DNA from: an uncultured virus (IMG/VR IMGVR_UViG_3300020046_001970)
Taxonomy: Duplodnaviria; Heunggongvirae; Uroviricota; Caudoviricetes
Virus record (IMG/VR): IMGVR_UViG_3300020046_001970
Reading direction: 5' to 3' (one strand)
Length of the DNA stretch: 58,077 nt
A model generated the notes under the pieces. It saw only the letters and a program-made list of their open reading frames with translations, made no database searches and was not told the DNA's origin. Both the position numbers and the translations under genes were made by a program. Numbering within the stretch: the first letter of the stretch is position 1; each line of letters begins with the position of its first letter. This document shows positions 1 through 58,077 of this stretch, piece after piece.

Positions 1-780
1 GTTACTGGCCAGGTATCTCAACTATTTTTGGATAACCTTGGGGTCAACGATAAAGGCAATATCCCTGTAGCTGCTGTCTTCGCATTGAACTTAGATGAAA
101 CTGGAACTCTGGCTGCCGAGATTCAGAAGCTTCTCATGTCTGAGTTTGGAGTAGGGTCCAATATTCAGAGGGTGTCTGAAAACGGAATTTCAGTTACTAG
201 TCATCAGTCGCTAGAGCTGGTGCAATTCATTCAAGAGTATGCAACGTCGTACTCCAAAACCAAAAAAGTAAATGAAAAAGTCCTCCATTGGCCACTGGCT
301 CTTCAAAGAGAGTTGGTTCAAGCTTGGATTGAGGGGGATGGTTGTGTAGAAGGTACAGCTGGGGGTTGGGTAACTGCTGTCTCTGCGTCACCTGACTTAA
401 TCTCCCAGATGCATTTGATTCTTGGGCGTCTTGGGGTATTTGCTACTCGGGGAGTGAGCATAACTTGTGGGCGGAAGCGAGTTAAGGTAGCTAATGGAGG
501 GATTCAAATTGTAAGTGATCCTACCAAAACTTGCACTGCGTACAAGCTTCAAATTGGAGCTTACTTCGCCTCTAAGCTTATGGGTGGGTCTTTTTTGGGT
601 CCCTTGTTTAGTAGAGCTACCTCCAACCTTCGAAAGTGGGGGTTGTCAAATAGGGTTGAATCCGAACGGACAACTTTTCCAATCCGCTCTGTTACTAAGC
701 GGAACTACGATGGGTTTGTCTACAATTTCGAGACAGATATCGACCACTCTTACGTAGCTAACGGGGTTGCGGTCCATAAT
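1..780 (+). mobile_element. Intein, C-terminal part, with LAGLIDADG endonuclease
   Basis: AWIEGDGC (second LAGLIDADG-like motif), block F/G VYNFETDIDHSYVANGVAVHN, then Cys+1 (TGC 781-783). Confidence 0.92.
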
Positions 781-2136
781 TGCGATGCTTTTGAACGTAA
801 GTTGCTGCTAGCGACGTATAAAACGTTCATTGGTGCCGAAAACTACATGGAGCACGTCCAAATCCCCGAGCTGAGTAAGGGGAAGATCATCGATGCAGCG
901 GCTAGAGACATTGGAGACTCTATCTACATTGACATCCTGGTAGCTACTGACCTGAAGCACAAGTCCCTGATAGAGGCGATTAGTAGCCAGAAGCTCAGTA
1001 CCCTATCGATGGGTTGTCAGGTCACCTACACCCAGTGTACGAAGTGTGGCAACATTGCTGAGGACGAGCTTCAGATTTGCCGCCACATCAAGTACGAAAA
1101 GGGTAACTGGTTTATTGATGCCAGTGGTAAGCGTCGTAAGATCGCAGAGCTATGTGGGCACCACTCTGACCCTGGGACGGTAAAGTTCATTGAGGGCTCT
1201 TGGGTAGGTACTCCAGCATTCACTGGAGCTGTACTAAGGAATATTCTAGACCCAGCTAATGCGATGGCGGGAGTGCTTGGTAAGCGAATTCAAGTTGCCT
1301 TCTCTCAGCCAGCTAGGACGGCAGACCCAGGCTCCCTTCAGAGAGCGGCTAAGTTAGCCCCTATTGGGGTTGGGGCAAAAGCGGTCAATGCTGACCATCT
1401 TGTCTCTCAGTACGAGGGCCCCTCGATTGGTAAGCTCCACGCGACTACTCCATACTCAAAGGACCTTCAAGCCGCTGCTACCTTGTCTGCAAGACAGCAG
1501 ACCGTTCAGGGTTGGCGCCCAAGTAACTACGGCGTACAGGTGTTCTCCGCAGCACAGCAAGGGGAGGAGCCTACCCCTCCTGCTCCTGTAGAGGATGTTG
1601 ACCCCCTTAAGAAGGTTGAAGACGAACTCTACAACACTCTTAAGAAGAAGGTCGAGAGGCGGGTCCGAGACGACCTCAATAAGGAAGAGTCGTCCAATGT
1701 CCGTCAGGTCCTTGACGAGAATTCTTCCAACGAGTCAATCATCAAGTCAGCTCTTCGATACCCTAAGTGGCAACGAAGGGCAAAGACTATTCTAGCTTCG
1801 ATTCCAGCCTCAAAGGCAAAAGTGATTTTGGCAGGTTGGATCCTCTATGATCGTGGGGGATGGGAAGCTGTCGTAGAAGCTAATCGATTTAAGGGACGAG
1901 ACTTCCTTGCAGTCGCTCACATTGTTGATCGGTCAACAAGGAAGTCTAACTTGTCCGGAGGTGGTAGAATCTACTCTACAGTTATCGCTGTAGGGGGTAT
2001 TCGTAAGTATTCAGATGTAAATACCTACTTGGCGGCTTGTCGTCAAGTGCTCGGTCGGACCCTCTTAGAAACGGAAAAGGTCCAACTCATCGAGAAGGGT
2101 AACTTGTTTTCACTAGGACTCTCGGACTTTGAATAA
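1..2136 (+). CDS. Intein-containing prohead (capsid maturation) protease, 5' truncated, with C-terminal extension
   Basis: Frame is open from base 1. After the intein: CDAF...EH...LSMGC...CTKC...C.H...FIEGSWVGTPAF, resembling HK97/assemblin-type His/Ser protease motifs. Lies directly upstream of the scaffold and capsid genes. Confidence 0.75.
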   Translation, partial: VTGQVSQLFLDNLGVNDKGNIPVAAVFALNLDETGTLAAEIQKLLMSEFGVGSNIQRVSENGISVTSHQSLELVQFIQEYATSYSKTKKVNEKVLHWPLALQRELVQAWIEGDGCVEGTAGGWVTAVSASPDLISQMHLILGRLGVFATRGVSITCGRKRVKVANGGIQIVSDPTKTCTAYKLQIGAYFASKLMGGSFLGPLFSRATSNLRKWGLSNRVESERTTFPIRSVTKRNYDGFVYNFETDIDHSYVANGVAVHNCDAFERKLLLATYKTFIGAENYMEHVQIPELSKGKIIDAAARDIGDSIYIDILVATDLKHKSLIEAISSQKLSTLSMGCQVTYTQCTKCGNIAEDELQICRHIKYEKGNWFIDASGKRRKIAELCGHHSDPGTVKFIEGSWVGTPAFTGAVLRNILDPANAMAGVLGKRIQVAFSQPARTADPGSLQRAAKLAPIGVGAKAVNADHLVSQYEGPSIGKLHATTPYSKDLQAAATLSARQQTVQGWRPSNYGVQVFSAAQQGEEPTPPAPVEDVDPLKKVEDELYNTLKKKVERRVRDDLNKEESSNVRQVLDENSSNESIIKSALRYPKWQRRAKTILASIPASKAKVILAGWILYDRGGWEAVVEANRFKGRDFLAVAHIVDRSTRKSNLSGGGRIYSTVIAVGGIRKYSDVNTYLAACRQVLGRTLLETEKVQLIEKGNLFSLGLSDFE

Positions 2137-2172
2137 GTTCTTATATGAGTCTACTAAGGAAAGGATCCACCA

Positions 2173-3474
2173 ATGACTCGCGAACGCTCTACTTGGAACC
2201 GTAACGAAATTGTCAAGCAAGCGGGTATGGCACGAACTGCTGACCCCTACCTGATGAATCAGGATCACGTTAAGCAGCAACCTGCCCATGATGCCTATGG
2301 CATTGGTGGACCTTCTGAATTTGGCGAAGATGTCTCGAAGGGGACATGGGAAGCTGAGTATAGCGGGGGCCAAGTCTCTCGTAACGAGATTGGACTACCT
2401 GAAATGCGCAAAGACACCTTCAACCACTCTGAGAAGACTGCAAGTGTTGAGTTCCTTACAAAGAAGGCAGCTCTTTGCGTTGCAATTTCGCGCAGCATTC
2501 TCCCAAAGACTGCCTCTGAGTCGGAGATTGAGGACCAGTCTCTATCTCTCATGCACCTCCCAGACAGTGAGGTCATGTCGACCTACTCTCGTCTAGCTGC
2601 TCAAGGTGAAGAGCAAGAGCAAGAGCAAGAGGAGCAGCAGGCGAAGCAAGCCGGTGAAGTTCCTCCTCAGTTCAAGAAGAAGGACGACGAAGAGAAGGGC
2701 CAAGACCAAGGTCAGCAGAAGCAAGCCCAACAGCAGCAGATGCAGGCTCAGGTTCAACAGCTACAAGCTCAACTCCAACAGCTACAAGCCCAGCTACAGC
2801 AGCAGGGTGGGCAGCAGGCTCAGCAAGGCCAGCAGGCTCAGCAACAGCAGGTTGCTCAGATGTTGCAGCAAGGCCAGCAGGCTCAGCAAGTTCAAGCTGG
2901 ACAGCAGGCACAACAGGGCCAGCAAGCTCAGCAGCAGCAAGTTGCTCAGCAGCAACAGCAGGCTCAGATGCAGCAGCAAGCTCAGCAGCAGCAAGTTGCT
3001 CAGCTTGTTCAGCAAGCTCAACAGCAGGGTATGGACCCTGTCCAAGCTGCGATGTTTGCAGTGCAGCAGATGCAAGGTCAGCAGCAGCCAATGGCTCAAG
3101 ACAGCCAGCTGATTGATGACATGCTACTCGATACCTCCTCAGCCCCTCCAATGATGATGGGCGAGGGAGACATTGAGATGGATGCCCCCTCCATGGATAT
3201 GTCCGATGCTCAGCTAGGCCCAGAGGATGATGTCCTTAAGACCTTGTTTGCAGCTGACCAGGATGACCAGGGGCAGCAGCAACAGGCTCAGCAGCAGAAG
3301 CAAGCCCACGCAGTCCGTACAGCCTCAACGCGTACCGTAGGGACTCGTCCCACTGGTGGCGTTAGCGCAATTGGTGGGAACCCAGGTGCAAGCTCCAATG
3401 ACATTGGTAAGCTTTCTTCCCTGTGGGGCAGCTCGCCTGATGTGCGTGAAGTCTTCGGTATGAACAAGAGCTGA
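2173..3474 (+). CDS. Glutamine-rich capsid scaffold/core-like protein
   Basis: Position between protease and capsid genes; low-complexity Q/A/E sequence; AAGGA RBS. Confidence 0.6.
   Translation: MTRERSTWNRNEIVKQAGMARTADPYLMNQDHVKQQPAHDAYGIGGPSEFGEDVSKGTWEAEYSGGQVSRNEIGLPEMRKDTFNHSEKTASVEFLTKKAALCVAISRSILPKTASESEIEDQSLSLMHLPDSEVMSTYSRLAAQGEEQEQEQEEQQAKQAGEVPPQFKKKDDEEKGQDQGQQKQAQQQQMQAQVQQLQAQLQQLQAQLQQQGGQQAQQGQQAQQQQVAQMLQQGQQAQQVQAGQQAQQGQQAQQQQVAQQQQQAQMQQQAQQQQVAQLVQQAQQQGMDPVQAAMFAVQQMQGQQQPMAQDSQLIDDMLLDTSSAPPMMMGEGDIEMDAPSMDMSDAQLGPEDDVLKTLFAADQDDQGQQQQAQQQKQAHAVRTASTRTVGTRPTGGVSAIGGNPGASSNDIGKLSSLWGSSPDVREVFGMNKS
2607..3110 (+). repeat. Imperfect CAG/CAA-rich repeat encoding QQAQQ/QQVAQ units
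   Basis: Visible directly in DNA and protein. Confidence 0.9.
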
Positions 3475-3569
3475 AAAGCTAAAAGACCGACTCAGCCTTA
3501 AGTGGCTGCTTAGATGTAGATGCGAATGTAGAAAAACCCTGCTTTTCCCCGCCTAACAAGGAGTTCGAT

Positions 3570-4217
3570 ATGTCGATGCGCGGTCAAAGCTCGGGTGGAT
3601 TCAAGGAAACGTCTGGCCGAGTTCAGTTGTTCCATGTGGTTACACGCAATAGCGTTGGAGCCCTTGCAGCAGATGCATTCACCCAGGCTAACCCTGTTAC
3701 CTACACGGGCGCTACAGTTAAGTCTACAACCCTAGCCGGTATTACCAAGGTCGGCGTTCTAGGTGGTTCGGTTGCGTTTACGCGACCTCAAGTTGGTAAC
3801 AACCTTACGGGCGGTCCCGCTACTACAGCAGGCCCAACGTTCTTGGCAGGTATCAAGCCTCTTGGTATCTTCATCAACGACGCCGTGGGTAATGCCTACG
3901 AGAACACCCCAGGACCTGCCTCTGGTCGTGGACCCTACGTCCACGGTTCGGGTACGGTTATCGGAGTCACTCTCTATGAGACCATGATTCTGCAAGCACT
4001 AGGCCCTGGCGCCCTAGCTGATCCTCTCACATACGCAGCTGGTGACTTGCTCTATGCGTCGGCAAACGGCCTTCTCACGAAGCAGCCAGACGACTCGTAT
4101 GAGCAGCTTCAATCGGGCGTGTTGTTCGCAACAATGCCTACCACCACCGTCATGGGCGTCGTTTTGGCGGCTCCTGATGCAACCAACCCATTGCTCGTGC
4201 TGAGCATGCGCGTCTGA
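3570..4217 (+). CDS. Capsid decoration/cement-like structural protein
   Basis: Small G/A/T-rich protein immediately before the MCP; PLGIF and GDLLYASANGLLT motifs; AAGGAG RBS. Confidence 0.6.
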   Translation: MSMRGQSSGGFKETSGRVQLFHVVTRNSVGALAADAFTQANPVTYTGATVKSTTLAGITKVGVLGGSVAFTRPQVGNNLTGGPATTAGPTFLAGIKPLGIFINDAVGNAYENTPGPASGRGPYVHGSGTVIGVTLYETMILQALGPGALADPLTYAAGDLLYASANGLLTKQPDDSYEQLQSGVLFATMPTTTVMGVVLAAPDATNPLLVLSMRV

Positions 4218-4255
4218 GCGCAACAGCTCTCTAAGAAAGGATAAAGGCACTAACA

Positions 4256-5128
4256 ATGGTTTCCAACGAAATTAAGCAGCAAATCATCAGCGAGTACATC
4301 AAGACTGCGGCAGGTCGCGCAAAGCTTGCTGCCTCGATGATTCAACCCCTCCGCTCGCGTCGTGACTACACCGCAGTGGGTCGTAAGACCTTCTTGGTGG
4401 AGCAACTTCCTGACGGCGCACTTCCAATCTACGACAAGGACCCGGACGTTACGGCCTACGTCGTTGGCGAGGAAGGCGAGAACATCCTTGCTATCCAGAA
4501 GCCACGCAGAGTGATCTTCCCTCTGTTCGAGGTTGCCTCGAACCCAGAGATCCCTCTCACCCAGATCAAGGAGCGTCGTTTCGACCTCATTGAGCGCTCG
4601 CAAGACCTTGCGAAGGCTCAGATCCAGGCAGCTGAGGACGAGCGTGTGTTCGCGGTTCTAGACAGCATTGCTGTCTCGGGCTTCGACACTCTAGCAGGGC
4701 AGACGAACCCCGACATCAACGTCGTGGCTCCAATCTCCCCAAGCGTCCTAGCTGACGCGTTCGCTGAGGTAGAGCGTCACGACCTTCGGGTTGCTCGTAT
4801 CTACATGAACGCAACCGACTACGCGGACATCCGTAAGTTCGGTCGCGACATCCTGGACATCGAGTCTCAAGCAGTCCTGCTTAAGACTGGTCTTCAGGCA
4901 ACCCTCTGGGGCGCCCAGATCATCACAAGCCGCCTGGTTCCAGCCGGTTTCGTGTACATCTGCGCGGAGCCAGAGAACTTTGGACGTTTCCCCGTTCGTA
5001 CAGAACTAACGGTTCTCAGTGCGGATGACGCGAAGGCCCGAACAATTGGGTTCAGTTGCTTTGAAAATATCGGCATTGGTGCCTTCAACCCTCGCGGCCT
5101 CACGCGTTTGGTTGTCACCCGAGTCTGA
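4256..5128 (+). CDS. Major capsid protein (HK97/encapsulin-like fold)
   Basis: 290 aa; pattern AKAQIQAAEDERVF...IYMN..DY.DI...LWGAQIITS..VP.G...ENIGIG; strongly biased codons; followed by a terminator. Confidence 0.85.
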   Translation: MVSNEIKQQIISEYIKTAAGRAKLAASMIQPLRSRRDYTAVGRKTFLVEQLPDGALPIYDKDPDVTAYVVGEEGENILAIQKPRRVIFPLFEVASNPEIPLTQIKERRFDLIERSQDLAKAQIQAAEDERVFAVLDSIAVSGFDTLAGQTNPDINVVAPISPSVLADAFAEVERHDLRVARIYMNATDYADIRKFGRDILDIESQAVLLKTGLQATLWGAQIITSRLVPAGFVYICAEPENFGRFPVRTELTVLSADDAKARTIGFSCFENIGIGAFNPRGLTRLVVTRV

Positions 5129-5153
5129 TAACCCAGCCTAGAAATAGGCACCT

Positions 5154-5189
5154 CAAAAGACCATCCTGGGAAACCAGGATGGTCTTTTG
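5154..5189 (+). terminator. Intrinsic terminator hairpin
   Basis: CAAAAGACCATCCTGG-GAAA-CCAGGATGGTCTTTTG, a perfect 16-bp stem. Confidence 0.85.
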
Positions 5190-5244
5190 TCATTTGGGGA
5201 ATGCGTCACTCGGTCAACAGGGAAGAGACCGAAGTTAAAAGTTC

Positions 5245-5273
5245 TTGACAGACATACTCATGGGCTGTACGAT
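5245..5273 (+). promoter_or_regulatory. Sigma70-type promoter, probably for a leaderless transcript
   Basis: TTGACA-17 nt-TACGAT, with ATG at 5280 six nt downstream. Confidence 0.7.
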
Positions 5274-5279
5274 GAGGGA

Positions 5280-7544
5280 ATGATCTCAGAGCCCGAATTG
5301 CGACGTCTGTACTTGGAAGAGAAGCTAACAACAAAGGAAATTGGTCAACGTTTTGGGTTGACTCAGAGTCAAGCTAATCGCCTTCGGATTAGGTACTCCA
5401 TCCCTACGATTAGTAAGTCGGATCGGCTTGACCTACCTCCGCTGACAACAACTCAGAAAGAGGTGTTACTGGGTTCAATTTTTGGAGACGGTAGATTACT
5501 CTCAACAGGTTCGGTTACTGCTGGGTACTCGGAGTTTCACTCAGACAAGCAGTATGAATACCTTCAATGGAAAGCTAGTGTGTGGGGGGCCCATCTCTGT
5601 TCGGTACGTGACGGAAATAGCACAAAAAACGGAAAAACTTACCGTGGTCATATTCTACGTACCCATGGGTGCAGGGAGCTATTTCCCTATTGGAAGAAAG
5701 TTTACCCGTCTGGAGCAGGGTACAAGGTTTTCTCTAAGTTAGACTTGACTGAGTTTACCGCTCTTTCATTAGCTGTGTGGTACTTGGATGACGGTTGCAA
5801 GTCGAACAATGGATACATACGACTTGCTGTAACCCCCGACGAGGAGAGTCAGCAAATTGAGTTAACCTTGTTGCGAGGGTTTGGTTTAGACCCTGTTCTT
5901 CACTCAAAAGATGACCCTGCTATTTGGTTACATGACCGAGCTAGTATGCTCAGGTTTCTAGACCTAGTAGCCGAGCATATTCCAGTCTCTATGGGGTATA
6001 AGTTAGAGTTAGTCCCTCGCTCTCGGGGGGTAGCCCCACGGGACCTGTTAACGGAAGAAGTCTTACGCGACTCGGTTGGAAAAGGTCGTGGGCTGGATTG
6101 GATGGTGCAGTCCACTGGAACTTCCACTACCTCTGTTCGACGTGCGCTGAAAAAATTCGACCTGACTCTCCCTGAGACCAAACAAGACACATGGGAAGAA
6201 GTAAAACAGCGTGTTCAGGTTGGTATTTCGGATGTCGAGTTAGTGGATGCTCTAGTCAGCCTCCCTCTCCCAAAAGCCCCATCTACCGAAGAGGCTCGTC
6301 GTGACTTCGAGAACCTATGTTCCAAGACTTTGGTCAAGATTGAGGATGGGCTTATTCATGGAGGGGGTAGGGTGGGGTTAACTACCTGTCAGGCGTACTT
6401 TCAGTATAGGTATGAAGCAACCAGAGAGAGTAAGCCTTCGGTTCGACAAGCTTGGTTTGACCCCATTGCAATAACAAAGGCTATCGCATTCCAACGTAAG
6501 GTGGGCGACCCTGTTTACCCTGCTAATGTATTCAGAGCCATCAAGGCCTTGAATGCAAGCCCGTCAAACTTTAGGCCTGCCGTTGCAAAGAAGTTGGTGG
6601 AAGAGTTCTCTCCCAAGGGGGGCACTGTTTTAGACCCATGTGCTGGGTATGGGGGCCGTGCTGTTGGTGCTATTGCAGCGGGTCGCAAGTACGTTGGAGT
6701 AGACCCTCACCCCAATGCAGAGGATGCCTTTGCTGCTTTGAAGGAGTGTATTACCGGAGACCTTACTTTCTACAACCTTCCATTTGAAGAGGTTCAGTTA
6801 GGGGCACTTCAAGCAGACCTGATACTGACGAGTCCCCCTTACTTTTCTGTTGAACGTTACTCGAACAATCCAACCCAGAGTTGGGTGAGGTACCCAACCT
6901 TTGACTTGTGGGTAGACAGGTTTCTGAGGGTACTTCTTAGCAAGTCATTTAACCATCTGAAGGATGGTGGAGTGATGCTACTCAACGTGGCGGACTCCTA
7001 CTTGAGTGGGAAGTTGATCCCTCTTGTTCAAACTTCGTTAGACGTTGCCCAGTCGGTGGGGTTTGTTCATGAGCAGACGCTGGGCATGTTGTTAGGTTCA
7101 TTTGGTCGACGTAGGAAGGAAGAACCCGTTCTTGTACTTAGAAAGAACGGTGGTGAGTGTGTTGTTCCTTTCATCTCAGTACCTAAAGGACCCCTTCGTA
7201 GGGAGGTCTACAGCTCTACAAAAGTCTCTGAGGGGGAGTTACGAAACTTGTATGAGGTAGAGCTGCTAACTGACTCCGAAATCGGGCAAAAATTTGGGGT
7301 CTCCGATGTGCTTATCTCTCAACAGAGGAAGCGATTCAACATCCAAAGTGTTAGCTTTAGGCAAAGAATCGAGAAACGTAATCCATCCCTGTTGCCATTA
7401 AGTGGTCTAACCGAGGAGAGGTTACGAGAGTTGTCTGTAACCTTAAGCGATGGGGACATCGCAAAGCTCTATGGGGTCTCTAAGCCAACAATACGTAACC
7501 GTAGGCATCAGTACAAGATACTGACAGAGAGGAAGTCTAAGTGA
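5280..7544 (+). CDS. HTH / LAGLIDADG endonuclease / N4-N6 DNA methyltransferase / HTH fusion
   Basis: LLGSIFGDG and LAVWYLDDG (two LAGLIDADG motifs); DPCAGYGG (motif I) and TSPPY (motif IV); LR.LY...EIGQ.FG HTH repeats at both ends. Start reassigned to ATG 5280. Confidence 0.85.
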   Translation: MISEPELRRLYLEEKLTTKEIGQRFGLTQSQANRLRIRYSIPTISKSDRLDLPPLTTTQKEVLLGSIFGDGRLLSTGSVTAGYSEFHSDKQYEYLQWKASVWGAHLCSVRDGNSTKNGKTYRGHILRTHGCRELFPYWKKVYPSGAGYKVFSKLDLTEFTALSLAVWYLDDGCKSNNGYIRLAVTPDEESQQIELTLLRGFGLDPVLHSKDDPAIWLHDRASMLRFLDLVAEHIPVSMGYKLELVPRSRGVAPRDLLTEEVLRDSVGKGRGLDWMVQSTGTSTTSVRRALKKFDLTLPETKQDTWEEVKQRVQVGISDVELVDALVSLPLPKAPSTEEARRDFENLCSKTLVKIEDGLIHGGGRVGLTTCQAYFQYRYEATRESKPSVRQAWFDPIAITKAIAFQRKVGDPVYPANVFRAIKALNASPSNFRPAVAKKLVEEFSPKGGTVLDPCAGYGGRAVGAIAAGRKYVGVDPHPNAEDAFAALKECITGDLTFYNLPFEEVQLGALQADLILTSPPYFSVERYSNNPTQSWVRYPTFDLWVDRFLRVLLSKSFNHLKDGGVMLLNVADSYLSGKLIPLVQTSLDVAQSVGFVHEQTLGMLLGSFGRRRKEEPVLVLRKNGGECVVPFISVPKGPLRREVYSSTKVSEGELRNLYEVELLTDSEIGQKFGVSDVLISQQRKRFNIQSVSFRQRIEKRNPSLLPLSGLTEERLRELSVTLSDGDIAKLYGVSKPTIRNRRHQYKILTERKSK

Positions 7545-7552
7545 CCCCAGGG

Positions 7553-7562
7553 ATCTTCTTGT
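7553..7562 (+). promoter_or_regulatory. Candidate phage late-promoter motif (ATCTTCTTGT)
   Basis: One copy of the recurrent intergenic WTCTWCTTRT motif; RBS begins ~16 nt downstream. Confidence 0.5.
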
Positions 7563-7591
7563 AGCCTACCTAACATATAGGAGAGTGACTC

Positions 7592-8602
7592 ATGGCATTA
7601 CTAGATGCAGATGCAACGTTAGCTGGAGGGGCAACGCAAGCAGTAGACGCAGCTCTACTCTATACGTTGGATTCGGTTTTTGGGGGAGGTGCAACCCAAA
7701 CAGGAGATGCTACCCTTCTCTACGACGTATCTTCAACGATGGTTGGTGGGGCAGACCAGGTATCGATTCCGACCCTACTACTGGACTCGCTAACAGGGAC
7801 CTTAACTGCAAGTGGGGATCTCGTTGGAAGCGTTTTCTATGCCGGGGCTTTGGACTCAACGGCAGCTGGAGGTGCCTCTGTAGCGGTAGACCTACTTATG
7901 GGCGAGTTGGGAGCTGTAGACTGTAGCGGATCTGCAACCGTTGTAGCGGACCCTACCTCTCTCATGGCTTTGGGGTTGACTCTAGAAGCTGCGTCCTACT
8001 TGGTGACCCCTTCCTTGTGGAGTTCTCTAGGGGTACCCCTACCTTTGGTGTATGGAAGTGATACGAACTTCAGTTCTACCATGGGTCCAAACCTCATCAC
8101 CTCTACTGTGCGTAGCCCAGCGTTCTCTACGAGAGGGACCGGGAAGTTTTCAGCCGAGGGTAAGCTTACGGGTAGGCAGGGGTCTATTGACCTTTGGGTT
8201 ACAACTGGGGCGACAGGATCAGCTAGGTCCTTGATTGTACTTACCAACGGGGTAACCAATAACTTCCTAGAGATCCTCCTCGACACAAACAACAGAGTTA
8301 GTCTGATTCACCGTTCTGAGGCGACCGCCATTGTAGCTCAAGCTACTGCGCAGTTTGCAGCGGAGCCAGTTGGAACTAGAATGAATCTAAGGTATGTTTG
8401 GGAATCTACTCAGGCAGTTGACGTGTCCACTAGATTCGCGGTACTGTACAAAAACAACGAGAAGATAGCCACTTGGGCGACTGACCCAACGGCAGCTTGG
8501 GATAGTTTCTTCCCCACCCTTATCTACGTAGGAGTTGGAAGCGTGGCTACGGGCGGAGACTTCAACGGCACCGTAGACAAGGTTCAAGTTGGTACTGCCT
8601 GA
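7592..8602 (+). CDS. Virion fibre/decoration protein: A/G/D/T-rich repeats plus LamG/lectin-like C-terminal domain
   Basis: DATLAGG-type repeats; C-terminal GSIDLWV...FNGTVDKVQV. Confidence 0.55.
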   Translation: MALLDADATLAGGATQAVDAALLYTLDSVFGGGATQTGDATLLYDVSSTMVGGADQVSIPTLLLDSLTGTLTASGDLVGSVFYAGALDSTAAGGASVAVDLLMGELGAVDCSGSATVVADPTSLMALGLTLEAASYLVTPSLWSSLGVPLPLVYGSDTNFSSTMGPNLITSTVRSPAFSTRGTGKFSAEGKLTGRQGSIDLWVTTGATGSARSLIVLTNGVTNNFLEILLDTNNRVSLIHRSEATAIVAQATAQFAAEPVGTRMNLRYVWESTQAVDVSTRFAVLYKNNEKIATWATDPTAAWDSFFPTLIYVGVGSVATGGDFNGTVDKVQVGTA

Positions 8603-8946
8603 CAGAGGGAGCTTCCTATGCCACCGTTGAATATCTGGACAATCGGACCATTTGTGTGGTGGTTGCATGTCACAGACGCTACTTTACGTCTCTGGGGTTT
8701 GAAGAAGTGACCAGTGCAGTGGCTGGGCTGCAACAACTACTCCTCTGAGCTTGTCTACTATAGGTCCAGCATGGGATCCGTACTCACCTGAGGCCCCGCA
8801 GTGAGTAGTTCCCAAGACTTATTTTCACCCAGTCGAACTTTTCTGGTTGATTTCGCTAGCGCGATAAATGTACTTGGGTTATATAGTAGGAGTACTTAGG
8901 CATTGTTGATGCCAAATATCGTAAGATATCGAAAGGACAAGAGAAA

Positions 8947-9348
8947 ATGACAAAGACAGAGTTGATTTCGGCCCTCGCAGCAGAGATGGAAAGCAGCAAC
9001 AACAAGTCCACGAAGGCGACCATCCGCGCTTTCCTCAAGGCACTTGAGGCTGTTTCGTGTAAGTCCCTTAAGAAGGACGGAGCGGTTACAATTCCTGGTC
9101 TCGTGAAGCTACTTGTCCTAAAGGTGGGCTCGAAGCCAGAGCGTAAGGCTCGGAATCCTGCGACTGGCAAGGAGATGATTGTCCCCGCGAAGGGTCCGGG
9201 CAAGAAGCTGAAGGCTCGATTTGTCCGTTCGCTGAAGGTCGGTGTTGGGCAGATTGCGGCCCCACCGAAGAAGGCTTCGACGGCTAAGCCTGCGGCTGCA
9301 AAGGCTGCAAAGCCTGCAAAGCCTGCGGCAGCTGCTGTCTCGAACTGA
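8947..9348 (+). CDS. HU/IHF-family DNA-binding protein with K/A/P-rich tail
   Basis: MTKTELI...IPGLVK...R.ARNPATG; tail KKASTAKPAAAKAAKPAKPAA. Confidence 0.92.
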   Translation: MTKTELISALAAEMESSNNKSTKATIRAFLKALEAVSCKSLKKDGAVTIPGLVKLLVLKVGSKPERKARNPATGKEMIVPAKGPGKKLKARFVRSLKVGVGQIAAPPKKASTAKPAAAKAAKPAKPAAAAVSN

Positions 9349-9367
9349 AGTCGGTCCGAACTCTCCT

Positions 9368-9405
9368 CAAAACCCCTCTCCCTCTAATAGGGGAGAGGGG
9401 TTTTG
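9368..9405 (+). terminator. Intrinsic terminator
   Basis: CAAAACCCCTCTCCC...GGGAGAGGGGTTTTG stem. Confidence 0.85.
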
Positions 9406-9415
9406 CTTTCCGATA

Positions 9416-9425
9416 ATCTACTTGT
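9416..9425 (+). promoter_or_regulatory. Candidate late-promoter motif (ATCTACTTGT)
   Basis: Follows the terminator and precedes a GGAGG RBS. Confidence 0.55.
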
Positions 9426-9457
9426 CATACCCACCTTATAGATGGAGGTTACGGTAA

Positions 9458-10756
9458 ATGGCATTAGATCAAATCAAGTTTCGACCTGGCACGATGATCA
9501 AGTTCTTCTCAACCAAGTCGTTTGCGTTGGGTAGTACTGGGTATAACGTTACGGATGGTATGGAGGTCCTGTTCGATGGGACTACCGTAGAATTTAGCGG
9601 TAATCGGTTTACCCTACCTGGCCTTCGAGGGGCCATTAAGGCTCAGTGGTTGGTACTTCCAGAGGAGTACGATGCCATTATGGAGAGTGGGGGCGTGGGC
9701 CCAGTTTCCGCGAACGTTCAGGTACGGTCTACGAGTGACTTAGGTCAAAACCCTATGCAGCCTGCTCGTAAGGGTATGATTGCTACGGTTGAGTCGGATG
9801 AGCGTATTGTCATGAGTCGAGGGGATCGTGCGGAAAGTGTGCAGCAAGCGAGGACGGCACAGAATCAAGCAAGGGATCAGGCGAGGCCTTCCGGTGGGGT
9901 TGCTAGGGCCTTTGGTAGCGGTAAGGGTATTGACGTAGGTGGTGCCGAGTTTGGAACTCCGGTAGCTCGTACGTTTACTACTCCAGCAAAGCAAACCCCA
10001 GAGGTTACTCCTAACTCGGTAGGTCAGGCTATTATGGCGGCCGACAAGGTAAAGGTCCAACCGGGGCAAGGAATGTCTGAGAGTGAGATGCTCTCCCGTA
10101 TGTCAGACGATGACAGAGAGGCCTATCTATCGGAGAAGGAAGCTCGAAAAGCAGATGTCCTTAGTCGTACAGTAGGTTATGAGCGAGAAGGGAGGTCCAC
10201 CTCTAATCTCGCGAGTAACAACCAGTTGGGTACTCAGGTTAAGCAGGCCAGTGCTCCACGTACGGTAGGGAGGGTGTCGGGACATAAGGTGAGCAACACG
10301 GAGGGCTTTACGACTACCTTGGCTACAGGCAGGGGGGTAGAGATTGCAGACCTGTCCGGAATGGATGATGCTCCAGCTCGTCAGGACACGGTCTCTTCTG
10401 AGGGTATGACGTTTAGAAATACGAACGGCCCAAGGAAGGCATTCAAGCCGGTTGTAAGTAGTGACTCGGCAGAGGCCTCTACTGATGCAGATTACATTGT
10501 ACCCGTAAGACACGAAGAGCCTCAGTCTCGTATCGACAAGGATGGTACTGCGGACACTCGAAAGTTGATCGCCAAGTCAATCTGCAAAGAGTTCCCTGAC
10601 GACTACGATTTCAGTGCTCACTGGAAACGTCGGCTAGCTACCATTCGACTGAACTATGAGGGCAACTTCGAGGTCATTCGAGCAATCTTCGCAGCCGAGA
10701 GTGACGACTTCAAGAAGCTCCTTTTGGAGGAGTTCCCAGAGGCGTTTACTTCTTAG
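9458..10756 (+). CDS. Hypothetical protein, likely virion-associated
   Basis: 432-aa ORF with GGAGG RBS; disordered middle, globular-looking ends. Confidence 0.75.
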   Translation: MALDQIKFRPGTMIKFFSTKSFALGSTGYNVTDGMEVLFDGTTVEFSGNRFTLPGLRGAIKAQWLVLPEEYDAIMESGGVGPVSANVQVRSTSDLGQNPMQPARKGMIATVESDERIVMSRGDRAESVQQARTAQNQARDQARPSGGVARAFGSGKGIDVGGAEFGTPVARTFTTPAKQTPEVTPNSVGQAIMAADKVKVQPGQGMSESEMLSRMSDDDREAYLSEKEARKADVLSRTVGYEREGRSTSNLASNNQLGTQVKQASAPRTVGRVSGHKVSNTEGFTTTLATGRGVEIADLSGMDDAPARQDTVSSEGMTFRNTNGPRKAFKPVVSSDSAEASTDADYIVPVRHEEPQSRIDKDGTADTRKLIAKSICKEFPDDYDFSAHWKRRLATIRLNYEGNFEVIRAIFAAESDDFKKLLLEEFPEAFTS

Positions 10757-10769
10757 TTCGTGAGCTTGA

Positions 10770-10806
10770 GGAGGGTGGGTAGCCTACGTGAGGTTACTCA
10801 CCCTTC
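10770..10806 (+). terminator. Stem-loop, probable terminator
   Basis: GGAGGGTGGGTAGCCT-ACGTG-AGGTTACTCACCCTTC. Confidence 0.6.
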
Positions 10807-10813
10807 ATGCATA

Positions 10814-10823
10814 ATTCATTTGT
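10814..10823 (+). promoter_or_regulatory. Candidate late-promoter motif (ATTCATTTGT)
   Basis: 15 nt before ATG 10839, with no SD between. Confidence 0.5.
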
Positions 10824-10838
10824 ACCTATGTGTAATCG

Positions 10839-12449
10839 ATGACTCGAAGTGCAAGCACTCACAAAGAAGCTGGGATCATCGTTTACCTTCAGGAGGAGTT
10901 GACCGACGCAAGAATGCGTTGCGACCAACTGAAGAAGTTCGTTGATCGGGCTGTACGTCACATATCCGACTCCCCTCAGAAGGATACCTTCTATGAGGTG
11001 GCAGGGGATCTCATCTACGGGATTCCAGATGCTCTGTTCCGGTTAGATAAGGCTCTTGACGCTACGGCTCTTGCTGCGGCTAGGCTGGACTATGAAGAGC
11101 TGAAGCAGAGCCTTAAGCCAGAGAAGGTAGAGCTACTGGAAGAAGTTCTTAAGGGCGTTAGGGTGAGACACCTTGATCGACGCGCCCCGTCTGCCATTAA
11201 ACCGAGTCCAGAAGGCCTAGCCTTCCCCCAGGAGAAAACTGCTATGTTCAAGGCTGCGTCCAAAAATCGTGTTGCTGAGGCTCTTTACCGTATCGCTTCT
11301 GGGGTGGAGGCGGCAAGCCTATCTCCAGTGGACGCTACCATGAGGCTACATCGAGTCCTCATGGCCCTAGCTCAGACTCCAGATCGAGCCGTTCAAGCGA
11401 TGGGTCCTATCCAGGCAGATTCTCGTGAGAAGGTCATGGAGGGGTTCAAGGGAGCCAACCCAGACCTCACTGATGAGCAGCTTGAGGAGATTGCTGACCA
11501 GTGGGAGAAGAATAAGGACGTTGTAAAGGACAAGCAGGCTGATTTTGGGAGTAGGCCGGTAGCTGACGGACTAAAGGAGTTGCTATCTGGACATAAGGCG
11601 TTAGCTCGTGCGCGCATCATACTTGAAGCTAGTCTTTCGGATGAAGTGGCGGATGTAGCGCTAGTTGATCTCGACAGGGCCCAAAAGTTGGTTGCTAAGT
11701 GCCTAGACCAGGTTTCTAGGGTCAAGACAGCTCGCTACGAAGAAGGCAAGTCCGCAGACCCTACCGAGAACATGTCTGAGGAAGACGCTGCGGAGTGGAA
11801 GAGGCAGACGGAAGAGAATCGCGATAACTTCAAGAGTGCTGCTGGTAAGACTTTCCGTTACCCGGAAGGTCAGATGACGGAAGAAGATTGGGTCGACAGG
11901 TACGCTGATTCGGTGGAGGAGTATCGTGCTAAATGGACCGACCTATTTGATCGTCGGAAGTTCAACAGTCTGGAGGGGGATGGTGCACAGCAAAGGTACG
12001 AAGACGACCTGAAGCTCAAGGCCCAGAAACCACGCTTCCGAGCTTGGAAGAAGGGTAAGGAGACCTACCAGGACATCTCCAAGGCAACGTTCGAGTGGGC
12101 GAAGAAGCGAGGCATCAACTCCAAGTCCGCTGCAATGGAATTCAAGAGTGCTGCGACTTCTCCATCAAAGGGGTCCCCTAGTGATTGGACACGTAAGGGG
12201 GAGCAGTGGGTGCAATCAGTTAAGTACGCTGGAGGGGTTAAACACGACTGGACCATTAGTGGGGATGGCCCTTTCCTAGTTCAGGTAAAAACGGAGGATG
12301 GTTCTTGGAAGGGGAAGACAAAGTTCTCCTCTTTGGAGGAAGCTCAGAAGTTTGCTTGGAAGTTTATTGGCAAAGCTAATGGGGAGGAACTGCTTGAAGA
12401 GGCTAAGCCAAAGAGTTTTACGAAGTCCGCCACCCAGACGATGTGGTGA
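10839..12449 (+). CDS. Modular hypothetical protein, candidate internal head polyprotein
   Basis: 536 aa of short segments separated by KTA/KQA/KSA motifs. Confidence 0.65.
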   Translation: MTRSASTHKEAGIIVYLQEELTDARMRCDQLKKFVDRAVRHISDSPQKDTFYEVAGDLIYGIPDALFRLDKALDATALAAARLDYEELKQSLKPEKVELLEEVLKGVRVRHLDRRAPSAIKPSPEGLAFPQEKTAMFKAASKNRVAEALYRIASGVEAASLSPVDATMRLHRVLMALAQTPDRAVQAMGPIQADSREKVMEGFKGANPDLTDEQLEEIADQWEKNKDVVKDKQADFGSRPVADGLKELLSGHKALARARIILEASLSDEVADVALVDLDRAQKLVAKCLDQVSRVKTARYEEGKSADPTENMSEEDAAEWKRQTEENRDNFKSAAGKTFRYPEGQMTEEDWVDRYADSVEEYRAKWTDLFDRRKFNSLEGDGAQQRYEDDLKLKAQKPRFRAWKKGKETYQDISKATFEWAKKRGINSKSAAMEFKSAATSPSKGSPSDWTRKGEQWVQSVKYAGGVKHDWTISGDGPFLVQVKTEDGSWKGKTKFSSLEEAQKFAWKFIGKANGEELLEEAKPKSFTKSATQTMW

Positions 12450-13137
12450 ATGAAGGCTCTTGAGGGCCTTTTGGCTGAGTCCAAACTCCCTGAGGGAGAC
12501 CCAGCAGGAAGAGGGGTGTCTTTGGATCCTGGGATCCCAGGCACCTCTTCTACTGGCTATGTCTATCTTGTCACAAATACCGTTAACGGTAAGAAGTATG
12601 TTGGTTGCACACGGGTGACTGTATCTAGGCGTTGGATTCAACATCGTAGCGCAGCTAAGAACGGGAGCCCATTCGCTTTACACCAGGCCATACGTAAGTA
12701 TGGGTTTAACAAGTTTCAAATGCATTGAAGTTGTAGAGGGGTCTCATGCAACTCTGATGGAAGTTGAAATTCGTCTTATCTCTCATTATGGTAGTGTAGC
12801 CCCTTACGGCTATAACCTTACTCATGGTGGAGATGGTGTTGACTACTCCGTGCCAGGAGTGCGGGAACGACACTTAAAAGCTATGCGTGAGTTACCTTTG
12901 GACCCTATCTGGGTACAGTCTCTTAAGGATGGGATCAAGAAAAGACAAATGGACCCAGAGAGTAGGGCAAATCAGTTAGCTGGGGTTAGGCAGAGTCACC
13001 TTAACACTCGGTCTAAAGTCTGTACCTTATGTGGAGGCCCATTGGACATTCATAGATCTTGGTGCACCCCTTGTAAGAAGGACTACCACAAGGACTATAA
13101 CAGGAAGTATACTATTAAGCTTAAGGGGCAGTCATAG
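12450..13137 (+). pseudogene. GIY-YIG homing endonuclease split by a +1 frameshift near 12714
   Basis: GYVYLVTNTVNGKKYVGCT...AIRKYG in one frame, continuing as KCIEVVE...E..LI...GYNLT.GGDG in the +1 frame. Confidence 0.8.
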
Positions 13138-13925
13138 TGTACCCTGTGGCGGAATCTGGGCTCCCTGGAGGTGGCCCTTCTCCGCGAGGCGTATCCTTGG
13201 ACTCTAGTATACCTGGAACCGCAACTTTTTCAAAGCCTGTAGAAGACATTAGGGAGCCAGATAAGGCCGAGGGGGGTTCAATCTACAGGAAGGATGACCC
13301 CGACTCATTGGCGAAGCCTCAGACGGGATACGATGGGCGGGATCTTTCTCAGGTTAGGCCTAGCTATTCTTCTCCTGGGCCTAATGACGGCTCCATCACA
13401 AAATACCCATATCGCGATGGCATCCCAAACGCCCACAACGCTGGTTTGGTTTCGTCTGTAGTTCAACTCTGGTTACTTAAGTCAGCACGGGAGATTCAAG
13501 TCGACCTTACACTTCCCAGTAAGGTAGCTGCGACCCTCGCTGAGATTGAGGCAGGGTTGAACCCCAAGACTCAGATGAAAGCCAAGTCTTGCTCTTCTAC
13601 CTTGAAGAGAGCTGACATAGCTAATTTGAGATGGATCTTTTCGGTGGATTGTGGGAATGGTCCTAGACTTGTGAGGCTAAAGGCTGTACGAAGCGGTAAG
13701 GTCGTATCTCTTACGAAGATGGGTCTATTCTTCTCTTGCTCCTGTCCAGGATGGCAGTGGTTAGGCCCAGAGTATCATGCAAAAGGGGAGAACTACATTG
13801 ACGGTAAGCCGAGAGGTACAGCGTCTCCCCCGAACATCAAAGACCCCAATCGTGTAAATCGAGTCTGTAAGCATGTGGCGGCAGTTCTTTCCCAAGTGCG
13901 AGCTTGGCAGATACCAAACAAATGA
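13137..13925 (+). CDS. SWIM zinc-finger protein
   Basis: CSCPGWQW...CKHVAAV (CxC...CxH). Confidence 0.75.
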   Translation: MYPVAESGLPGGGPSPRGVSLDSSIPGTATFSKPVEDIREPDKAEGGSIYRKDDPDSLAKPQTGYDGRDLSQVRPSYSSPGPNDGSITKYPYRDGIPNAHNAGLVSSVVQLWLLKSAREIQVDLTLPSKVAATLAEIEAGLNPKTQMKAKSCSSTLKRADIANLRWIFSVDCGNGPRLVRLKAVRSGKVVSLTKMGLFFSCSCPGWQWLGPEYHAKGENYIDGKPRGTASPPNIKDPNRVNRVCKHVAAVLSQVRAWQIPNK

Positions 13926-13938
13926 GATGAGGTTAACC

Positions 13939-14349
13939 GTGCCAACGTATTCAATTGAGTGTCATGAGTGTGGGACCGTACGGGAGCAAAGACTTTCCTA
14001 CTCGGAGTACGACTCTGTACGAGGTGGGAGTAAGAGCCTTACTTGTGACAAGTGTGAGCTACCGGTTCACATTGGATTCCATCCTGGAGCCATAGGCTTC
14101 ATTCTGAAGGAGGGGGAGTCCGGTGGTTGGGCGAGTAAGTCCATTCGGGAGAATGCTTACCGTACCAAGCGTAGGGCTGTTATGGCTCAGAAGGAAGCCG
14201 ATCACGTCTTCAAGAACTCTCTTCAGGCAAACTACGATGGAGCTGAAACTGGCTCTTGGCGAGAGGCTCAAGAGTTGGCTCGAAAAGAAAAAGGTGACGC
14301 CGCTGCTGCCACCTATAACCCTCTTGTACAGAAGGAACAGATGACATGA
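13939..14349 (+). CDS. FmdB-like zinc-ribbon protein
   Basis: MPTYSIECHECG...CDKC...GGW; GTG start after GAGG. Confidence 0.7.
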   Translation: MPTYSIECHECGTVREQRLSYSEYDSVRGGSKSLTCDKCELPVHIGFHPGAIGFILKEGESGGWASKSIRENAYRTKRRAVMAQKEADHVFKNSLQANYDGAETGSWREAQELARKEKGDAAAATYNPLVQKEQMT

Positions 14350-15365
14350 GTGCTCCACGATTGTTTTCCGTTCTCAGGCGTAAGGCAGGTCTGATTGACC
14401 TGATTACTCCTATTCTACCCCCATCAAGTTTGGTTGAGCAGTATCGGATTAAGACCGACACGAACCCAGCAGGGGCCTTTGTGACTAGGGTTGTTACGGC
14501 CCCTAGGACGGGGATGGTAGACCCTGACGTAGCTGGAGGGCAGCATGTGATTCAACCGGGCGAGAACGTTCGGATGATCTTCAAGCCTTCCAACTTTGGG
14601 TTGTCGGACAATGCCGTCTGGGTAAAGTTGGTCTACCTAGATAGTGCGGGGTTGGAGCTGTCTACCCCCGCCCCTAGTGCGCCAACCTTGATGCTCCCTC
14701 CTGTTGGGGGTCCTGAGATGTCTGGGTTTACGGTCTCTGTACCCAACCGAGCAAGCCTTGCTACAGCTCTTCGTCTTGATCTACCTAGGGCAATGGAGAA
14801 TGTTAGGCTCCTGAACTTGGATACTGGAGTAGCTATATGGGTGGCCTTCAATGAGGGCGGACCTGAGGTAAAGATCCCTTTCGGAAAAGAGCTTGTAGGT
14901 TTCCATGGCACGGTATCCTCGCTATTTGTCAGAGGGGCCGGGGCAGCCGATGTTGCCGCTGTCGGATCGTTGACTCTTGCTGCAAATGTGGTTGCAACGA
15001 ACACGGTTACCATTGGCAGTAAGGTCTACACCTTTGTAAGTCCCATGGTGAACGTCGATGGGAACGTGCTCATTGGAGCCACGGCTTCTGATTCCATTGA
15101 CAACCTGATTGCAGCGATAAATCTAACCCCAGCTGGAGCTGGAACTCTCTACGCTGCTGCCACCACATTGAATACCTCGGTTGTAGCCGCTGTAGCTCCT
15201 GGAGACGTAATGGGTGTTACTGCTTTGGTAGCAGGGGTAGCTGGTAACTCCATTGCAACTACATCTACAGGCGGTATTGCAACATGGGGAGCGGCTACAC
15301 TTGCGAGTGGAGCTGGAACCCCTGTAGACCTATCGGTAACATTTACTTCGGCCTTCCCACGGTGA
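14346..15365 (+). CDS. Virion structural protein
   Basis: C-terminal A/G/T-rich domain (TVTIG..YTF...NLIAAIN...G.AGNSI) of the type seen in sheath and decoration proteins. Confidence 0.55.
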   Translation: MSAPRLFSVLRRKAGLIDLITPILPPSSLVEQYRIKTDTNPAGAFVTRVVTAPRTGMVDPDVAGGQHVIQPGENVRMIFKPSNFGLSDNAVWVKLVYLDSAGLELSTPAPSAPTLMLPPVGGPEMSGFTVSVPNRASLATALRLDLPRAMENVRLLNLDTGVAIWVAFNEGGPEVKIPFGKELVGFHGTVSSLFVRGAGAADVAAVGSLTLAANVVATNTVTIGSKVYTFVSPMVNVDGNVLIGATASDSIDNLIAAINLTPAGAGTLYAAATTLNTSVVAAVAPGDVMGVTALVAGVAGNSIATTSTGGIATWGAATLASGAGTPVDLSVTFTSAFPR

Positions 15366-15387
15366 GGGTAGGCGCCCTTCGTACGTT

Positions 15388-15397
15388 TTCTTTTTAT
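15388..15397 (+). promoter_or_regulatory. Candidate late-promoter motif (TTCTTTTTAT)
   Basis: Intergenic copy upstream of 15439. Confidence 0.4.
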
Positions 15398-15438
15398 GAA
15401 ACGGGTTGTGTAACCCTTCCCCGTTTAGGAGTGACCAA

Positions 15439-16068
15439 ATGTTGAGGCTTACCCACACTCAAGTTGCACAAGGTGCCCACTATATTCCGGACATTGATGA
15501 CGGCCTACCCCGTAAGACTGCGGGTCGTGGGATTGGGGCTCCAAAGAGGTTTGACCGTGATGGTAACTCCCCAGGTGGTGCTGATCGTAGCGTCAAGCCA
15601 GGGGCTAACTTCGACAAGCAGAAGTGCTATGTGCCTAGAGTCAAGGCTGGGGAAGTGACGATTGCTGGGTACATCGATATTGCTGAAAGCGATGCGGTAC
15701 TGCTCTCTCAGGCAAGGGGTACAATCAACGGACTCCGTGTGGCTAACCACATCACCGTGACATCCTTCCTAGCGACAGACCTTGCGGCTCCTGTTCTCAC
15801 TCTCGCAGATAAGGATACCCCAGGAGCTGGAGACCTTCGTATTACGGGCACAGGTCTAACCTCCCTAGCTCCGGACATCACGACGGTCATCCTCACGGGT
15901 ACCGCAGCCATCACCTTGACCCAGTCGCAGATCACTACCGGAGGTGGTTCGATCAGTGCCACTCAAATCAACATTCCGGCAGCTCTGATTCCTGGTGTTG
16001 CTCTGACCACAACCTCGGCTCAGATTCGTGCAGATGGTCAGTTGTCGGCTGTCGTAGCTCTAACCTAA
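15439..16068 (+). CDS. Structural protein with C-terminal Ig/IPT-like domain
   Basis: AGGAG RBS before ATG 15439; C-terminal ~95 aa paralogous to 16461. Confidence 0.6.
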   Translation: MLRLTHTQVAQGAHYIPDIDDGLPRKTAGRGIGAPKRFDRDGNSPGGADRSVKPGANFDKQKCYVPRVKAGEVTIAGYIDIAESDAVLLSQARGTINGLRVANHITVTSFLATDLAAPVLTLADKDTPGAGDLRITGTGLTSLAPDITTVILTGTAAITLTQSQITTGGGSISATQINIPAALIPGVALTTTSAQIRADGQLSAVVALT

Positions 16069-16073
16069 AAACT

Positions 16074-16436
16074 ATGAAAGCCCCCGCACTTCTCAGTCTA
16101 ATCGACCAAGAAGCTGGGGCTTTCCAGCGGATCGACAACAAGTGGAGACCTCAGAACCTCTTGTTTGAATTACAGATGAAGACGTTGATGGACGATATGA
16201 CTCGAAGGTTCAACTTGGTAGTTCAAGCTGAAAGTGAGTTCCAAGGTTTGATTAGGGCTGCATTCTTTGTCAAGTCCATTCGGCAGTTGAACCTCATCCT
16301 CAAAAGAGCTAACTTCGTTCGTCGAATTAACGACCTAGCCTTTATCCAAGCTGTGTCAGATTTCTACTCAGTGTATGGGGAAATGCTTAGGTATCTCAAG
16401 ATTGATCAGGCAAGAGGCCAATTACAGCCCATATAG
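16074..16436 (+). CDS. Hypothetical protein
   Basis: 120-aa ORF filling the gap in the operon. Confidence 0.6.
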   Translation: MKAPALLSLIDQEAGAFQRIDNKWRPQNLLFELQMKTLMDDMTRRFNLVVQAESEFQGLIRAAFFVKSIRQLNLILKRANFVRRINDLAFIQAVSDFYSVYGEMLRYLKIDQARGQLQPI

Positions 16437-16460
16437 GGTCAAAGATTAGAGGAGTTCCAA

Positions 16461-17210
16461 ATGCGTGTTGCTGTTATCCGAGGGGATCTTTCAAAGGGTC
16501 TATACATTGCGGACGTAGACACTAGAGGTCAGTTCGCAGGTAAGAGTAATGCTCGCTCTGTTGGGCGCCCAAGTGTAGCGGACATTACGGCGTACCTAGC
16601 TGCTCAAGGACTGGCTGCAAGTGCTGCCACTTTGATTACGGCTACGGTTCCCGTGGGAGGTCCAGTTAACGTATCTTCTGCTACGATTACTGGCGTAGCT
16701 GGGCTTGGAGGAGCTTCTGCTGCTCAAGTCCTAGCTCTACAGGATTTGCTAGCGCCTTACTTCGTTGAGACAGATGCCGTAAAGAAGAGCTTCCTGTACG
16801 GAAACCTTGCGGGCTTTAGGTCGGCTTCGTTTAATCCTGACCCTCGACGCGAGCCAGCTCTCTCTTCGAGTGCTGCGATTTCTTGTGTGCAGGACGACGG
16901 GTCTACTGCATTTAACCCACTCCCTCCGGTAGTTACAACTGCGGACAAGGACACTCCAGGAGCTGGAGACCTTCGTATTTCAGGTACGGGTCTTCTTCCT
17001 TACGGTCTCTACTCGTACACCGTAATTCTAGAGGGCGTGCTCACAAAGAAGTTGACTCAGGCGCAAATCCTTGCTGGGGGCGGCTCTATCAATGCAGGTG
17101 GGACTCAAATCGACATCCCAGCAGCGTTGGTCCCAGGGGCAACTCTGACGACCACTACGGCTAGGGTCCAAGTGAACGACATGCTGTCCGCAGCTGTCGC
17201 CCTTACCTGA
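16461..17210 (+). CDS. Structural protein with C-terminal Ig/IPT-like domain
   Basis: GAGGAG RBS; ADKDTPGAGDLRI.GTGL...VALT shared with 15439. Confidence 0.6.
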   Translation: MRVAVIRGDLSKGLYIADVDTRGQFAGKSNARSVGRPSVADITAYLAAQGLAASAATLITATVPVGGPVNVSSATITGVAGLGGASAAQVLALQDLLAPYFVETDAVKKSFLYGNLAGFRSASFNPDPRREPALSSSAAISCVQDDGSTAFNPLPPVVTTADKDTPGAGDLRISGTGLLPYGLYSYTVILEGVLTKKLTQAQILAGGGSINAGGTQIDIPAALVPGATLTTTTARVQVNDMLSAAVALT

Positions 17211-17216
17211 GAGAGA

Positions 17217-17498
17217 ATGGACCCTCTAATTTGGAAAACTGCGGATGCTCAGAAAGTGGTCGCTGACCAGTGGCGAGACGCGTTACGTAAGTTACAGGTT
17301 AGACTACTAGCTGCGGAGGCTGAAGCAAAGTCCCTTTCAGATATGATGCGAGGCTCTTTGGACATGGGGGACGTTCTCTCGAAGAGGGTGTTACCCCCAA
17401 ATGCCGTAAAGCAGGTATCTGATATCTGGAAGCAGACTTCGGACTTGAGTAATCAGGTCCAAGAAATTTCAAAAAAGCTAATAGCTGTACGGGGTTAG
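17217..17498 (+). CDS. Small coiled-coil hypothetical protein
   Basis: Heptad-like helical sequence. Confidence 0.6.
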   Translation: MDPLIWKTADAQKVVADQWRDALRKLQVRLLAAEAEAKSLSDMMRGSLDMGDVLSKRVLPPNAVKQVSDIWKQTSDLSNQVQEISKKLIAVRG

Positions 17499-17555
17499 GG
17501 TCATTCCCCTAACCCCTTCTAGATGTAGAAACCGATGGATAGAGAGGTGGAGCAA

Positions 17556-17807
17556 ATGTCAAATACATTGAAAGAACGAGCGCCGTTTAGGACCCCAGAC
17601 CTGTACTTTGCAGCTTACTTGCAGACAGCAGGCGTTACGATGCTGAAGTCTGAACGGGAGAACTCTCGGGTGTTCTTTGTGTTCAGTACCGAGGTTGCAG
17701 ACATTGAAGAGCTGAAAACAGGTTGGTTCAACAGCACTGCAAAGATTCCAGCAATGACGTTTGCGAACAATATCAAGTCGTTGAAGTCTGTATGTCACAT
17801 GACCTAG
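17556..17807 (+). CDS. DUF5659-like small phage protein
   Basis: RTPDLYFAAYL...G...RVFFVF pattern recalled for this family. Confidence 0.55.
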   Translation: MSNTLKERAPFRTPDLYFAAYLQTAGVTMLKSERENSRVFFVFSTEVADIEELKTGWFNSTAKIPAMTFANNIKSLKSVCHMT

Positions 17808-17826
17808 ACTACCCCGTTCCCACCTA

Positions 17827-17836
17827 ATCTACTGAT
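17827..17836 (+). promoter_or_regulatory. Candidate late-promoter motif (ATCTACTGAT)
   Basis: Intergenic copy upstream of 17881. Confidence 0.45.
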
Positions 17837-17880
17837 AACCTAGTATGTGTGGTGGGAGTGACCCTTAGGAGAGCACGAAC

Positions 17881-18477
17881 ATGGCTGATCATGCGGTTGA
17901 CGCAACTTTAGCGGGAGATTCCACTCAGGTGGCGGATGCGGTCATGCTATATGCTGGAGGGGCAGTAGCTGTAACTGGAGCGGCTGACTTTGTAGCTGTA
18001 AACCTGCTTGGTGAGCTAGGTGCGGTGGCAATCAGTGGGGATGCCTCCGTGGCATCTGACTTCGTCCTTTCTCTTGCAATTGATTCCTCCTTCGGGGGTG
18101 GGGCAGACGTCACGGCTCCAAATCTACTTGCATGTATGGATGCCACCCTCACGGGTGGGGCCGACCTGACTGCATCCTTCACAATTCTTTTGAGTGCTGC
18201 TCTACTCGCAGACGGCTCAGGTTTGACTGTTGGAGACCTACTCGCTATCTATGGAGTTAGTGCGGCATTGGAAGGCGTTGCAGACTTCCCTCAGGTCGAG
18301 CTAACTCTGATGGCACACCCTGGGACAGTGGCTACTAAGCCCATTGCAAACTCGGGAGCCACTCTTCAACAATTCATTGATGCGACTGGCTCTAGTAAGG
18401 CTTCTCAGAAAACTCAGCCCGTTAGCCACCCTGTGGTCGACCCAAACCCACCCAAGAAACCTTTTGCACCACGTTAA
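17881..18477 (+). CDS. A/G/D-rich repeat structural protein, paralog of 7592 and 19028
   Basis: AVDATLAGD and GELGAV motifs shared with the paralogs. Confidence 0.6.
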   Translation: MADHAVDATLAGDSTQVADAVMLYAGGAVAVTGAADFVAVNLLGELGAVAISGDASVASDFVLSLAIDSSFGGGADVTAPNLLACMDATLTGGADLTASFTILLSAALLADGSGLTVGDLLAIYGVSAALEGVADFPQVELTLMAHPGTVATKPIANSGATLQQFIDATGSSKASQKTQPVSHPVVDPNPPKKPFAPR

Positions 18478-18490
18478 GTAGGAGAAAACA

Positions 18491-18889
18491 ATGACTGCTA
18501 AGACTGACTATTTGGAGCTTCGTGTTCTTGACCGTGTTCTAAAGAACAACGCTCAATTCGTGTACTCTTTCCCAGCAACTGTGTATGCTTCGCTACACAC
18601 TGCTGACCCAACGGATACTGGCTCCCTAGCGGCGGAAGCTTCTGGTGGCTCGTATGCTCGCATTGCAATCAGCTGGGGTACCATCGCTTCGGGTTCGGTC
18701 GCGAACTCGTCTGCGATTACCTTCCCAGTTGCAACGGGAGCCTGGGGTACGATCACCCACGTTGGTATCTGCGATGCGTTGACCACGGGTAACATGCTCT
18801 ACAAGGGAGCCCTTGGTACCTCTAAGGTCGTTGGTAACGGCGACCAGGTCAGTTTCGCTATCGGAGCGCTAACTGTCTCTGAGGGGTGA
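18491..18889 (+). CDS. Small phage fibre/structural protein
   Basis: TDYLE..VLD...VYASLHTADP...YAR...ITFP.AT..WGTITH..I.DA.T.GN.L, a widespread virion protein pattern. Confidence 0.75.
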   Translation: MTAKTDYLELRVLDRVLKNNAQFVYSFPATVYASLHTADPTDTGSLAAEASGGSYARIAISWGTIASGSVANSSAITFPVATGAWGTITHVGICDALTTGNMLYKGALGTSKVVGNGDQVSFAIGALTVSEG

Positions 18890-18905
18890 TTCTACCCTTT
18901 GGTTA

Positions 18906-18961
18906 GCACCAAAAGCAGGAAACCATTCTGGGAAACCGGGATGGTTTTTTGCTTTTGGTGC
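18906..18961 (+). terminator. Long intrinsic terminator hairpin
   Basis: GCACCAAAAGCAGGAAACCATTCTGG-GAAA-CCGGGATGGTTTTTTGCTTTTGGTGC. Confidence 0.8.
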
Positions 18962-19027
18962 CACCCATTAAACGTCTTATTCTTTCTGATAGATGTCGGG
19001 TTGTTCGGGCTACTTCGGAGGTAACTA

Positions 19028-20113
19028 GTGGTTGATATTGCTGTCGATGCGAGCCTTCTTGGGGATGCTTCGGTAACCTCTGATGTAGTTGCCATTTACG
19101 CCCTAGCCTCCTCCCCTACAGGAGATGCTACTCTTGGGGTAGTAGATCCTACTACTCAATGGGCCCTTGGGTCATCTCTTGCAGGGGATGCTACTCTTGG
19201 AGTAGTAGACCCTACCGTGCAGTGGGCGCTTAATGCCTCCTTAGATGGAAGTGCTGACGTTCTGATCATTCAGAACTTCCATGCCGTGGATGCTACGCTT
19301 AGCGGAGATGCCGCACTAGCAGCTAGTCTTACTGCGCAATGGGCGTTGGGTACCTTGTCTCTCGATGCCGGAGCCACCCTTGGCGTAGTAGACCCTACGA
19401 TTCAATGGGCGGTCGCAGCGACCCTTCTTGCAGATGGTACACTAGGGGTTGTAGACCCTACCCTACAAGGCGCCTTGGCCGCTACTCTATCGGGAGACGC
19501 CACCGTAACCTCTGATCTTGCCGGACAGTATCCGCTTGTCGTAACGTTCGCTGGGTCTGGGGACTTTGTTGCGACAATCCTACAGAACCCACTATTCGCA
19601 AGCCTAGATGCGTCTGCGGACCTGACAGCAGTACCTACCATGGTACTATCCCCTTCGGCAATCCTGATTGGAGATGCATCGGTCACCTCCGCCCTGAACG
19701 TTTTCGTGGGTCCGGTTACAGCTCTGCGCTACGGGGTCCCAAGTAGGCGAGCTGAGGCGTCCAAGGTAGTCTTCGATCAACTAGACTTGTTCCTTGCAGA
19801 CGGTAAGACTAGGGCCCAAGATGTTCCTGTCTCAGCTCTCTACCTCAGAGTCTACGTCAATGGTACACAGGCTGACTGGCCCTTGGTGTCAGGGGCTGGA
19901 GTCACGGATGTGCAGATCGCTGCGGGTAAGGTCTACTGGACGGAGTTCTCTACCGGGTTCTACAGTGTTCGATTCTTCCCCAACCAGATCGGTATCTGGC
20001 GGGTAATCCTGACCTACCCAATCTACGACCAAGCTGTATCGCTAAGCTATGATGTGGTACCTCAAGTTGGGTTCCCAGGCGGTCTAGGTCTAAGGTCTTC
20101 TTTCATAGGTTGA
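19028..20113 (+). CDS. Repeat-containing structural protein with C-terminal Ig-like domain
   Basis: 21-aa repeats GDATLGVVDPT.QWAL; C-terminal GFYSVRF.P...G.W. Confidence 0.65.
   Translation: MVDIAVDASLLGDASVTSDVVAIYALASSPTGDATLGVVDPTTQWALGSSLAGDATLGVVDPTVQWALNASLDGSADVLIIQNFHAVDATLSGDAALAASLTAQWALGTLSLDAGATLGVVDPTIQWAVAATLLADGTLGVVDPTLQGALAATLSGDATVTSDLAGQYPLVVTFAGSGDFVATILQNPLFASLDASADLTAVPTMVLSPSAILIGDASVTSALNVFVGPVTALRYGVPSRRAEASKVVFDQLDLFLADGKTRAQDVPVSALYLRVYVNGTQADWPLVSGAGVTDVQIAAGKVYWTEFSTGFYSVRFFPNQIGIWRVILTYPIYDQAVSLSYDVVPQVGFPGGLGLRSSFIG
19121..19500 (+). repeat. Imperfect 63-bp coding tandem repeats
   Basis: GATGCTACTCTTGG.GTAGTAGA.CCTAC at 19124 and 19187, with further degenerate copies. 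Confidence 0.8.
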
Positions 20114-20119
20114 GGGGAA

Positions 20120-20311
20120 ATGTCACATCAACTACTACAGGTCATTGATTGCGAGCAAACAAGGGAAATTCGGTATGTGGATAACACCTTGATACCTAGC
20201 AGTCATATCAGCAACTTCTTAAAGGTGATCAGCCCATCCGGTAAGGAGTACACTCTTCAGTGCTCAGAGGACCTCCTTGAGGAGTTGTTCCCAAGCCCAG
20301 TAGAGACTTGA
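20120..20311 (+). CDS. Hypothetical protein
   Basis: 63 aa, GAGGGG RBS. Confidence 0.55.
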   Translation: MSHQLLQVIDCEQTREIRYVDNTLIPSSHISNFLKVISPSGKEYTLQCSEDLLEELFPSPVET

Positions 20312-20344
20312 TGCTCACCCTAGCCAACAAGGAATGGTAACTCT

Positions 20345-20824
20345 ATGGCCTTCCCAGGAGTGTTCAAACGAGGCTATGTCTTCCAAAGAGGGGATCTGCC
20401 TCTCTTCATTACGGACTCTAGTGGGAATGCGACCAACCCTTACAAGGTGACGTTCACTCTATACTACCGTGCAGGTAATAGTCCGTGTGAGCTTCAGGTT
20501 GGACCTATAGATCGAACCCCCGTTCAAGCGAAGATTGGGGAGTACTATGTCTCTGGGGTTGCTGGGGAGTGCGGTCAGCCAGGCCAGTGGTATGTAGAGT
20601 GGAAGTACCAGGAGTCCTTTGGGTCTCAGTGGGTGACCGACAAGATGGGGTTCAGTGTGTTTGAGACGACCCAATTCGCACCAGTGACCTACACAAGTTA
20701 CCCTTGCGGCTGTGGAAACTCTTCGGGATGTGGGTGCACGATTGCCAACCCCCGTGGAGGGTGTCAGTGGGGCTGTCGGAACTCTTGTCTCCAAGTATCC
20801 TCTTGCGGAAAGTATGGGTGGTGA
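20345..20824 (+). CDS. Ig-like virion protein with Cys-rich C-terminal tail
   Basis: N-terminal part similar to the N-terminus of 20828 (DL.LF.T..SG...RTP....GEYY); tail CGCG..GCGC..C..C..C..C. Confidence 0.6.
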   Translation: MAFPGVFKRGYVFQRGDLPLFITDSSGNATNPYKVTFTLYYRAGNSPCELQVGPIDRTPVQAKIGEYYVSGVAGECGQPGQWYVEWKYQESFGSQWVTDKMGFSVFETTQFAPVTYTSYPCGCGNSSGCGCTIANPRGGCQWGCRNSCLQVSSCGKYGW

Positions 20825-20827
20825 GTC

Positions 20828-21718
20828 ATGGGTGTAGGTCTTCTTAGAGGTCAGCAGCTGGGTAGGGAGGACCTGAATCTCTTCCTAACAAACGCTTCCG
20901 GGCACCCCGTCAATGCGGCAGAGATAAGCTATGCTATTTATGACTTCACGACTGGGCTAGAGGTATTGGTTGGTAGTAACCAGCGAACCCCTCTAAACCC
21001 AACCGTAGGGGAGTACTACGCGAGTATCATTATCCCCTTGGATGCCAATCTAGGGGAGTACCGTATACGTTGGGCAATCCGAGAGCTAATTGGTGGGCCA
21101 CTCCAGACCGTAGTTCAAGAGTTTAGCGTTCAAGACCGAGATATGGTCATGCCAACGTGCTTCACTCCTACTCAAACAGACCTGATTCGCAGATTGCGAA
21201 TGGTACTTAGAGATCAGAACCCTGATAAATTCTACCGCTTCCGGCCCCCAGCTCACGAGGAAACGGTCAACCAATTCAGTCGGGTGTTTGGTTACATCTG
21301 GGAGGATGCAGAGCTGCTAGAGTACCTTGAGAGGTCTCTAGACATGATCATTGCGTCCCCTCCTAGGACCCCATTCAATGGCATTGACCAGATGACTCAG
21401 ATCCGACCAGAGTGGAGGACGCTCCTCATCACGGGTGGGATGTTCTGGGCACTTCAAGCCCTGCAAATTAACTGGACGGCAGATGAGTTCTCGTACTCGA
21501 TCGGCGGGATCTCCCTAGACTTAGACAAGTCAAGTAAGTATGATACCCTGAAACAAGGTGCAAGCGACCAGTTCGATAAGCAGCTTGAGAAGGCGAAAGC
21601 AACCGTCAAGTTCATCAAGGGGCTACAGCAGCCTAAGTATGGGATGGGCGTGCGAAGCGCCTTCGGTCCTTTTCAAAGTAGGGGCGCAGTATCTCCGCGA
21701 AAATTCATGGGAATTTAG
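20828..21718 (+). CDS. Putative neck/head-tail adaptor protein
   Basis: Ig-like N-terminus, then LRMVLRD...W.D.EL..YL...FSYSIGGISL, typical of adaptor proteins; consistent context. Confidence 0.55.
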   Translation: MGVGLLRGQQLGREDLNLFLTNASGHPVNAAEISYAIYDFTTGLEVLVGSNQRTPLNPTVGEYYASIIIPLDANLGEYRIRWAIRELIGGPLQTVVQEFSVQDRDMVMPTCFTPTQTDLIRRLRMVLRDQNPDKFYRFRPPAHEETVNQFSRVFGYIWEDAELLEYLERSLDMIIASPPRTPFNGIDQMTQIRPEWRTLLITGGMFWALQALQINWTADEFSYSIGGISLDLDKSSKYDTLKQGASDQFDKQLEKAKATVKFIKGLQQPKYGMGVRSAFGPFQSRGAVSPRKFMGI

Positions 21719-21736
21719 TTTTTCACCATATCGAGG

Positions 21737-21765
21737 TTGACTCATTCGTTGTTTTGATCCATACT
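21737..21765 (+). promoter_or_regulatory. Sigma70-type promoter, probably leaderless
   Basis: TTGACT-17 nt-CATACT, ATG 7 nt downstream. Confidence 0.55.
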
Positions 21766-21772
21766 TAGGCTT

Positions 21773-23161
21773 ATGCCAAACAAGGGTCGTTGCGTTTGTC
21801 CTGCGTGTGGGAAGAACCTAGCTCCAAAGAGTATTCACGCTCATACTCTTGAGTGCGTGGATTGGAAGACGAAGTACGGTGATCCTTACCCCTACTTCAA
21901 GTTCAGTGGGACCCCCCACCAATACTCTGACGTAGCTCAGGATGGCACCGACTATGTTCGATGTCGGGTGTGCCTTGAGTATGGGTGGGACTTTCGGTTC
22001 AAGCGCATGATGGACCACTTAAAAGGGGTACACGGGCTTAGTGAGGCTCAGTATCTACTAAGGTTCCCTGGGGCACTAGTGAGGTTGTCGTCTACTCTAA
22101 GTAAGAGGCAGGGGACGGTACAGGATAGGTTTGGGGTTAGTAACGTTTTTCAAGCTGAAGTAGTCAAGGCTAAGTCCAAAGCCTCCTTGCTTGAACATCA
22201 CGGGGTAGCCAATCCAATTCAAGCCAGTTCGATACGAGCAAAGATCGATGCTACAAATCTTGCTCGTTACGGGGTGGCTAACCCTTTTGCCTCCTTGGAG
22301 GTGCAACAACGTATTCGAGCCACCAACCTCGAACGATTTGGCGTCGAGAACCCTAATCAAGCTCCTGAGATCATACAACAACGTATAGCTACCAACCAGG
22401 AGCGATATGGTGCAGATCACTACTTTGAGACTACCGAGTTCAAAGAAAAGTTCAAGGCAACTTCTTTGGGGAGGTATGGCACTGAGCATCCTATGCAGTC
22501 TCCAGAGGGTAGGTTACCATGTGAAACTAGTATGATTTCTAGTCTTGGTGTTGCATACCCATTTAGATCTGATGTTGTACAAGGTAAGGCCTACGCCACA
22601 TCCGTTGCGAACCATGGGGGGCAGCACCACCTTTCTGATCCAGCAATCATTGAGGCACGGAAGCAGCACTTGATGGAGCTTTACGGGGTAGATAACATCT
22701 CGAAGGTACCAGCGGTTAAAGAGCGAATCATAGCTAAGATCAAGGAGCGTTTTCGAGACGGAGCTATCCCTCGTATTACGACTCCAGAAAGGGTATTTAG
22801 AGACCTTGTACCCGAGCGTGTGGTATACTCTGGAGACTTTGCGTACTGGGTAACGTGGACAAATGGGAGACGTAAGAACCCAGACTTCGTGGTACTAACC
22901 GAGGAGCAGTATGCAGCGTATAGAGCTGGAGTCCCCTTGGGGGATTTGCGTACCTACCTTGTGGTCGAGGTCAACGGGGTTTGGTGGCATACTAAGCACA
23001 AGAACATGACGCGCGAGGCTAGGGAGAAAGAGTTCGTAGAGGGTTATGCCTCAGTTGGTGTGAGTTGCTTGGTTGTTTGGGAAGACGATCTAGAGACCAA
23101 GCTAGAATCAATTCAGCAGCAGGTCAGTGCCTTTCTGGTGCAACCGAAGGTTAGAGGTTAA
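21773..23161 (+). CDS. Free-standing endonuclease: Zn fingers, ER(F/Y)GV.NP repeats, PD-(D/E)XK/Vsr-like domain
   Basis: CPAC and CRVC...H...H; repeated YG/FGVxN units; NPDF...VEVNG.WWH...VVWE. Confidence 0.75.
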   Translation: MPNKGRCVCPACGKNLAPKSIHAHTLECVDWKTKYGDPYPYFKFSGTPHQYSDVAQDGTDYVRCRVCLEYGWDFRFKRMMDHLKGVHGLSEAQYLLRFPGALVRLSSTLSKRQGTVQDRFGVSNVFQAEVVKAKSKASLLEHHGVANPIQASSIRAKIDATNLARYGVANPFASLEVQQRIRATNLERFGVENPNQAPEIIQQRIATNQERYGADHYFETTEFKEKFKATSLGRYGTEHPMQSPEGRLPCETSMISSLGVAYPFRSDVVQGKAYATSVANHGGQHHLSDPAIIEARKQHLMELYGVDNISKVPAVKERIIAKIKERFRDGAIPRITTPERVFRDLVPERVVYSGDFAYWVTWTNGRRKNPDFVVLTEEQYAAYRAGVPLGDLRTYLVVEVNGVWWHTKHKNMTREAREKEFVEGYASVGVSCLVVWEDDLETKLESIQQQVSAFLVQPKVRG

Positions 23162-23162
23162 T

Positions 23163-23429
23163 ATGCCCCCCAAATCCAGATCAAACAACGTTGACATCAC
23201 ACCAGCGGAAGCCTTTGAGAAGCAGGTTTCTGGGATCGCTAACACTCTTGCAGAGATTGACTGCGGCGCGATTCACGGCGGCAACTGGCGCTTGCCGTGC
23301 CAAATCTGCATCGGTCGAGAGCGGGACCTTGGGAAGCAACTCCTGAGCGCAATCCAGGATGAGTCGGTTCGGAGGATGGTGCAGCGAGGACACGATGCCC
23401 GCGATGGGAACAAAAAGCGGGGCCCATGA
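23163..23429 (+). CDS. Hypothetical protein with Cys/His motif
   Basis: GAGG RBS; C..H...C..C. Confidence 0.55.
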   Translation: MPPKSRSNNVDITPAEAFEKQVSGIANTLAEIDCGAIHGGNWRLPCQICIGRERDLGKQLLSAIQDESVRRMVQRGHDARDGNKKRGP

Positions 23430-23435
23430 CGGTGT

Positions 23436-24095
23436 TTGGTGTATATCCTGCCAATGCGAGTCACTTGGATCACGTACGGGCAACTCAACGAGATGCAACG
23501 CGAGGAAGTCTCTTTCCATGTGAAGGGCAAGCATGTCCATGACCTTGGAGCTGGAAACGGCAACCTCTCTCTAGAGCTTTTGAAGCTCGGGGCAGCTAAG
23601 GTTACGGCAATTGACAAGCACCCAACCCTTGTGACTACAGACCCTCGGCTGGAGGTCCTGGAAGGATCTTTCCAAGACTTTCAAGACTTGGCACCTGAGG
23701 TAGCGTTTGTCTCTTGGCCCTCAAACCATCCAAATCCCTATCTTCGGCAAATTTGCCGTAGGGCTAAGGTTGTGATATACTTGGGGAAGAACACGGATGG
23801 TTCCGCATGTGGACAACCGGAGTTCTTTGACGACCAACTCTATCGAGAGCTTCTTGCTTACCACAGCGATCGATTCAATACACTTGTAGTCGTGGGTGGG
23901 GTGCAAGATCTCAAACGCCCTCCGATGGGGGAGGAGCTAGCTGGGCTCAACCTTTACTCAGGTCCAGTAATGTACTACGACCAAGTAGAGAGGGGAAGAG
24001 AAGTGCCTGTAACTCATCGGAGCAATTACGATTTTCTTCCTACGCTCCACGTAGATCAAGTCAAGTGGGAGGACGAGTGTGAGGGGGGACAATGA
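23436..24095 (+). CDS. Class I SAM-dependent methyltransferase-like protein
   Basis: VHDLGAGNG...VTAID motif. Confidence 0.65.
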   Translation: MVYILPMRVTWITYGQLNEMQREEVSFHVKGKHVHDLGAGNGNLSLELLKLGAAKVTAIDKHPTLVTTDPRLEVLEGSFQDFQDLAPEVAFVSWPSNHPNPYLRQICRRAKVVIYLGKNTDGSACGQPEFFDDQLYRELLAYHSDRFNTLVVVGGVQDLKRPPMGEELAGLNLYSGPVMYYDQVERGREVPVTHRSNYDFLPTLHVDQVKWEDECEGGQ

Positions 24096-24424
24096 GGCGA
24101 GACATTTCAGCGGACCCGAAAGCCACCCACTACTGCAAGTATTGTGGGTTAACAATGCAACCCGACGACGTGATCGAGTGCCCGGTGTGCGACGGTGACT
24201 TGTGTGATCCGAAAAAGCGCGAACCTGGTAAGGCGGCAACTACCTACCAGAGCAGGTACGAGGATGTTCAACGAGCAATTCAAACCCCGGAGGATGCACT
24301 CCAGAAGGCTCAGGAGTGCCTTCCGAGTTTGAAGGGCGCAAGTGTAGATAACCTTGCGGATGTGCAAGCCGCTCTTGTCACCTTAGCTCGCAAGGTGCTA
24401 GAGTTAGAGTACGAGTGGAGTTAA
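24092..24424 (+). CDS. Zinc-ribbon hypothetical protein
   Basis: CKYC...CPVC; ATGA overlap with the previous gene. Confidence 0.6.
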   Translation: MRRDISADPKATHYCKYCGLTMQPDDVIECPVCDGDLCDPKKREPGKAATTYQSRYEDVQRAIQTPEDALQKAQECLPSLKGASVDNLADVQAALVTLARKVLELEYEWS

Positions 24425-24425
24425 G

Positions 24426-24614
24426 ATGCCAACCTACGAATACATTTGTACGTCTTGTGAGAAGGAGTGGGAGCAATTCCAGTCTATTACTGAGCCTCCC
24501 ACACAGGAGTGCTTACACTGTCAAGCACCTACTGCGAAGAGGGTGATTAGTAAGGGCACTGGGTTCCAGCTTATGGGTAAGGGTTGGGCAGCTGACAACT
24601 ACTCAAAGGATTGA
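24426..24614 (+). CDS. FmdB-family zinc-ribbon protein
   Basis: MPTYEYIC..C...Q.I......C..C...R.IS...F...G.GW...Y. Confidence 0.85.
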   Translation: MPTYEYICTSCEKEWEQFQSITEPPTQECLHCQAPTAKRVISKGTGFQLMGKGWAADNYSKD

Positions 24615-24617
24615 AGA

Positions 24618-24821
24618 ATGGAACAACCCCCGCTAATGTGCCCCAAGCACCCTGAGGAAGGACTCCTCAGGGAAGAGTATGGACCTGATGGTCGAACAGG
24701 GTTTTGCCTTAAGTGCTTACAGCATTACAAGCTCTGTGACGTTTGTCTGTACACGAGTATATGCCAGGACCTTCTAGGTCACCCTGGTGAGCATGTTGAT
24801 CGTCGGGGGATCAGATGGTAA
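24618..24821 (+). CDS. Cys/His-rich small protein
   Basis: CPKH, CLKC, C....GH.GEH. Confidence 0.55.
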   Translation: MEQPPLMCPKHPEEGLLREEYGPDGRTGFCLKCLQHYKLCDVCLYTSICQDLLGHPGEHVDRRGIRW

Positions 24822-25276
24822 TCGAGTTCTACAGCCCCACCAATGCCTATGGGGCCTTTTCCAACTTCTCTAAGCACGCAGTGAGGCTTGACGGGAAGAC
24901 TTGGCCTACGTCGGAGCATTACTTTCAGGCGATGAAGTTTGAGGGTACTCCAGTCGAAAGTACAGTACGGAAGGCCTATAGCGCTGGGGAAGCTGCTAGG
25001 ATTGGCCGGGACCGAAGTAACCCACTCCGTAAAGACTGGGAGGCAGTCAAGGATAACGTTATGCGGAAAGCTGTCTACGCTAAGTTTACACAGCATGACG
25101 ATCTTCGTGAGCTTCTACTCTCTACTGGAGACCGAAAGCTTGTTGAGCACACTGAGAGGGATAGCTACTGGGGAGACGGTGGTGATGGTTCTGGGAAGAA
25201 CATGCTGGGGGTAATCCTGATGGAGACCCGAACTCGCATTAGAATTAGGACCAACGCACACACACTTGAAGAGTGA
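24815..25276 (+). CDS. NADAR (YbiA-like) family protein
   Basis: FY....YG.FSNF...WPTSEHYFQAMKF...KF.QH..L...LL.TG...LVE....D.YWGDG.DG.GKN.LG. Confidence 0.93.
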   Translation: MVIEFYSPTNAYGAFSNFSKHAVRLDGKTWPTSEHYFQAMKFEGTPVESTVRKAYSAGEAARIGRDRSNPLRKDWEAVKDNVMRKAVYAKFTQHDDLRELLLSTGDRKLVEHTERDSYWGDGGDGSGKNMLGVILMETRTRIRIRTNAHTLEE

Positions 25277-25403
25277 GCGTTACGGGTACGGAAGCTATGG
25301 AGCTAGACTTCCTTGAGTCTGGAGTCCCACCAAGGAGACTTTTGCACTAGACTTTGGACTTCGCTTGGGGTATGTGTGATGGTAACTTTCACGAGGAGAT
25401 GAG

Positions 25404-25745
25404 ATGACTACAGAAGCTACAGTAACTGAAGAAGAAGTTCCGACCCAGAAGAAGGTCCTGACGATTGAGGACCCTATTGACGAGGAGACCTTGGAACGTT
25501 TCAAGACCCTCCAGGGGGTTCGGATGCAGTGTGCGGAGCGCCTTTTGGATCTAGAGCAGGAGAAGGTTCGCACCCTCCGTATGGCAGCTGGAATTGACCA
25601 GGATCGCCAGAAGGTTTTTGAGGCTCAGTTGGTAGCTCGCGGGCTTCCCCCTAACTTCCCTGTCGAGATTGATGCTACCACTGGGAAGATTACTCCCGTG
25701 GGCCAAGTCGAACAGGTTGTTGAGGCTGTTGACCAGCCCTCCTGA
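25404..25745 (+). CDS. Hypothetical acidic/coiled-coil protein
   Basis: GAGGAG RBS; 113 aa. Confidence 0.7.
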   Translation: MTTEATVTEEEVPTQKKVLTIEDPIDEETLERFKTLQGVRMQCAERLLDLEQEKVRTLRMAAGIDQDRQKVFEAQLVARGLPPNFPVEIDATTGKITPVGQVEQVVEAVDQPS

Positions 25746-25767
25746 AGTTTGAAGTGAAGTGAGACCT

Positions 25768-25803
25768 AGAGGGGGAGTGAGCCAACGGCTTACTCCCCTT
25801 TCT
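25768..25803 (+). terminator. Stem-loop terminator
   Basis: AGAGGGGGAGTGAGCC-AAC-GGCTTACTCCCCTTTCT. Confidence 0.7.
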
Positions 25804-25809
25804 ACTTAT
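25800..25809 (+). promoter_or_regulatory. Candidate late-promoter motif (TTCTACTTAT)
   Basis: 14 nt before ATG 25824, no SD. Confidence 0.55.
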
Positions 25810-25823
25810 GCCCTGTACCAAGT

Positions 25824-27239
25824 ATGGTAGGGCAAAGAGATCGGACCCCTCAGCTACTGGAGATGACGAAGCTCCCGTGGCCAGCACCTCCACTAAACAT
25901 CTTCATGTTAGATGGTACGAGAGGGACTATAGACCTCCGTTGGGATGACCCCTCTATACTGACGTTGAATAGTGGGTTTCAGTTACTTGGGGTGAATGTC
26001 TACCGGTCGTTCGACTCTGAGTTTGGACCTTACCATCGGATATCCGACCTACCCATTGGGGCAACCTTTTGGAGAGACCAGACAGACAACGAGTTGATTG
26101 TAGAGGAGGACGTATCCTCAAACTTCATCCTATTTGGAGCCTCTCGATCTGCAAGTGGGTCTGACGCGCCTAGGTATGTATTCAAGACCCTACGCTACCC
26201 CATTGTTAAAGCAGGTAGTGACAGAGGACTACCCACAAACACTCCTGGAGATGTTCGAGTTTTCGTGGATGGGGTGGAGGCAAGAGTTCTTCGGGTAAGT
26301 GGAGCTACGGGAGAGGTTGAGATTGACGCTAACATCTATACAGAGGTGGGCCGTCAGAAGACCATAGCCCCTATTTTGCCCACCACGACAAGCAGGGTAA
26401 CGTGTACTTACCTTTACCCAAGGTCCGTCCTCAAGACAGACCTGAGTCAGCGTATCTTCTACCGCGTTACCACGGTAGGTATTCCTGTAAGTTGTAACCC
26501 AGCACTTGCCACGGCTCAAGACCTCGTGGAGACTCCACTAGAGCATGCTGCGGCTACGAATACGTTTGAGATAGAGAAGCTTGACTATATCTGGAGGGAA
26601 GCCATTCGACGAAATCGATGGATCCTTCAGCAGGGGGGAGAGAGAGCCAGCGTCTTCCTACGCAAGAATGTGGGCGTCCCTTGTACCTGTGTGTCCCCTC
26701 ACCACAAGCAGCCAATCTCCGACTGTTACCTATGCTACGGGGTTGGAGTTGTTGGGGGCTATGAGGGGCCCTATCCAATCCTGATTGCACCGGATGATGC
26801 TGAGGTGGCTATTAGGCAGACAGAAGCAGGTCGAGTTCAAGGGCACACCTATGAGGTATGGACAGGACCCACCCCTCTTCTTAGCCATCGTGACTTCATC
26901 ATGAAGGTCAATGGGGACAGGTACTCGATCGGCCCCGTACGGATGCCCTCTAACCGAGGGAACATACTACAGCAACACTTCTCTATCTCGTCCTTCGATG
27001 ACAAGGACATTCGATACAAGGTGCCTGTAGGTAATCCTGTAAAGTACTCCGCTGTGCAGTTTGTTCCTTCGGGGCCAGAGCACGAAGCAAGTCAAGAAGT
27101 TACGAACAACCCTAATGTAGGGGATGAGCGTGAGCTTAAGGGGCGGACTTTGGCTTGGAAGAACACTAGTTACGGTATTCTACTTTTGCTTGGGTACTCC
27201 TTGTTGGAGGCCTCTCATGTCGTTTCTAGGATCGTGTAA
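25824..27239 (+). CDS. Putative neck/head-closure protein with FN3-like N-terminus and Zn site
   Basis: P.PP.N...L.W...G.NVYRS (FN3-like); GGE...F.RK..G..C.C...C..CYG.G..GGY. Confidence 0.55.
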   Translation: MVGQRDRTPQLLEMTKLPWPAPPLNIFMLDGTRGTIDLRWDDPSILTLNSGFQLLGVNVYRSFDSEFGPYHRISDLPIGATFWRDQTDNELIVEEDVSSNFILFGASRSASGSDAPRYVFKTLRYPIVKAGSDRGLPTNTPGDVRVFVDGVEARVLRVSGATGEVEIDANIYTEVGRQKTIAPILPTTTSRVTCTYLYPRSVLKTDLSQRIFYRVTTVGIPVSCNPALATAQDLVETPLEHAAATNTFEIEKLDYIWREAIRRNRWILQQGGERASVFLRKNVGVPCTCVSPHHKQPISDCYLCYGVGVVGGYEGPYPILIAPDDAEVAIRQTEAGRVQGHTYEVWTGPTPLLSHRDFIMKVNGDRYSIGPVRMPSNRGNILQQHFSISSFDDKDIRYKVPVGNPVKYSAVQFVPSGPEHEASQEVTNNPNVGDERELKGRTLAWKNTSYGILLLLGYSLLEASHVVSRIV

Positions 27240-28276
27240 AGTATGTGGTAAGCTTCTGCGTAGCTATCGTGGAGTAGCAAGTCATTTGAGACCAGATAGA
27301 GTGAATGCAGCGCACGGACCATTACGCGAAGAGTGGCTTCGATGGAGAGATACCTATCGAGTAGTATTGAAATGTCGAAAGTGTGGGGTACCCTGGGAGG
27401 TTAATTCAAAGTCCGAGAGTAACAGAAAACGTTGCCCCTCTTGTTGTCAACTTCGTAGGAGTTTGGGTAAGCTGGGGTACGAAAAACATGACATCTCACC
27501 ACCACCTCCTAAGCTAGACCCCCACTAAGTCATCGTTTTGTTGGCAGAGGGGGGATCCTACTTACCTAGAAATTGAATCCGGTCTGTGGCGAGAAGACAC
27601 CACGGTCCGTAGTCTTTTGAGGGATCTCAGTCTAACCTACATCGCCTTTCGTGCTATAGCTGAGGATATTCTTGGTTTGGTTGGATATCAAGAGTGGGCT
27701 AGAGCTAGGAGGCTAGAAGTTACCAAGAAAGCTTACACCGCAGCACGAAAGGCCTACTCTAGCTTAACACCAGAGGGGAAGGCAAAGAGGCGTAGTGCGA
27801 TGGCTAACCGCCCCACCCTTCTTGAGCTTGGCATGGTTGATCAACTCCGTGCTCAAGGGGTTAACTCTTTGGAGCTTAACGTCTGGCAGTCAGTTCCCAT
27901 AAGGGGACAGATGGTTCCGCGAGAAGCAGACATTAAGATCTCTATTGGAGGTGGTCGAAAAGTGGTTGTATTGTGTGATGGGGAAGCTTTTCATGGGCCC
28001 CGCATGATTTTCGGGAACCCTCAAGATCGTATTCTTGCTGACACTGAGACTGCTGAGGCTTACTACGCTTTGGGCTATAGCGTCGTACGGTATTCGGAGA
28101 CGGAGATTAAGTCTGGGGTTGCAGTAAAGCACATGCTGGATGTCCTCAAACGGTTAGACGGATGTAGAGCTATTTATCGAAACTGGTGCCCAAGTGAGGA
28201 GAGGGTCTCCTCTCCTAGTACCTTACACCTAATCCACTTATCCGTTGGAGCTGAGTATGACAAGCAAGCTAACTGA
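27217..28276 (+). pseudogene. Zn-finger plus Vsr/DUF559-like endonuclease split by a +1 frameshift near 27522
   Basis: GGAGG RBS and ATG 27217 (CKVCGK...CRKC...CPSC) ending at TAA 27528; +1 frame open from the C5 run to EADI...CDGEAFHG...GYSVVRYSE. Confidence 0.65.
28232..28241 (+). promoter_or_regulatory. Candidate late-promoter motif (ATCCACTTAT)
   Basis: 15 nt before ATG 28257. Confidence 0.5.
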
Positions 28277-28769
28277 ATTCAAGAACGCAGTCCTCGTCCG
28301 CAACGTAGTGGCTCGTGTGTTGGAGGCTACTGAGTTTGACAGCCCTGAGGCACTCAAGAAGTACCTTCATGATCATCCAGACGCGGATAAGTCCAAGCAC
28401 TCCGTGAAGAAGAAGGATGATGATGGGGAGTGGGATCGAGCTGTTAGCAATGAGTCGGCTAGAGATAAAGCTAGAGAGAAAACTAAGCTAACCAACCAAA
28501 AAACCCTTGAGACGAGCAGTGGTGCATTAAAAGCTCTTAAGGGCTTACCTAAGGGCTGGTCGGATGAGTTAGGACTTGAGGGTCTTAGCAAGAAAATTGA
28601 CAAGGTTAAGCCGGGGGAGGATACCACCGCAGTAGACCTTGAGCTAAAGTCAATAATGAAGTCGCTTAAGTACAATGCAGATAGCATTTTGAAGGATAAG
28701 GATTCTTCACCTGAAGAGAAGAAAGACGCAGAAAGTGCGTTGAAAGTCCACAAAAGTTTGACCCGCTAA
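28257..28769 (+). CDS. Charged hypothetical protein, candidate internal head protein
   Basis: K/E/D-rich; N-terminal RNVVARVLEA segment. Confidence 0.65.
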   Translation: MTSKLTEFKNAVLVRNVVARVLEATEFDSPEALKKYLHDHPDADKSKHSVKKKDDDGEWDRAVSNESARDKAREKTKLTNQKTLETSSGALKALKGLPKGWSDELGLEGLSKKIDKVKPGEDTTAVDLELKSIMKSLKYNADSILKDKDSSPEEKKDAESALKVHKSLTR

Positions 28770-28785
28770 AAGGTAATTTCACCTC

Positions 28786-29283
28786 TTGTCCAACCTAGCT
28801 AAAGTATACGGGAAGCCCCTTGTCAAAGGGGTAGCTGCGACTCCTGAGCGGGCACTCAAGTTACTTAAGCAGGACATCCTACAGAGGGTCCGAGCCAAGC
28901 TACTTCAGTCTACGTTCTCGGACAGGGCCAAGAAGGCGTTCTCCAGGTCCTTGTCAGTCAAAATAGGCAGTTCTTCGCTTACTATCCGGTCCAGTCACCC
29001 AGCATTTATTCTCTTGTTGCGAGGGCAGCGTAAGGGTCAGATGACCTGGCTCGTGAAGGCTAGGGCTCCTATCCCTATCATTACGGACACAGGAGAGCTT
29101 ATTTTCCGTACAGCCTCTGCAAGGTCCATGCTGAATGGTAAGTGGATTCACCCAGGGAGGGGACCATTCGACTTTGTGGAGAAAGCTAAGGCAGAAGCCA
29201 AGGATAGGATTCGCAAGGGAATTATGGCAGAGATACGTAGGACTTTAGCTCAGTCCGCCAGACAGAATGGAAGAACTAGATGA
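28786..29283 (+). CDS. Basic neck/tail-completion-like protein
   Basis: Basic; E/L.G...W.HPG..P..F pattern; consistent context. Confidence 0.5.
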   Translation: MSNLAKVYGKPLVKGVAATPERALKLLKQDILQRVRAKLLQSTFSDRAKKAFSRSLSVKIGSSSLTIRSSHPAFILLLRGQRKGQMTWLVKARAPIPIITDTGELIFRTASARSMLNGKWIHPGRGPFDFVEKAKAEAKDRIRKGIMAEIRRTLAQSARQNGRTR

Positions 29284-29921
29284 ACTTAGGTGATATCGTA
29301 GTGTGTGGTGTGACCGAAGACATCCTCTTGGATGACATCAAGTTTGTGGTGCCCAAAGGAGAGGCTGTTACAGTGCCAGCGGACCTTGTTGTCAGGTCGA
29401 CAGACTTGTACCGTCAACTGTCCGTAGGGGCCATATTCCAGTTGAATAAGAACAGCCGTGGGCTCCGACCGAACTCCCCACCAAAAGAAGAGCCCCTGGA
29501 GAGCCCTTCGCTACAGCCTGTAGTTATGGCAGCTCAGGTAGAGATTGAGGCCCTGAAGTCTGAGAATGCTCGACTTGCAGAGGAGAACAACGTCCTTCAA
29601 GAGAGGGTTTCCGTACTCACCCGAGAGTCCTCCCTGCTTAAGGACTCCTTAGGTATTGGTGAGAGGCTAGACCAGATGATGGCCATGTTGAAGAACGGGG
29701 TTGCACAAGGGCCCTCTGTACTTCGCACTTCGAACCTTAATGGTGACTCATTTCCATCTTCGGAAGAGGCTCCAGTATTCATCCCATCCCAAATCAAAAT
29801 GGATGATGTTGACACCTCTAGGTTGAGTACCCCTGAATCCACAGAAACTACCTCAGGAGCTGGGGTGTCTAGGGCCGCAAACGCACTACGTAAGTTGAAG
29901 GTAGAGAAGGATAAGTCATGA
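29280..29921 (+). CDS. Coiled-coil hypothetical protein
   Basis: Central heptads (IEALKSENARLAEENNVL). Confidence 0.7.
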   Translation: MNLGDIVVCGVTEDILLDDIKFVVPKGEAVTVPADLVVRSTDLYRQLSVGAIFQLNKNSRGLRPNSPPKEEPLESPSLQPVVMAAQVEIEALKSENARLAEENNVLQERVSVLTRESSLLKDSLGIGERLDQMMAMLKNGVAQGPSVLRTSNLNGDSFPSSEEAPVFIPSQIKMDDVDTSRLSTPESTETTSGAGVSRAANALRKLKVEKDKS

Positions 29922-30565
29922 CTATTAGAGACCGCATCGCCAAGTTAGTTCAGGTCACGGCAGCAGCAGCTATCCTTTGGAAGTACGTAGACGAAGACGG
30001 CAAGGACTTCTACCTAGCAGAGAAGAAGACTGGCACCGTTCGTAGTCCTTACTCCGGGAAGAGCTTTACCGCCAAGCCTGAGAGGTCCTCTCTAGGGGAT
30101 GTAAGCAAAGAGCAAAAGGAAGACGGGTCGAAGACCAAGGGCTCCCTCTTCAAGTACACGGATGACGAGGGCAACGACTTCTATCTCCCAGAGAAGAAGA
30201 CCAGCACGCTAAAGAGCCCTTACTCCGGAAAGAGCGTCACCCCTAAGGCGGAGAAGGCTACGTTGAGTGACGTAGGTAAGGACTTGAAAGAGAAGATTGC
30301 AAGCTCACCTATGCAGTGGGAGCTTGCCTCAGACATCCTCGCGAAGAAGGAATCCCACCCCGCGTTGAAGGTCCTCCAGGTCCAATACGCGAAGATCCTG
30401 GAGGGGTTGGAGGAGGCCGCTCAAAGGTCGGCAAGAATGAAGAAGGTAGGAGTGGGTACCACGGAAGACCCAACCTTTGTCATGGCTCATGTCGTACCTG
30501 AGATTCGTAAGCTTGGGGAGAAGGCTCTGCTTGTTGCGAAGCAGCTAGAGGAGAAGCTAGATTGA
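29918..30565 (+). CDS. Hypothetical protein with duplicated ~46-aa domain
   Basis: L(W/F)KY.D..G.DFYL.EKKT.T..SPYSGKS.T.K.E...L.DV.K occurs twice. Confidence 0.75.
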   Translation: MTIRDRIAKLVQVTAAAAILWKYVDEDGKDFYLAEKKTGTVRSPYSGKSFTAKPERSSLGDVSKEQKEDGSKTKGSLFKYTDDEGNDFYLPEKKTSTLKSPYSGKSVTPKAEKATLSDVGKDLKEKIASSPMQWELASDILAKKESHPALKVLQVQYAKILEGLEEAAQRSARMKKVGVGTTEDPTFVMAHVVPEIRKLGEKALLVAKQLEEKLD

Positions 30566-30870
30566 AACCCACATCTAAAATGTCTGATCTTCTGATTGTG
30601 GCCCAAGTGGTACGTCGCGTAGTAGGTGAGACTGGTAAGCTCAAGGAGACTCTAGTTGCATGGTGGGATCCTACACGTAAAAAGGGTGAACGCTTGACTT
30701 TATACAAAAAGGAATGGACTATACCGGGACGTGACGTAAAAGTAACCTACTCCTATCGCGGGGGCGGTTGTAGCGGAGGCGTTCAGGCGAAGACTGACGA
30801 GGATGCAATCAAGTATGTCGAATCTGAGGTTGTTCCGATGCAGACCGGAAAGTTGCGGAGAGTTAAGTGA
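30562..30870 (+). CDS. Hypothetical protein
   Basis: Overlapping start/stop coupling with neighbours. Confidence 0.6.
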   Translation: MKPTSKMSDLLIVAQVVRRVVGETGKLKETLVAWWDPTRKKGERLTLYKKEWTIPGRDVKVTYSYRGGGCSGGVQAKTDEDAIKYVESEVVPMQTGKLRRVK

Positions 30871-31490
30871 ACTGGAAAGTAGCAGCTGACGCCACTCAGG
30901 CGATCTGGCAAGACCCATCCTCTTATGACCCCTACACTCAGGGGCCTCCGTACCTTCCGGAGAGCCCTTCCCGACGTACAGCGTCTCAGAGGGTTAGCTC
31001 TGAGTTTGGGTTGCCAGAGGCACTAGCGGCCCTTCGCGCCCTAGCTATGGTTCACCAAACGCACCACTGGCTTACTTCAGGTCCAGCCTTCTACGCAGAC
31101 CACCTTCTCTTTGAACGTCTCTACGCGGATACGGTTGGGGAGATTGACAGCATCGCTGAGCGAGCTGTGGGAACTGGGGCTGCATCTGGTTCCATCCACC
31201 CCGTGGTTCAAGCACAACAAGTTCTGAGTGTGCTTGCGACCTGGAACCTCCAAGAAGACCCTAAGTCTTACATCGCTACCAGCCTTGTTGCGGAGCGATG
31301 GGTTCTTGCTCAGTTGAAGCAAGTCGTAGCGACGATGAAGGCCTCAGGCGCTCTCTCGCGTGGTACCGATAACCTACTTGCAAGCATTGAAGATAAGCAC
31401 GAAGAGCACGTTTACCTTCTTACTCAACGGAGTAAGGTTGGTCAGGTAAAAGGGGCTACGTCAGATCGTTGGAAGGTAAGTCCAGGCTGA
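30867..31490 (+). CDS. Dps/ferritin-like protein
   Basis: HW...GP.F...HLLFE.LY......D.IAER ferroxidase-centre pattern. Confidence 0.85.
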   Translation: MNWKVAADATQAIWQDPSSYDPYTQGPPYLPESPSRRTASQRVSSEFGLPEALAALRALAMVHQTHHWLTSGPAFYADHLLFERLYADTVGEIDSIAERAVGTGAASGSIHPVVQAQQVLSVLATWNLQEDPKSYIATSLVAERWVLAQLKQVVATMKASGALSRGTDNLLASIEDKHEEHVYLLTQRSKVGQVKGATSDRWKVSPG

Positions 31491-31541
31491 GATCTTGAGG
31501 TAGGGTTGGGGTTCGATAAAGGTCTTATGCCCTGTTGTAGT

Positions 31542-32432
31542 ATGCCTCAAGAAAAACGAACATTCTCGAAGGAAGAGCTACAGTCTTTGCTGGATACCGA
31601 CCCTAACATCACAATACAGAAAATGGGACTTATCCTGAGTTGTGGCAAGCAGACGTTGGCTAGAGAGTTGTCTAGGCATGGTCTTCGAACTAGAAAATGG
31701 GATGAACGCAAGCATACACTTGAGACTCGAACAAAGATTAGTCAGCAGCGCATTGAGAATGGCGTTGCTAAGGGTGAAAAAAATCCTAACTATGGCTCCA
31801 AGCCGAGACCATGGTTGGAGGGAGAAAATAGTTCTCTTCGTAAGTGGCATCAGGAGCACCCAGAGTTTGGAGTCAACCAACGTGGAGTTGAGAACCCCAT
31901 ACATAAGGTAAAGCATCTATACCAAGATCCTGCTTACGTTGCTAACATCACCCGTGGCATTCGAGCCCATGTCAAAAGTAAGACAGGTAGGAGCTACGAA
32001 GAGGTGTACGGGGCGAAGAAAGCCGCAGAGTATAAGGATAAGCTCAGGGCGGCCTCTCCAGGGAGGATGTCAAAGTTCAAGCGCAAGGTAACAAAGCCCG
32101 AGTTGATTGTCAGGGGTCTTCTTCAGGGGCTTGGAGCGTCGTTCGTGGAACAGGCCACCTTAGGTCCTTACACGGTGGATTTTCTTGTCCCTGATTTACG
32201 ACTCGTGGTGCAGGCTGACGGGGATTATTGGCATGCGAACCCAGAAGTGTACCCTAACGACGATAAACTATCCAAGTCTCAGCAGAAGCAGAGACGACTA
32301 GATGCCTCGTGTAACTCCCTCATTAAGAACAAGGGTTATGTGCTAATACGGTTGTGGGAAAGTGACTTACGTCAAAATCAGGAAAAGTGTGCAGAGATCC
32401 TATGTGAGGCTCTCAAAATGAGGAACAAATGA
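31542..32432 (+). CDS. HTH/NUMOD3 plus DUF559/Vsr-like endonuclease
   Basis: HTLETRTKIS..GEKNPNYG; TKPE...YTVDF...ADGDYWH...RLWESD. Confidence 0.8.
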   Translation: MPQEKRTFSKEELQSLLDTDPNITIQKMGLILSCGKQTLARELSRHGLRTRKWDERKHTLETRTKISQQRIENGVAKGEKNPNYGSKPRPWLEGENSSLRKWHQEHPEFGVNQRGVENPIHKVKHLYQDPAYVANITRGIRAHVKSKTGRSYEEVYGAKKAAEYKDKLRAASPGRMSKFKRKVTKPELIVRGLLQGLGASFVEQATLGPYTVDFLVPDLRLVVQADGDYWHANPEVYPNDDKLSKSQQKQRRLDASCNSLIKNKGYVLIRLWESDLRQNQEKCAEILCEALKMRNK

Positions 32433-33445
32433 GTACAGACCAGACATATTGTTATGGAGTTGGGATTGACTTGGGGACAATGAATATTTTGTCCGCTCGG
32501 CAGACAAAAGACAACAAGATCCATACCAAACGAGTAAGGGATGCGTTCATTGACTTGGACGGGGAGGCTAAAAAGGCCCTCAAAATGACGAAGGTCGAGT
32601 ACGTCGAGAGGGATGGTCAGCTGATTGTCATTGGAGACTCAGCCTTGAACATGGCCAACCTCTTCAAGCGGGAGGTGCGTAGACCTCTCGCGAAAGGCGT
32701 TGTTGCAGCTGGGGAGTTCTTGGCTCAGGAAGTCTTGTCTTTGATGATCTTCCAAGTCCTACAGGAGCCCTTGGTCGAAGGGGAGCACTGTTATTACAGT
32801 ATTCCTGCGGCACCTATTGACATCCCAGACCAGGACGTCACTTACCACCGTGAGGTCTTCCGCAAGATCATCTCTGAGTTTGGTTACACCCCCCACCCGA
32901 TGAACGAAGCTATGGCTATCATCTATAGCCAGTGTGCAGAAGAGCAGTTCTCTGGGCTATCGGTCAGCTTTGGCTCGGGCATGTGTAACGTAGCACTCGC
33001 CTATCAGACCATGATGGGTATGGAGTTCTCGATGGCTAGAGGTGGGGATTGGATTGATCTCCACGCGTCTAAAGCCACTGGAATGACAGCTTCCCGTATT
33101 TGCGCAATCAAAGAAAAAGGAGGTTTCAATCTTGCTAACCCACCGAAGAACAGTCGTGAGGCTGAAGCGATATCTCTCTACATTCGTAGTCTCATCAGCT
33201 ACAGCCTGGAGAAGATCGCACACCAATTCCGTAGGGACGCAGGGAAGATGGAACTCTCGGACCCCATCCCATTCATAGTGTCAGGTGGGACCACGAAGGC
33301 GGAGGGCTTCATGGATATCTTCAAAGAGGAGTTTGAAGCCATGAAGAAGAAGGGTTTCCCAATCCAAATCTCCGAGGTTCGACAGGCGAAGGACCCTATG
33401 ACGGCAGTAGCAGAAGGCCTTCTTGTACTAGCGATGCAAGAGTGA
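32429..33445 (+). CDS. Actin-like ATPase (volactin/MreB-like)
   Basis: Phosphate-1 GIDLGTMN, connect NEAMA, phosphate-2 SFGSGMCN, adenosine VSGGTT, connect-2 AVAEG. Confidence 0.88.
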   Translation: MSTDQTYCYGVGIDLGTMNILSARQTKDNKIHTKRVRDAFIDLDGEAKKALKMTKVEYVERDGQLIVIGDSALNMANLFKREVRRPLAKGVVAAGEFLAQEVLSLMIFQVLQEPLVEGEHCYYSIPAAPIDIPDQDVTYHREVFRKIISEFGYTPHPMNEAMAIIYSQCAEEQFSGLSVSFGSGMCNVALAYQTMMGMEFSMARGGDWIDLHASKATGMTASRICAIKEKGGFNLANPPKNSREAEAISLYIRSLISYSLEKIAHQFRRDAGKMELSDPIPFIVSGGTTKAEGFMDIFKEEFEAMKKKGFPIQISEVRQAKDPMTAVAEGLLVLAMQE

Positions 33446-33452
33446 GGATTTC

Positions 33453-34271
33453 GTGAAACCTTGCAAAAAATGTGGAGTAACTGATCGGAACAGTCAGGGT
33501 GGTTGTCGCCCTTGTGCGAAGATTTACCTACAGGCCTATTACCAATCCCATAAAAGTCAGGCTAAGACTAACTCTCGCAATCGTACGCAGGGATTAGCAG
33601 ATGGGACGCTTAAACGTCCTTCGCACCCATGCACTAAGTGTGGTAGTTCTGAGCGAGGTAAATACGGGCACTGTCTGCCTTGTGGTGCCGCTCGTAACTT
33701 GAAACGCTACCATGCCGACAAGCCGAAGGCGAAGGCATACAAGCACGCTCAATACTTGAGTAACAAGGATAAGGTGAATGCGGACAGTAAAGCTTGGGCC
33801 AAAGCTAACCCGGACAAGCGAGATGATGCTACTGAGAGAAGACGCTTGAAGAAGTATGGGCTTACAGTTGAGCAACATCAAGCACTTTTTGAGATACAGG
33901 GTGGTCTCTGCCTTATTTGTAATGAGTCGTTTGGGAAACGAGTTCACATCGATCACGACCATAGTACAGGTCGTGTTCGGGGACTTTTGTGCCACACCTG
34001 CAACGTAGGTCTAGGTCACTTTAAGGATAGCTCAGCACTTTTACGTAAGGCTGCCGAGTACCTTGAGGGCCACCAACCAACGGATTTCGTAGTGCCCAGT
34101 CCGGTCATCAAGGTTTTTCAGCCCAGTGATGGTCGATACAAGATCACAGATGCAGTGCGTTCTCAGATTAAGGTCTTGCGGGAGCAAGGCCTTAGTTTAG
34201 GGGTCATCGCAAAAACGGTTGAACTATCGCGGTCTACGGTTCAGGTCATTCTCAAAGAAGTGAGACACTAA
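33453..34271 (+). CDS. Endonuclease VII-type HNH homing endonuclease with C-terminal HTH
   Basis: KKYGLT...Q.G.C.IC...HIDHDH.TG.VRGLLC..CN.GLG.F.D. Confidence 0.9.
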   Translation: MKPCKKCGVTDRNSQGGCRPCAKIYLQAYYQSHKSQAKTNSRNRTQGLADGTLKRPSHPCTKCGSSERGKYGHCLPCGAARNLKRYHADKPKAKAYKHAQYLSNKDKVNADSKAWAKANPDKRDDATERRRLKKYGLTVEQHQALFEIQGGLCLICNESFGKRVHIDHDHSTGRVRGLLCHTCNVGLGHFKDSSALLRKAAEYLEGHQPTDFVVPSPVIKVFQPSDGRYKITDAVRSQIKVLREQGLSLGVIAKTVELSRSTVQVILKEVRH

Positions 34272-34272
34272 G

Positions 34273-35463
34273 GTGTATTATTGCTTAATTAGTTCTTTGA
34301 AGAGACGACTCATCCTAGAGCTTCAGGACAGTTTTGCGAAGCATCCTGTTTACAGTAAGATTGTAAACTACATACAGAATAAGTACGCGTTTGATGAGAG
34401 ACCCCAATTCGGTATTGTAGTCAAGGGGTCCAACACCAATAAGGTGCAACTCTCAAGCGAGAACTTCATTGGGGTAGTTCAATCACATGTGATGCTCAGC
34501 TACATGGAGCAACCCTCCCATTTGCTAGAGTGGGTGAAAGAGGACTACTCCTACATACGTGAGAATGGGTTTACTACCCCACCTGGAGTCTACTACATCG
34601 AGTGTCTTACTGCCCCTACGATCCCTGGGGAGTTTGGTACGTTTGCAATCGACCCTCTACTAACCGCAACGGATGAGCCTCTGCTTGCCATCAAGTCGGG
34701 GGTGGAGACAGAGGCGATTCTCTCAAATCTACCTGTAAGTCAGACACTTAGAATCTGGGAGAATCGCAACCTCTTGCTGATTGAAGGTCGAGACTACACC
34801 GTCAATTACGATACAGGTAAGGTCAAGCTCCTCTCGATGTTCTACGAGGGCTCAACGCTTACCGCAGACTACCGGTATGTAGTCCCATCGATTGGACCTA
34901 TTCAGTGGTCCTGGAACACGGCAGACTGGACGACAATTCCAGGGGTTGTACTGGCCTTTGGTAAGCGAGGCAAGCCTGGGGATAAGATGGCCATTGTCGT
35001 GTATGCCGATCGAGTGGATACCGCTCAGGCATACGGTGGGAGGTTTGACGTAAGCTTCGACCTCGATGTCATCGCTCAAGACCCCATCCAAATGGAAGAG
35101 ATTGCAGATACCGTCACAATGACCTTGTGGGCAGACAAGAGGTCCGTGTTGTCCTCAGAGGGGATTGAGTTGGTGGATGTCTCTATGGGCGGAGAAGCCG
35201 AGGAGACTTATGACGAGACGGGTGACCTCTACTTCTATACTGCGTCTATGTCTGTCCAGCTTCAAGCGGACTGGGAGGTCCATATCCCACTACCGTTTAC
35301 GATTAGTAAGGTCGTAGCTGCCACTCGTCAGGCAGAGGCCTCCGTTACAGCAGATCGTCGTGGCGGGGCTTCGAGTCTCGTAGCGATGTCCCAAGGTGGC
35401 TTGTTCTTTGCCACTGTACCCGTCATCAAGGGTCGGAATAGCGACTACGAGAGAATCACCTAA
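34273..35463 (+). CDS. Putative tail terminator/completion protein
   Basis: Lies before the sheath gene; FDLDVIAQD...E.I.D and EGRDYTVNY..G.V motifs. Confidence 0.5.
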   Translation: MYYCLISSLKRRLILELQDSFAKHPVYSKIVNYIQNKYAFDERPQFGIVVKGSNTNKVQLSSENFIGVVQSHVMLSYMEQPSHLLEWVKEDYSYIRENGFTTPPGVYYIECLTAPTIPGEFGTFAIDPLLTATDEPLLAIKSGVETEAILSNLPVSQTLRIWENRNLLLIEGRDYTVNYDTGKVKLLSMFYEGSTLTADYRYVVPSIGPIQWSWNTADWTTIPGVVLAFGKRGKPGDKMAIVVYADRVDTAQAYGGRFDVSFDLDVIAQDPIQMEEIADTVTMTLWADKRSVLSSEGIELVDVSMGGEAEETYDETGDLYFYTASMSVQLQADWEVHIPLPFTISKVVAATRQAEASVTADRRGGASSLVAMSQGGLFFATVPVIKGRNSDYERIT

Positions 35464-35476
35464 GGAGAGAGATGTC

Positions 35477-35956
35477 ATGTCAAGTGCCGATATACGGATA
35501 GTTCATAATGTAGTAGCTAAACTACTACTACAGGATGTGGACGCCATCATGGCAACGCTCAAAGAGAATCTCAAGAAGGCTGACGCGGAGCTTAAGAAAG
35601 TTGGCAAGAGTTTTGCCAACTCGATGAGTCAATTCTACAGCGCTCCTGCGATGAGCTTTAACCCCTCCCATGTTGAGTTGCCAATAACGAGACATCAACG
35701 GTATCTGGTGGATGTAACCACTAACGCCAAGAATAAAGTCCTACTAACTCTTTACTCTTTACCCCCTGCGGTAAATAAACTTGTCGGAAATGCGATCACC
35801 AAGTACTTCGGTGACTTCAAGGCTATGCAGAAGATGGATGGAGACGACTACGCAGACTTTGTTGCAGTTATAGCTAAAAAGATAGCAGGTTTGGCTGCGG
35901 TAGCTGAGAAGTTGACTCCTCAAATCGAAGCAATCCTTAAGGCTAAGGCGAAGTGA
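35477..35956 (+). CDS. Hypothetical protein
   Basis: AAGGAG RBS before ATG 35477; N-terminal HNVVAKLL. Confidence 0.65.
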   Translation: MSSADIRIVHNVVAKLLLQDVDAIMATLKENLKKADAELKKVGKSFANSMSQFYSAPAMSFNPSHVELPITRHQRYLVDVTTNAKNKVLLTLYSLPPAVNKLVGNAITKYFGDFKAMQKMDGDDYADFVAVIAKKIAGLAAVAEKLTPQIEAILKAKAK

Positions 35957-35987
35957 CAGTACCCCCAACAAGATAGATGAGTTAACT

Positions 35988-36425
35988 ATGCCAAAGTATT
36001 CGTTTGAGTGTCAAGTGTGCCAAACCAGGTTCGACCGAACCCTAAAGATGGGGGAGTATCCTCTGTACGCTTGTCCAAGCTGTAGGGAGGATGCCCCACG
36101 AATCTTTACTGGGTTCGGTTTTGGGTTCGTGACCCCAGGAGCAAAGGCACCTGGGAACTCAGGAGTGCATGACCAAGATTACCCTTCTGCGGATAAGGCT
36201 GTAGGTCGAAGTGCCGAGGCTCGCTGGAGTGAGTATCGAGAACGCGACAAGGTGAAGAAGCAGGTTCGAGAGACCTCCGGGTCTAGTGCTCTCTTGCGTT
36301 ACGATGGAGATGGGTTCGTGGATTACGATGCTATGACCGCCTCTAGTAAGAAGGGACGGGAGAAGGTCGTAGACTACGCTGTAGCTGTAGCTCAACAACC
36401 CCTTGTGGCTAAGCCAGGAGCCTAG
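35988..36425 (+). CDS. FmdB-like zinc-ribbon protein with extension
   Basis: MPKYSFECQVC...CPSC....R. Confidence 0.75.
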   Translation: MPKYSFECQVCQTRFDRTLKMGEYPLYACPSCREDAPRIFTGFGFGFVTPGAKAPGNSGVHDQDYPSADKAVGRSAEARWSEYRERDKVKKQVRETSGSSALLRYDGDGFVDYDAMTASSKKGREKVVDYAVAVAQQPLVAKPGA

Positions 36426-36613
36426 TGCGCCCAGAAGACTTGTACTCCTTGGTAGCGCAAGAGCGCCCAGACGAAGCTATCGATAGCCTTTGTGCGCAAG
36501 GTAAGTTTGTTGAGTGCCAGAGTCTACTTCGATCAATTGATCAGACTAAGCTAGATTCTAACCTGGTTGAAGCTGTTCGACTAGCTTGGGCATGGCTTCC
36601 GTCCGGAGACTAA
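36425..36613 (+). CDS. Hypothetical protein
   Basis: 62 aa, coupled GTG start, AGGAG upstream. Confidence 0.45.
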   Translation: MRPEDLYSLVAQERPDEAIDSLCAQGKFVECQSLLRSIDQTKLDSNLVEAVRLAWAWLPSGD

Positions 36614-36615
36614 TA

Positions 36616-36625
36616 GTTCACTTGT
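36616..36625 (+). promoter_or_regulatory. Candidate late-promoter motif (GTTCACTTGT)
   Basis: Start of the sheath gene leader. Confidence 0.45.
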
Positions 36626-36709
36626 TAGACCGGTAGGGTGGTAGAGACGCACCCAAACTCAGACCCAGATCAAACTCCCCTTTACAGTGTTAGCTAACTA
36701 GGAGATTCC

Positions 36710-39700
36710 ATGAGCTTTGGTCCACTAGGCACTTACGTCCCACCTGGCGTATACTCGCGTACTCTAACCGAGGCGACCTTAGCTTCATTGATCCCAGGGC
36801 TGCGAATTCCAATGTTGGTTGGAATTGGCCAGGAGGAGCTGGAGCAGTACGACCTAGAGTTGGTGCGAGGTTCCTCGTCCACGCTAGATCAGCAGATCCT
36901 TAACGAGGATATCTCTGCTCGTTGGGTTGTAGACGACACCAACCCTCAGAACTTGGTTCTGGGGGCAAACAATGGTACCCGAACTAGATTTGTAGTTCGT
37001 AACTTCCCTATCGTTGATGGGCAGGGTATCGGTCGACCAAGCAACGATGCTAGGGCTGTCTCGGTCACCGTGAATGGTGTTCCCGTTGCGATTGGAGCGG
37101 TACGAGGTACAACTGGAGAGGTCATCCTTCAGGTCCCTCCTCAGCCAACCGATAACGTACGAGTCACTTACTTCTTCCACCGGGGCGACACGGCCTTCAC
37201 GGATAATGTCTCGGACCAAGTAACGAGCACAACGGCAGAGATTGTGGCCTCTGGGTACGAGCCCTTTTCGATTACGGCTGGCACGAACAACCTCCTCAAA
37301 ATCAAGGTTGACGGACTAGAGTCCACGATTGCCTTCACGGATGCCGCAGCTGCTACAGTGTCTTCGTTGAAGAATCAGATTGACGCTGCTGGTATCTCGG
37401 GGCTAAGCACCCTGGTGTTCCAGGCAAATGACGGCACGCTCCACCTCCAGATGAACTCTGCAATCTCAATCGAGATTATGGATGGCAATGCGAACGGGAC
37501 GCTCGGTCTCTTTGCAGGGCAGAAGTCTACGAGAAACACTGCCTTCCGCGTCTACCAGAGGCCTATCGTAGATGGGTCTTCTGGGGGAATCACCACCACT
37601 GACCCCTCCAAGGTAGTGGTCATGGTGAATGGATCTCAGGTAATCCCATCCTCGGTAGATGGGACAAACGGTATCGTGAATCTTAGCTCTCCGCCCTCTG
37701 TTGGGGCGATTGTAGAGATCACGTACTACTCGAATACTTGGCAGGACACGTTCGACTACCTACCTAACACGCTGGTAACGAACATTGTCCGTTGTGGTAT
37801 TAGCCCAAATCGTTCGGACTACATCCAGAACCAGGACTTCGTAGTTTCTAACCCAAGTCCTGACGTCTCTATCATCCACTGGGGTACGAGCTACAGTGTA
37901 GCGTCTTCGCTCCGCACTCCAGGGGCAGAGCCTCTAGATGACTCTCAGATTATCCCCACGCTTGTGGACGATAAGCTGTGGTTGGTGGAGTGTGAGCGCT
38001 ACGTGGACACCTCTGTTGTACCCTCCAAGGTGTCTACGACAGACTTCGTCCTCCCTGTATCCCCTACCACGGGTAACGGGCGTAACACTCCGCTGACTCA
38101 GACTCTGTTCAACACGGCTACGAATGCTCGTAACGACCTCATCACCAATCGTCCAGACTTGGTGGTGATTCGTGTTGGTCGAAGCTTGCGAGATGCTTTG
38201 GGTCGTCCCGCAGCAAAGGTCCTTGTTCTTGACGGGTCCACTCGCAAGGTCACCCTAAAGGACCCTGTTCCGCCAGACTTCAAGGCGTACGCTACGTACC
38301 ACTACAACCGTATTGCAGATGACACCTATGTCATCACAAACAAGACCAGTGGTCCTGCGGGCTCGGGTCAGTTTGAGGTGCTCAGCGCACTCTACAACAC
38401 CAATGTGATGCAGGTGCGCTTCGGGTCCAAGGGTGGCGGTTTGGTGGACACTGTACAGTGGCCACGAGGAGCTGAGCAGGTTCCTGATGCCTTCCACTAC
38501 GGCAAGACTCCAACCTCTGAGACGGTCACCGTTACCTTTGGTTCGAGTGTAGCTACCAATGCTCTGTACACGAACAAGGGAGCACAGCCCTTCTCGTTCT
38601 ACAGTCCATCCTCTGCCACTTGGCGCACAGCCCTGAACGGGGCTCCAACGGTGGTTACCAACCTAGCGGTTGCCACTCGTGGTTACCTTGTGTCCAAGGA
38701 AATCACCTTGGTCTCAGGTGGGTTTGCCATCACAGCCGCAAATCAATTGCTAGAGCTTACTGTAGACGGAGTTAACCTAACGGTTACCCTTCCAGTGGGC
38801 GTAGCGGTTACCCCAGCTGCAATTGCTACGGCTGTCAATGCTGTAGTCGATGCAAACGCTTCGTTCATTGGTACAGCTCCAAACAACTTGTTTACAGCTA
38901 TCCCAGGGGCAAGCGGAGCTACGAATTACTTTGTTCTACGTAGCTACTCAACCCCAGCGGCTCTTCCAGGTGGGTTTGATCACAAGTCCTATGCAGCTAT
39001 CCGTCAAGGTACAGCAGAGACTACGCTAGGTCTCACGACCTTCCAGCGTGCTGACGGTACTCCTACCGCAGTCAACAAGCCTGCTACCCTTCTGGGTACG
39101 ACGGCTCAACCGTTCATCATCACGGCTGGAGTGAACGACCTATTCAAGGTCCGCATCAATGGGATTGACTTCACGGTCACTCTCAGCTCCGCCTCGACCA
39201 CCTCTGCTCAGATTGTCTCAAACCTCAACGCCATCATTGCCTCCCAAGGTACTGCAAGTGTCGGGACGCTAGACAACCTGAACAAGATCCGAATCACTTC
39301 AAACGTGAACTCGGATCAATCCACCGTTCTTATTCTGAACGGCACTGCAAACGCAACCCTTGGGTTCACAGAGGGTACGTTCGCCAGTCAGGTTCGAGTC
39401 AGTGTCCAAGAAGTCTCCAACAGACTGATGGATACTCCTAACTTTGCCGTATCTACCTGGAGCCCTCCTACTGCATTCGCAGGAGCTGTGGCTTACCCAG
39501 CAACGATCAACGGTTCAGTTTACCTGACCATTGCATCGCTCATCACTGGACTAACCTCTTCGGTTGCTTTCGTTACCGGGGCGAACTCAGCGTTCAACAC
39601 GTTGAGTGGTACTCAGATTACTCCAGGTACCGATGGGGATAACGGTGAGGCTACTTACGACAACTTCGTCGTAACATCCTCGAACCCCGTAGGTTCGGCT

Positions 39701-40999
39701 GGCACAGGTATCCCAGGGCAGACCTACACAGACGCTAGGACTGGACTCCGGTTTACTGTTCTACCTTCTACCGATGGGTCGTATGCAACTGGTGGGTTCT
39801 TCACCCTTGAGGTTTCGCCAACCTGGAAGGTGAACTCTTCGGTACCTTACCTATCGGTTCCAGGTTTGGAGCTAATCGTCACCAATACGGTGAACGTTGG
39901 GATCAACGACACGGCTCAACTTCAGACCTTCAACCCAAGTGGCGTTGAACCAAAGAACGGGGACTTCTACTCCATTAGCTACCGCTTCTTGAAGCAGGAC
40001 TACACGACTCGAATCTTCCGTCAATTCAAGACGATCGAAGCCAACTATGGCCGACTCTCTGCGGAGAATCGAGTCACCTTGGCTGCCTACCTGTCTATCC
40101 TTAACGGGGCAGTCCTGGTAGGGGTCAAGCAAATCGAGAAGGTTCCAAACACAACCCAGGCTAGTGACCAGTCGTTCATCACGGCTCTTCAGGCGCTTAG
40201 TAACCCACTACCTGGAAACATCAAGCCGGACATCATGATCCCGCTTACGTCCTCCACGGCAGTGTTCTCGTACCTCACGCAACACTGTGAGGTGGCGAGT
40301 AACATCCGTAATCAATCGGAGCGTATGGGCTTCATTGGGTTTGCCTCCGGGACAACTCCAACAAACGCTCAGACCATTGCCAAGGCATTGGCAAGTCAAC
40401 GTATCGTTGCCTTCTACCCAGACTCGGCAGTTATCACTCTCTCGAACGAGTTGGGTGAGAACTTCGAGACCCTGGTAGACGGTACGAACTTCGCAGCTGC
40501 CTTCGCAGGAGCTGTTGTAAGTCCTTCGATTGACGTAGCGACTCCATACAGCCACCGTAGGGTCCAAGGCTTCACTCGCATTCCTAGGATTATGGATGCA
40601 GTGGAGATGAACCAGACGGCAACCGCAGGTGTAACTATCCTGGAGGACCTGGATCCAGTCATCCGAGTTCGTCACGGTCTTACCACCAACATGAACTCGG
40701 TCTTGACTCGCCTACCTACGGTGACTCAGATCGCAGACCATGTGTCGCAGAACTCTAGGTCGGTTCTTGATGCCTTCGTGGGTACCAAGTTCCTCTCTAG
40801 TCGGGTGAATGAGGTTGAGGTCTCTATGACCTCGCTGTTCAAGTCTCTTATCCAGCAAGAGATCGTTTCGGCCTTCACAGGGATTGCAGCGGCAATCGAC
40901 ACTGAGGACCCAACGGTACTTAGAGCAGAAGCCTACTACCAACCTATATTTCCACTTTTGTACCTCATGCTCACATTCAACCTTAGGGCGAGGATCTGA
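36710..40999 (+). CDS. Contractile tail sheath protein, 1429 aa, with many inserted domains
   Basis: N-terminal Y.PPGVY; C-terminal sheath core (H....S....ER...G.T...V.....YQPIFPLLYL..TF). Confidence 0.88.
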   Translation: MSFGPLGTYVPPGVYSRTLTEATLASLIPGLRIPMLVGIGQEELEQYDLELVRGSSSTLDQQILNEDISARWVVDDTNPQNLVLGANNGTRTRFVVRNFPIVDGQGIGRPSNDARAVSVTVNGVPVAIGAVRGTTGEVILQVPPQPTDNVRVTYFFHRGDTAFTDNVSDQVTSTTAEIVASGYEPFSITAGTNNLLKIKVDGLESTIAFTDAAAATVSSLKNQIDAAGISGLSTLVFQANDGTLHLQMNSAISIEIMDGNANGTLGLFAGQKSTRNTAFRVYQRPIVDGSSGGITTTDPSKVVVMVNGSQVIPSSVDGTNGIVNLSSPPSVGAIVEITYYSNTWQDTFDYLPNTLVTNIVRCGISPNRSDYIQNQDFVVSNPSPDVSIIHWGTSYSVASSLRTPGAEPLDDSQIIPTLVDDKLWLVECERYVDTSVVPSKVSTTDFVLPVSPTTGNGRNTPLTQTLFNTATNARNDLITNRPDLVVIRVGRSLRDALGRPAAKVLVLDGSTRKVTLKDPVPPDFKAYATYHYNRIADDTYVITNKTSGPAGSGQFEVLSALYNTNVMQVRFGSKGGGLVDTVQWPRGAEQVPDAFHYGKTPTSETVTVTFGSSVATNALYTNKGAQPFSFYSPSSATWRTALNGAPTVVTNLAVATRGYLVSKEITLVSGGFAITAANQLLELTVDGVNLTVTLPVGVAVTPAAIATAVNAVVDANASFIGTAPNNLFTAIPGASGATNYFVLRSYSTPAALPGGFDHKSYAAIRQGTAETTLGLTTFQRADGTPTAVNKPATLLGTTAQPFIITAGVNDLFKVRINGIDFTVTLSSASTTSAQIVSNLNAIIASQGTASVGTLDNLNKIRITSNVNSDQSTVLILNGTANATLGFTEGTFASQVRVSVQEVSNRLMDTPNFAVSTWSPPTAFAGAVAYPATINGSVYLTIASLITGLTSSVAFVTGANSAFNTLSGTQITPGTDGDNGEATYDNFVVTSSNPVGSAGTGIPGQTYTDARTGLRFTVLPSTDGSYATGGFFTLEVSPTWKVNSSVPYLSVPGLELIVTNTVNVGINDTAQLQTFNPSGVEPKNGDFYSISYRFLKQDYTTRIFRQFKTIEANYGRLSAENRVTLAAYLSILNGAVLVGVKQIEKVPNTTQASDQSFITALQALSNPLPGNIKPDIMIPLTSSTAVFSYLTQHCEVASNIRNQSERMGFIGFASGTTPTNAQTIAKALASQRIVAFYPDSAVITLSNELGENFETLVDGTNFAAAFAGAVVSPSIDVATPYSHRRVQGFTRIPRIMDAVEMNQTATAGVTILEDLDPVIRVRHGLTTNMNSVLTRLPTVTQIADHVSQNSRSVLDAFVGTKFLSSRVNEVEVSMTSLFKSLIQQEIVSAFTGIAAAIDTEDPTVLRAEAYYQPIFPLLYLMLTFNLRARI

Positions 41000-41033
41000 T
41001 TTACCCAGTAAATTCAGACACTTACCGGTAACA

Positions 41034-41066
41034 GAAGACCCAACTCCCAAAAAGAGTTGGGTCTTC
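41034..41066 (+). terminator. Stem-loop terminator after the sheath gene
   Basis: GAAGACCCAACTC-CCAAAAA-GAGTTGGGTCTTC. Confidence 0.75.
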
Positions 41067-41095
41067 ACTATTGTCTGGTCAAGTGAGTCCATCTG

Positions 41096-43360
41096 GTGTA
41101 CTACTTAGGTGTGGTCGCCAAGTCCAGTACGAGTACCCAGGAGATTCTAGACTCTTTTCACGAAGATCACCCGCTTAAGTGGGTGGCCGTAAAGTTTAGA
41201 ATCAGTCCGAATCGCCTTCGTGATGCATGGAAGACTCATTACGGGGAAGAGGCGTTTGAGGAGAGAGTAAGAAAGCATCAAAAAGGTGCTCCACTAGGGT
41301 CTGCTGACCTTGCCATCGAGGTGTTTAATACAGATGAGCCCTTTAAGGCTCTGGCAAAACGCCTTGGTATGAGCCCAAATACTCTCCGAAAGATTTGGGT
41401 AGCTCGTTTTGGAGCCGAAGCATTTCATGCTAGGGGTAAAGCGTCCCAAGCAAAAGGAGCGGTATCCTACGGGGTTAGGTCGACCGGACTCGCAAAAAAG
41501 AAGAACTTTGTCTATGAGCCGTGTTCAGGGTGCAACACCCTTGTGTCTCTCACTAAAGTGCAGCTTGCAGCCCTAACCAAAGTAGTTTGTGAGACTTGCC
41601 TAGGTATGGATTCCAAGTGCCCTGTCTGCGGTCTAGGCTGCATGGGGGTAAAGGGAATCGCTATGCACTTTGCACAGGTAAAGGACGAGGCTCACATTAA
41701 CTACCAAGAAGAAAAGGAAGAAGCGAAGTGGTCTGGCCTAGTCGAAGACAGACATTATGTGACTTGCAAGGAGTGTGGGTTTCGAGGGGTGGCTCTAAAT
41801 AACCACTTAAAACTCCATGGTTTAGATGCAAGCAGCTACCGAACAAAGTTTAATGGTGCGCTAGTAACTTCGTCCTTCTCTGAGGAGAAGAGACTGAAGT
41901 CCTTAATGCCATCCGCGAGTCGAAGAGCTTACCATTGGAGCCCAGAAGTTCTGAGGCAGTTCACAGATGAGAAAGGTCGTGTAATCGTTGCTGAGGCAGC
42001 CTTGGCATTAGGGGCTTCCCCACTTACCGTACTCCAGTACTGTCGGTCTTTGGAGCTACCTACACGTAATAAGTTGGCTTGGCAGAGAGTTGTTTTGGAT
42101 CAAGCCAGTAAGGCGTTTGAGGCACCTTATGTGTGGGACCCCAGAATAGTCAACCCAAGTACTGGGAGAGTTCTCAACTTTGACGGATACTTCCCTAGCC
42201 TAAATCTTATAGTTGAGGCTCATGGTGACCAGCACTATAGGTATGCTGAGGCTTGGCATGGCTCTATGGAGAATTTTCATGAGTTACGGGAGAGGGACCT
42301 ACTCAAAAAGCAACGAGCAGAGGAGCTTGGGTTTCGGGTTTTGGTGGTGCGCCCAGTTGACCCAACGCATAGTGTAACTTTCTGGAAGAGACTTAGTCCT
42401 GTAGACCCTGTTGTTTTGGCGAATCAAATTGACCAGGTTGTAACCACCTTACGTCAAGGGGTATTTCCTATGCCCAAACCCCTTGACGCTGAGCTTAAGA
42501 AAGCCTTGACTAGACTTCAGGGTACAAGTGTGGTTGTAAACTCGGACCTCGTTATTTACCCTTACTCTGTAAGAGGTACCTCTGCTTGTGCCTCATTTTT
42601 TCCCGCTAGGTACCAAGCTAAACACAAGGCCGTAGATAAGAGTGTATGGGAAGCCTGGCATGATGACGACCTACTCAGGAAAGCTATCAAGTTGCAGTTG
42701 GACTCCGGGCATCCTACGACCCCTGAGAGGGTCTTAAAAGCTCTTGTAATGTATCATCGAACCCCGTCTGTGTTTCGTCCTGCCGTAGCAAAGTACGTCT
42801 ATCAAACTTACGGGAACAAAGGGGTAGTCTGGGACCCGTGTGCTGGGTATGGAGGTAGACTTCTAGGGGCTCTTGCTGCTGGAGTCTCTACTTACATCGG
42901 AACGGACATTGAACCAGCTACAGTTGAAGGTAATATTGCTATCGCAAAACACTTGGGGGTAAGTGGTTCCTACAAGGTTGAGCTTCAGGCAGCCGAGGAA
43001 TTCGACCCTGGAGTACCTCTCGACCTCGTGTTCACCTCTCCTCCCTACTTTGACCTGGAGACTTACGGTAAAGCTTCTTTAAGGGCTAGTGTTGGGTATG
43101 GCTCGCCTCAGGGTTGGGTAGAGAACTTCCTTCGTCCAGTGATGACCAAAGCTATGGAACGTTTGAAGCCAGGAGGGCACCTTGTGTTGAATTTACCATA
43201 TAAGCCTGTACTTGGGACTCGATTGGATGTAGAAGCTACCCGAGAGGCTAAGGTGCTTGGGTTGAGAGAGTTGCCAACACTTTGGATGCCTATTCGTACC
43301 TTCAAAGGTACGATGAAGGGCGAGCCCATACTAGTTTGGCAGAAAGAGCAAATCCCATGA
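41096..43360 (+). CDS. HTH / Zn finger / PD-(D/E)XK endonuclease / N4-N6 DNA methyltransferase fusion
   Basis: Two SPN.LR..W...G.EAF HTH-like repeats; CxxC and C..C...H...H; FDGY...IVEAHG.QHY; DPCAGYGG and TSPPY. Start may be GTG 41111. Confidence 0.83.
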   Translation: MYYLGVVAKSSTSTQEILDSFHEDHPLKWVAVKFRISPNRLRDAWKTHYGEEAFEERVRKHQKGAPLGSADLAIEVFNTDEPFKALAKRLGMSPNTLRKIWVARFGAEAFHARGKASQAKGAVSYGVRSTGLAKKKNFVYEPCSGCNTLVSLTKVQLAALTKVVCETCLGMDSKCPVCGLGCMGVKGIAMHFAQVKDEAHINYQEEKEEAKWSGLVEDRHYVTCKECGFRGVALNNHLKLHGLDASSYRTKFNGALVTSSFSEEKRLKSLMPSASRRAYHWSPEVLRQFTDEKGRVIVAEAALALGASPLTVLQYCRSLELPTRNKLAWQRVVLDQASKAFEAPYVWDPRIVNPSTGRVLNFDGYFPSLNLIVEAHGDQHYRYAEAWHGSMENFHELRERDLLKKQRAEELGFRVLVVRPVDPTHSVTFWKRLSPVDPVVLANQIDQVVTTLRQGVFPMPKPLDAELKKALTRLQGTSVVVNSDLVIYPYSVRGTSACASFFPARYQAKHKAVDKSVWEAWHDDDLLRKAIKLQLDSGHPTTPERVLKALVMYHRTPSVFRPAVAKYVYQTYGNKGVVWDPCAGYGGRLLGALAAGVSTYIGTDIEPATVEGNIAIAKHLGVSGSYKVELQAAEEFDPGVPLDLVFTSPPYFDLETYGKASLRASVGYGSPQGWVENFLRPVMTKAMERLKPGGHLVLNLPYKPVLGTRLDVEATREAKVLGLRELPTLWMPIRTFKGTMKGEPILVWQKEQIP

Positions 43361-43572
43361 CCTATATCCTAGTAGCCAGTGAGTTTCGTACTCCCCACAT
43401 CAAGGGGCAGTGGTTGGTGTTTGAGGTCAATGTAAACCAGGAGGCACGAGAAGTGGCCTCTTGTCTTAGCTTAGAGGCTGGGAAAGCGGTTATGGCCCTT
43501 CTAGGGGTGCCGTCCTCTACTCCATACCATGAAAGCCCCTGGGGTGTTCCTGAGTCTACGAACTTCGTGTAG
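43357..43572 (+). CDS. Hypothetical protein
   Basis: ATGA overlap with the upstream gene. Confidence 0.5.
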   Translation: MTYILVASEFRTPHIKGQWLVFEVNVNQEAREVASCLSLEAGKAVMALLGVPSSTPYHESPWGVPESTNFV

Positions 43573-43639
43573 CTCGTAACTGAGGTTCTTTCTATGTCCC
43601 TATCTTAGGTAGGGTCTTTCAAGCTCACTAAGGTAGCCC

Positions 43640-46600
43640 ATGTACAAGTACGATTACTCCTCTGTCAATTCAGGCCTAAAGGCTGGATACCGACGCATTT
43701 TTGCAAGTGATGGTCTTGACGAGGATGGTGAGCCTATTGGGGAGATTCAAGTCTCCGAGTACATAATCTTCCTACTTGCGGTAGATACCTACATTCGGTA
43801 CCTTGAGGAAGCAACCTCCCAAGAGGACCCGCTGGATGAGGTAGTTGCAAAGGGGCTAAGACTTCTTCGTAACGCCGACTCTGAATTGGACTCGATTAGT
43901 TCATTCATGCAAGGGCATCTGGCCTCTGATACGCATAAGCGAATGCTTTTGAAGTATCTTGAGATCAAAGCTACGAACCCTCAAGGGGTGGGCCGTCGTG
44001 CTCTTGGTTTACGGACAATACTCTCACGAGGTGGGGCCGCCACTATGAGAGGTGTGTTCCAATCTAACAAGGCATTGAAGCAAGTCCGTGAAGCCATGAG
44101 TGCGGCTCAAATGGACAACGCAGATGCGGCTCTGGACCTTTTTGCTAAGCTTACGTTTCGTAACATGCGGCTTCGGGGTTGGATTGAGCTGGCGGCTAAA
44201 ACAGCTATCTCAGGCCAACTTCCAGCCAATGTCGTGGAGGCTGGAGCCAAGGAAGCTCAAGACCAAAAGAGTAAGTTGCTGGAGGAGAACATCCAACAGA
44301 TGGCAGCCTCTGGTGGAGACGCATCTAAGCAGGCCCAAGAAGCTCAGACTACGCAGCTTCTGAAGGTCCAAGATGATGCTACCGCAGCGGCTCGTCAGTC
44401 GATGGATCAAGCTGGGGAGCTTGATGAGCCTCTTACAAAGTCTCAAGTCGTGGGCATTGCAGTAGCAGCAGCAGCAGCTGCTACGAGCGACCCCTCCAAT
44501 CCACAAAACGTCCCAGAGGCTCTTCGTGGGCTTGACGATGAGCAAAGGGCCGCAGCTCTTACAGACGGTAGAGTTGGAGTTTTTGCCGGAGCTGGAGCGG
44601 GGAAGTCCAGTACCCTCGTAGCTCGTGTTGCCTACTTGGTACGAGATCGTAGAGTCAATCCGAGCCGAATTCTGGTGACGAGCTTCAACACCAAGGCAGC
44701 CTCCGAGTTGAAAGAGAAGATCGGACGCTCGACGAGCGGGGACACCCTCCAGCAGATGTCTGTCGGAACGCTACACTCCATGGGCAAGAGGTTCGTCCTT
44801 GAATTCGGGACCCCCGAAGAAAAGTCCGCGTTGGAGTCCGGCTTCATGCAGGGTGGGGCCACGATCGCAAGAGCGGTCCAGAAGGTCTGGGAGGAGTGCT
44901 ATGATAAGGACCCGCCGCCCAAGTTGAAGAATGCAACCATGGACCGGGCGAAGTGGTCGGGTAACGACATCACCCCGGAGATGGCTAAGGCCCAAGCCGT
45001 CTCCTCTGAGGAGATGAAGAGCGCCATGTGGTACGAGATGTACGAAGGGCTCAAGGGTACAGCAGGTCCGGACTGGGAGCCCCCGTGTAAAGGCAGGGCG
45101 TTCGAGAGTTTCATGGGTCGATACCGACCGCGTGGAGATCGCCTCGGGGACTTCACCGATCAGCTAAAAATCTTCAGGGATATTCTGAAGCGTAACCCAG
45201 CTGTCAAGACCAAGGTCCAAGGGATGTTCGACCACATCATTGTGGACGAAGCTCAAGATCGAAACACCGTGATGGCGGACATGATAGACCTCATGTCCCA
45301 GCATATTACGGACGGGGGAGATGGTAAGTCATGCTGGATTGTCGGAGACGACAAGCAAGCCATCAACTCCTTCCAAGGAGCCAAGGCGGCACTCTTCAAG
45401 GACCTCTTCCAGAAAGAGGGCTGGAAGACCCGTGTGATTCGCACGAACTATCGGTGCGAGCCTGAAATTGTCGACGCCGCAAACCGGCTCATCGGTCACA
45501 ACGAGGGGAACGTTCCGATCCCGCAAGTGGCTGCTCCAGGACGTAAGCCTGGCTTGGGGAGCATCAAGGTTCAAGTGGCTGAGGATGAGGCGGACGCTGC
45601 ACTCAGCACCATCGAAGAAATCAAGCAAGCACATGTCAACGGTGACGACCTTACGGACAACGCTGTCTTGTTTCGTACAAACAAGGAGATTCACTCCTAC
45701 GAGACGGCCTGCATCATTCGCGGCATCCCGTATGCCAGGAAGGGGGCTGGGTCTTTCCTGGGTTCGCCTGAGACAAAGGCGGTCTTGAGTTATGTCCAAC
45801 TCGCAACTGGCTCGGACTTCGAGAAAATGCAGCAATCGTTGGCTCAAGTCGTTGACACCCCCAATCGTTTTTTCATCTCCGATAAGAAGCGAATCCCAGA
45901 GGCTGTGGATCAAGCGCTGGCCCAATACGCTCGGGCCGAGGGGTTGAGCATCAAGGCGGTTAATCCACTTGAAGCTCTTGAGGACAGGAATTTCCTTCGT
46001 AACTTAGCAGTAAATCTTGGTCGGTTGACCAAGAGCGGCAAGGGCACCAAGTTCGAGGAGCAGCTTCGGGATCTTGCGGATTCGGTACGGGATCTCAGGA
46101 TTAGTGCCTCGGACCCCGATTACAAGACGAAGGACCTGTTCGACGATATCTTGTCTGTCGAAGGAGTCGCCTACGTCAAGGGTTCCCGGCAACCACAGAC
46201 CTTCCGTGAGAGCCTGAAGGCCGACTTGCGGGACGCTCTTGGGGAAGACGACGAGGCCGTTGAATCCGATGAGGATGAGGAGGGCTCAACCAAGGGCCTT
46301 GGTAACGTTGCCTTTCTCTACAAGTTGGCCGAGCCAGATCCCACGGATGAAGATGACGCCATCACCCCGCCCACATCCCCGGATGGTTTCGCGGCAAAGA
46401 TGTCCCGCTACACCGCCAAGATGCGTGACCTTCGGACGGACCTCGGTAAGTGGACGAAGGACCAGAACGCGCTCCCTCCAGAACAGCGTAAGAGGCCACC
46501 AGGAGTCTATCTCGGTACGGTCCACTCAGTGAAGGGCGCGCAGTGGAAAACCACGTTCGTCCAGATGCCGGGTGGGAAGTTCCCCATGGAAATCAAGCCC

Positions 46601-46870
46601 AAGCCTGGTGAGCCTCCGCCAGACCCGGTCAAAGAGGCAGAGCGTTGGGAAGATGAGCGTCGTTTGGGGTACGTAGCCCTGACCCGAGCCGCCAAGAATC
46701 TTCGCATCGTTTGCCCCAAGGAAGTTGGGGGTAGATCGGCCGGAATTAGCCCCTTCGTCCGTGAAGCTGGCCTGGTGGCAGGGGAAAACATCTCGAAACC
46801 CGAAACTCCACCTCTCACCAAAGAAGCCGCAGAGTTGATCGACTTGTACCAGTTGGGGGGTGGGCTATGA
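43640..46870 (+). CDS. UvrD/Rep/PcrA SF1A helicase with ~290-aa N-terminal extension
   Basis: LDDEQ..A; AGAGAGKS; SFNTKAA; VDEAQD; VGDDKQAI..F.GA; NYR; TVHSVKG; EERRL-like DERRLGYVALTRA. Confidence 0.95.
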   Translation: MYKYDYSSVNSGLKAGYRRIFASDGLDEDGEPIGEIQVSEYIIFLLAVDTYIRYLEEATSQEDPLDEVVAKGLRLLRNADSELDSISSFMQGHLASDTHKRMLLKYLEIKATNPQGVGRRALGLRTILSRGGAATMRGVFQSNKALKQVREAMSAAQMDNADAALDLFAKLTFRNMRLRGWIELAAKTAISGQLPANVVEAGAKEAQDQKSKLLEENIQQMAASGGDASKQAQEAQTTQLLKVQDDATAAARQSMDQAGELDEPLTKSQVVGIAVAAAAAATSDPSNPQNVPEALRGLDDEQRAAALTDGRVGVFAGAGAGKSSTLVARVAYLVRDRRVNPSRILVTSFNTKAASELKEKIGRSTSGDTLQQMSVGTLHSMGKRFVLEFGTPEEKSALESGFMQGGATIARAVQKVWEECYDKDPPPKLKNATMDRAKWSGNDITPEMAKAQAVSSEEMKSAMWYEMYEGLKGTAGPDWEPPCKGRAFESFMGRYRPRGDRLGDFTDQLKIFRDILKRNPAVKTKVQGMFDHIIVDEAQDRNTVMADMIDLMSQHITDGGDGKSCWIVGDDKQAINSFQGAKAALFKDLFQKEGWKTRVIRTNYRCEPEIVDAANRLIGHNEGNVPIPQVAAPGRKPGLGSIKVQVAEDEADAALSTIEEIKQAHVNGDDLTDNAVLFRTNKEIHSYETACIIRGIPYARKGAGSFLGSPETKAVLSYVQLATGSDFEKMQQSLAQVVDTPNRFFISDKKRIPEAVDQALAQYARAEGLSIKAVNPLEALEDRNFLRNLAVNLGRLTKSGKGTKFEEQLRDLADSVRDLRISASDPDYKTKDLFDDILSVEGVAYVKGSRQPQTFRESLKADLRDALGEDDEAVESDEDEEGSTKGLGNVAFLYKLAEPDPTDEDDAITPPTSPDGFAAKMSRYTAKMRDLRTDLGKWTKDQNALPPEQRKRPPGVYLGTVHSVKGAQWKTTFVQMPGGKFPMEIKPKPGEPPPDPVKEAERWEDERRLGYVALTRAAKNLRIVCPKEVGGRSAGISPFVREAGLVAGENISKPETPPLTKEAAELIDLYQLGGGL

Positions 46871-47664
46871 TGGGTAAGCAAGCCATGTCTGAAGATACCA
46901 AAGGGGTTAGATTTGTTGAAGTCACCCTCGAAGATATATCCAAGTTCATCTTGCGGAGTTGGCGTGCTCTTCGCCCGAAACAGGGTACAGAGAAGCGTGA
47001 AATCTACTATGACCTCGCATTGAGTGCCAACGTAGCTATCCGTATTTGGACTTCAATTGGGGTGAGTCGTGACATTGGAGCTGATATTGGCTCAGACGCG
47101 ATTCGCATTCAAATACTCGCCAAAAAAGGTGGTAGGTCTTGGCCCCTAACCGAGAAGGGTACAAAGGCACCTACCGTCAGACGAACTAAAGGGTGGAAAG
47201 ATAATCTTCAGGAGCGAGTAGAAGACTATCTTGAGTTGTACGAAGAGAAGGAAGCTATATTTGAGGCGCTAGCTACTGGAAACCCCATCCAAGACAAGGC
47301 TCCGGAAGTCAGGCAGAGGGATCCAGAGCCTGAGCAACGCGACCGTGACCCAGAGCCTAGAGGTCGTCCAGCGGATGCGACCTTCACCAAGCTTAGGAGT
47401 GGAGAGTGGGGCCTTCGTGTAATCGGCAAGGCAGGTCCTGGAGATCGTGTCCTAGCCAAACGTCAGAGTGGGCAAGCTCAGATACTAGTCTGTGGTGAGG
47501 TTGTCTGGAGTGGTATAGATTATGGGGATTTCATCACTGTAACCACGATCAGTAAGACACGAACCGCCAGCGGTCCGTGTTCGTGTAAGGTTGGTGCGAC
47601 GGATGATGGGCCGTGTGGTTGTAACTCTGTAGTTGCTTCTTATTCCTATGACCGTAGCAAGTAA
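46867..47664 (+). CDS. Two-domain hypothetical protein
   Basis: IRIWTSI...DAIRI N-domain; small ATFTKLRSGEWG C-domain; Cys-rich end. Confidence 0.7.
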   Translation: MMGKQAMSEDTKGVRFVEVTLEDISKFILRSWRALRPKQGTEKREIYYDLALSANVAIRIWTSIGVSRDIGADIGSDAIRIQILAKKGGRSWPLTEKGTKAPTVRRTKGWKDNLQERVEDYLELYEEKEAIFEALATGNPIQDKAPEVRQRDPEPEQRDRDPEPRGRPADATFTKLRSGEWGLRVIGKAGPGDRVLAKRQSGQAQILVCGEVVWSGIDYGDFITVTTISKTRTASGPCSCKVGATDDGPCGCNSVVASYSYDRSK

Positions 47665-48523
47665 AGACTCAGAATCCCCTCTTACTTTTCAAGTTCTTGT
47701 GGACCCTACGCACCCTTCAATTCTGGAGGGTGCGGTTTCGTTTGAGACTGGAGCTACAAGAGCACAGTTAGCTCCAGGGGTCGCCTATGAGCACCACGGT
47801 GAGGAGTTCAGTGCGGAGGACGCTGGAGCCCTCACGAGGTTCTACGAGGACTTGATCTTGGGGGTCCCGATGCCTCTCACCTTGTCCCTACACAAGGTAG
47901 AGGACCTGGATGCTATACTAGCTACGGCTTTGTTTCTGCATCGAGACTTGACTCTCCATCCCAACACGACTGGGCTCGTGTCTGCTGTAGATCTTATCCA
48001 CCGTAGGGGTCCAGCCTTCTATGGGCACGTAGATGAGGACCTCGCTCGTTTTCTACATGGCCTCCAAGACTATCTCAGACAAGAAACCTCAAAGCAGGAA
48101 CGTGGAGTCCGGATAGGGACCGCAGCTCAATGGATTCGAGAGTACGTCCTCGATGGGACCTTGCCGAACCTAGGCCCTCACGCCCCCAGAGTTCGAATCC
48201 TAGATGTCGGCACAAATGGATTTGTATTAGCTGAGTCGGATCAGCCATCGACCAAGTGTTGGGAGGTGCTGTATCGTTTGGGGTTCCTACGTGGGGTTAT
48301 ACTGGGGCCTCTGGTGGATAGTGAGCGTCGTATGGTTCTAGCCTCCAAGAAAAGCTCTCATGTTCAATTCGACCTAGCTAGGGCTGCCTCACACCTCAAT
48401 GAGTTAGAGGTTCTGTCCGGTGGGGACTCAGAGTGGGAAGTCTCAGGGGAGTACCTGACGAGTCCGACAGAGGGGTCTGTAGTGCTAGCCAACTACATCC
48501 TTCAAGTCCTACTCCGGGTATGA
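47648..48523 (+). CDS. Possible permuted DHH-like phosphoesterase
   Basis: YEHHG precedes H...DLDA..A; weak motif match. Confidence 0.4.
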   Translation: MTVASKDSESPLTFQVLVDPTHPSILEGAVSFETGATRAQLAPGVAYEHHGEEFSAEDAGALTRFYEDLILGVPMPLTLSLHKVEDLDAILATALFLHRDLTLHPNTTGLVSAVDLIHRRGPAFYGHVDEDLARFLHGLQDYLRQETSKQERGVRIGTAAQWIREYVLDGTLPNLGPHAPRVRILDVGTNGFVLAESDQPSTKCWEVLYRLGFLRGVILGPLVDSERRMVLASKKSSHVQFDLARAASHLNELEVLSGGDSEWEVSGEYLTSPTEGSVVLANYILQVLLRV

Positions 48524-48525
48524 GG

Positions 48526-48535
48526 ATCTTGTTGT
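48526..48535 (+). promoter_or_regulatory. Candidate late-promoter motif (ATCTTGTTGT)
   Basis: 15 nt before GTG 48551. Confidence 0.5.
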
Positions 48536-48550
48536 GCGGTTTAGGTTAGA

Positions 48551-49771
48551 GTGAGTCGCACCCTTGTTACGATAGCTACGGATGGGTTTCGAGACTATGT
48601 AAGTCTCCCCAATGGCGACACAATCAACCTAGGTACAACCTCGGTCCTAAAGCTGATTACGGAAGTGGTGCCCTTCTCAGCGGATATTCGTAAGGCCCTA
48701 GATACCTTCCTAGCTAAAGGTACCGTCACTTTGGCGGCTGATCAGTCAGCTCTACTGAAGGTTCTTCGCCCAAAGAAGTCCCGATGGGCAGCACATGAGA
48801 ATCGTTTTATTCCCGTTGGTATACAAGACCCTAATGGAGTTTGGAATTCAATGAGTACTGACCTGTTTAACTCTAAGCTCGCGTCTCTAGAGACCCTTGT
48901 CGAACTTGGTATTGACGAGGACACTACTAGGGTTGCTCGTCAGCTTGTGGCGGCTCTAAGGGTAGCAGCGGTTGATGCGGATGCCAAGCGAGAGCTGGAC
49001 TTGTTCATTGAGAACGAGGGGCGGTTGGCAGCTAAGAAGGAGAGTATCCTTACCAACCTACTCCGTAAGTTGAAGTCTGATGGTTACAACCACAGCCAGG
49101 CCCCCAAACTTTGGATGTACCTCGTGGACGAAGGGGCCAAGATGTACGCGAAGGAGATGGGTAGCGGTATTGGGGACGCAAAAAACCTCTTCCCCAAGGA
49201 ACTCCGAGAGTCTCTCGCAAAGGACATGGCTGACAACGAGCTAGAGCTAATGAAGAATGGGGAGTACGACCATTTGAAGAAGGCTTCTAGCTCGGTAGAG
49301 GCTCAAGTGGAGACGGTTGTTGGGCAAGTAGAGACTGCACTCCAAGTGGTCGAGACTAGCCCTAAGGCCAACACGCACCTGGCTAAGAAAGACCTTCACA
49401 TCATTGCTACGAAACTAGCTGCTATGGTTTCAGAAGATGCGGGTCCTGAGGTCACAGCAGGGCTAGAGGACTTGGCTGGGAAGGTAGCCAAGATCCAGTC
49501 TCACTTTGCTTGTGGCGGGGGCTGCTCAGGTCATGCTCAGAGTGAGGCAGAGAGTCTACTATCCAAGGTTGAAGACACCTTCCAAGTAGTAGAGGCCAGT
49601 GGTAAGTCTGGAGCAAACCTAGCGAAGAAGGACCTACACACTACCACGGTAAGGCTAGCTTCTTTGCTGCGTGAGGGCGGCGTAGATAGCGTCGAGGGTC
49701 AAAAGGCTCTACGAAACTTGTCTTTCAATGTAAGTAAGATTCGGTCTCACTTCGCGAGTCGAGTCGTCTAG
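48551..49771 (+). CDS. Modular hypothetical protein with duplicated C-terminal helical domain
   Basis: VE...QVVE.S.K....LAKKDLH.....LA...KI.SHFA occurs twice. Confidence 0.75.
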   Translation: MSRTLVTIATDGFRDYVSLPNGDTINLGTTSVLKLITEVVPFSADIRKALDTFLAKGTVTLAADQSALLKVLRPKKSRWAAHENRFIPVGIQDPNGVWNSMSTDLFNSKLASLETLVELGIDEDTTRVARQLVAALRVAAVDADAKRELDLFIENEGRLAAKKESILTNLLRKLKSDGYNHSQAPKLWMYLVDEGAKMYAKEMGSGIGDAKNLFPKELRESLAKDMADNELELMKNGEYDHLKKASSSVEAQVETVVGQVETALQVVETSPKANTHLAKKDLHIIATKLAAMVSEDAGPEVTAGLEDLAGKVAKIQSHFACGGGCSGHAQSEAESLLSKVEDTFQVVEASGKSGANLAKKDLHTTTVRLASLLREGGVDSVEGQKALRNLSFNVSKIRSHFASRVV

Positions 49772-50679
49772 TGCTTCAAGGACTTCAAATACAGACTTCC
49801 CTGTCCGCTCCAAATGAGAGCGGTTTGGAAGTCTTGTTGAAGGTCTGTAAGGGCCCGTGTGGACTTGATAAGTCTACACTGGAGTTTGGTATTCGTAAAG
49901 ACAAGAAGGGGCTGGAAGTACTCCGAACTTGGTGCAAGCCGTGTGAGGTTTTGGCGACTCAAGACTATCTTCGTAGGAAGAAGCTGGGTCTCGGCCCTAA
50001 GCCCAAGAAGGTCGTTGCCATTCCTAAATCGAAGACTTGTGCTGGATGTAAAGAGGACTTGGCGCTGGCTCAATTTAGACCTCGGAAAAGAGGACTCTAC
50101 GGACGCTACAGTCTCTGTGGTACATGCGAGAAGGCCGTTAACCAAGTCTACGTAGAGACCAATAGGGAAGAGATTAACCGAAGGAAACGTGAGTCCTGGT
50201 TAGCAACCCCTAAAACTGAGGAGCAAAAACAAGAAGCTGCGGGTAAAGCAAGGGCTTGGTACAAAGCAAATAGAGAAAGAGCCGTTGCTGTTCGCATTGC
50301 TTGGGTTAGGTCCCACCCAGATAGTCGGATTGCAATAAACAAACGATGGAGGGGCCTTAACCCCTTAAAAGTTGCAGAAAATGTTAGGCAGCGAAGAGTA
50401 ACCCTTTCCAAAGTTGAGAACACCTTAACTACCCAAGAGTGGGAGGCTGTCGTACAGTCCTTTGGGGGTCGTTGTGTTTACTGCGGCTCAGGTAGCAAGA
50501 AGATCACAATGGACCACATTCAACCTATCTCAAAGGGTGGGGCTCACTCCAAAGAGAATGTCGTCCCAGCCTGTAAGTCATGTAACTCTCGAAAGGGCGC
50601 AAAAGACCCAGCTCTATTCGAGTTTGTGGTCCACCCAAAGCCAATTTCACACAAGTTTAACGCAAAGAACGGAGCGTAA
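49771..50679 (+). CDS. HNH homing endonuclease
   Basis: CVYCG...MDHIQPISKGG.H...N.V.AC.SCN..K; N-terminal Cys fingers. Confidence 0.92.
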   Translation: MLQGLQIQTSLSAPNESGLEVLLKVCKGPCGLDKSTLEFGIRKDKKGLEVLRTWCKPCEVLATQDYLRRKKLGLGPKPKKVVAIPKSKTCAGCKEDLALAQFRPRKRGLYGRYSLCGTCEKAVNQVYVETNREEINRRKRESWLATPKTEEQKQEAAGKARAWYKANRERAVAVRIAWVRSHPDSRIAINKRWRGLNPLKVAENVRQRRVTLSKVENTLTTQEWEAVVQSFGGRCVYCGSGSKKITMDHIQPISKGGAHSKENVVPACKSCNSRKGAKDPALFEFVVHPKPISHKFNAKNGA

Positions 50680-50681
50680 GT

Positions 50682-51422
50682 ATGGGATCCCCTCAGCAGG
50701 AATTAAATTCCTACATTTATCGTATGGGTACGGCGCCAAACACTAGGGTAGCTGTAAGCCAAAAGAACAAAATTTTCGGGTATATGACCGGAAAGCAAGG
50801 ATTTCAGCAGATCGGAGTTATCTCCGAGTTCGGCTTCGACGAGTCCAGGACCATTGACGCTGTACGTGGCGTAGGTTTCGGAGATCAGGTTGCCGAGTTG
50901 GTGCCTGGAGTCACTGAGCCGATGACACTGACCCTAAACCGTACCCTACTCTACACCGTCAACATCTTTCAGGTGTTGGGTTACAAAGGTGGCGTAGAGG
51001 GTCTTGTACGCTCTCTAAAGCACCACAGGTGGCCTTTCGACCTCAAGCAGGAGCTTGTCTTCTCGGAGATCAGCTCAGATGCAAAAGACGTGAGTGCCCC
51101 TGGGTTAAAAAACTCTGTGAGCGCAGGTAGAGCGACAGCTGGAGTAAATGGGCTCCTAAATGGTGGTTCTATCAAGGCGCTCTTTACCTTTTATGAGGGA
51201 TGCTGGTTGAACAGCTACTCGGCTTCGTTTACGTCAGATGCCGCTATGGTAGCTGAGAATAGCTCCGTAACGGTAACTGACATCATCGATGGGTTCTCGG
51301 ATTACGGAGAGTTCATTGATTCGGGTCTAGCGCCAATCGGCGCTAACGGGTCGGCTGGAGCTGGGTACAGTCTTCGTTTTGCAGGTGGAGCTGCCTCGAA
51401 TACGGCGGTAGGGGCAGTCTAA
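50682..51422 (+). CDS. Tail tube protein
   Basis: IG.I......R...V...G.G....E.VPG......L.R...YEGCW..SYS pattern; lies before chaperones and TMP. Confidence 0.75.
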   Translation: MGSPQQELNSYIYRMGTAPNTRVAVSQKNKIFGYMTGKQGFQQIGVISEFGFDESRTIDAVRGVGFGDQVAELVPGVTEPMTLTLNRTLLYTVNIFQVLGYKGGVEGLVRSLKHHRWPFDLKQELVFSEISSDAKDVSAPGLKNSVSAGRATAGVNGLLNGGSIKALFTFYEGCWLNSYSASFTSDAAMVAENSSVTVTDIIDGFSDYGEFIDSGLAPIGANGSAGAGYSLRFAGGAASNTAVGAV

Positions 51423-51518
51423 CCCCTCACAAACTAACAGATTAAGATAAACGTAGAGAGACTAGATCGGATCAAATTCCCTTTCTGTCTCTCCCACCTA
51501 TGGGTGCGGAGAACACAC

Positions 51519-52610
51519 ATGGCAACACTCTCAGCGAAGAAGATCACTGAAGCACTAAAGAAGGCTCAGAACGTAGGGCACACAGAAGAGGCATTTACCA
51601 TAGGAGGCTGCGAAATAGTGCTTCGCAGCCTCACTTCCGATGAGTACATCGTGGTAATGTCTGAGATCGAAGAGGTCCCTGAGGCTGGTTACGTAAAGGC
51701 ATTCAAGCAAGAGCACTTAGCTCGGTCTATCATAGAGGTCAATGGTATTGACCTACGAAACGTAGACTTTGTTGCNNNNNNNNNNNNNNNNNNNNNNNNN
51801 NNNNNNNNNNNNNNNNNNNNNNNNNNNNNNNNNNNNNNNNNNNNNNNNNNNNNNNNNNNNNNNNNNNNNNNNNNNNNNNNNNNNNNNNNNNNNNNNNNNN
51901 NNNNNNNNNNNNNNNNNNNNNNNNNNNNNNNNNNNNNNNNNNNNNNNNNNNNNNNNNNNNNNNNNNNNNNNNNNNNNNNNNNNNNNNNNNNNNNNNNNNN
52001 NNNNNNNNNNNNNNNNNNNNNNNNNNNNNNNNNNNNNNNNNNNNNNNNNNNNNNNNNNNNNNNNNNNNNNNNNNNNNNNNNNNNNNNNNNNNNNNNNNNN
52101 NNNNNNNNNNNNNNNNNNNNNNNNNNNNNNNNNNNNNNNNNNNNNNNNNNNNNNNNNNNNNNNNNNNNNNNNNNNNNNNNNNNNNNNNNNNNNNNNNNNN
52201 NNNNNNNNNNNNNNNNNNNNNNNNNNNNNNNNNNNNNNNNNNNNNNNNNNNNNNNNNNNNNNNNNNNNNNNNNNNNNNNNNNNNNNNNNNNNNNNNNNNN
52301 NNNNNNNNNNNNNNNNNNNNNNNNNNNNNNNNNNNNNNNNNNNNNNNNNNNNNNNNNNNNNNNNNNNNNNNNNNNNNNNNNNNNNNNNNNNNNNNNNNNN
52401 NNNNNNNNNNNNNNNNNNNNACGAGCAGCTGAGATTGCAGCACTAGAGGGAGACTTTAGCGCGGAGCCAGAACCAGCTATTCAAGGGGGCACAGAGGTAG
52501 CTGAGTTGACCCGAGTACAACCTAAGTTGGATCCAGCAGCGCTAGCTCCTATCTTTGATCAGCCACCTACTCTAGGCCTCAACCCACGGTTTAGGCCACC
52601 TCCGAGATAG
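51519..52610 (+). CDS. Putative tail assembly chaperone, interrupted by assembly gap
   Basis: LRSLT..E...LARSI.E.NG follows the tube gene; frame continuity across the Ns cannot be verified. Confidence 0.5.
   Translation: MATLSAKKITEALKKAQNVGHTEEAFTIGGCEIVLRSLTSDEYIVVMSEIEEVPEAGYVKAFKQEHLARSIIEVNGIDLRNVDFVXXXXXXXXXXXXXXXXXXXXXXXXXXXXXXXXXXXXXXXXXXXXXXXXXXXXXXXXXXXXXXXXXXXXXXXXXXXXXXXXXXXXXXXXXXXXXXXXXXXXXXXXXXXXXXXXXXXXXXXXXXXXXXXXXXXXXXXXXXXXXXXXXXXXXXXXXXXXXXXXXXXXXXXXXXXXXXXXXXXXXXXXXXXXXXXXXXXXXXXXXXXXXXXXXXXXXXXXRAAEIAALEGDFSAEPEPAIQGGTEVAELTRVQPKLDPAALAPIFDQPPTLGLNPRFRPPPR
51776..52420. other. Assembly gap (645 N)
   Basis: Run of n. Confidence 1.
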
Positions 52611-52620
52611 GTAGGCGCAA

Positions 52621-53898
52621 GTGAATTCTCCCAACAACTTCGCTGAGGCAATTAACAGGATGGTTGAGGGGGAAGAGGAAGAACCTTCCCCTGAAGACAT
52701 CCATATCACTGCACCTAAAGACCCAGAGGTTAACCCTGAGGTCTACAAGGATGTAGAGACATTGCTCTTCCAGGGGTTTCTGACCCTGTATGGAGAGGTC
52801 AACGGAGTCCCATTCATCTTCAAGTCACTAAACCATCACGAGCATCAGAACATCCAATGGGTGTCTGGGAATATCTCGGGGAGGGGGAGTGACCTGCGGT
52901 ACTACGCTACGTTCATCGCGTATGGGATCTTCATGGTCGATGGGGAGAACATACTCCTAGATCGGGAGCGGTGGGTTCCTAAGCTAGTTAAGACGTTCGA
53001 GACATTCCCAGCTCCAGCAAGATCCAAAATCGTACAGTACTTGAGTGAGGTGAACCGAAGAGCCTCGAATGCTGTTACGCTTGCGGAGGCATACCAGATG
53101 GAAGCTGCCTCTCGGTTTAAGTGGGCTCAACTCCAGGGGCTTGGGTTAGGCTCCACTGCCTGTACTGGCATTGTAGGATCAGCTAATCTAGGGCTTAATT
53201 ACGCACAGCTAGTCTGGAGAGCCCTAAATCACTACGAGGACATCAAAGACCAAACCGAACGAGAGTGGGACCATTCTAAGTTTATTGGCGGATGCTTTGT
53301 AGGTGGCAAGGAAATTCGGAAGGTTCACAGTCAGGACCAAGAGCGTCGAAAAAAGGAACGAGAGACGAGGTTAGAGCGGAAGGACAAAATCATTCGACTA
53401 GTCCTACTAGGGGAAAACCCAGAGGTTGACTCCAAGACCAATCAGATAAAGATCGTCGCTCGTACGGTTGAGGAACTGGCTTCTCAGTTGGAGAGAGACC
53501 TTCGAGGTGAAAAGGACTGGCACGATGAAATCGTGGCCAAGGAGGAAGCGAAAATTCGAGCTGCAATCCAAGACCGACAATCGAAGCTGCAACAGCTCAT
53601 TCAGTCTAAACGAGAAGACCGGTCCTCCCCAAGGGCTGCCTTCACGGACATGGTGGGTCTTACTAAGGAAGAGATTGCACAACGTGTTGTGCGAAGGAGA
53701 CAGCTTGAAGCTCAGGAAGCAGCTTCTCGTATCGTACACCCTGAGTTGACGGACGAGCGGATGAGCGACTTTAACGAGAAGTACATAGACAAATATATGC
53801 ACAAGTCTGTAGCTGACCGAATCCAGGTAACCGACCGAGATCCATCCGAGGTTCTCAACCCCCCTGTTCGACCGCCAGGGACCCCATTTAGGAGATAG
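52621..53898 (+). CDS. Putative tail assembly chaperone-like protein
   Basis: Lies between tube and TMP; charged coiled C-terminus. Confidence 0.5.
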   Translation: MNSPNNFAEAINRMVEGEEEEPSPEDIHITAPKDPEVNPEVYKDVETLLFQGFLTLYGEVNGVPFIFKSLNHHEHQNIQWVSGNISGRGSDLRYYATFIAYGIFMVDGENILLDRERWVPKLVKTFETFPAPARSKIVQYLSEVNRRASNAVTLAEAYQMEAASRFKWAQLQGLGLGSTACTGIVGSANLGLNYAQLVWRALNHYEDIKDQTEREWDHSKFIGGCFVGGKEIRKVHSQDQERRKKERETRLERKDKIIRLVLLGENPEVDSKTNQIKIVARTVEELASQLERDLRGEKDWHDEIVAKEEAKIRAAIQDRQSKLQQLIQSKREDRSSPRAAFTDMVGLTKEEIAQRVVRRRQLEAQEAASRIVHPELTDERMSDFNEKYIDKYMHKSVADRIQVTDRDPSEVLNPPVRPPGTPFRR

Positions 53899-53900
53899 TT

Positions 53901-56900
53901 ATGGCTAAGGAACAGGTCGAAGTTGCATTCGAGATAGAGCTAAATACTCGCAAACTTGCGAGTAAGATGGCTATGTTCGACCGTTCCGTACAGAAGACCT
54001 CGAAAGACTTTGCGGGCCTAACGAGGAACGTCAAGCACTTTGCAAAGGACCAAGACTCTTCTCTCAAAAAAGCTGAGAAGGCCATGGAGCACTTTGAGGA
54101 GGTAGTCACAACCTCTGCGGCTAGAATGGAGGAAGAGCGTGTAAAGTACCTTCATTCTACGACTAAAGAGGAGAGAGCAGCTGCCTCTGATCGGATCAAG
54201 ATTCTGGAGGAGGAGAACGCTCAGGCCATTCGTATTGCGAGAGATGCAGCCAAAGAGGCTACTACTGAAGCTAAGAAAGCAGCTAAGTTCATAAAGCAGT
54301 CACTTACGCATAGAATGGACTTTGGGCAGCTTGCGAATCACTTTACGACAAGTTTCAAGAAGGAAACCGATTGGACGAAGTTCCGAGACACTATAGCGAC
54401 TGAGCTGAAGGGTGGTCTAGAGGATGGCTTCTCGTCCTTCAAAGGCAAAGATCTATCTGGTCTAATCAAAGGAGCAGGAAAGTTCAGTAGTGGTTTGCTG
54501 AAGGGAGTTGGGGGTACCGGAGCTGCTGCCTTATTTAAGGCTAACCAAGCTGCTCATGCTAAGAGTGAGGCTATGGGTGGTACCGGGGCTACCGGTACGA
54601 TAAGCGGGAAAGTACTCAAGGGGCTTGGGAATGGTTTAGCGGGTATGGGTAAGATGGTGGGTATGTTGGCTAAACTTGGCCCTCTTCTTGCTGGAGTAGC
54701 TGGGGCGTTTGCTGCTATCGTTTCTGTTATCCTAGGGATAGAGGATGCGGCAAAGGGTATGAATAAGGAGATCCTAGAGTCTGCTGGGTCAGCCGACATG
54801 CTGTATGCGAATGGTGGGGATGCCAACAAGTCATTCAATACCCTACGTAACACCTTAGATGATATTCGGTATTCTGCTACGGACGTTAAGAAGAACTTGC
54901 GGTTTGGGATGAAGGCTGAGGACATCCTAAATGTCACTAAGGGTTTTACTCAAGCAGGGGTAAGTCTAACGTCGCTTAATACCGCATTTGAGAATGCTGA
55001 GACGGCATCGAAGGGTGCTGGCTCTCAGATTCAGAATGCCGGAGACCTAGCTCGAATGAGCTTTGGCTACGCAAAGCTCTATGGTGTCAGTTTGTCTGAG
55101 GTTACGGATCTGCAAGCAGAGATGTTTACGGAGATGGGTACTGGTTTGTCTGGGGTTCAGTTGCAATTTGCTGCTATGGCAAAGGATGCTTCTGAGTCTG
55201 GCATCGCTACGAACAAGTTCTTTGGGATCATTCGCGGGATTTCCTCAGACTTATCCTTGTACACGACCCGTATTGGTCAGGCAACAGGGATGCTTAAGCT
55301 TCTGGGTAAGGCAATGTCTTCAAAAGAGGCTGGTAAGTTTATGCAAGGACTTACCAACAGTATGAAAGGCATGAGCGAGCAAGATCGTATACGCACGACC
55401 ATGCTGATCGGACAGGATAAGGCAAGGGGGATTGTGATGGAGGACCTTGCTCAAAAGAGCAAGTTTATGGCAGGGGAGCTTCAACGTAGCTTGGGAGGAA
55501 AGACAACCAAGTCACTTGAGGACATCTCAAAGTTAGTAGATGAAGCTCGTAATGGAAGTGAGGGGGCCAAAAAGGAGCTAAAGTCTATGTTCAAAGAGCT
55601 ACCTAAGGAGCAGCAAGGAGCCTTAAGTAGCGCGTTATTTGAGATGACTGCGGACACGCGGGCAAGCAAGCACGGCCCTGCTGGGATTGGAGAGGCAATG
55701 GCAAACCTTTCGGCTGGGGCAACGTATGAGGCCAAAAAAGCAGCCTTAGAGCGATTTGGAGGGGCTGGAAAAGTTTCTCAGATGTCTGGGATTCAAGGAA
55801 CTGCGGCTAGGCAGGCTGCTGGAGTTTCACTTGAGGAGTCGCGAGGAATTGGTAAACTAGAGGAGTCTATCGGAGACCAAAAAGATGACATAATCAAGTC
55901 ATTAGCCAACCCCTCGGCGGATCCCAAAGAGCTAGCCGCGCAACAACGCATCATTGGTCGTTTGAAGGATATGGGTATTACTGGGGAGGAGCAAATCAAG
56001 GCAGCTAAGACAAGTCAGATCCTAAATGCACTAGAAGTTTCCCCAGAAGATGCACTCAAGGAAGCTGGAAAGCAAACCGACTGGGCTGAAAAGACAGCTA
56101 ACCTTACTACTACAGTATCCGATAAGCTTGGTGTCATCGTAGAGGGAATTTTTGAGTTCCTCTACGTAGCTATGCGAGATGTCGTTGGGGACCTTGGGGA
56201 CCTTATTGACTTAATCGCATCATTTAGCTTGTTTAGCGGTAGTGGTTTGGGAGGAGCTAAACACCAAAGAGAGCAGTTAGCTGCAAGTACTAACAAGGAC
56301 AATAAGGGGTACACAAGCGTCCTTAGGGAGGCAAGAGGCGATAAGACAGCAATGCTTAGGGCAGCGCAGCCCATGATCTTTGCAGGAATTGACGCATCTA
56401 TTCAGTCCCAAAAAGCGAACATGGCTAACTACAGCGATGCCTCTCTTCAGGATAAGATGGGGGGTGCAGATGGAGCTTTTGCAAAGGACCTGAAGTTACT
56501 TGCAGCAAGTGGGGCAGACTTTGGTAGGGCTTCTTTCTTGAGTACTGACTTTCAAGATCAGGCAAGTCAAGACAAACAAGCTCTGTTTCAAAAAACACTA
56601 GCTGAAACTGGGGATGTGACAAAAGCTATGGGTTCGTCTGGTTTCACTCCGGAGGATGCAAAGAAGCTGTTTACGAACGCCATTACAACTCTTGGTGACG
56701 ATAAGTACTCAAGTACTTTGGCTAAATTGGAGACCGGGGTGGCTGGGAGTAAGCTTGTAGGTGGGGGGTCCCCTTCTGAGCAAGCTGCTGCGTCTGCTAA
56801 GGCCAAGGAGGCGGCAGTGCAGCCGCAAACAGCAAAATCAAGTGTGGCTCCAGGGGTAGCTACCCCATCGTCCGCATCTGCCACTCCAGCAACTGCGGCT

Positions 56901-57443
56901 GCGGTTACTGTTGGGAACAAGATGGCAGAGGTTACCGAGGAAGGCTCTATTGACGTTGTAGGCAGCTTGAAAGACCTTTGGACCTTGATGGCAACGAAGG
57001 GGATCAAGCTCAATAAGACTCAATTGGAGGGTGAGTACAAGAAGGTGATTCGAGATGGGGCGCTCGATGCAATCCGAACAGGGATGTTCGAGTATGCTAT
57101 GTATACCTCTGCGGATCCCACAAGAATCCTGGACCAAATCAAGAAAACAGGACTTCCTGAGGTAGGGGCTTTGGGTGCAGATTATGAGAAGAAAGCTAAA
57201 GCAAACGCAAGTGGTGGTCTGGTTACTGGCATTAGTGGGGGAATGGCTCAAATTTCTCCTGCGTCAGGGGAGGGTCTGGCTTCCATTGGTCGAGGGGAGC
57301 GCATTGTCCCCGCTGGAGGTGGTGGAGGTGGTAGTATCAACGTAAATGTGAATGGAATTGGTGGAGCTGACTTGGCAAACCTTATTCGAGGTAAGGTTGC
57401 TGAGGGGATCTACGAGTACAAGCGTAAGGAGAAGCTTACCTGA
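53901..57443 (+). CDS. Tape measure protein
   Basis: 1180 aa, helical A/G/K-rich, hydrophobic patch, C-terminal ASGG.V...GE..VP motif. Confidence 0.8.
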   Translation: MAKEQVEVAFEIELNTRKLASKMAMFDRSVQKTSKDFAGLTRNVKHFAKDQDSSLKKAEKAMEHFEEVVTTSAARMEEERVKYLHSTTKEERAAASDRIKILEEENAQAIRIARDAAKEATTEAKKAAKFIKQSLTHRMDFGQLANHFTTSFKKETDWTKFRDTIATELKGGLEDGFSSFKGKDLSGLIKGAGKFSSGLLKGVGGTGAAALFKANQAAHAKSEAMGGTGATGTISGKVLKGLGNGLAGMGKMVGMLAKLGPLLAGVAGAFAAIVSVILGIEDAAKGMNKEILESAGSADMLYANGGDANKSFNTLRNTLDDIRYSATDVKKNLRFGMKAEDILNVTKGFTQAGVSLTSLNTAFENAETASKGAGSQIQNAGDLARMSFGYAKLYGVSLSEVTDLQAEMFTEMGTGLSGVQLQFAAMAKDASESGIATNKFFGIIRGISSDLSLYTTRIGQATGMLKLLGKAMSSKEAGKFMQGLTNSMKGMSEQDRIRTTMLIGQDKARGIVMEDLAQKSKFMAGELQRSLGGKTTKSLEDISKLVDEARNGSEGAKKELKSMFKELPKEQQGALSSALFEMTADTRASKHGPAGIGEAMANLSAGATYEAKKAALERFGGAGKVSQMSGIQGTAARQAAGVSLEESRGIGKLEESIGDQKDDIIKSLANPSADPKELAAQQRIIGRLKDMGITGEEQIKAAKTSQILNALEVSPEDALKEAGKQTDWAEKTANLTTTVSDKLGVIVEGIFEFLYVAMRDVVGDLGDLIDLIASFSLFSGSGLGGAKHQREQLAASTNKDNKGYTSVLREARGDKTAMLRAAQPMIFAGIDASIQSQKANMANYSDASLQDKMGGADGAFAKDLKLLAASGADFGRASFLSTDFQDQASQDKQALFQKTLAETGDVTKAMGSSGFTPEDAKKLFTNAITTLGDDKYSSTLAKLETGVAGSKLVGGGSPSEQAAASAKAKEAAVQPQTAKSSVAPGVATPSSASATPATAAAVTVGNKMAEVTEEGSIDVVGSLKDLWTLMATKGIKLNKTQLEGEYKKVIRDGALDAIRTGMFEYAMYTSADPTRILDQIKKTGLPEVGALGADYEKKAKANASGGLVTGISGGMAQISPASGEGLASIGRGERIVPAGGGGGGSINVNVNGIGGADLANLIRGKVAEGIYEYKRKEKLT

Positions 57444-58077
57444 TGGCTTACATTCGATCAGCGAATCCAGCTAGGTTCAAGGCCCTTACGCAACCGGGGT
57501 TGGCTACCTACACTCATGGAGCTGAAAGTAGGACGGGGTACATACCTCTCGCCTTCCAGATCACAAGTCCTTACGACAAGCTCAAGGCTCTGCTACCTCA
57601 TGCCCTTATCGCTCATGTGAACCCTCGAAGCTTCGCAGAGACCTTCAACAAGAAGATCGAACGAATTCAGACCCGTGGGGGATTCGTTGAGCAGCACTGG
57701 GGGGATGACCTTGGAGAGATCAGCGTAGACCAATCCACTGGAGCCTTCGTCAACCTACAGGAAGGTCTCTCCTCAATTCTGCGTCATCGGACAATTGCTT
57801 GGGATCGATTTCGGGACTTGTACGACCTCTACCACAATAACGGCTCAGTCTACGACCCCTACGGAAATATCGTCCTTCAGGGTAATGTCATGTTGATGTA
57901 CGACCGAGGCACCTATCTTGGGTACTTCCGAACGTTCTCGGTTGAGGAGACAGAGACGAGCCCCTTTGCGTTCAATCTGTCCTGGACCTTCAAAGTTGTA
58001 GAAACCATCTTCCAGGTGCCGATGAATGCCGATGTGACGCAGGTGCGTTCCGTGGCATTCCAATCTCAAAATCAGAG
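57443..58077 (+). CDS. Baseplate hub/tube-initiator-like protein, 3' truncated, absent from the ORF track
   Basis: TGATG coupling. MAYIRSANP...VNPRSF.E.F.K.I...QTRGGFVEQHWG...YLGYF..F.V.E....PF.F...W.F stays open to the end of the window. Confidence 0.7.
   Translation, partial: MAYIRSANPARFKALTQPGLATYTHGAESRTGYIPLAFQITSPYDKLKALLPHALIAHVNPRSFAETFNKKIERIQTRGGFVEQHWGDDLGEISVDQSTGAFVNLQEGLSSILRHRTIAWDRFRDLYDLYHNNGSVYDPYGNIVLQGNVMLMYDRGTYLGYFRTFSVEETETSPFAFNLSWTFKVVETIFQVPMNADVTQVRSVAFQSQNQ

Follow-up and report, generated by a model that had tools for sequence, protein, structure and literature searches.

The fusion gene and its surroundings

The window, a stretch of 58,077 nucleotides from an uncultured tailed phage, carries a single open reading frame (ORF) directly behind its major capsid protein gene. 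According to the ORF list and its translation, this frame runs from an ATG at 5280 to 7544 without an internal stop and encodes 754 amino acids; an alternative in-frame TTG start at 5187 would lengthen the product to 785 residues. The original prediction read the protein as a LAGLIDADG homing endonuclease fused to a DNA methyltransferase (MTase), in the order helix–turn–helix (HTH), two LAGLIDADG motifs, HTH, MTase with motif I before SPPY, and further HTH repeats. Pfam, motif inspection and the structural model agree on this order and on one uninterrupted frame. The gene and its immediate neighborhood are organized as follows:

4256–5128, + strand: major capsid protein gene, host gene and putative target (PHROG 2522 major head protein, E 1.4e-51; Pfam Phage_capsid)
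about 5155–5188, + strand: intrinsic-terminator-like hairpin of the capsid gene (RNA fold; compensatory changes in the sister loci L078 and L079)
5245–5273, + strand: sigma70-type candidate promoter, TTGACA, 17 nt, TACGAT, ending 6 nt upstream of the ATG
5280–5429, + strand: N-terminal HTH, residues 1–50 (Pfam Sigma70_r4 at 9–34; model)
5430–6014, + strand: monomeric two-motif LAGLIDADG nuclease of the I-SceI/I-WcaI type, residues 51–245 (D70, D171 and K241 invariant, K149 K or R)
6015–6251, + strand: middle HTH-like helical bundle and linker, residues 246–324 (model; HTH Pfam matches at the same place in relatives)
6252–7154, + strand: amino-methyltransferase, residues 325–625, with a conserved helical N-terminal subdomain, DPCAGYGG and SPPY, and without a C-terminal target recognition domain (TRD)
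7215–7544, + strand: two C-terminal HTH repeats, residues 646–754, confined to the closest subfamily (Pfam, alignment and model)

In the Pfam scan, the protein matched LAGLIDADG_2 at residues 60–216 (E 2.6e-16), N6_N4_Mtase in two stretches (E 5.7e-12, the better one at 429–482) and HTH models at 9–34 and 725–746. The nuclease motifs are GSIFGDG, which contains D70, and WYLDDG, which contains D170 and D171; the MTase motifs are DPCAGYGG at 452–459 and SPPY at 518–521. The AlphaFold model (pLDDT 89.4) adds helical bundles at 259–292 and 651–745. A homology search returned 57 other proteins, most of which combine LAGLIDADG_2 with N6_N4_Mtase. These homologues, together with the same ORF in L001 and in L002/L080, rule out two separate genes or an assembly artefact. 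We also rejected an intein, in line with the original description: the fusion ORF lacks any intein family in Pfam (the same scan detected Intein_splicing, E 0.0046, in the ORF at 28–2136), and the nuclease lies N-terminally, without flanking extein halves. No Rfam family was found within 3400–9000 and no tRNA gene in the whole window, so that no intron or RNA partner came to light.

By sequence, the window comes from a jumbo phage. The 754-residue protein is also on record within a sequence of 381,772 bp, the gene upstream of it in the window encodes a major head protein, and the best named matches of the capsid protein are from an uncultured 485-kb phage (83%), Tunturiibacter phage Tunturi_5 (47%) and Bacillus phage G (37%). 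The position behind the capsid terminator, part of the original description, is borne out by a strong hairpin past the capsid stop codon (−32.3 kcal/mol for the folded 60-mer), which a terminator scan did not list. The promoter said to belong to the gene matches the consensus at 10 of 12 positions; the scan yielded two such sites against 2.1 expected and is not significant alone, and backing comes from the relatives, with scores of at least 9 in 22 of 72 element loci versus 13% of shuffles. Among the 20 loci that pass a stricter promoter scan, the ATG lies 4–10 nt past the −10 box in 18, which suggests early and probably leaderless transcripts.

Mobility of the cassette and the capsid gene 3' end

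The nuclease has the hallmarks of an intact homing enzyme. It carries two LAGLIDADG motifs in one chain, and residues 42–245 of the model superimpose on I-SceI with Z 22.1 (rmsd 3.1, 195 residues aligned) and on I-WcaI with Z 20.9; Foldseek matches the LAGLIDADG fold with E 3e-9. A catalytic acid follows each motif and basic pocket lysines are present: in an alignment of 42 proteins that includes the query and omits short or distant homologues, D70, D171 and K241 are invariant in all 42, and position 149 is K or R. The corresponding acidic and lysine residues of I-SceI have a role in catalysis. Judged by fold and residues, the domain is an intact homing nuclease.

The original claim of mobility is supported by the distribution of the gene. 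Its cassette and the adjoining capsid sequence are delimited by two features:

5205–7547, + strand: exchangeable cassette, approximate limits; an MTase-free LAGLIDADG gene takes its place in L078 and sequencing run X1, and it is absent in L079, X2 and X11
4966–5107, + strand: co-conversion tract with 21 synonymous differences from the sister loci L078 and L079; the predicted cut site lies in or beside it

A presence/absence survey of the locus revealed a patchy pattern. Among 80 loci chosen solely by capsid similarity and not dereplicated, 11 contain a complete fusion (8 alone and 3 together with an MTase-free LAGLIDADG gene), 24 contain LAGLIDADG without MTase (three of them clipped by the contig end and possibly fusions), 3 contain the MTase joined to another domain, 37 contain neither domain and 5 are too short. 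Thus, the gene is not fixed among relatives, and its nuclease is not dead by the invariance of the catalytic residues. On a capsid tree built from DNA without the 3' end (84 labelled rows; 15 loci were dropped for want of an anchor), the presence of the fusion requires 19 changes, at least 12 of which are forced by strong branches.

Three alleles of the cassette site occur within the phage species of the window itself, so near-identical phages carry the fusion, an MTase-free LAGLIDADG gene or nothing at the same place. In L078, whose flanks are 97–99% identical, an unrelated MTase-free LAGLIDADG gene (27% identity) replaces 5210–7547. L079, which is 94–96% identical, lacks 5198–7759, including the start of the next gene. 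Because the residual letters at this empty junction look like the beginning of the cassette found in L078, the empty allele is probably a deletion derivative of the rival MTase-free element. Sequencing runs from four studies repeat these alleles: X1 shows the type found in L078, in X2 and X11 the sequences on either side of the cassette are joined directly, and X15, an RNA run, covers nothing but the capsid gene; no run containing half the words of 4200–7700 was found. Overall, the site hosts at least four element types, which occur in tandem or replace one another within one phage species. The gene is therefore intergenic, optional and adjacent to a conserved gene, as free-standing homing genes are.

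The differences between the window and its sisters are sharply confined. From 4256 to 4965 the capsid gene is identical to that of L079, and all 21 differences fall within 4966–5107; contigs of all four runs carry the non-window allele at most of the 21 sites, and none carries the window allele. Two further near-identical pairs involving the fusion show clean tracts independently, namely L228/L076 (4960–5071, with one extra change at 4933) and L188/L143 (4957–5014), while the same-element pairs L055/L118, L113/L115 and L067/L070 have no excess of differences. Exceptions to this co-conversion of flanking host sequence are L087/L157 and L212/L213, which show tracts with neither of the two domains screened for in either member, and L213/L220, which shows none despite pairing an empty locus with a fusion. 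The comparisons indicate that the capsid 3' end moves with the cassette between phages, and the target most likely lies inside this end of the gene and not at the empty insertion site. The same pattern is known from T4, where intronless homing combines a remote cut site with co-conversion, according to the available text of a review on free-standing homing genes (PMC2988022).

By sequence comparison, both domains are intact and under purifying selection. For ten locus pairs, dN/dS was 0.06–0.11 for the nuclease (3 pairs computable) and 0.05–0.11 for the MTase (4 pairs computable), the remaining pairs being saturated at synonymous sites. Across 29 loci, the tree distances of the two domains correlate closely (Mantel r = 0.92), in contrast to their poor correlation with the capsid tree (nuclease 0.10, p 0.08; MTase 0.18, p 0.01). 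By this measure, nuclease and MTase are inherited together as one unit, and the predicted pairing of an intact nuclease with an intact amino-MTase that move jointly is upheld. The original reading is supported in part, with self-protection or anti-restriction as possible roles of the MTase. As far as sequence can tell, the element fits the profile of a free-standing LAGLIDADG homing gene; it is real, conserved and actively moving, and it represents a recurring nuclease–MTase design in uncultured jumbo phages.

The methyltransferase and its other partners

Folded alone, the MTase domain gives a class I S-adenosylmethionine (SAM) fold with pLDDT 96.4, combining motif I with a motif IV of the (S/D/N)PPY type. 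Motif I and SPPY are invariant in all 42 aligned proteins, and with the Pfam match this confirms the predicted amino-MTase with motif I ahead of SPPY. The motifs follow a gamma-like order, X-I-II-III and then IV. The gamma group is defined by motif I before IV, NPPY and a C-terminal TRD (accessible text of PMC2890505); the present enzymes have SPPY, and most homologues end just past the last strand, without a C-terminal TRD, which places them outside this group despite the fitting motif order.

In sequence comparisons, the best matches of the family profile are 2zie, a putative modification methylase (E 2.7e-10), and 8s9m, a DNA cytosine-N4 MTase (E 1.5e-4); the domain also matches type II MTases in PADLOC and viral clusters automatically named N4-cytosine-specific. 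The SPPY MTases of Vibrio phage 2.058.O and pithovirus LCPAC belong to the same family by sequence (30%, E 3e-20) and predicted fold, their N4-cytosine label being an annotation. N4-methylcytosine (N4mC) enzymes of giant viruses have been reported, with no link to the present family found in the text available (PMC7253447). The structure search ranked Trm11 first (Z 18.3, rmsd 2.9, 180 residues aligned, 17% identity), and the top folds Trm11, TrmN and Trm14, all tRNA m2G enzymes with the same motif order, reached Z 18.3–16.7 over 173–180 aligned residues at 14–22% identity. No DNA MTase occurred among the best 50 fold matches, which is no evidence against a DNA substrate. Taken together, the sequence profiles make N4mC on DNA the likely product.

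The window contains a second protein with an MTase of the same family:

36710–40999: tail-sheath-like gene, directly upstream of the second fusion
41096–43360, + strand: second fusion, with HTH, zinc fingers, a Vsr/DUF559-like motif and an MTase of the same family (35% identity over 304 residues)

Its nuclease, which Pfam did not match, is presumably Vsr/DUF559-like, as recognized by motif. From its arrangement, the second fusion mirrors the pattern of the capsid site. Among 63 loci picked by their sheath gene, 21 have the nuclease without MTase, 1 has it with MTase, 36 have neither, 4 are too short and 1 is unusable.

A search with the MTase domain gave 5970 matches among representatives of 50% clusters. 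Of 146 new representatives among the matches listed, 123 were scanned with Pfam (23 short ones were omitted), and they contained LAGLIDADG_2 in at least 39, LAGLIDADG_3 in at least 8 and ParB_N in at least 8 cases, while individual proteins matched HNH_3 (one strongly and another weakly), Endonuclease VII, or NUMOD3 together with DUF559. Individual loci add further combinations: the MTase is joined behind a sheath gene to zinc fingers and what we take to be a Vsr-like domain, behind a capsid gene to tandem domains that we assume from their motifs to be PD-(D/E)XK-like, and elsewhere to a presumed GIY-YIG-like region (also labelled by motif) with a LAGLIDADG_3-like one, the latter supported by Pfam in L060. 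Partners have also been exchanged at the capsid site: in L106, an MTase belonging to the clade of the window is joined to a different nuclease, and in L067, a nuclease of the large MTase-free clade S (see below) is joined to an MTase from another clade. Family members occur alone in viruses (L025, L052 and the Vibrio phage 2.058.O protein), fused solely to ParB or HTH, and as nuclease-free HTH–MTase proteins of 411–424 residues, for which a genomic locus was sought and none found. By these architectures, the MTase is a portable module that has been joined to several unrelated types of homing nuclease.

Self-recognition, alternative readings and known systems

Homing endonucleases leave their own genome uncut through an interruption or alteration of the target. 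At the protein level, the capsid C-terminus hardly varies among carriers and non-carriers, so that immunity by sequence would have to use synonymous bases. We searched for such bases in dereplicated loci whose capsid identity was 89% or higher, split by nuclease clade; in the nuclease tree, one large clade, S, lacks the MTase in 32 of 33 rows, and three further clades consist mostly of fusions. Carriers of S elements only have A at 5065 in 15 of 17 loci, versus 12 of 44 non-carriers (p 2e-5; 2 of 1000 permutations family-wise; upstream control 130 of 300). This base is less clear in distant phages (4 of 9) and did not reach significance in a tree-aware test (median p 0.25, 7 pairs). For fusion carriers without S, the best base was G at 4984, a borderline result with 6 of 15 against 1 of 44 non-carriers (56 of 1000 permutations), in a set that mixes three nuclease clades and thus has lower power. 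When all clades were scanned together, no diagnostic base emerged for close fusions (best uncorrected p about 1e-3), and the distant ones were confounded by phylogeny. Since self-methylation predicts a diagnostic base in S but not in fusion carriers, the contrast weakly favors methylation as the self mark. Several observations may point instead to immunity by sequence, namely the apparently foreign tract of 21 sites in the window, the 4984 allele and a lower GC3 of fusion carriers in 4955–5020 (p 0.017). Moreover, a mark on one strand would leave one daughter duplex unprotected after replication, which counts against it. The MTase is not required for persistence, as MTase-free LAGLIDADG genes are commoner (24 versus 11 of 80 loci) and complete MTase-free members occur inside a fusion clade (L027, L065 and L071, each beside an S element).

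The locus is best explained as a free-standing gene for a homing endonuclease with a methyltransferase of its own, a reading to which, taken whole, we give an even chance. Early in a mixed infection, the host polymerase would transcribe the gene from its candidate promoter, and the LAGLIDADG domain of the fusion protein would cut the rival's capsid gene at a long site within its final ~160 nt. Repair by recombination would then copy the carrier's capsid end and the cassette into the rival. We hold this homing part to be highly probable. The methylation part is finely balanced, and its steps are the least certain: the MTase, helped by the fused DNA-binding domains, would methylate an amino group of carrier DNA at or close to the same site, probably yielding N4mC, so that packaged carrier genomes would already be immune on the next infection. 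Methylation would thus replace, or supplement, the resistant allele on which MTase-free elements appear to rely. A broader proposal, which we regard as less likely than not, is that jumbo phages harbor a whole class of homing elements with epigenetic self-immunity. In these, a portable amino-MTase would be directed by its fused nuclease, be it LAGLIDADG, Vsr-like, PD-(D/E)XK, HNH or GIY-YIG, to mark the long target of the carrier, with self told by methylation and not by sequence.

Several other functions of the MTase deserve consideration. Somewhat unlikely, in our assessment, is that the nuclease homes via a resistant allele and the MTase is cargo, marking a short motif genome-wide against host restriction and thereby keeping the element under selection. 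The stand-alone viral members (L025, L052 and Vibrio phage 2.058.O), the viral N4-cytosine MTase clusters, the HTH–MTase proteins of 411–424 residues without nuclease, the early sigma70-type candidate promoter and the borderline allele at 4984 would all suit such cargo, and the conserved N-terminal subdomain of the MTase could be its own recognition domain; left unexplained are the tight co-inheritance of nuclease and MTase and the in-frame fusion, rather than adjacency, to several unrelated nuclease folds. With at least four element types competing for the same insertion site, the MTase might alternatively methylate the hot spot at the capsid 3' end and in this way stop rival homing enzymes of the clade S LAGLIDADG and PD-(D/E)XK types. 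We consider this improbable, because fusions adjoin clade S elements in L004, L006, L010 and L225 and the window itself already has the S-associated A at 5065.

The remaining readings concern other substrates or roles. That the element is a domesticated regulator, in which the nuclease domain serves as a long-site DNA-binding module targeting methylation to late transcription or its own, would accord with the several HTH domains, the leaderless-type promoter and the nuclease-free HTH–MTase forms; the invariance of the catalytic acids and lysine in 42 of 42 proteins, the patchy distribution and the fresh conversion tracts make it very improbable. We find it hardest to credit that the MTase acts on RNA, as a Trm11-like m2G enzyme, or on another non-DNA substrate. 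The top structural matches (Trm11, TrmN and Trm14, Z 18.3–16.7) speak for this; the tRNA enzymes, however, share the motif order at just 14–22% identity, the sequence profiles favor DNA MTases (2zie, 8s9m, PADLOC type II and Pfam N6_N4_Mtase), all fusion partners bind or cut DNA, and a tRNA gene is absent from the window.

If the self-marking homing gene is real, a nuclease bringing its own methyl mark would constitute a third way of self-sparing, linking homing to restriction–modification and turning restriction–modification logic into a gene drive between phages. Should methylation prove to replace sequence immunity, the element would be categorically new, and if methylation follows the long site of the nuclease, it would be a natural single-site DNA methyltransferase, potentially useful for targeted methylation tools. 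The proposal is directly testable at this locus, which provides a cutter and a marker, the tract of 142 nt, and alleles from carriers and non-carriers that occur naturally in one species. In the mainly open literature covered, no description of a LAGLIDADG–MTase fusion was found; an entry in a table or in REBASE may exist.

The closest analogues in genomic behavior are the free-standing Seg and Mob homing genes of T4, which likewise lie between genes beside a conserved gene, have distant cut sites, co-convert their flanks and possess their own promoters (PMC2988022, available text); segD, for example, sits between genes 23 and 24 according to a table in the same source. These are GIY-YIG or HNH enzymes, none of them described with an MTase domain in that text, where the word "methyl" does not appear, whereas the present gene encodes a LAGLIDADG–MTase protein. 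Homing genes have also been noted to cluster near capsid genes (PMC10448857), again without the word "methyl" in the part of the article available. The nuclease itself shares its fold with I-SceI and I-WcaI (Pfam PF03161; PDB 1r7m and 6x1j), including alignment of the second motif and the C-terminal lysine motif. I-SceI is intron-encoded according to its PDB title, while the present gene stands by itself in a phage genome, and the nuclease it encodes lies between HTH domains and is joined to a 300-residue MTase.

In its biochemical layout, the fusion resembles Type IIG/IIL restriction enzymes, which also unite a nuclease and an amino-MTase in a single chain, with a possible cut-or-mark logic. 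Such enzymes, for example Eco57I and MmeI, combine a PD-(D/E)XK nuclease, an NPPY gamma MTase and a C-terminal TRD, recognize short, frequent sites and serve cell defence. The present protein differs in its long-site LAGLIDADG nuclease, in SPPY and in the signature of phage-versus-phage homing; with this nuclease and without a TRD past the MTase, it is not a Type IIG enzyme, although it may work like one. Inteins reportedly occur in mycobacteriophage methylases. In ShiLan, a hidden HNH endonuclease lies in a phage methylase gene (accessible text of PMC11855218). As here, endonuclease and methylase are coded in one phage locus in these cases; there, the nuclease is an insert that parasitizes the methylase gene, whereas in the present element it is N-terminal and in frame, lacks a splicing domain, and moves together with the MTase beside the capsid gene.

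A second nuclease-methyltransferase fusion and other forms of the family

The window carries a second fusion with a methyltransferase (MTase) domain of the same family as the LAGLIDADG-MTase ORF at 5280-7544, placed 3' of the gene for a sheath-like protein of 1429 aa:

41096-43360, + strand: second nuclease-MTase fusion, with zinc fingers and a Vsr/DUF559-like motif

MTase-free versions of this element occupy the site behind the sheath-like gene in 21 of the 63 relatives, which were selected by similarity to that gene (36710-40999). The MTase family also occurs in other arrangements. P0060 and P0066 contain two MTase domains each, P0101 and seven further proteins are ParB_N-MTase fusions, and P0072, P0074, P0078 and P0094 (411-424 aa) have an HTH-HTH-MTase architecture without a nuclease; a locus search for the genomic context of these nuclease-free proteins returned none.

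Stacked elements and flanking genes at the capsid site

In six related loci (L043, L064, L071, L004, L006 and L010), elements are stacked 3' of the capsid gene. The stacks include tandem arrays of as many as three LAGLIDADG genes, and also proteins of 1229-1266 aa that combine two LAGLIDADG domains and an MTase; L043 has a degenerate first nuclease domain. Within the window's capsid gene, position 5065 distinguishes the Glu codons GAA and GAG. A synonymous A at this base accompanies the LAGLIDADGs of clade S, a large MTase-free clade of the nuclease tree, in L078, L039, L058, L107, L108, L118 and others, and is a candidate resistance base that would predict the target site of these nucleases.

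On the other side of the cassette lies the following gene:

7592-8602: gene 3' of the cassette

This gene tolerates truncation, since its initial ~56 codons are absent from the empty allele (sister phage L079, sequencing runs X2 and X11) and ~260 bp at 8162-8422 are missing in L002 and L080, which share the fusion ORF.

Further mobile-element and structural-region ORFs

Additional features of the window include:

28-2136, + strand: head-maturation-protease-like ORF, 5' part outside the window
2173-3474: glutamine-rich low-complexity ORF between the protease and capsid genes
8947-9348: HU-like DNA-binding protein (Pfam), structural region
32429-33445: putative actin-like ORF (motif), structural region

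The glutamine-rich ORF possibly encodes a scaffold protein. An N run at ~51770-52420 falls inside ORF 51504-52610. In the protease-like ORF, residues 1-251 make up the C-terminal portion of a LAGLIDADG intein. More free-standing endonuclease-like ORFs are scattered among the structural genes (12450-13137, 21773-23161, 27617-28276, 31506-32432, 33453-34271 and 49771-50679). They include one GIY-YIG, divided between two ORFs (Pfam), and the remainder are putative DUF559-, Endo VII- and HNH-like enzymes assigned by motif only.

Follow-up and report, generated by a model that had tools for sequence, protein, structure and literature searches.

The reading frame at 41096..43360 (754 aa), within a window of 58,077 nucleotides from an uncultured virus (IMGVR_UViG_3300020046_001970), is taken with moderate confidence to encode a free-standing, intronless homing endonuclease carrying a DNA methyltransferase (MTase) as C-terminal cargo. 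It lies on the plus strand, as do all features described here, and the nuclease-MTase fusion foreseen in the original prediction is present there. The parts of the element are known, and by analogy its mechanism would work like the homing of the T4 Seg and Mob endonucleases; new here are a candidate target, a test of self-protection, a single origin and a degenerate allele. No description of a natural homing nuclease-MTase fusion was found in the open-access literature searched. Homing endonucleases are treated as pure parasites, decaying after fixation. Here two unrelated nuclease families, one behind each of the two virion genes most conserved in this clade of huge uncultured phages, carry the same MTase under purifying selection.

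The order in the protein is HTH-HTH-zinc fingers-Vsr/EDxHD-like nuclease-amino DNA MTase; profile matches and the fold model agree with the expectation of an N-terminal HTH/zinc-finger/PD-(D/E)XK part in the place of LAGLIDADG. The frame opens at GTG 41096, the probable start being GTG 41111, from about which the N-termini of homologs align, and the model of the window protein has a pLDDT of 85. Two HTH repeats (41123..41485, aa ~10-130), presumed to bind DNA, were recognized by weak Pfam HTH_28/HTH_Tnp_1 matches, a local HMM and the model helices. They are followed by zinc fingers of CxxC, C2H2 and ROS/MucR-like type (41513..41860, aa ~140-255), presumed to serve target recognition, with profile matches to ROS/MucR (E 3.5e-5) and PDB 2jsp (E 9e-6). 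The Pfam and PHROG matches of the fusion comprise HTH, ROS/MucR, endonuclease (phrog_559, 9084) and N6/N4 methylase, all of them weak, and the NCBIfam search returned nothing useful.

The nuclease domain (42059..42391) contains D363, E374, H376, H380 and D401. The AlphaFold model of the intact allele reached a pLDDT of 92.5, and for this model Foldseek placed Vsr (1vsr/1cw0) and I-Bth0305I (3r3p) at ranks 1 and 3-5, the best E of 1.6e-3 falling short of the usual cut-off. In the wide fold search (VIA) Vsr 1cw0 reached Z 9.2 (rmsd 2.4, 102 residues aligned), tied by a mitoribosomal chain at Z 9.2, and I-Bth0305I 3r3p reached Z 8.1 (rmsd 3.2, 88 aligned). Vsr and I-Bth0305I were matched by fold searches only: sequence searches of solved structures missed both, a sequence-level search against 3r3p gave no match, and Foldseek with the full-length fusion model returned MTases only. 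D45, G46, F48, E56, G59, H62 and K86 are invariant in 25 aligned nuclease domains. A Vsr-like fold is thus what the model predicts, and together with the invariant residues of catalytic type it speaks against the case, raised beforehand, of an N-terminal domain that is no nuclease.

The available text of PMC3239194 describes in I-Bth0305I and the EDxHD group a Vsr-like catalytic fold, N-terminal DNA-binding repeats, phage-borne occurrence and free-standing members, all shared by the element. By motif spacing, D363, H376, H380 and D401 would be the counterparts of D196, N208/H64, H213 and D222 of I-Bth0305I/Vsr, and E374 that of the EDxHD acidic residue at Vsr Phe62. Unlike I-Bth0305I as described there, the element has HTH repeats and zinc fingers with no NUMOD repeats, no intron and a C-terminal MTase. 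The position of E170 in helix 1 apparently holds Gln (Q330) in the fused members, and Glu in some MTase-free ones, on a weak bridge alignment with a probability of 14%; the nuclease is therefore filed as EDxHD-like only.

In the window copy of the nuclease, 9 bp are deleted in frame between 42136 and 42137, which removes three residues after W347, including a conserved Glu. Of the homologous rows, 32 of 33 in one alignment and 23 of 25 in another have this Glu, and the strand bearing it is long in the intact-allele model and broken in the window model. The deletion looks like a recent allele, since it recurs in record P0251 while P0249, identical to the window protein at 753/754 positions, keeps the three residues. 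The window nuclease is probably impaired and may be dead. Identification of the deleted Glu with the E of EDxHD was considered and dropped; spacing against Vsr places it on strand beta-1.

The MTase domain (42458..43357), with a helical N-terminal part, was delimited by profiles and by alignment to the MTase of a sister element located behind the capsid gene (ORF 5187/5280-7544). It contains motif I, DPCAGYGG (42833-42856), and motif IV, SPPY (43037-43048), on a Rossmann fold, in agreement with the amino-MTase motif IV consensus (D/N/S)PP(Y/F/W) (PMC7544214). The two motifs are 68 residues apart, motif I first, and no recognition domain is inserted between them; SPPY is kept in 224 of 246 homologs. 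Fusion residues 457-750 align to the sister MTase with 105/304 (35%) identities and E 3e-42, and in the rest of the two fusion proteins no segment scored better than E 0.16. The claim that both fusions share one MTase family was borne out, the quoted motifs being found in this alignment: G...C..F..RY.A, AW.D, KAI..Q...G.P..P, PS.FRPAVAK, DPCAGYGGR, TSPPYF..E.Y and W...FLR.

Annotation libraries (Pfam PF01555, PADLOC type II MTases and Atlas clusters) assign this domain to the DNA N6/N4 MTases, and the Atlas clusters, at annotation level only, are named N4-cytosine-specific with a score of 0.99. Matches to solved structures were unspecific, with Rossmann MTases of 10-19% identity that range from type I and IIG DNA MTases to the tRNA amino-MTase Trm11. 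From these annotations N4-cytosine is more likely than N6-adenine as the methylated base. M1.BcnI produces N4-methylcytosine. In layout, rather than by direct sequence comparison, the domain resembles the class E enzymes M1.BcnI and M4.BstF5I as given in the available text of bioRxiv 10.1101/2023.12.13.571470, with the SAM motif first, less than 100 aa between the motifs and no inserted target-recognition domain; unlike them it has a helical N-part of ~120 aa and a nuclease fusion.

The MTase family comprises 4,686 representatives at E 0.001. Among its best 80 viral loci, 71 are stand-alone (300-390 aa) and nine are fused. The stand-alone PHROG 12517/PF01555 MTases of Vibrio phage 2.058.O, staphylococcal and Bacteroides phages, whose names are annotations, are 25-33% identical and unfused. 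Partners were tabulated, as had been proposed, in 246 closer homologs, a set biased to long, close matches by its length window: LAGLIDADG_2 in 97, Vsr/EDxHD-like in 44, a second LAGLIDADG type in 16, HNH in 9, PHROG 13389 in 6, EndoVII in 3, ParB in 2 and DUF4379 in 1; the remainder were 51 short or cut, 16 other and one with HTH and zinc fingers and no nuclease. One MTase family is thus joined to unrelated nuclease folds, of at least five types, as the original prediction held, and its loci are variable, so that the doubt then expressed, of homologs with no association to nucleases or to variable loci, did not materialize.

The host gene of the element is the tail sheath gene (36710..40999), identified by Pfam Phage_sheath_1C in ortholog L220 (E 1.7e-8), the match being weak in the window copy (E 0.12); a profile search of solved structures with this gene gave no match. 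The slot 3' of this gene is empty, nuclease-only or nuclease-MTase among relatives, and the element is mobile. In 59 orthologous loci it is empty and leads straight into the UvrD-like helicase gene (43640..46870 in the window) in 21, holds a nuclease only in 21 and the fusion in one, with 13 others or remnants and 3 loci lacking the flank. Occupancy changes 8 times on the sheath tree. Contigs of relatives X3 and X11 depart from the window at the sheath stop, at 40997 (2/4 sequencing runs), and those of X3, X9 and X11 rejoin it at 43357 (3/4 runs), the fourth run containing small pieces of the element only; the exchangeable module is therefore 40998..43356 and comprises a hairpin, the leader and the fusion ORF. 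These contigs mark the boundaries; no joint is seen in them, and the deletion site lies outside their coverage. The right boundary falls at a 71-aa ORF (43357..43572) whose ATG overlaps the fusion stop; this ORF is also present in relatives lacking the module and had no match in Pfam. A DNA pattern search with the right flank found a single contig and yielded no complete near-identical allele with an empty sheath slot. Synonymous divergence from related locus L222 agrees with these limits, being 0.61 in the arm, 0.67 in the nuclease and 0.33 in the MTase, against 0.10 and 0.17 in the flanking sheath and UvrD genes. Such optional insertion at one fixed position between conserved genes is expected of a free-standing homing endonuclease, and is seen here. 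That the frame is instead a fixed phage gene or a chance fusion is hardly credible: purifying selection acts on all its domains, with dN/dS against L222 of 0.10 in the arm, 0.05 in the nuclease and 0.07 in the MTase, as such a gene would show, but the frame is absent or replaced in close relatives, its boundaries are sharp and at least 44 homologous fusions exist.

The hairpin of the module is terminator-like (13 bp, 41034..41066, -22.8 kcal/mol, z -6.7) with a weak U-tail. The placement after the sheath terminator had been seen as parallel to that of the sister element after the capsid terminator. Each element does lie 3' of a hairpin, but the placements are not strictly parallel, since the sheath hairpin is inside the swapped module and the capsid hairpin (5154..5189, in a region of -36 kcal/mol, z -8.4) is common to the empty capsid allele L084.

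The insertion site appears to be chosen by the nuclease and not by the MTase, since a given nuclease family keeps to a single site, with or without MTase. In a nuclease-anchored scan of 80 loci, not dereplicated, 67 were directly 3' of the sheath gene, 13 of these with MTase and 54 MTase-free (one cut by the contig end), the other 13 of the 80 being weak matches. A scan of viral contigs for the MTase subfamily comprised 36 loci, where all 13 Vsr-like fusions were 3' of the sheath and all 20 LAGLIDADG fusions 3' of the capsid gene, one of them behind an unfused LAGLIDADG; the others were a different fusion 3' of the capsid gene and two stand-alone MTases. The metagenome scan, whose contigs overlap widely with those of the viral-contig scan, agreed (8/10 Vsr-like at the sheath and 21/27 LAGLIDADG at the capsid, the others cut off). 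Six loci located elsewhere have HNH, second-type LAGLIDADG, HTH only or nothing as partner, and the scan of species genomes gave a single locus.

The Vsr-like fusion probably arose once, by joining of an MTase of the LAGLIDADG-associated type onto the sheath nuclease. The tree of 72 nuclease domains, which rests on few columns, gathers the fused ones (14 and one cut-off locus) in one starred clade within the MTase-free ones. The Vsr-like fusions likewise make up one starred clade, of 23, in the FastTree tree built from 178 of 238 MTase domains; this clade is nested in a group dominated by LAGLIDADG fusions and contains two nuclease losses and one HNH swap, and the two MTases of the window are apart on the tree and are not sisters. 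Both trees are midpoint-rooted, so the direction of transfer is deduced from diversity. The fusion persists across sheaths with as little as 39% identity. In P0030 and P0055 the nuclease is lost and the MTase kept, and loss of the MTase within the fused nuclease clade was found in 0 of 14 complete loci.

These trees also bear on the proposal, made at the outset, of mobile MTases that recruit interchangeable homing nucleases. The many folds and the swaps over evolutionary time stand; the role of the MTase as mobile agent and recruiter is not supported, with 54 of 67 sheath nucleases MTase-free, one fused clade and one site per nuclease family. A reading in which selection acts on the MTase as the mobile unit, with any homing nuclease it meets as its vehicle, is improbable. 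The variety of partners, with six nuclease labels changing at least 13 times and six origins of HNH partners (one inside the Vsr-like clade), would suit that explanation, but the site follows the nuclease, the Vsr-like fusion arose once and is stable, and most MTases of the family are unfused.

The best candidate for the homing target is a patch of nine sheath codons, YQPIFPLLY (40937..40963), 33-60 nt before the sheath stop. Its third positions are GC-rich in nuclease-free alleles and A/T-rich in carriers, the protein being mostly unchanged; the window holds the A/T-rich, presumably immune form. Alleles were counted as recoded when patch GC3 was more than 0.1 below the upstream value of the same allele, the patch and this threshold having been chosen after inspection of a first set. 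Recoding was found in 11/12 fused alleles, in 22/37 nuclease-only alleles (11/14 in the first set and 11/23 in a held-out set) and in 4/24 nuclease-free alleles, the latter with L170, L172 and L174 counted as empty (2/13 before). Left out were duplicates, L211 (little upstream sequence), L315 (cut), the remnants L185 and L207, three loci lacking the flank and ten with the sheath end off the anchor pattern. The held-out nuclease-only alleles differ from the nuclease-free ones (Fisher p 0.03), a partial replication, as 12 of the 23 are unrecoded. Patch GC3 and its baseline were 0.43 and 0.73 in fused, 0.59 and 0.77 in nuclease-only and 0.78 and 0.73 in alleles with no nuclease. Averaged over 138 codons, the sliding profile is lowest at the patch in fused and first-set alleles; in held-out alleles the minimum is shallower and shared with codon +9. 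Only five phylogenetically independent pairs could be formed, with 3.6 in the same direction and 0.0 in the opposite one (median p 0.125). The sole unrecoded fused allele, L237, also lacks the conserved Glu. The patch is thus a candidate cut site. The expectation that conserved virion genes are the targets is supported, in that the targets seem to be the conserved 3' ends of the sheath and capsid genes.

Recoding is no less frequent in fused alleles than in MTase-free nuclease-only ones (11/12 against 22/37, p 0.07), so methylation does not seem to have replaced recoding as self-protection. They nevertheless share a sub-motif in the patch: CTTTTRTAC is found in 11/12 fused, 3/37 nuclease-only and 1/24 nuclease-free alleles, RTAC at patch codons 8-9 in 12/12 fused, 6/22 recoded nuclease-only and 11/24 nuclease-free alleles, and the final C in 12/12 fused vs 8/22 recoded MTase-free alleles. 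The 12 fused alleles are descendants of one element. There is a small but real chance that the single chain both cuts and marks, with the MTase methylating in or near the homing site, or at secondary sites of a relaxed nuclease, as part of carrier immunity. Plain avoidance would not require a fixed sub-motif, and this one was kept despite sheaths of 39% identity and saturated synonymous sites in the element; the nuclease is lost repeatedly but the MTase in 0 of 14 complete fused loci, which self-protection predicts equally well. Against this, recoding was not relieved by the MTase, related MTases of 45-53% identity are paired with nucleases whose targets differ, a recoded tract is also present in the LAGLIDADG-MTase carrier, and shared descent can explain the fixed motif. 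With recoding persisting in fused alleles and RTAC yet fixed, a mixed form can be proposed, tentatively and as an unlikely one, where the fused MTase would mark RTAC in the patch, protection would be partly recoding and partly methylation, and an unmarked co-infecting phage would be cut. If true, one portable MTase would be a self/non-self code for several unrelated homing nucleases.

The fixed sub-motif occurs once in the window, upstream of the module, and could also point to an MTase that is regulatory or RNA-acting, binding or marking its own promoter or the patch and so timing nuclease expression. This is very improbable. Leaderless sigma-70-type promoters of their own were found in 16/49 occupied vs 0/16 empty loci, and the best solved-structure matches include Trm11; on the other side, the sequence libraries (PF01555, PADLOC, Atlas) indicate a DNA N6/N4 MTase and the Foldseek matches are generic, with type I and IIG DNA MTases among them. 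In the window, no strict sigma-70 promoter was found 5' of the fusion ORF and a start-hiding hairpin was not significant (z -1.2).

The preferred reading, a homing endonuclease with an MTase as cargo, would operate in mixed infections. The HTH/zinc-finger arm would guide the Vsr-like nuclease to the conserved 3' region of a rival's sheath gene, most probably at the nine codons, and repair of the break from the carrier would give the rival both the cut-resistant recoded patch and the 2.36-kb module. Carrier immunity would be due mainly to synonymous recoding, as in the MTase-free relatives. The MTase, apparently acquired once from capsid-site LAGLIDADG-MTase elements, would most likely methylate a short motif across the phage DNA as protection from restriction by the host or from other nucleases, and this benefit could pay for the upkeep of the element, so that the MTase can outlast the nuclease. 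That an MTase can outlive its nuclease suggests that homing may deliver a protective gene, or that the element is a hybrid of homing and restriction. This could be tested with plasmids, with no need to culture the phage, through the recoded 27-bp patch, the allele pair with and without the Glu and the forms that naturally lack MTase or nuclease.

The homing evidence is cleaner at the capsid than at the sheath. The sister element (5245..7544) comprises a promoter (TTGACA-17-TACGAT at 5245-5273) and the LAGLIDADG-MTase ORF from ATG 5280. Between carrier and empty allele L084, 19 of 290 capsid codons differ, and 18 of the 19, all synonymous, are in codons 242-284 (4979..5107), the co-conversion tract. 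Near-identical capsid proteins have different slots, fused in L083 and L085, empty in L084 and LAGLIDADG-only in L086. The capsid GC3 profile has a clear dip only in MTase-free LAGLIDADG alleles (codons 261-272), the dip being weak in fused ones. L084 and a contig with an intact sheath element from the same assembly series suggest that the sheath and capsid elements do not need each other.

The T4 free-standing endonucleases covered in the available text of PMC2988022 cut at a distance and co-convert the neighbouring gene. The intronless homing of Seg and Mob is similar in its intergenic location, patchy presence and a cut site in the neighbouring gene with co-conversion, a site here deduced, and SegD adjoins the capsid gene (23/24) as the sister element does (PMC2988022, same text). 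Differences are the nucleases, GIY-YIG/HNH in T4 and Vsr-like or LAGLIDADG here, and the MTase, the string 'methyl' having 0 occurrences in that text of PMC2988022. Type IIG/IIC enzymes such as BpuSI, DrdV and MmeI also have the nuclease first and an amino-MTase in one chain, and BpuSI was Foldseek rank 2 for the full fusion model. In the available text of bioRxiv 10.1101/2023.12.13.571470 they are class A with NPPY and a shared C-terminal recognition domain, unlike the class E-like SPPY here; they also differ from the separate N-terminal HTH/zinc-finger arm, the unrelated nucleases on the same MTase and the homing-type distribution. Assignment to the type IIG/IIC restriction-modification class failed, as the motif is SPPY and not NPPY and the protein ends with the catalytic domain.

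Word counts in the window gave 0 occurrences each of GAGCTC, CTGCAG and CTCGAG vs 29-44 expected; this complete avoidance of three six-base palindromes indicates a phage that meets restriction, for which an orphan-type MTase, a role listed for jumbo-phage methylases in the available text of PMC7824862, would be useful cargo. GTAC is under-represented (z -7.7) together with other palindromes. The avoidance is equal in close relatives lacking the element (L084, L167, L168 and L171), and the word counts revealed no MTase motif and no avoided site linked to the MTase. The search of sequencing runs gave shares of at most 0.20, and no claim on habitat or expression is made from it. The phage belongs to a clade of large uncultured phages, with capsids 92-100% identical in 80/80 capsid loci, on contigs reaching 529 kb. 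The closest annotated cultured capsids are those of Tunturi_5 (47%) and Bacillus phage G (37%).

Many nuclease genes behind the sheath carry a TTGACA-type promoter of their own; such promoters were identified in 16 of the 49 occupied sheath loci and in none of the 16 empty ones. These promoters lie 30-110 nt 3' of the sheath stop codon (L175, L177, L190, L192, L197, L213 and other loci), and the start codon of the nuclease gene falls 4-8 nt past their -10 box. In several nuclease genes an inverted repeat, recognized by eye, pairs the promoter with the start codon. The slot also has other contents: in L168, the closest sheath relative, it encodes a protein of 697 aa that includes an ART-PolyVal domain (L168:8221-10311), and in L164, L165 and L167 it is occupied by DnaJ-domain genes.

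At the capsid site, codons 261-272 of the capsid gene (window 5036-5071) are A/T-recoded in alleles where the LAGLIDADG gene lacks the MTase (GC3 of 0.52 versus 0.76), as identified in L086, L099, L100, L114 and L119, among others, all of this MTase-free type. This segment is a second candidate target. Both LAGLIDADG types occur side by side in tandem in L109, L111 and L251. Partial capsid-like matches were found in ORFs immediately downstream of homing elements (L224:5331-6023, L330:4875-5600 and L287:1113-1460); a Pfam scan of two of these three ORFs matched nothing.

The palindromes GAGCTC, CTGCAG and CTCGAG are completely absent from the window (positions 1-58077, both strands), against 29-44 expected, and TTCGAA is likewise scarce there by word counts. 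The same pattern is shared by close relatives and is lacking in L175, L194 and L229; the missing palindromes are a possible handle on the restriction systems of the host.

The window contains further homing-type nuclease genes or remnants and one intein (12700-13137, 21773-23161, 27124-27528, 31506-32432, 33453-34271, 49771-50679 and 28-783), the nuclease families being PHROG 314, DUF7487, DUF4379, Vsr/DUF559, EndoVII and HNH; the intein, with LAGLIDADG, is in the head protease. An actin-like protein (Pfam Volactin, E 4e-70) is encoded at 32429-33445, within the virion gene block. A third SAM-dependent methyltransferase-like ORF, unrelated to the other two, is located at 23436-24095 (weak FtsJ/PrmA matches). 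In other viruses, two or three stand-alone members of the MTase family are grouped within 8 kb (L013, L014, L037, L040 and L070-L082), and the homologous proteins P0051, P0137, P0174 and P0236 include double-MTase tandem forms and one MTase joined to a B12-binding radical SAM domain.
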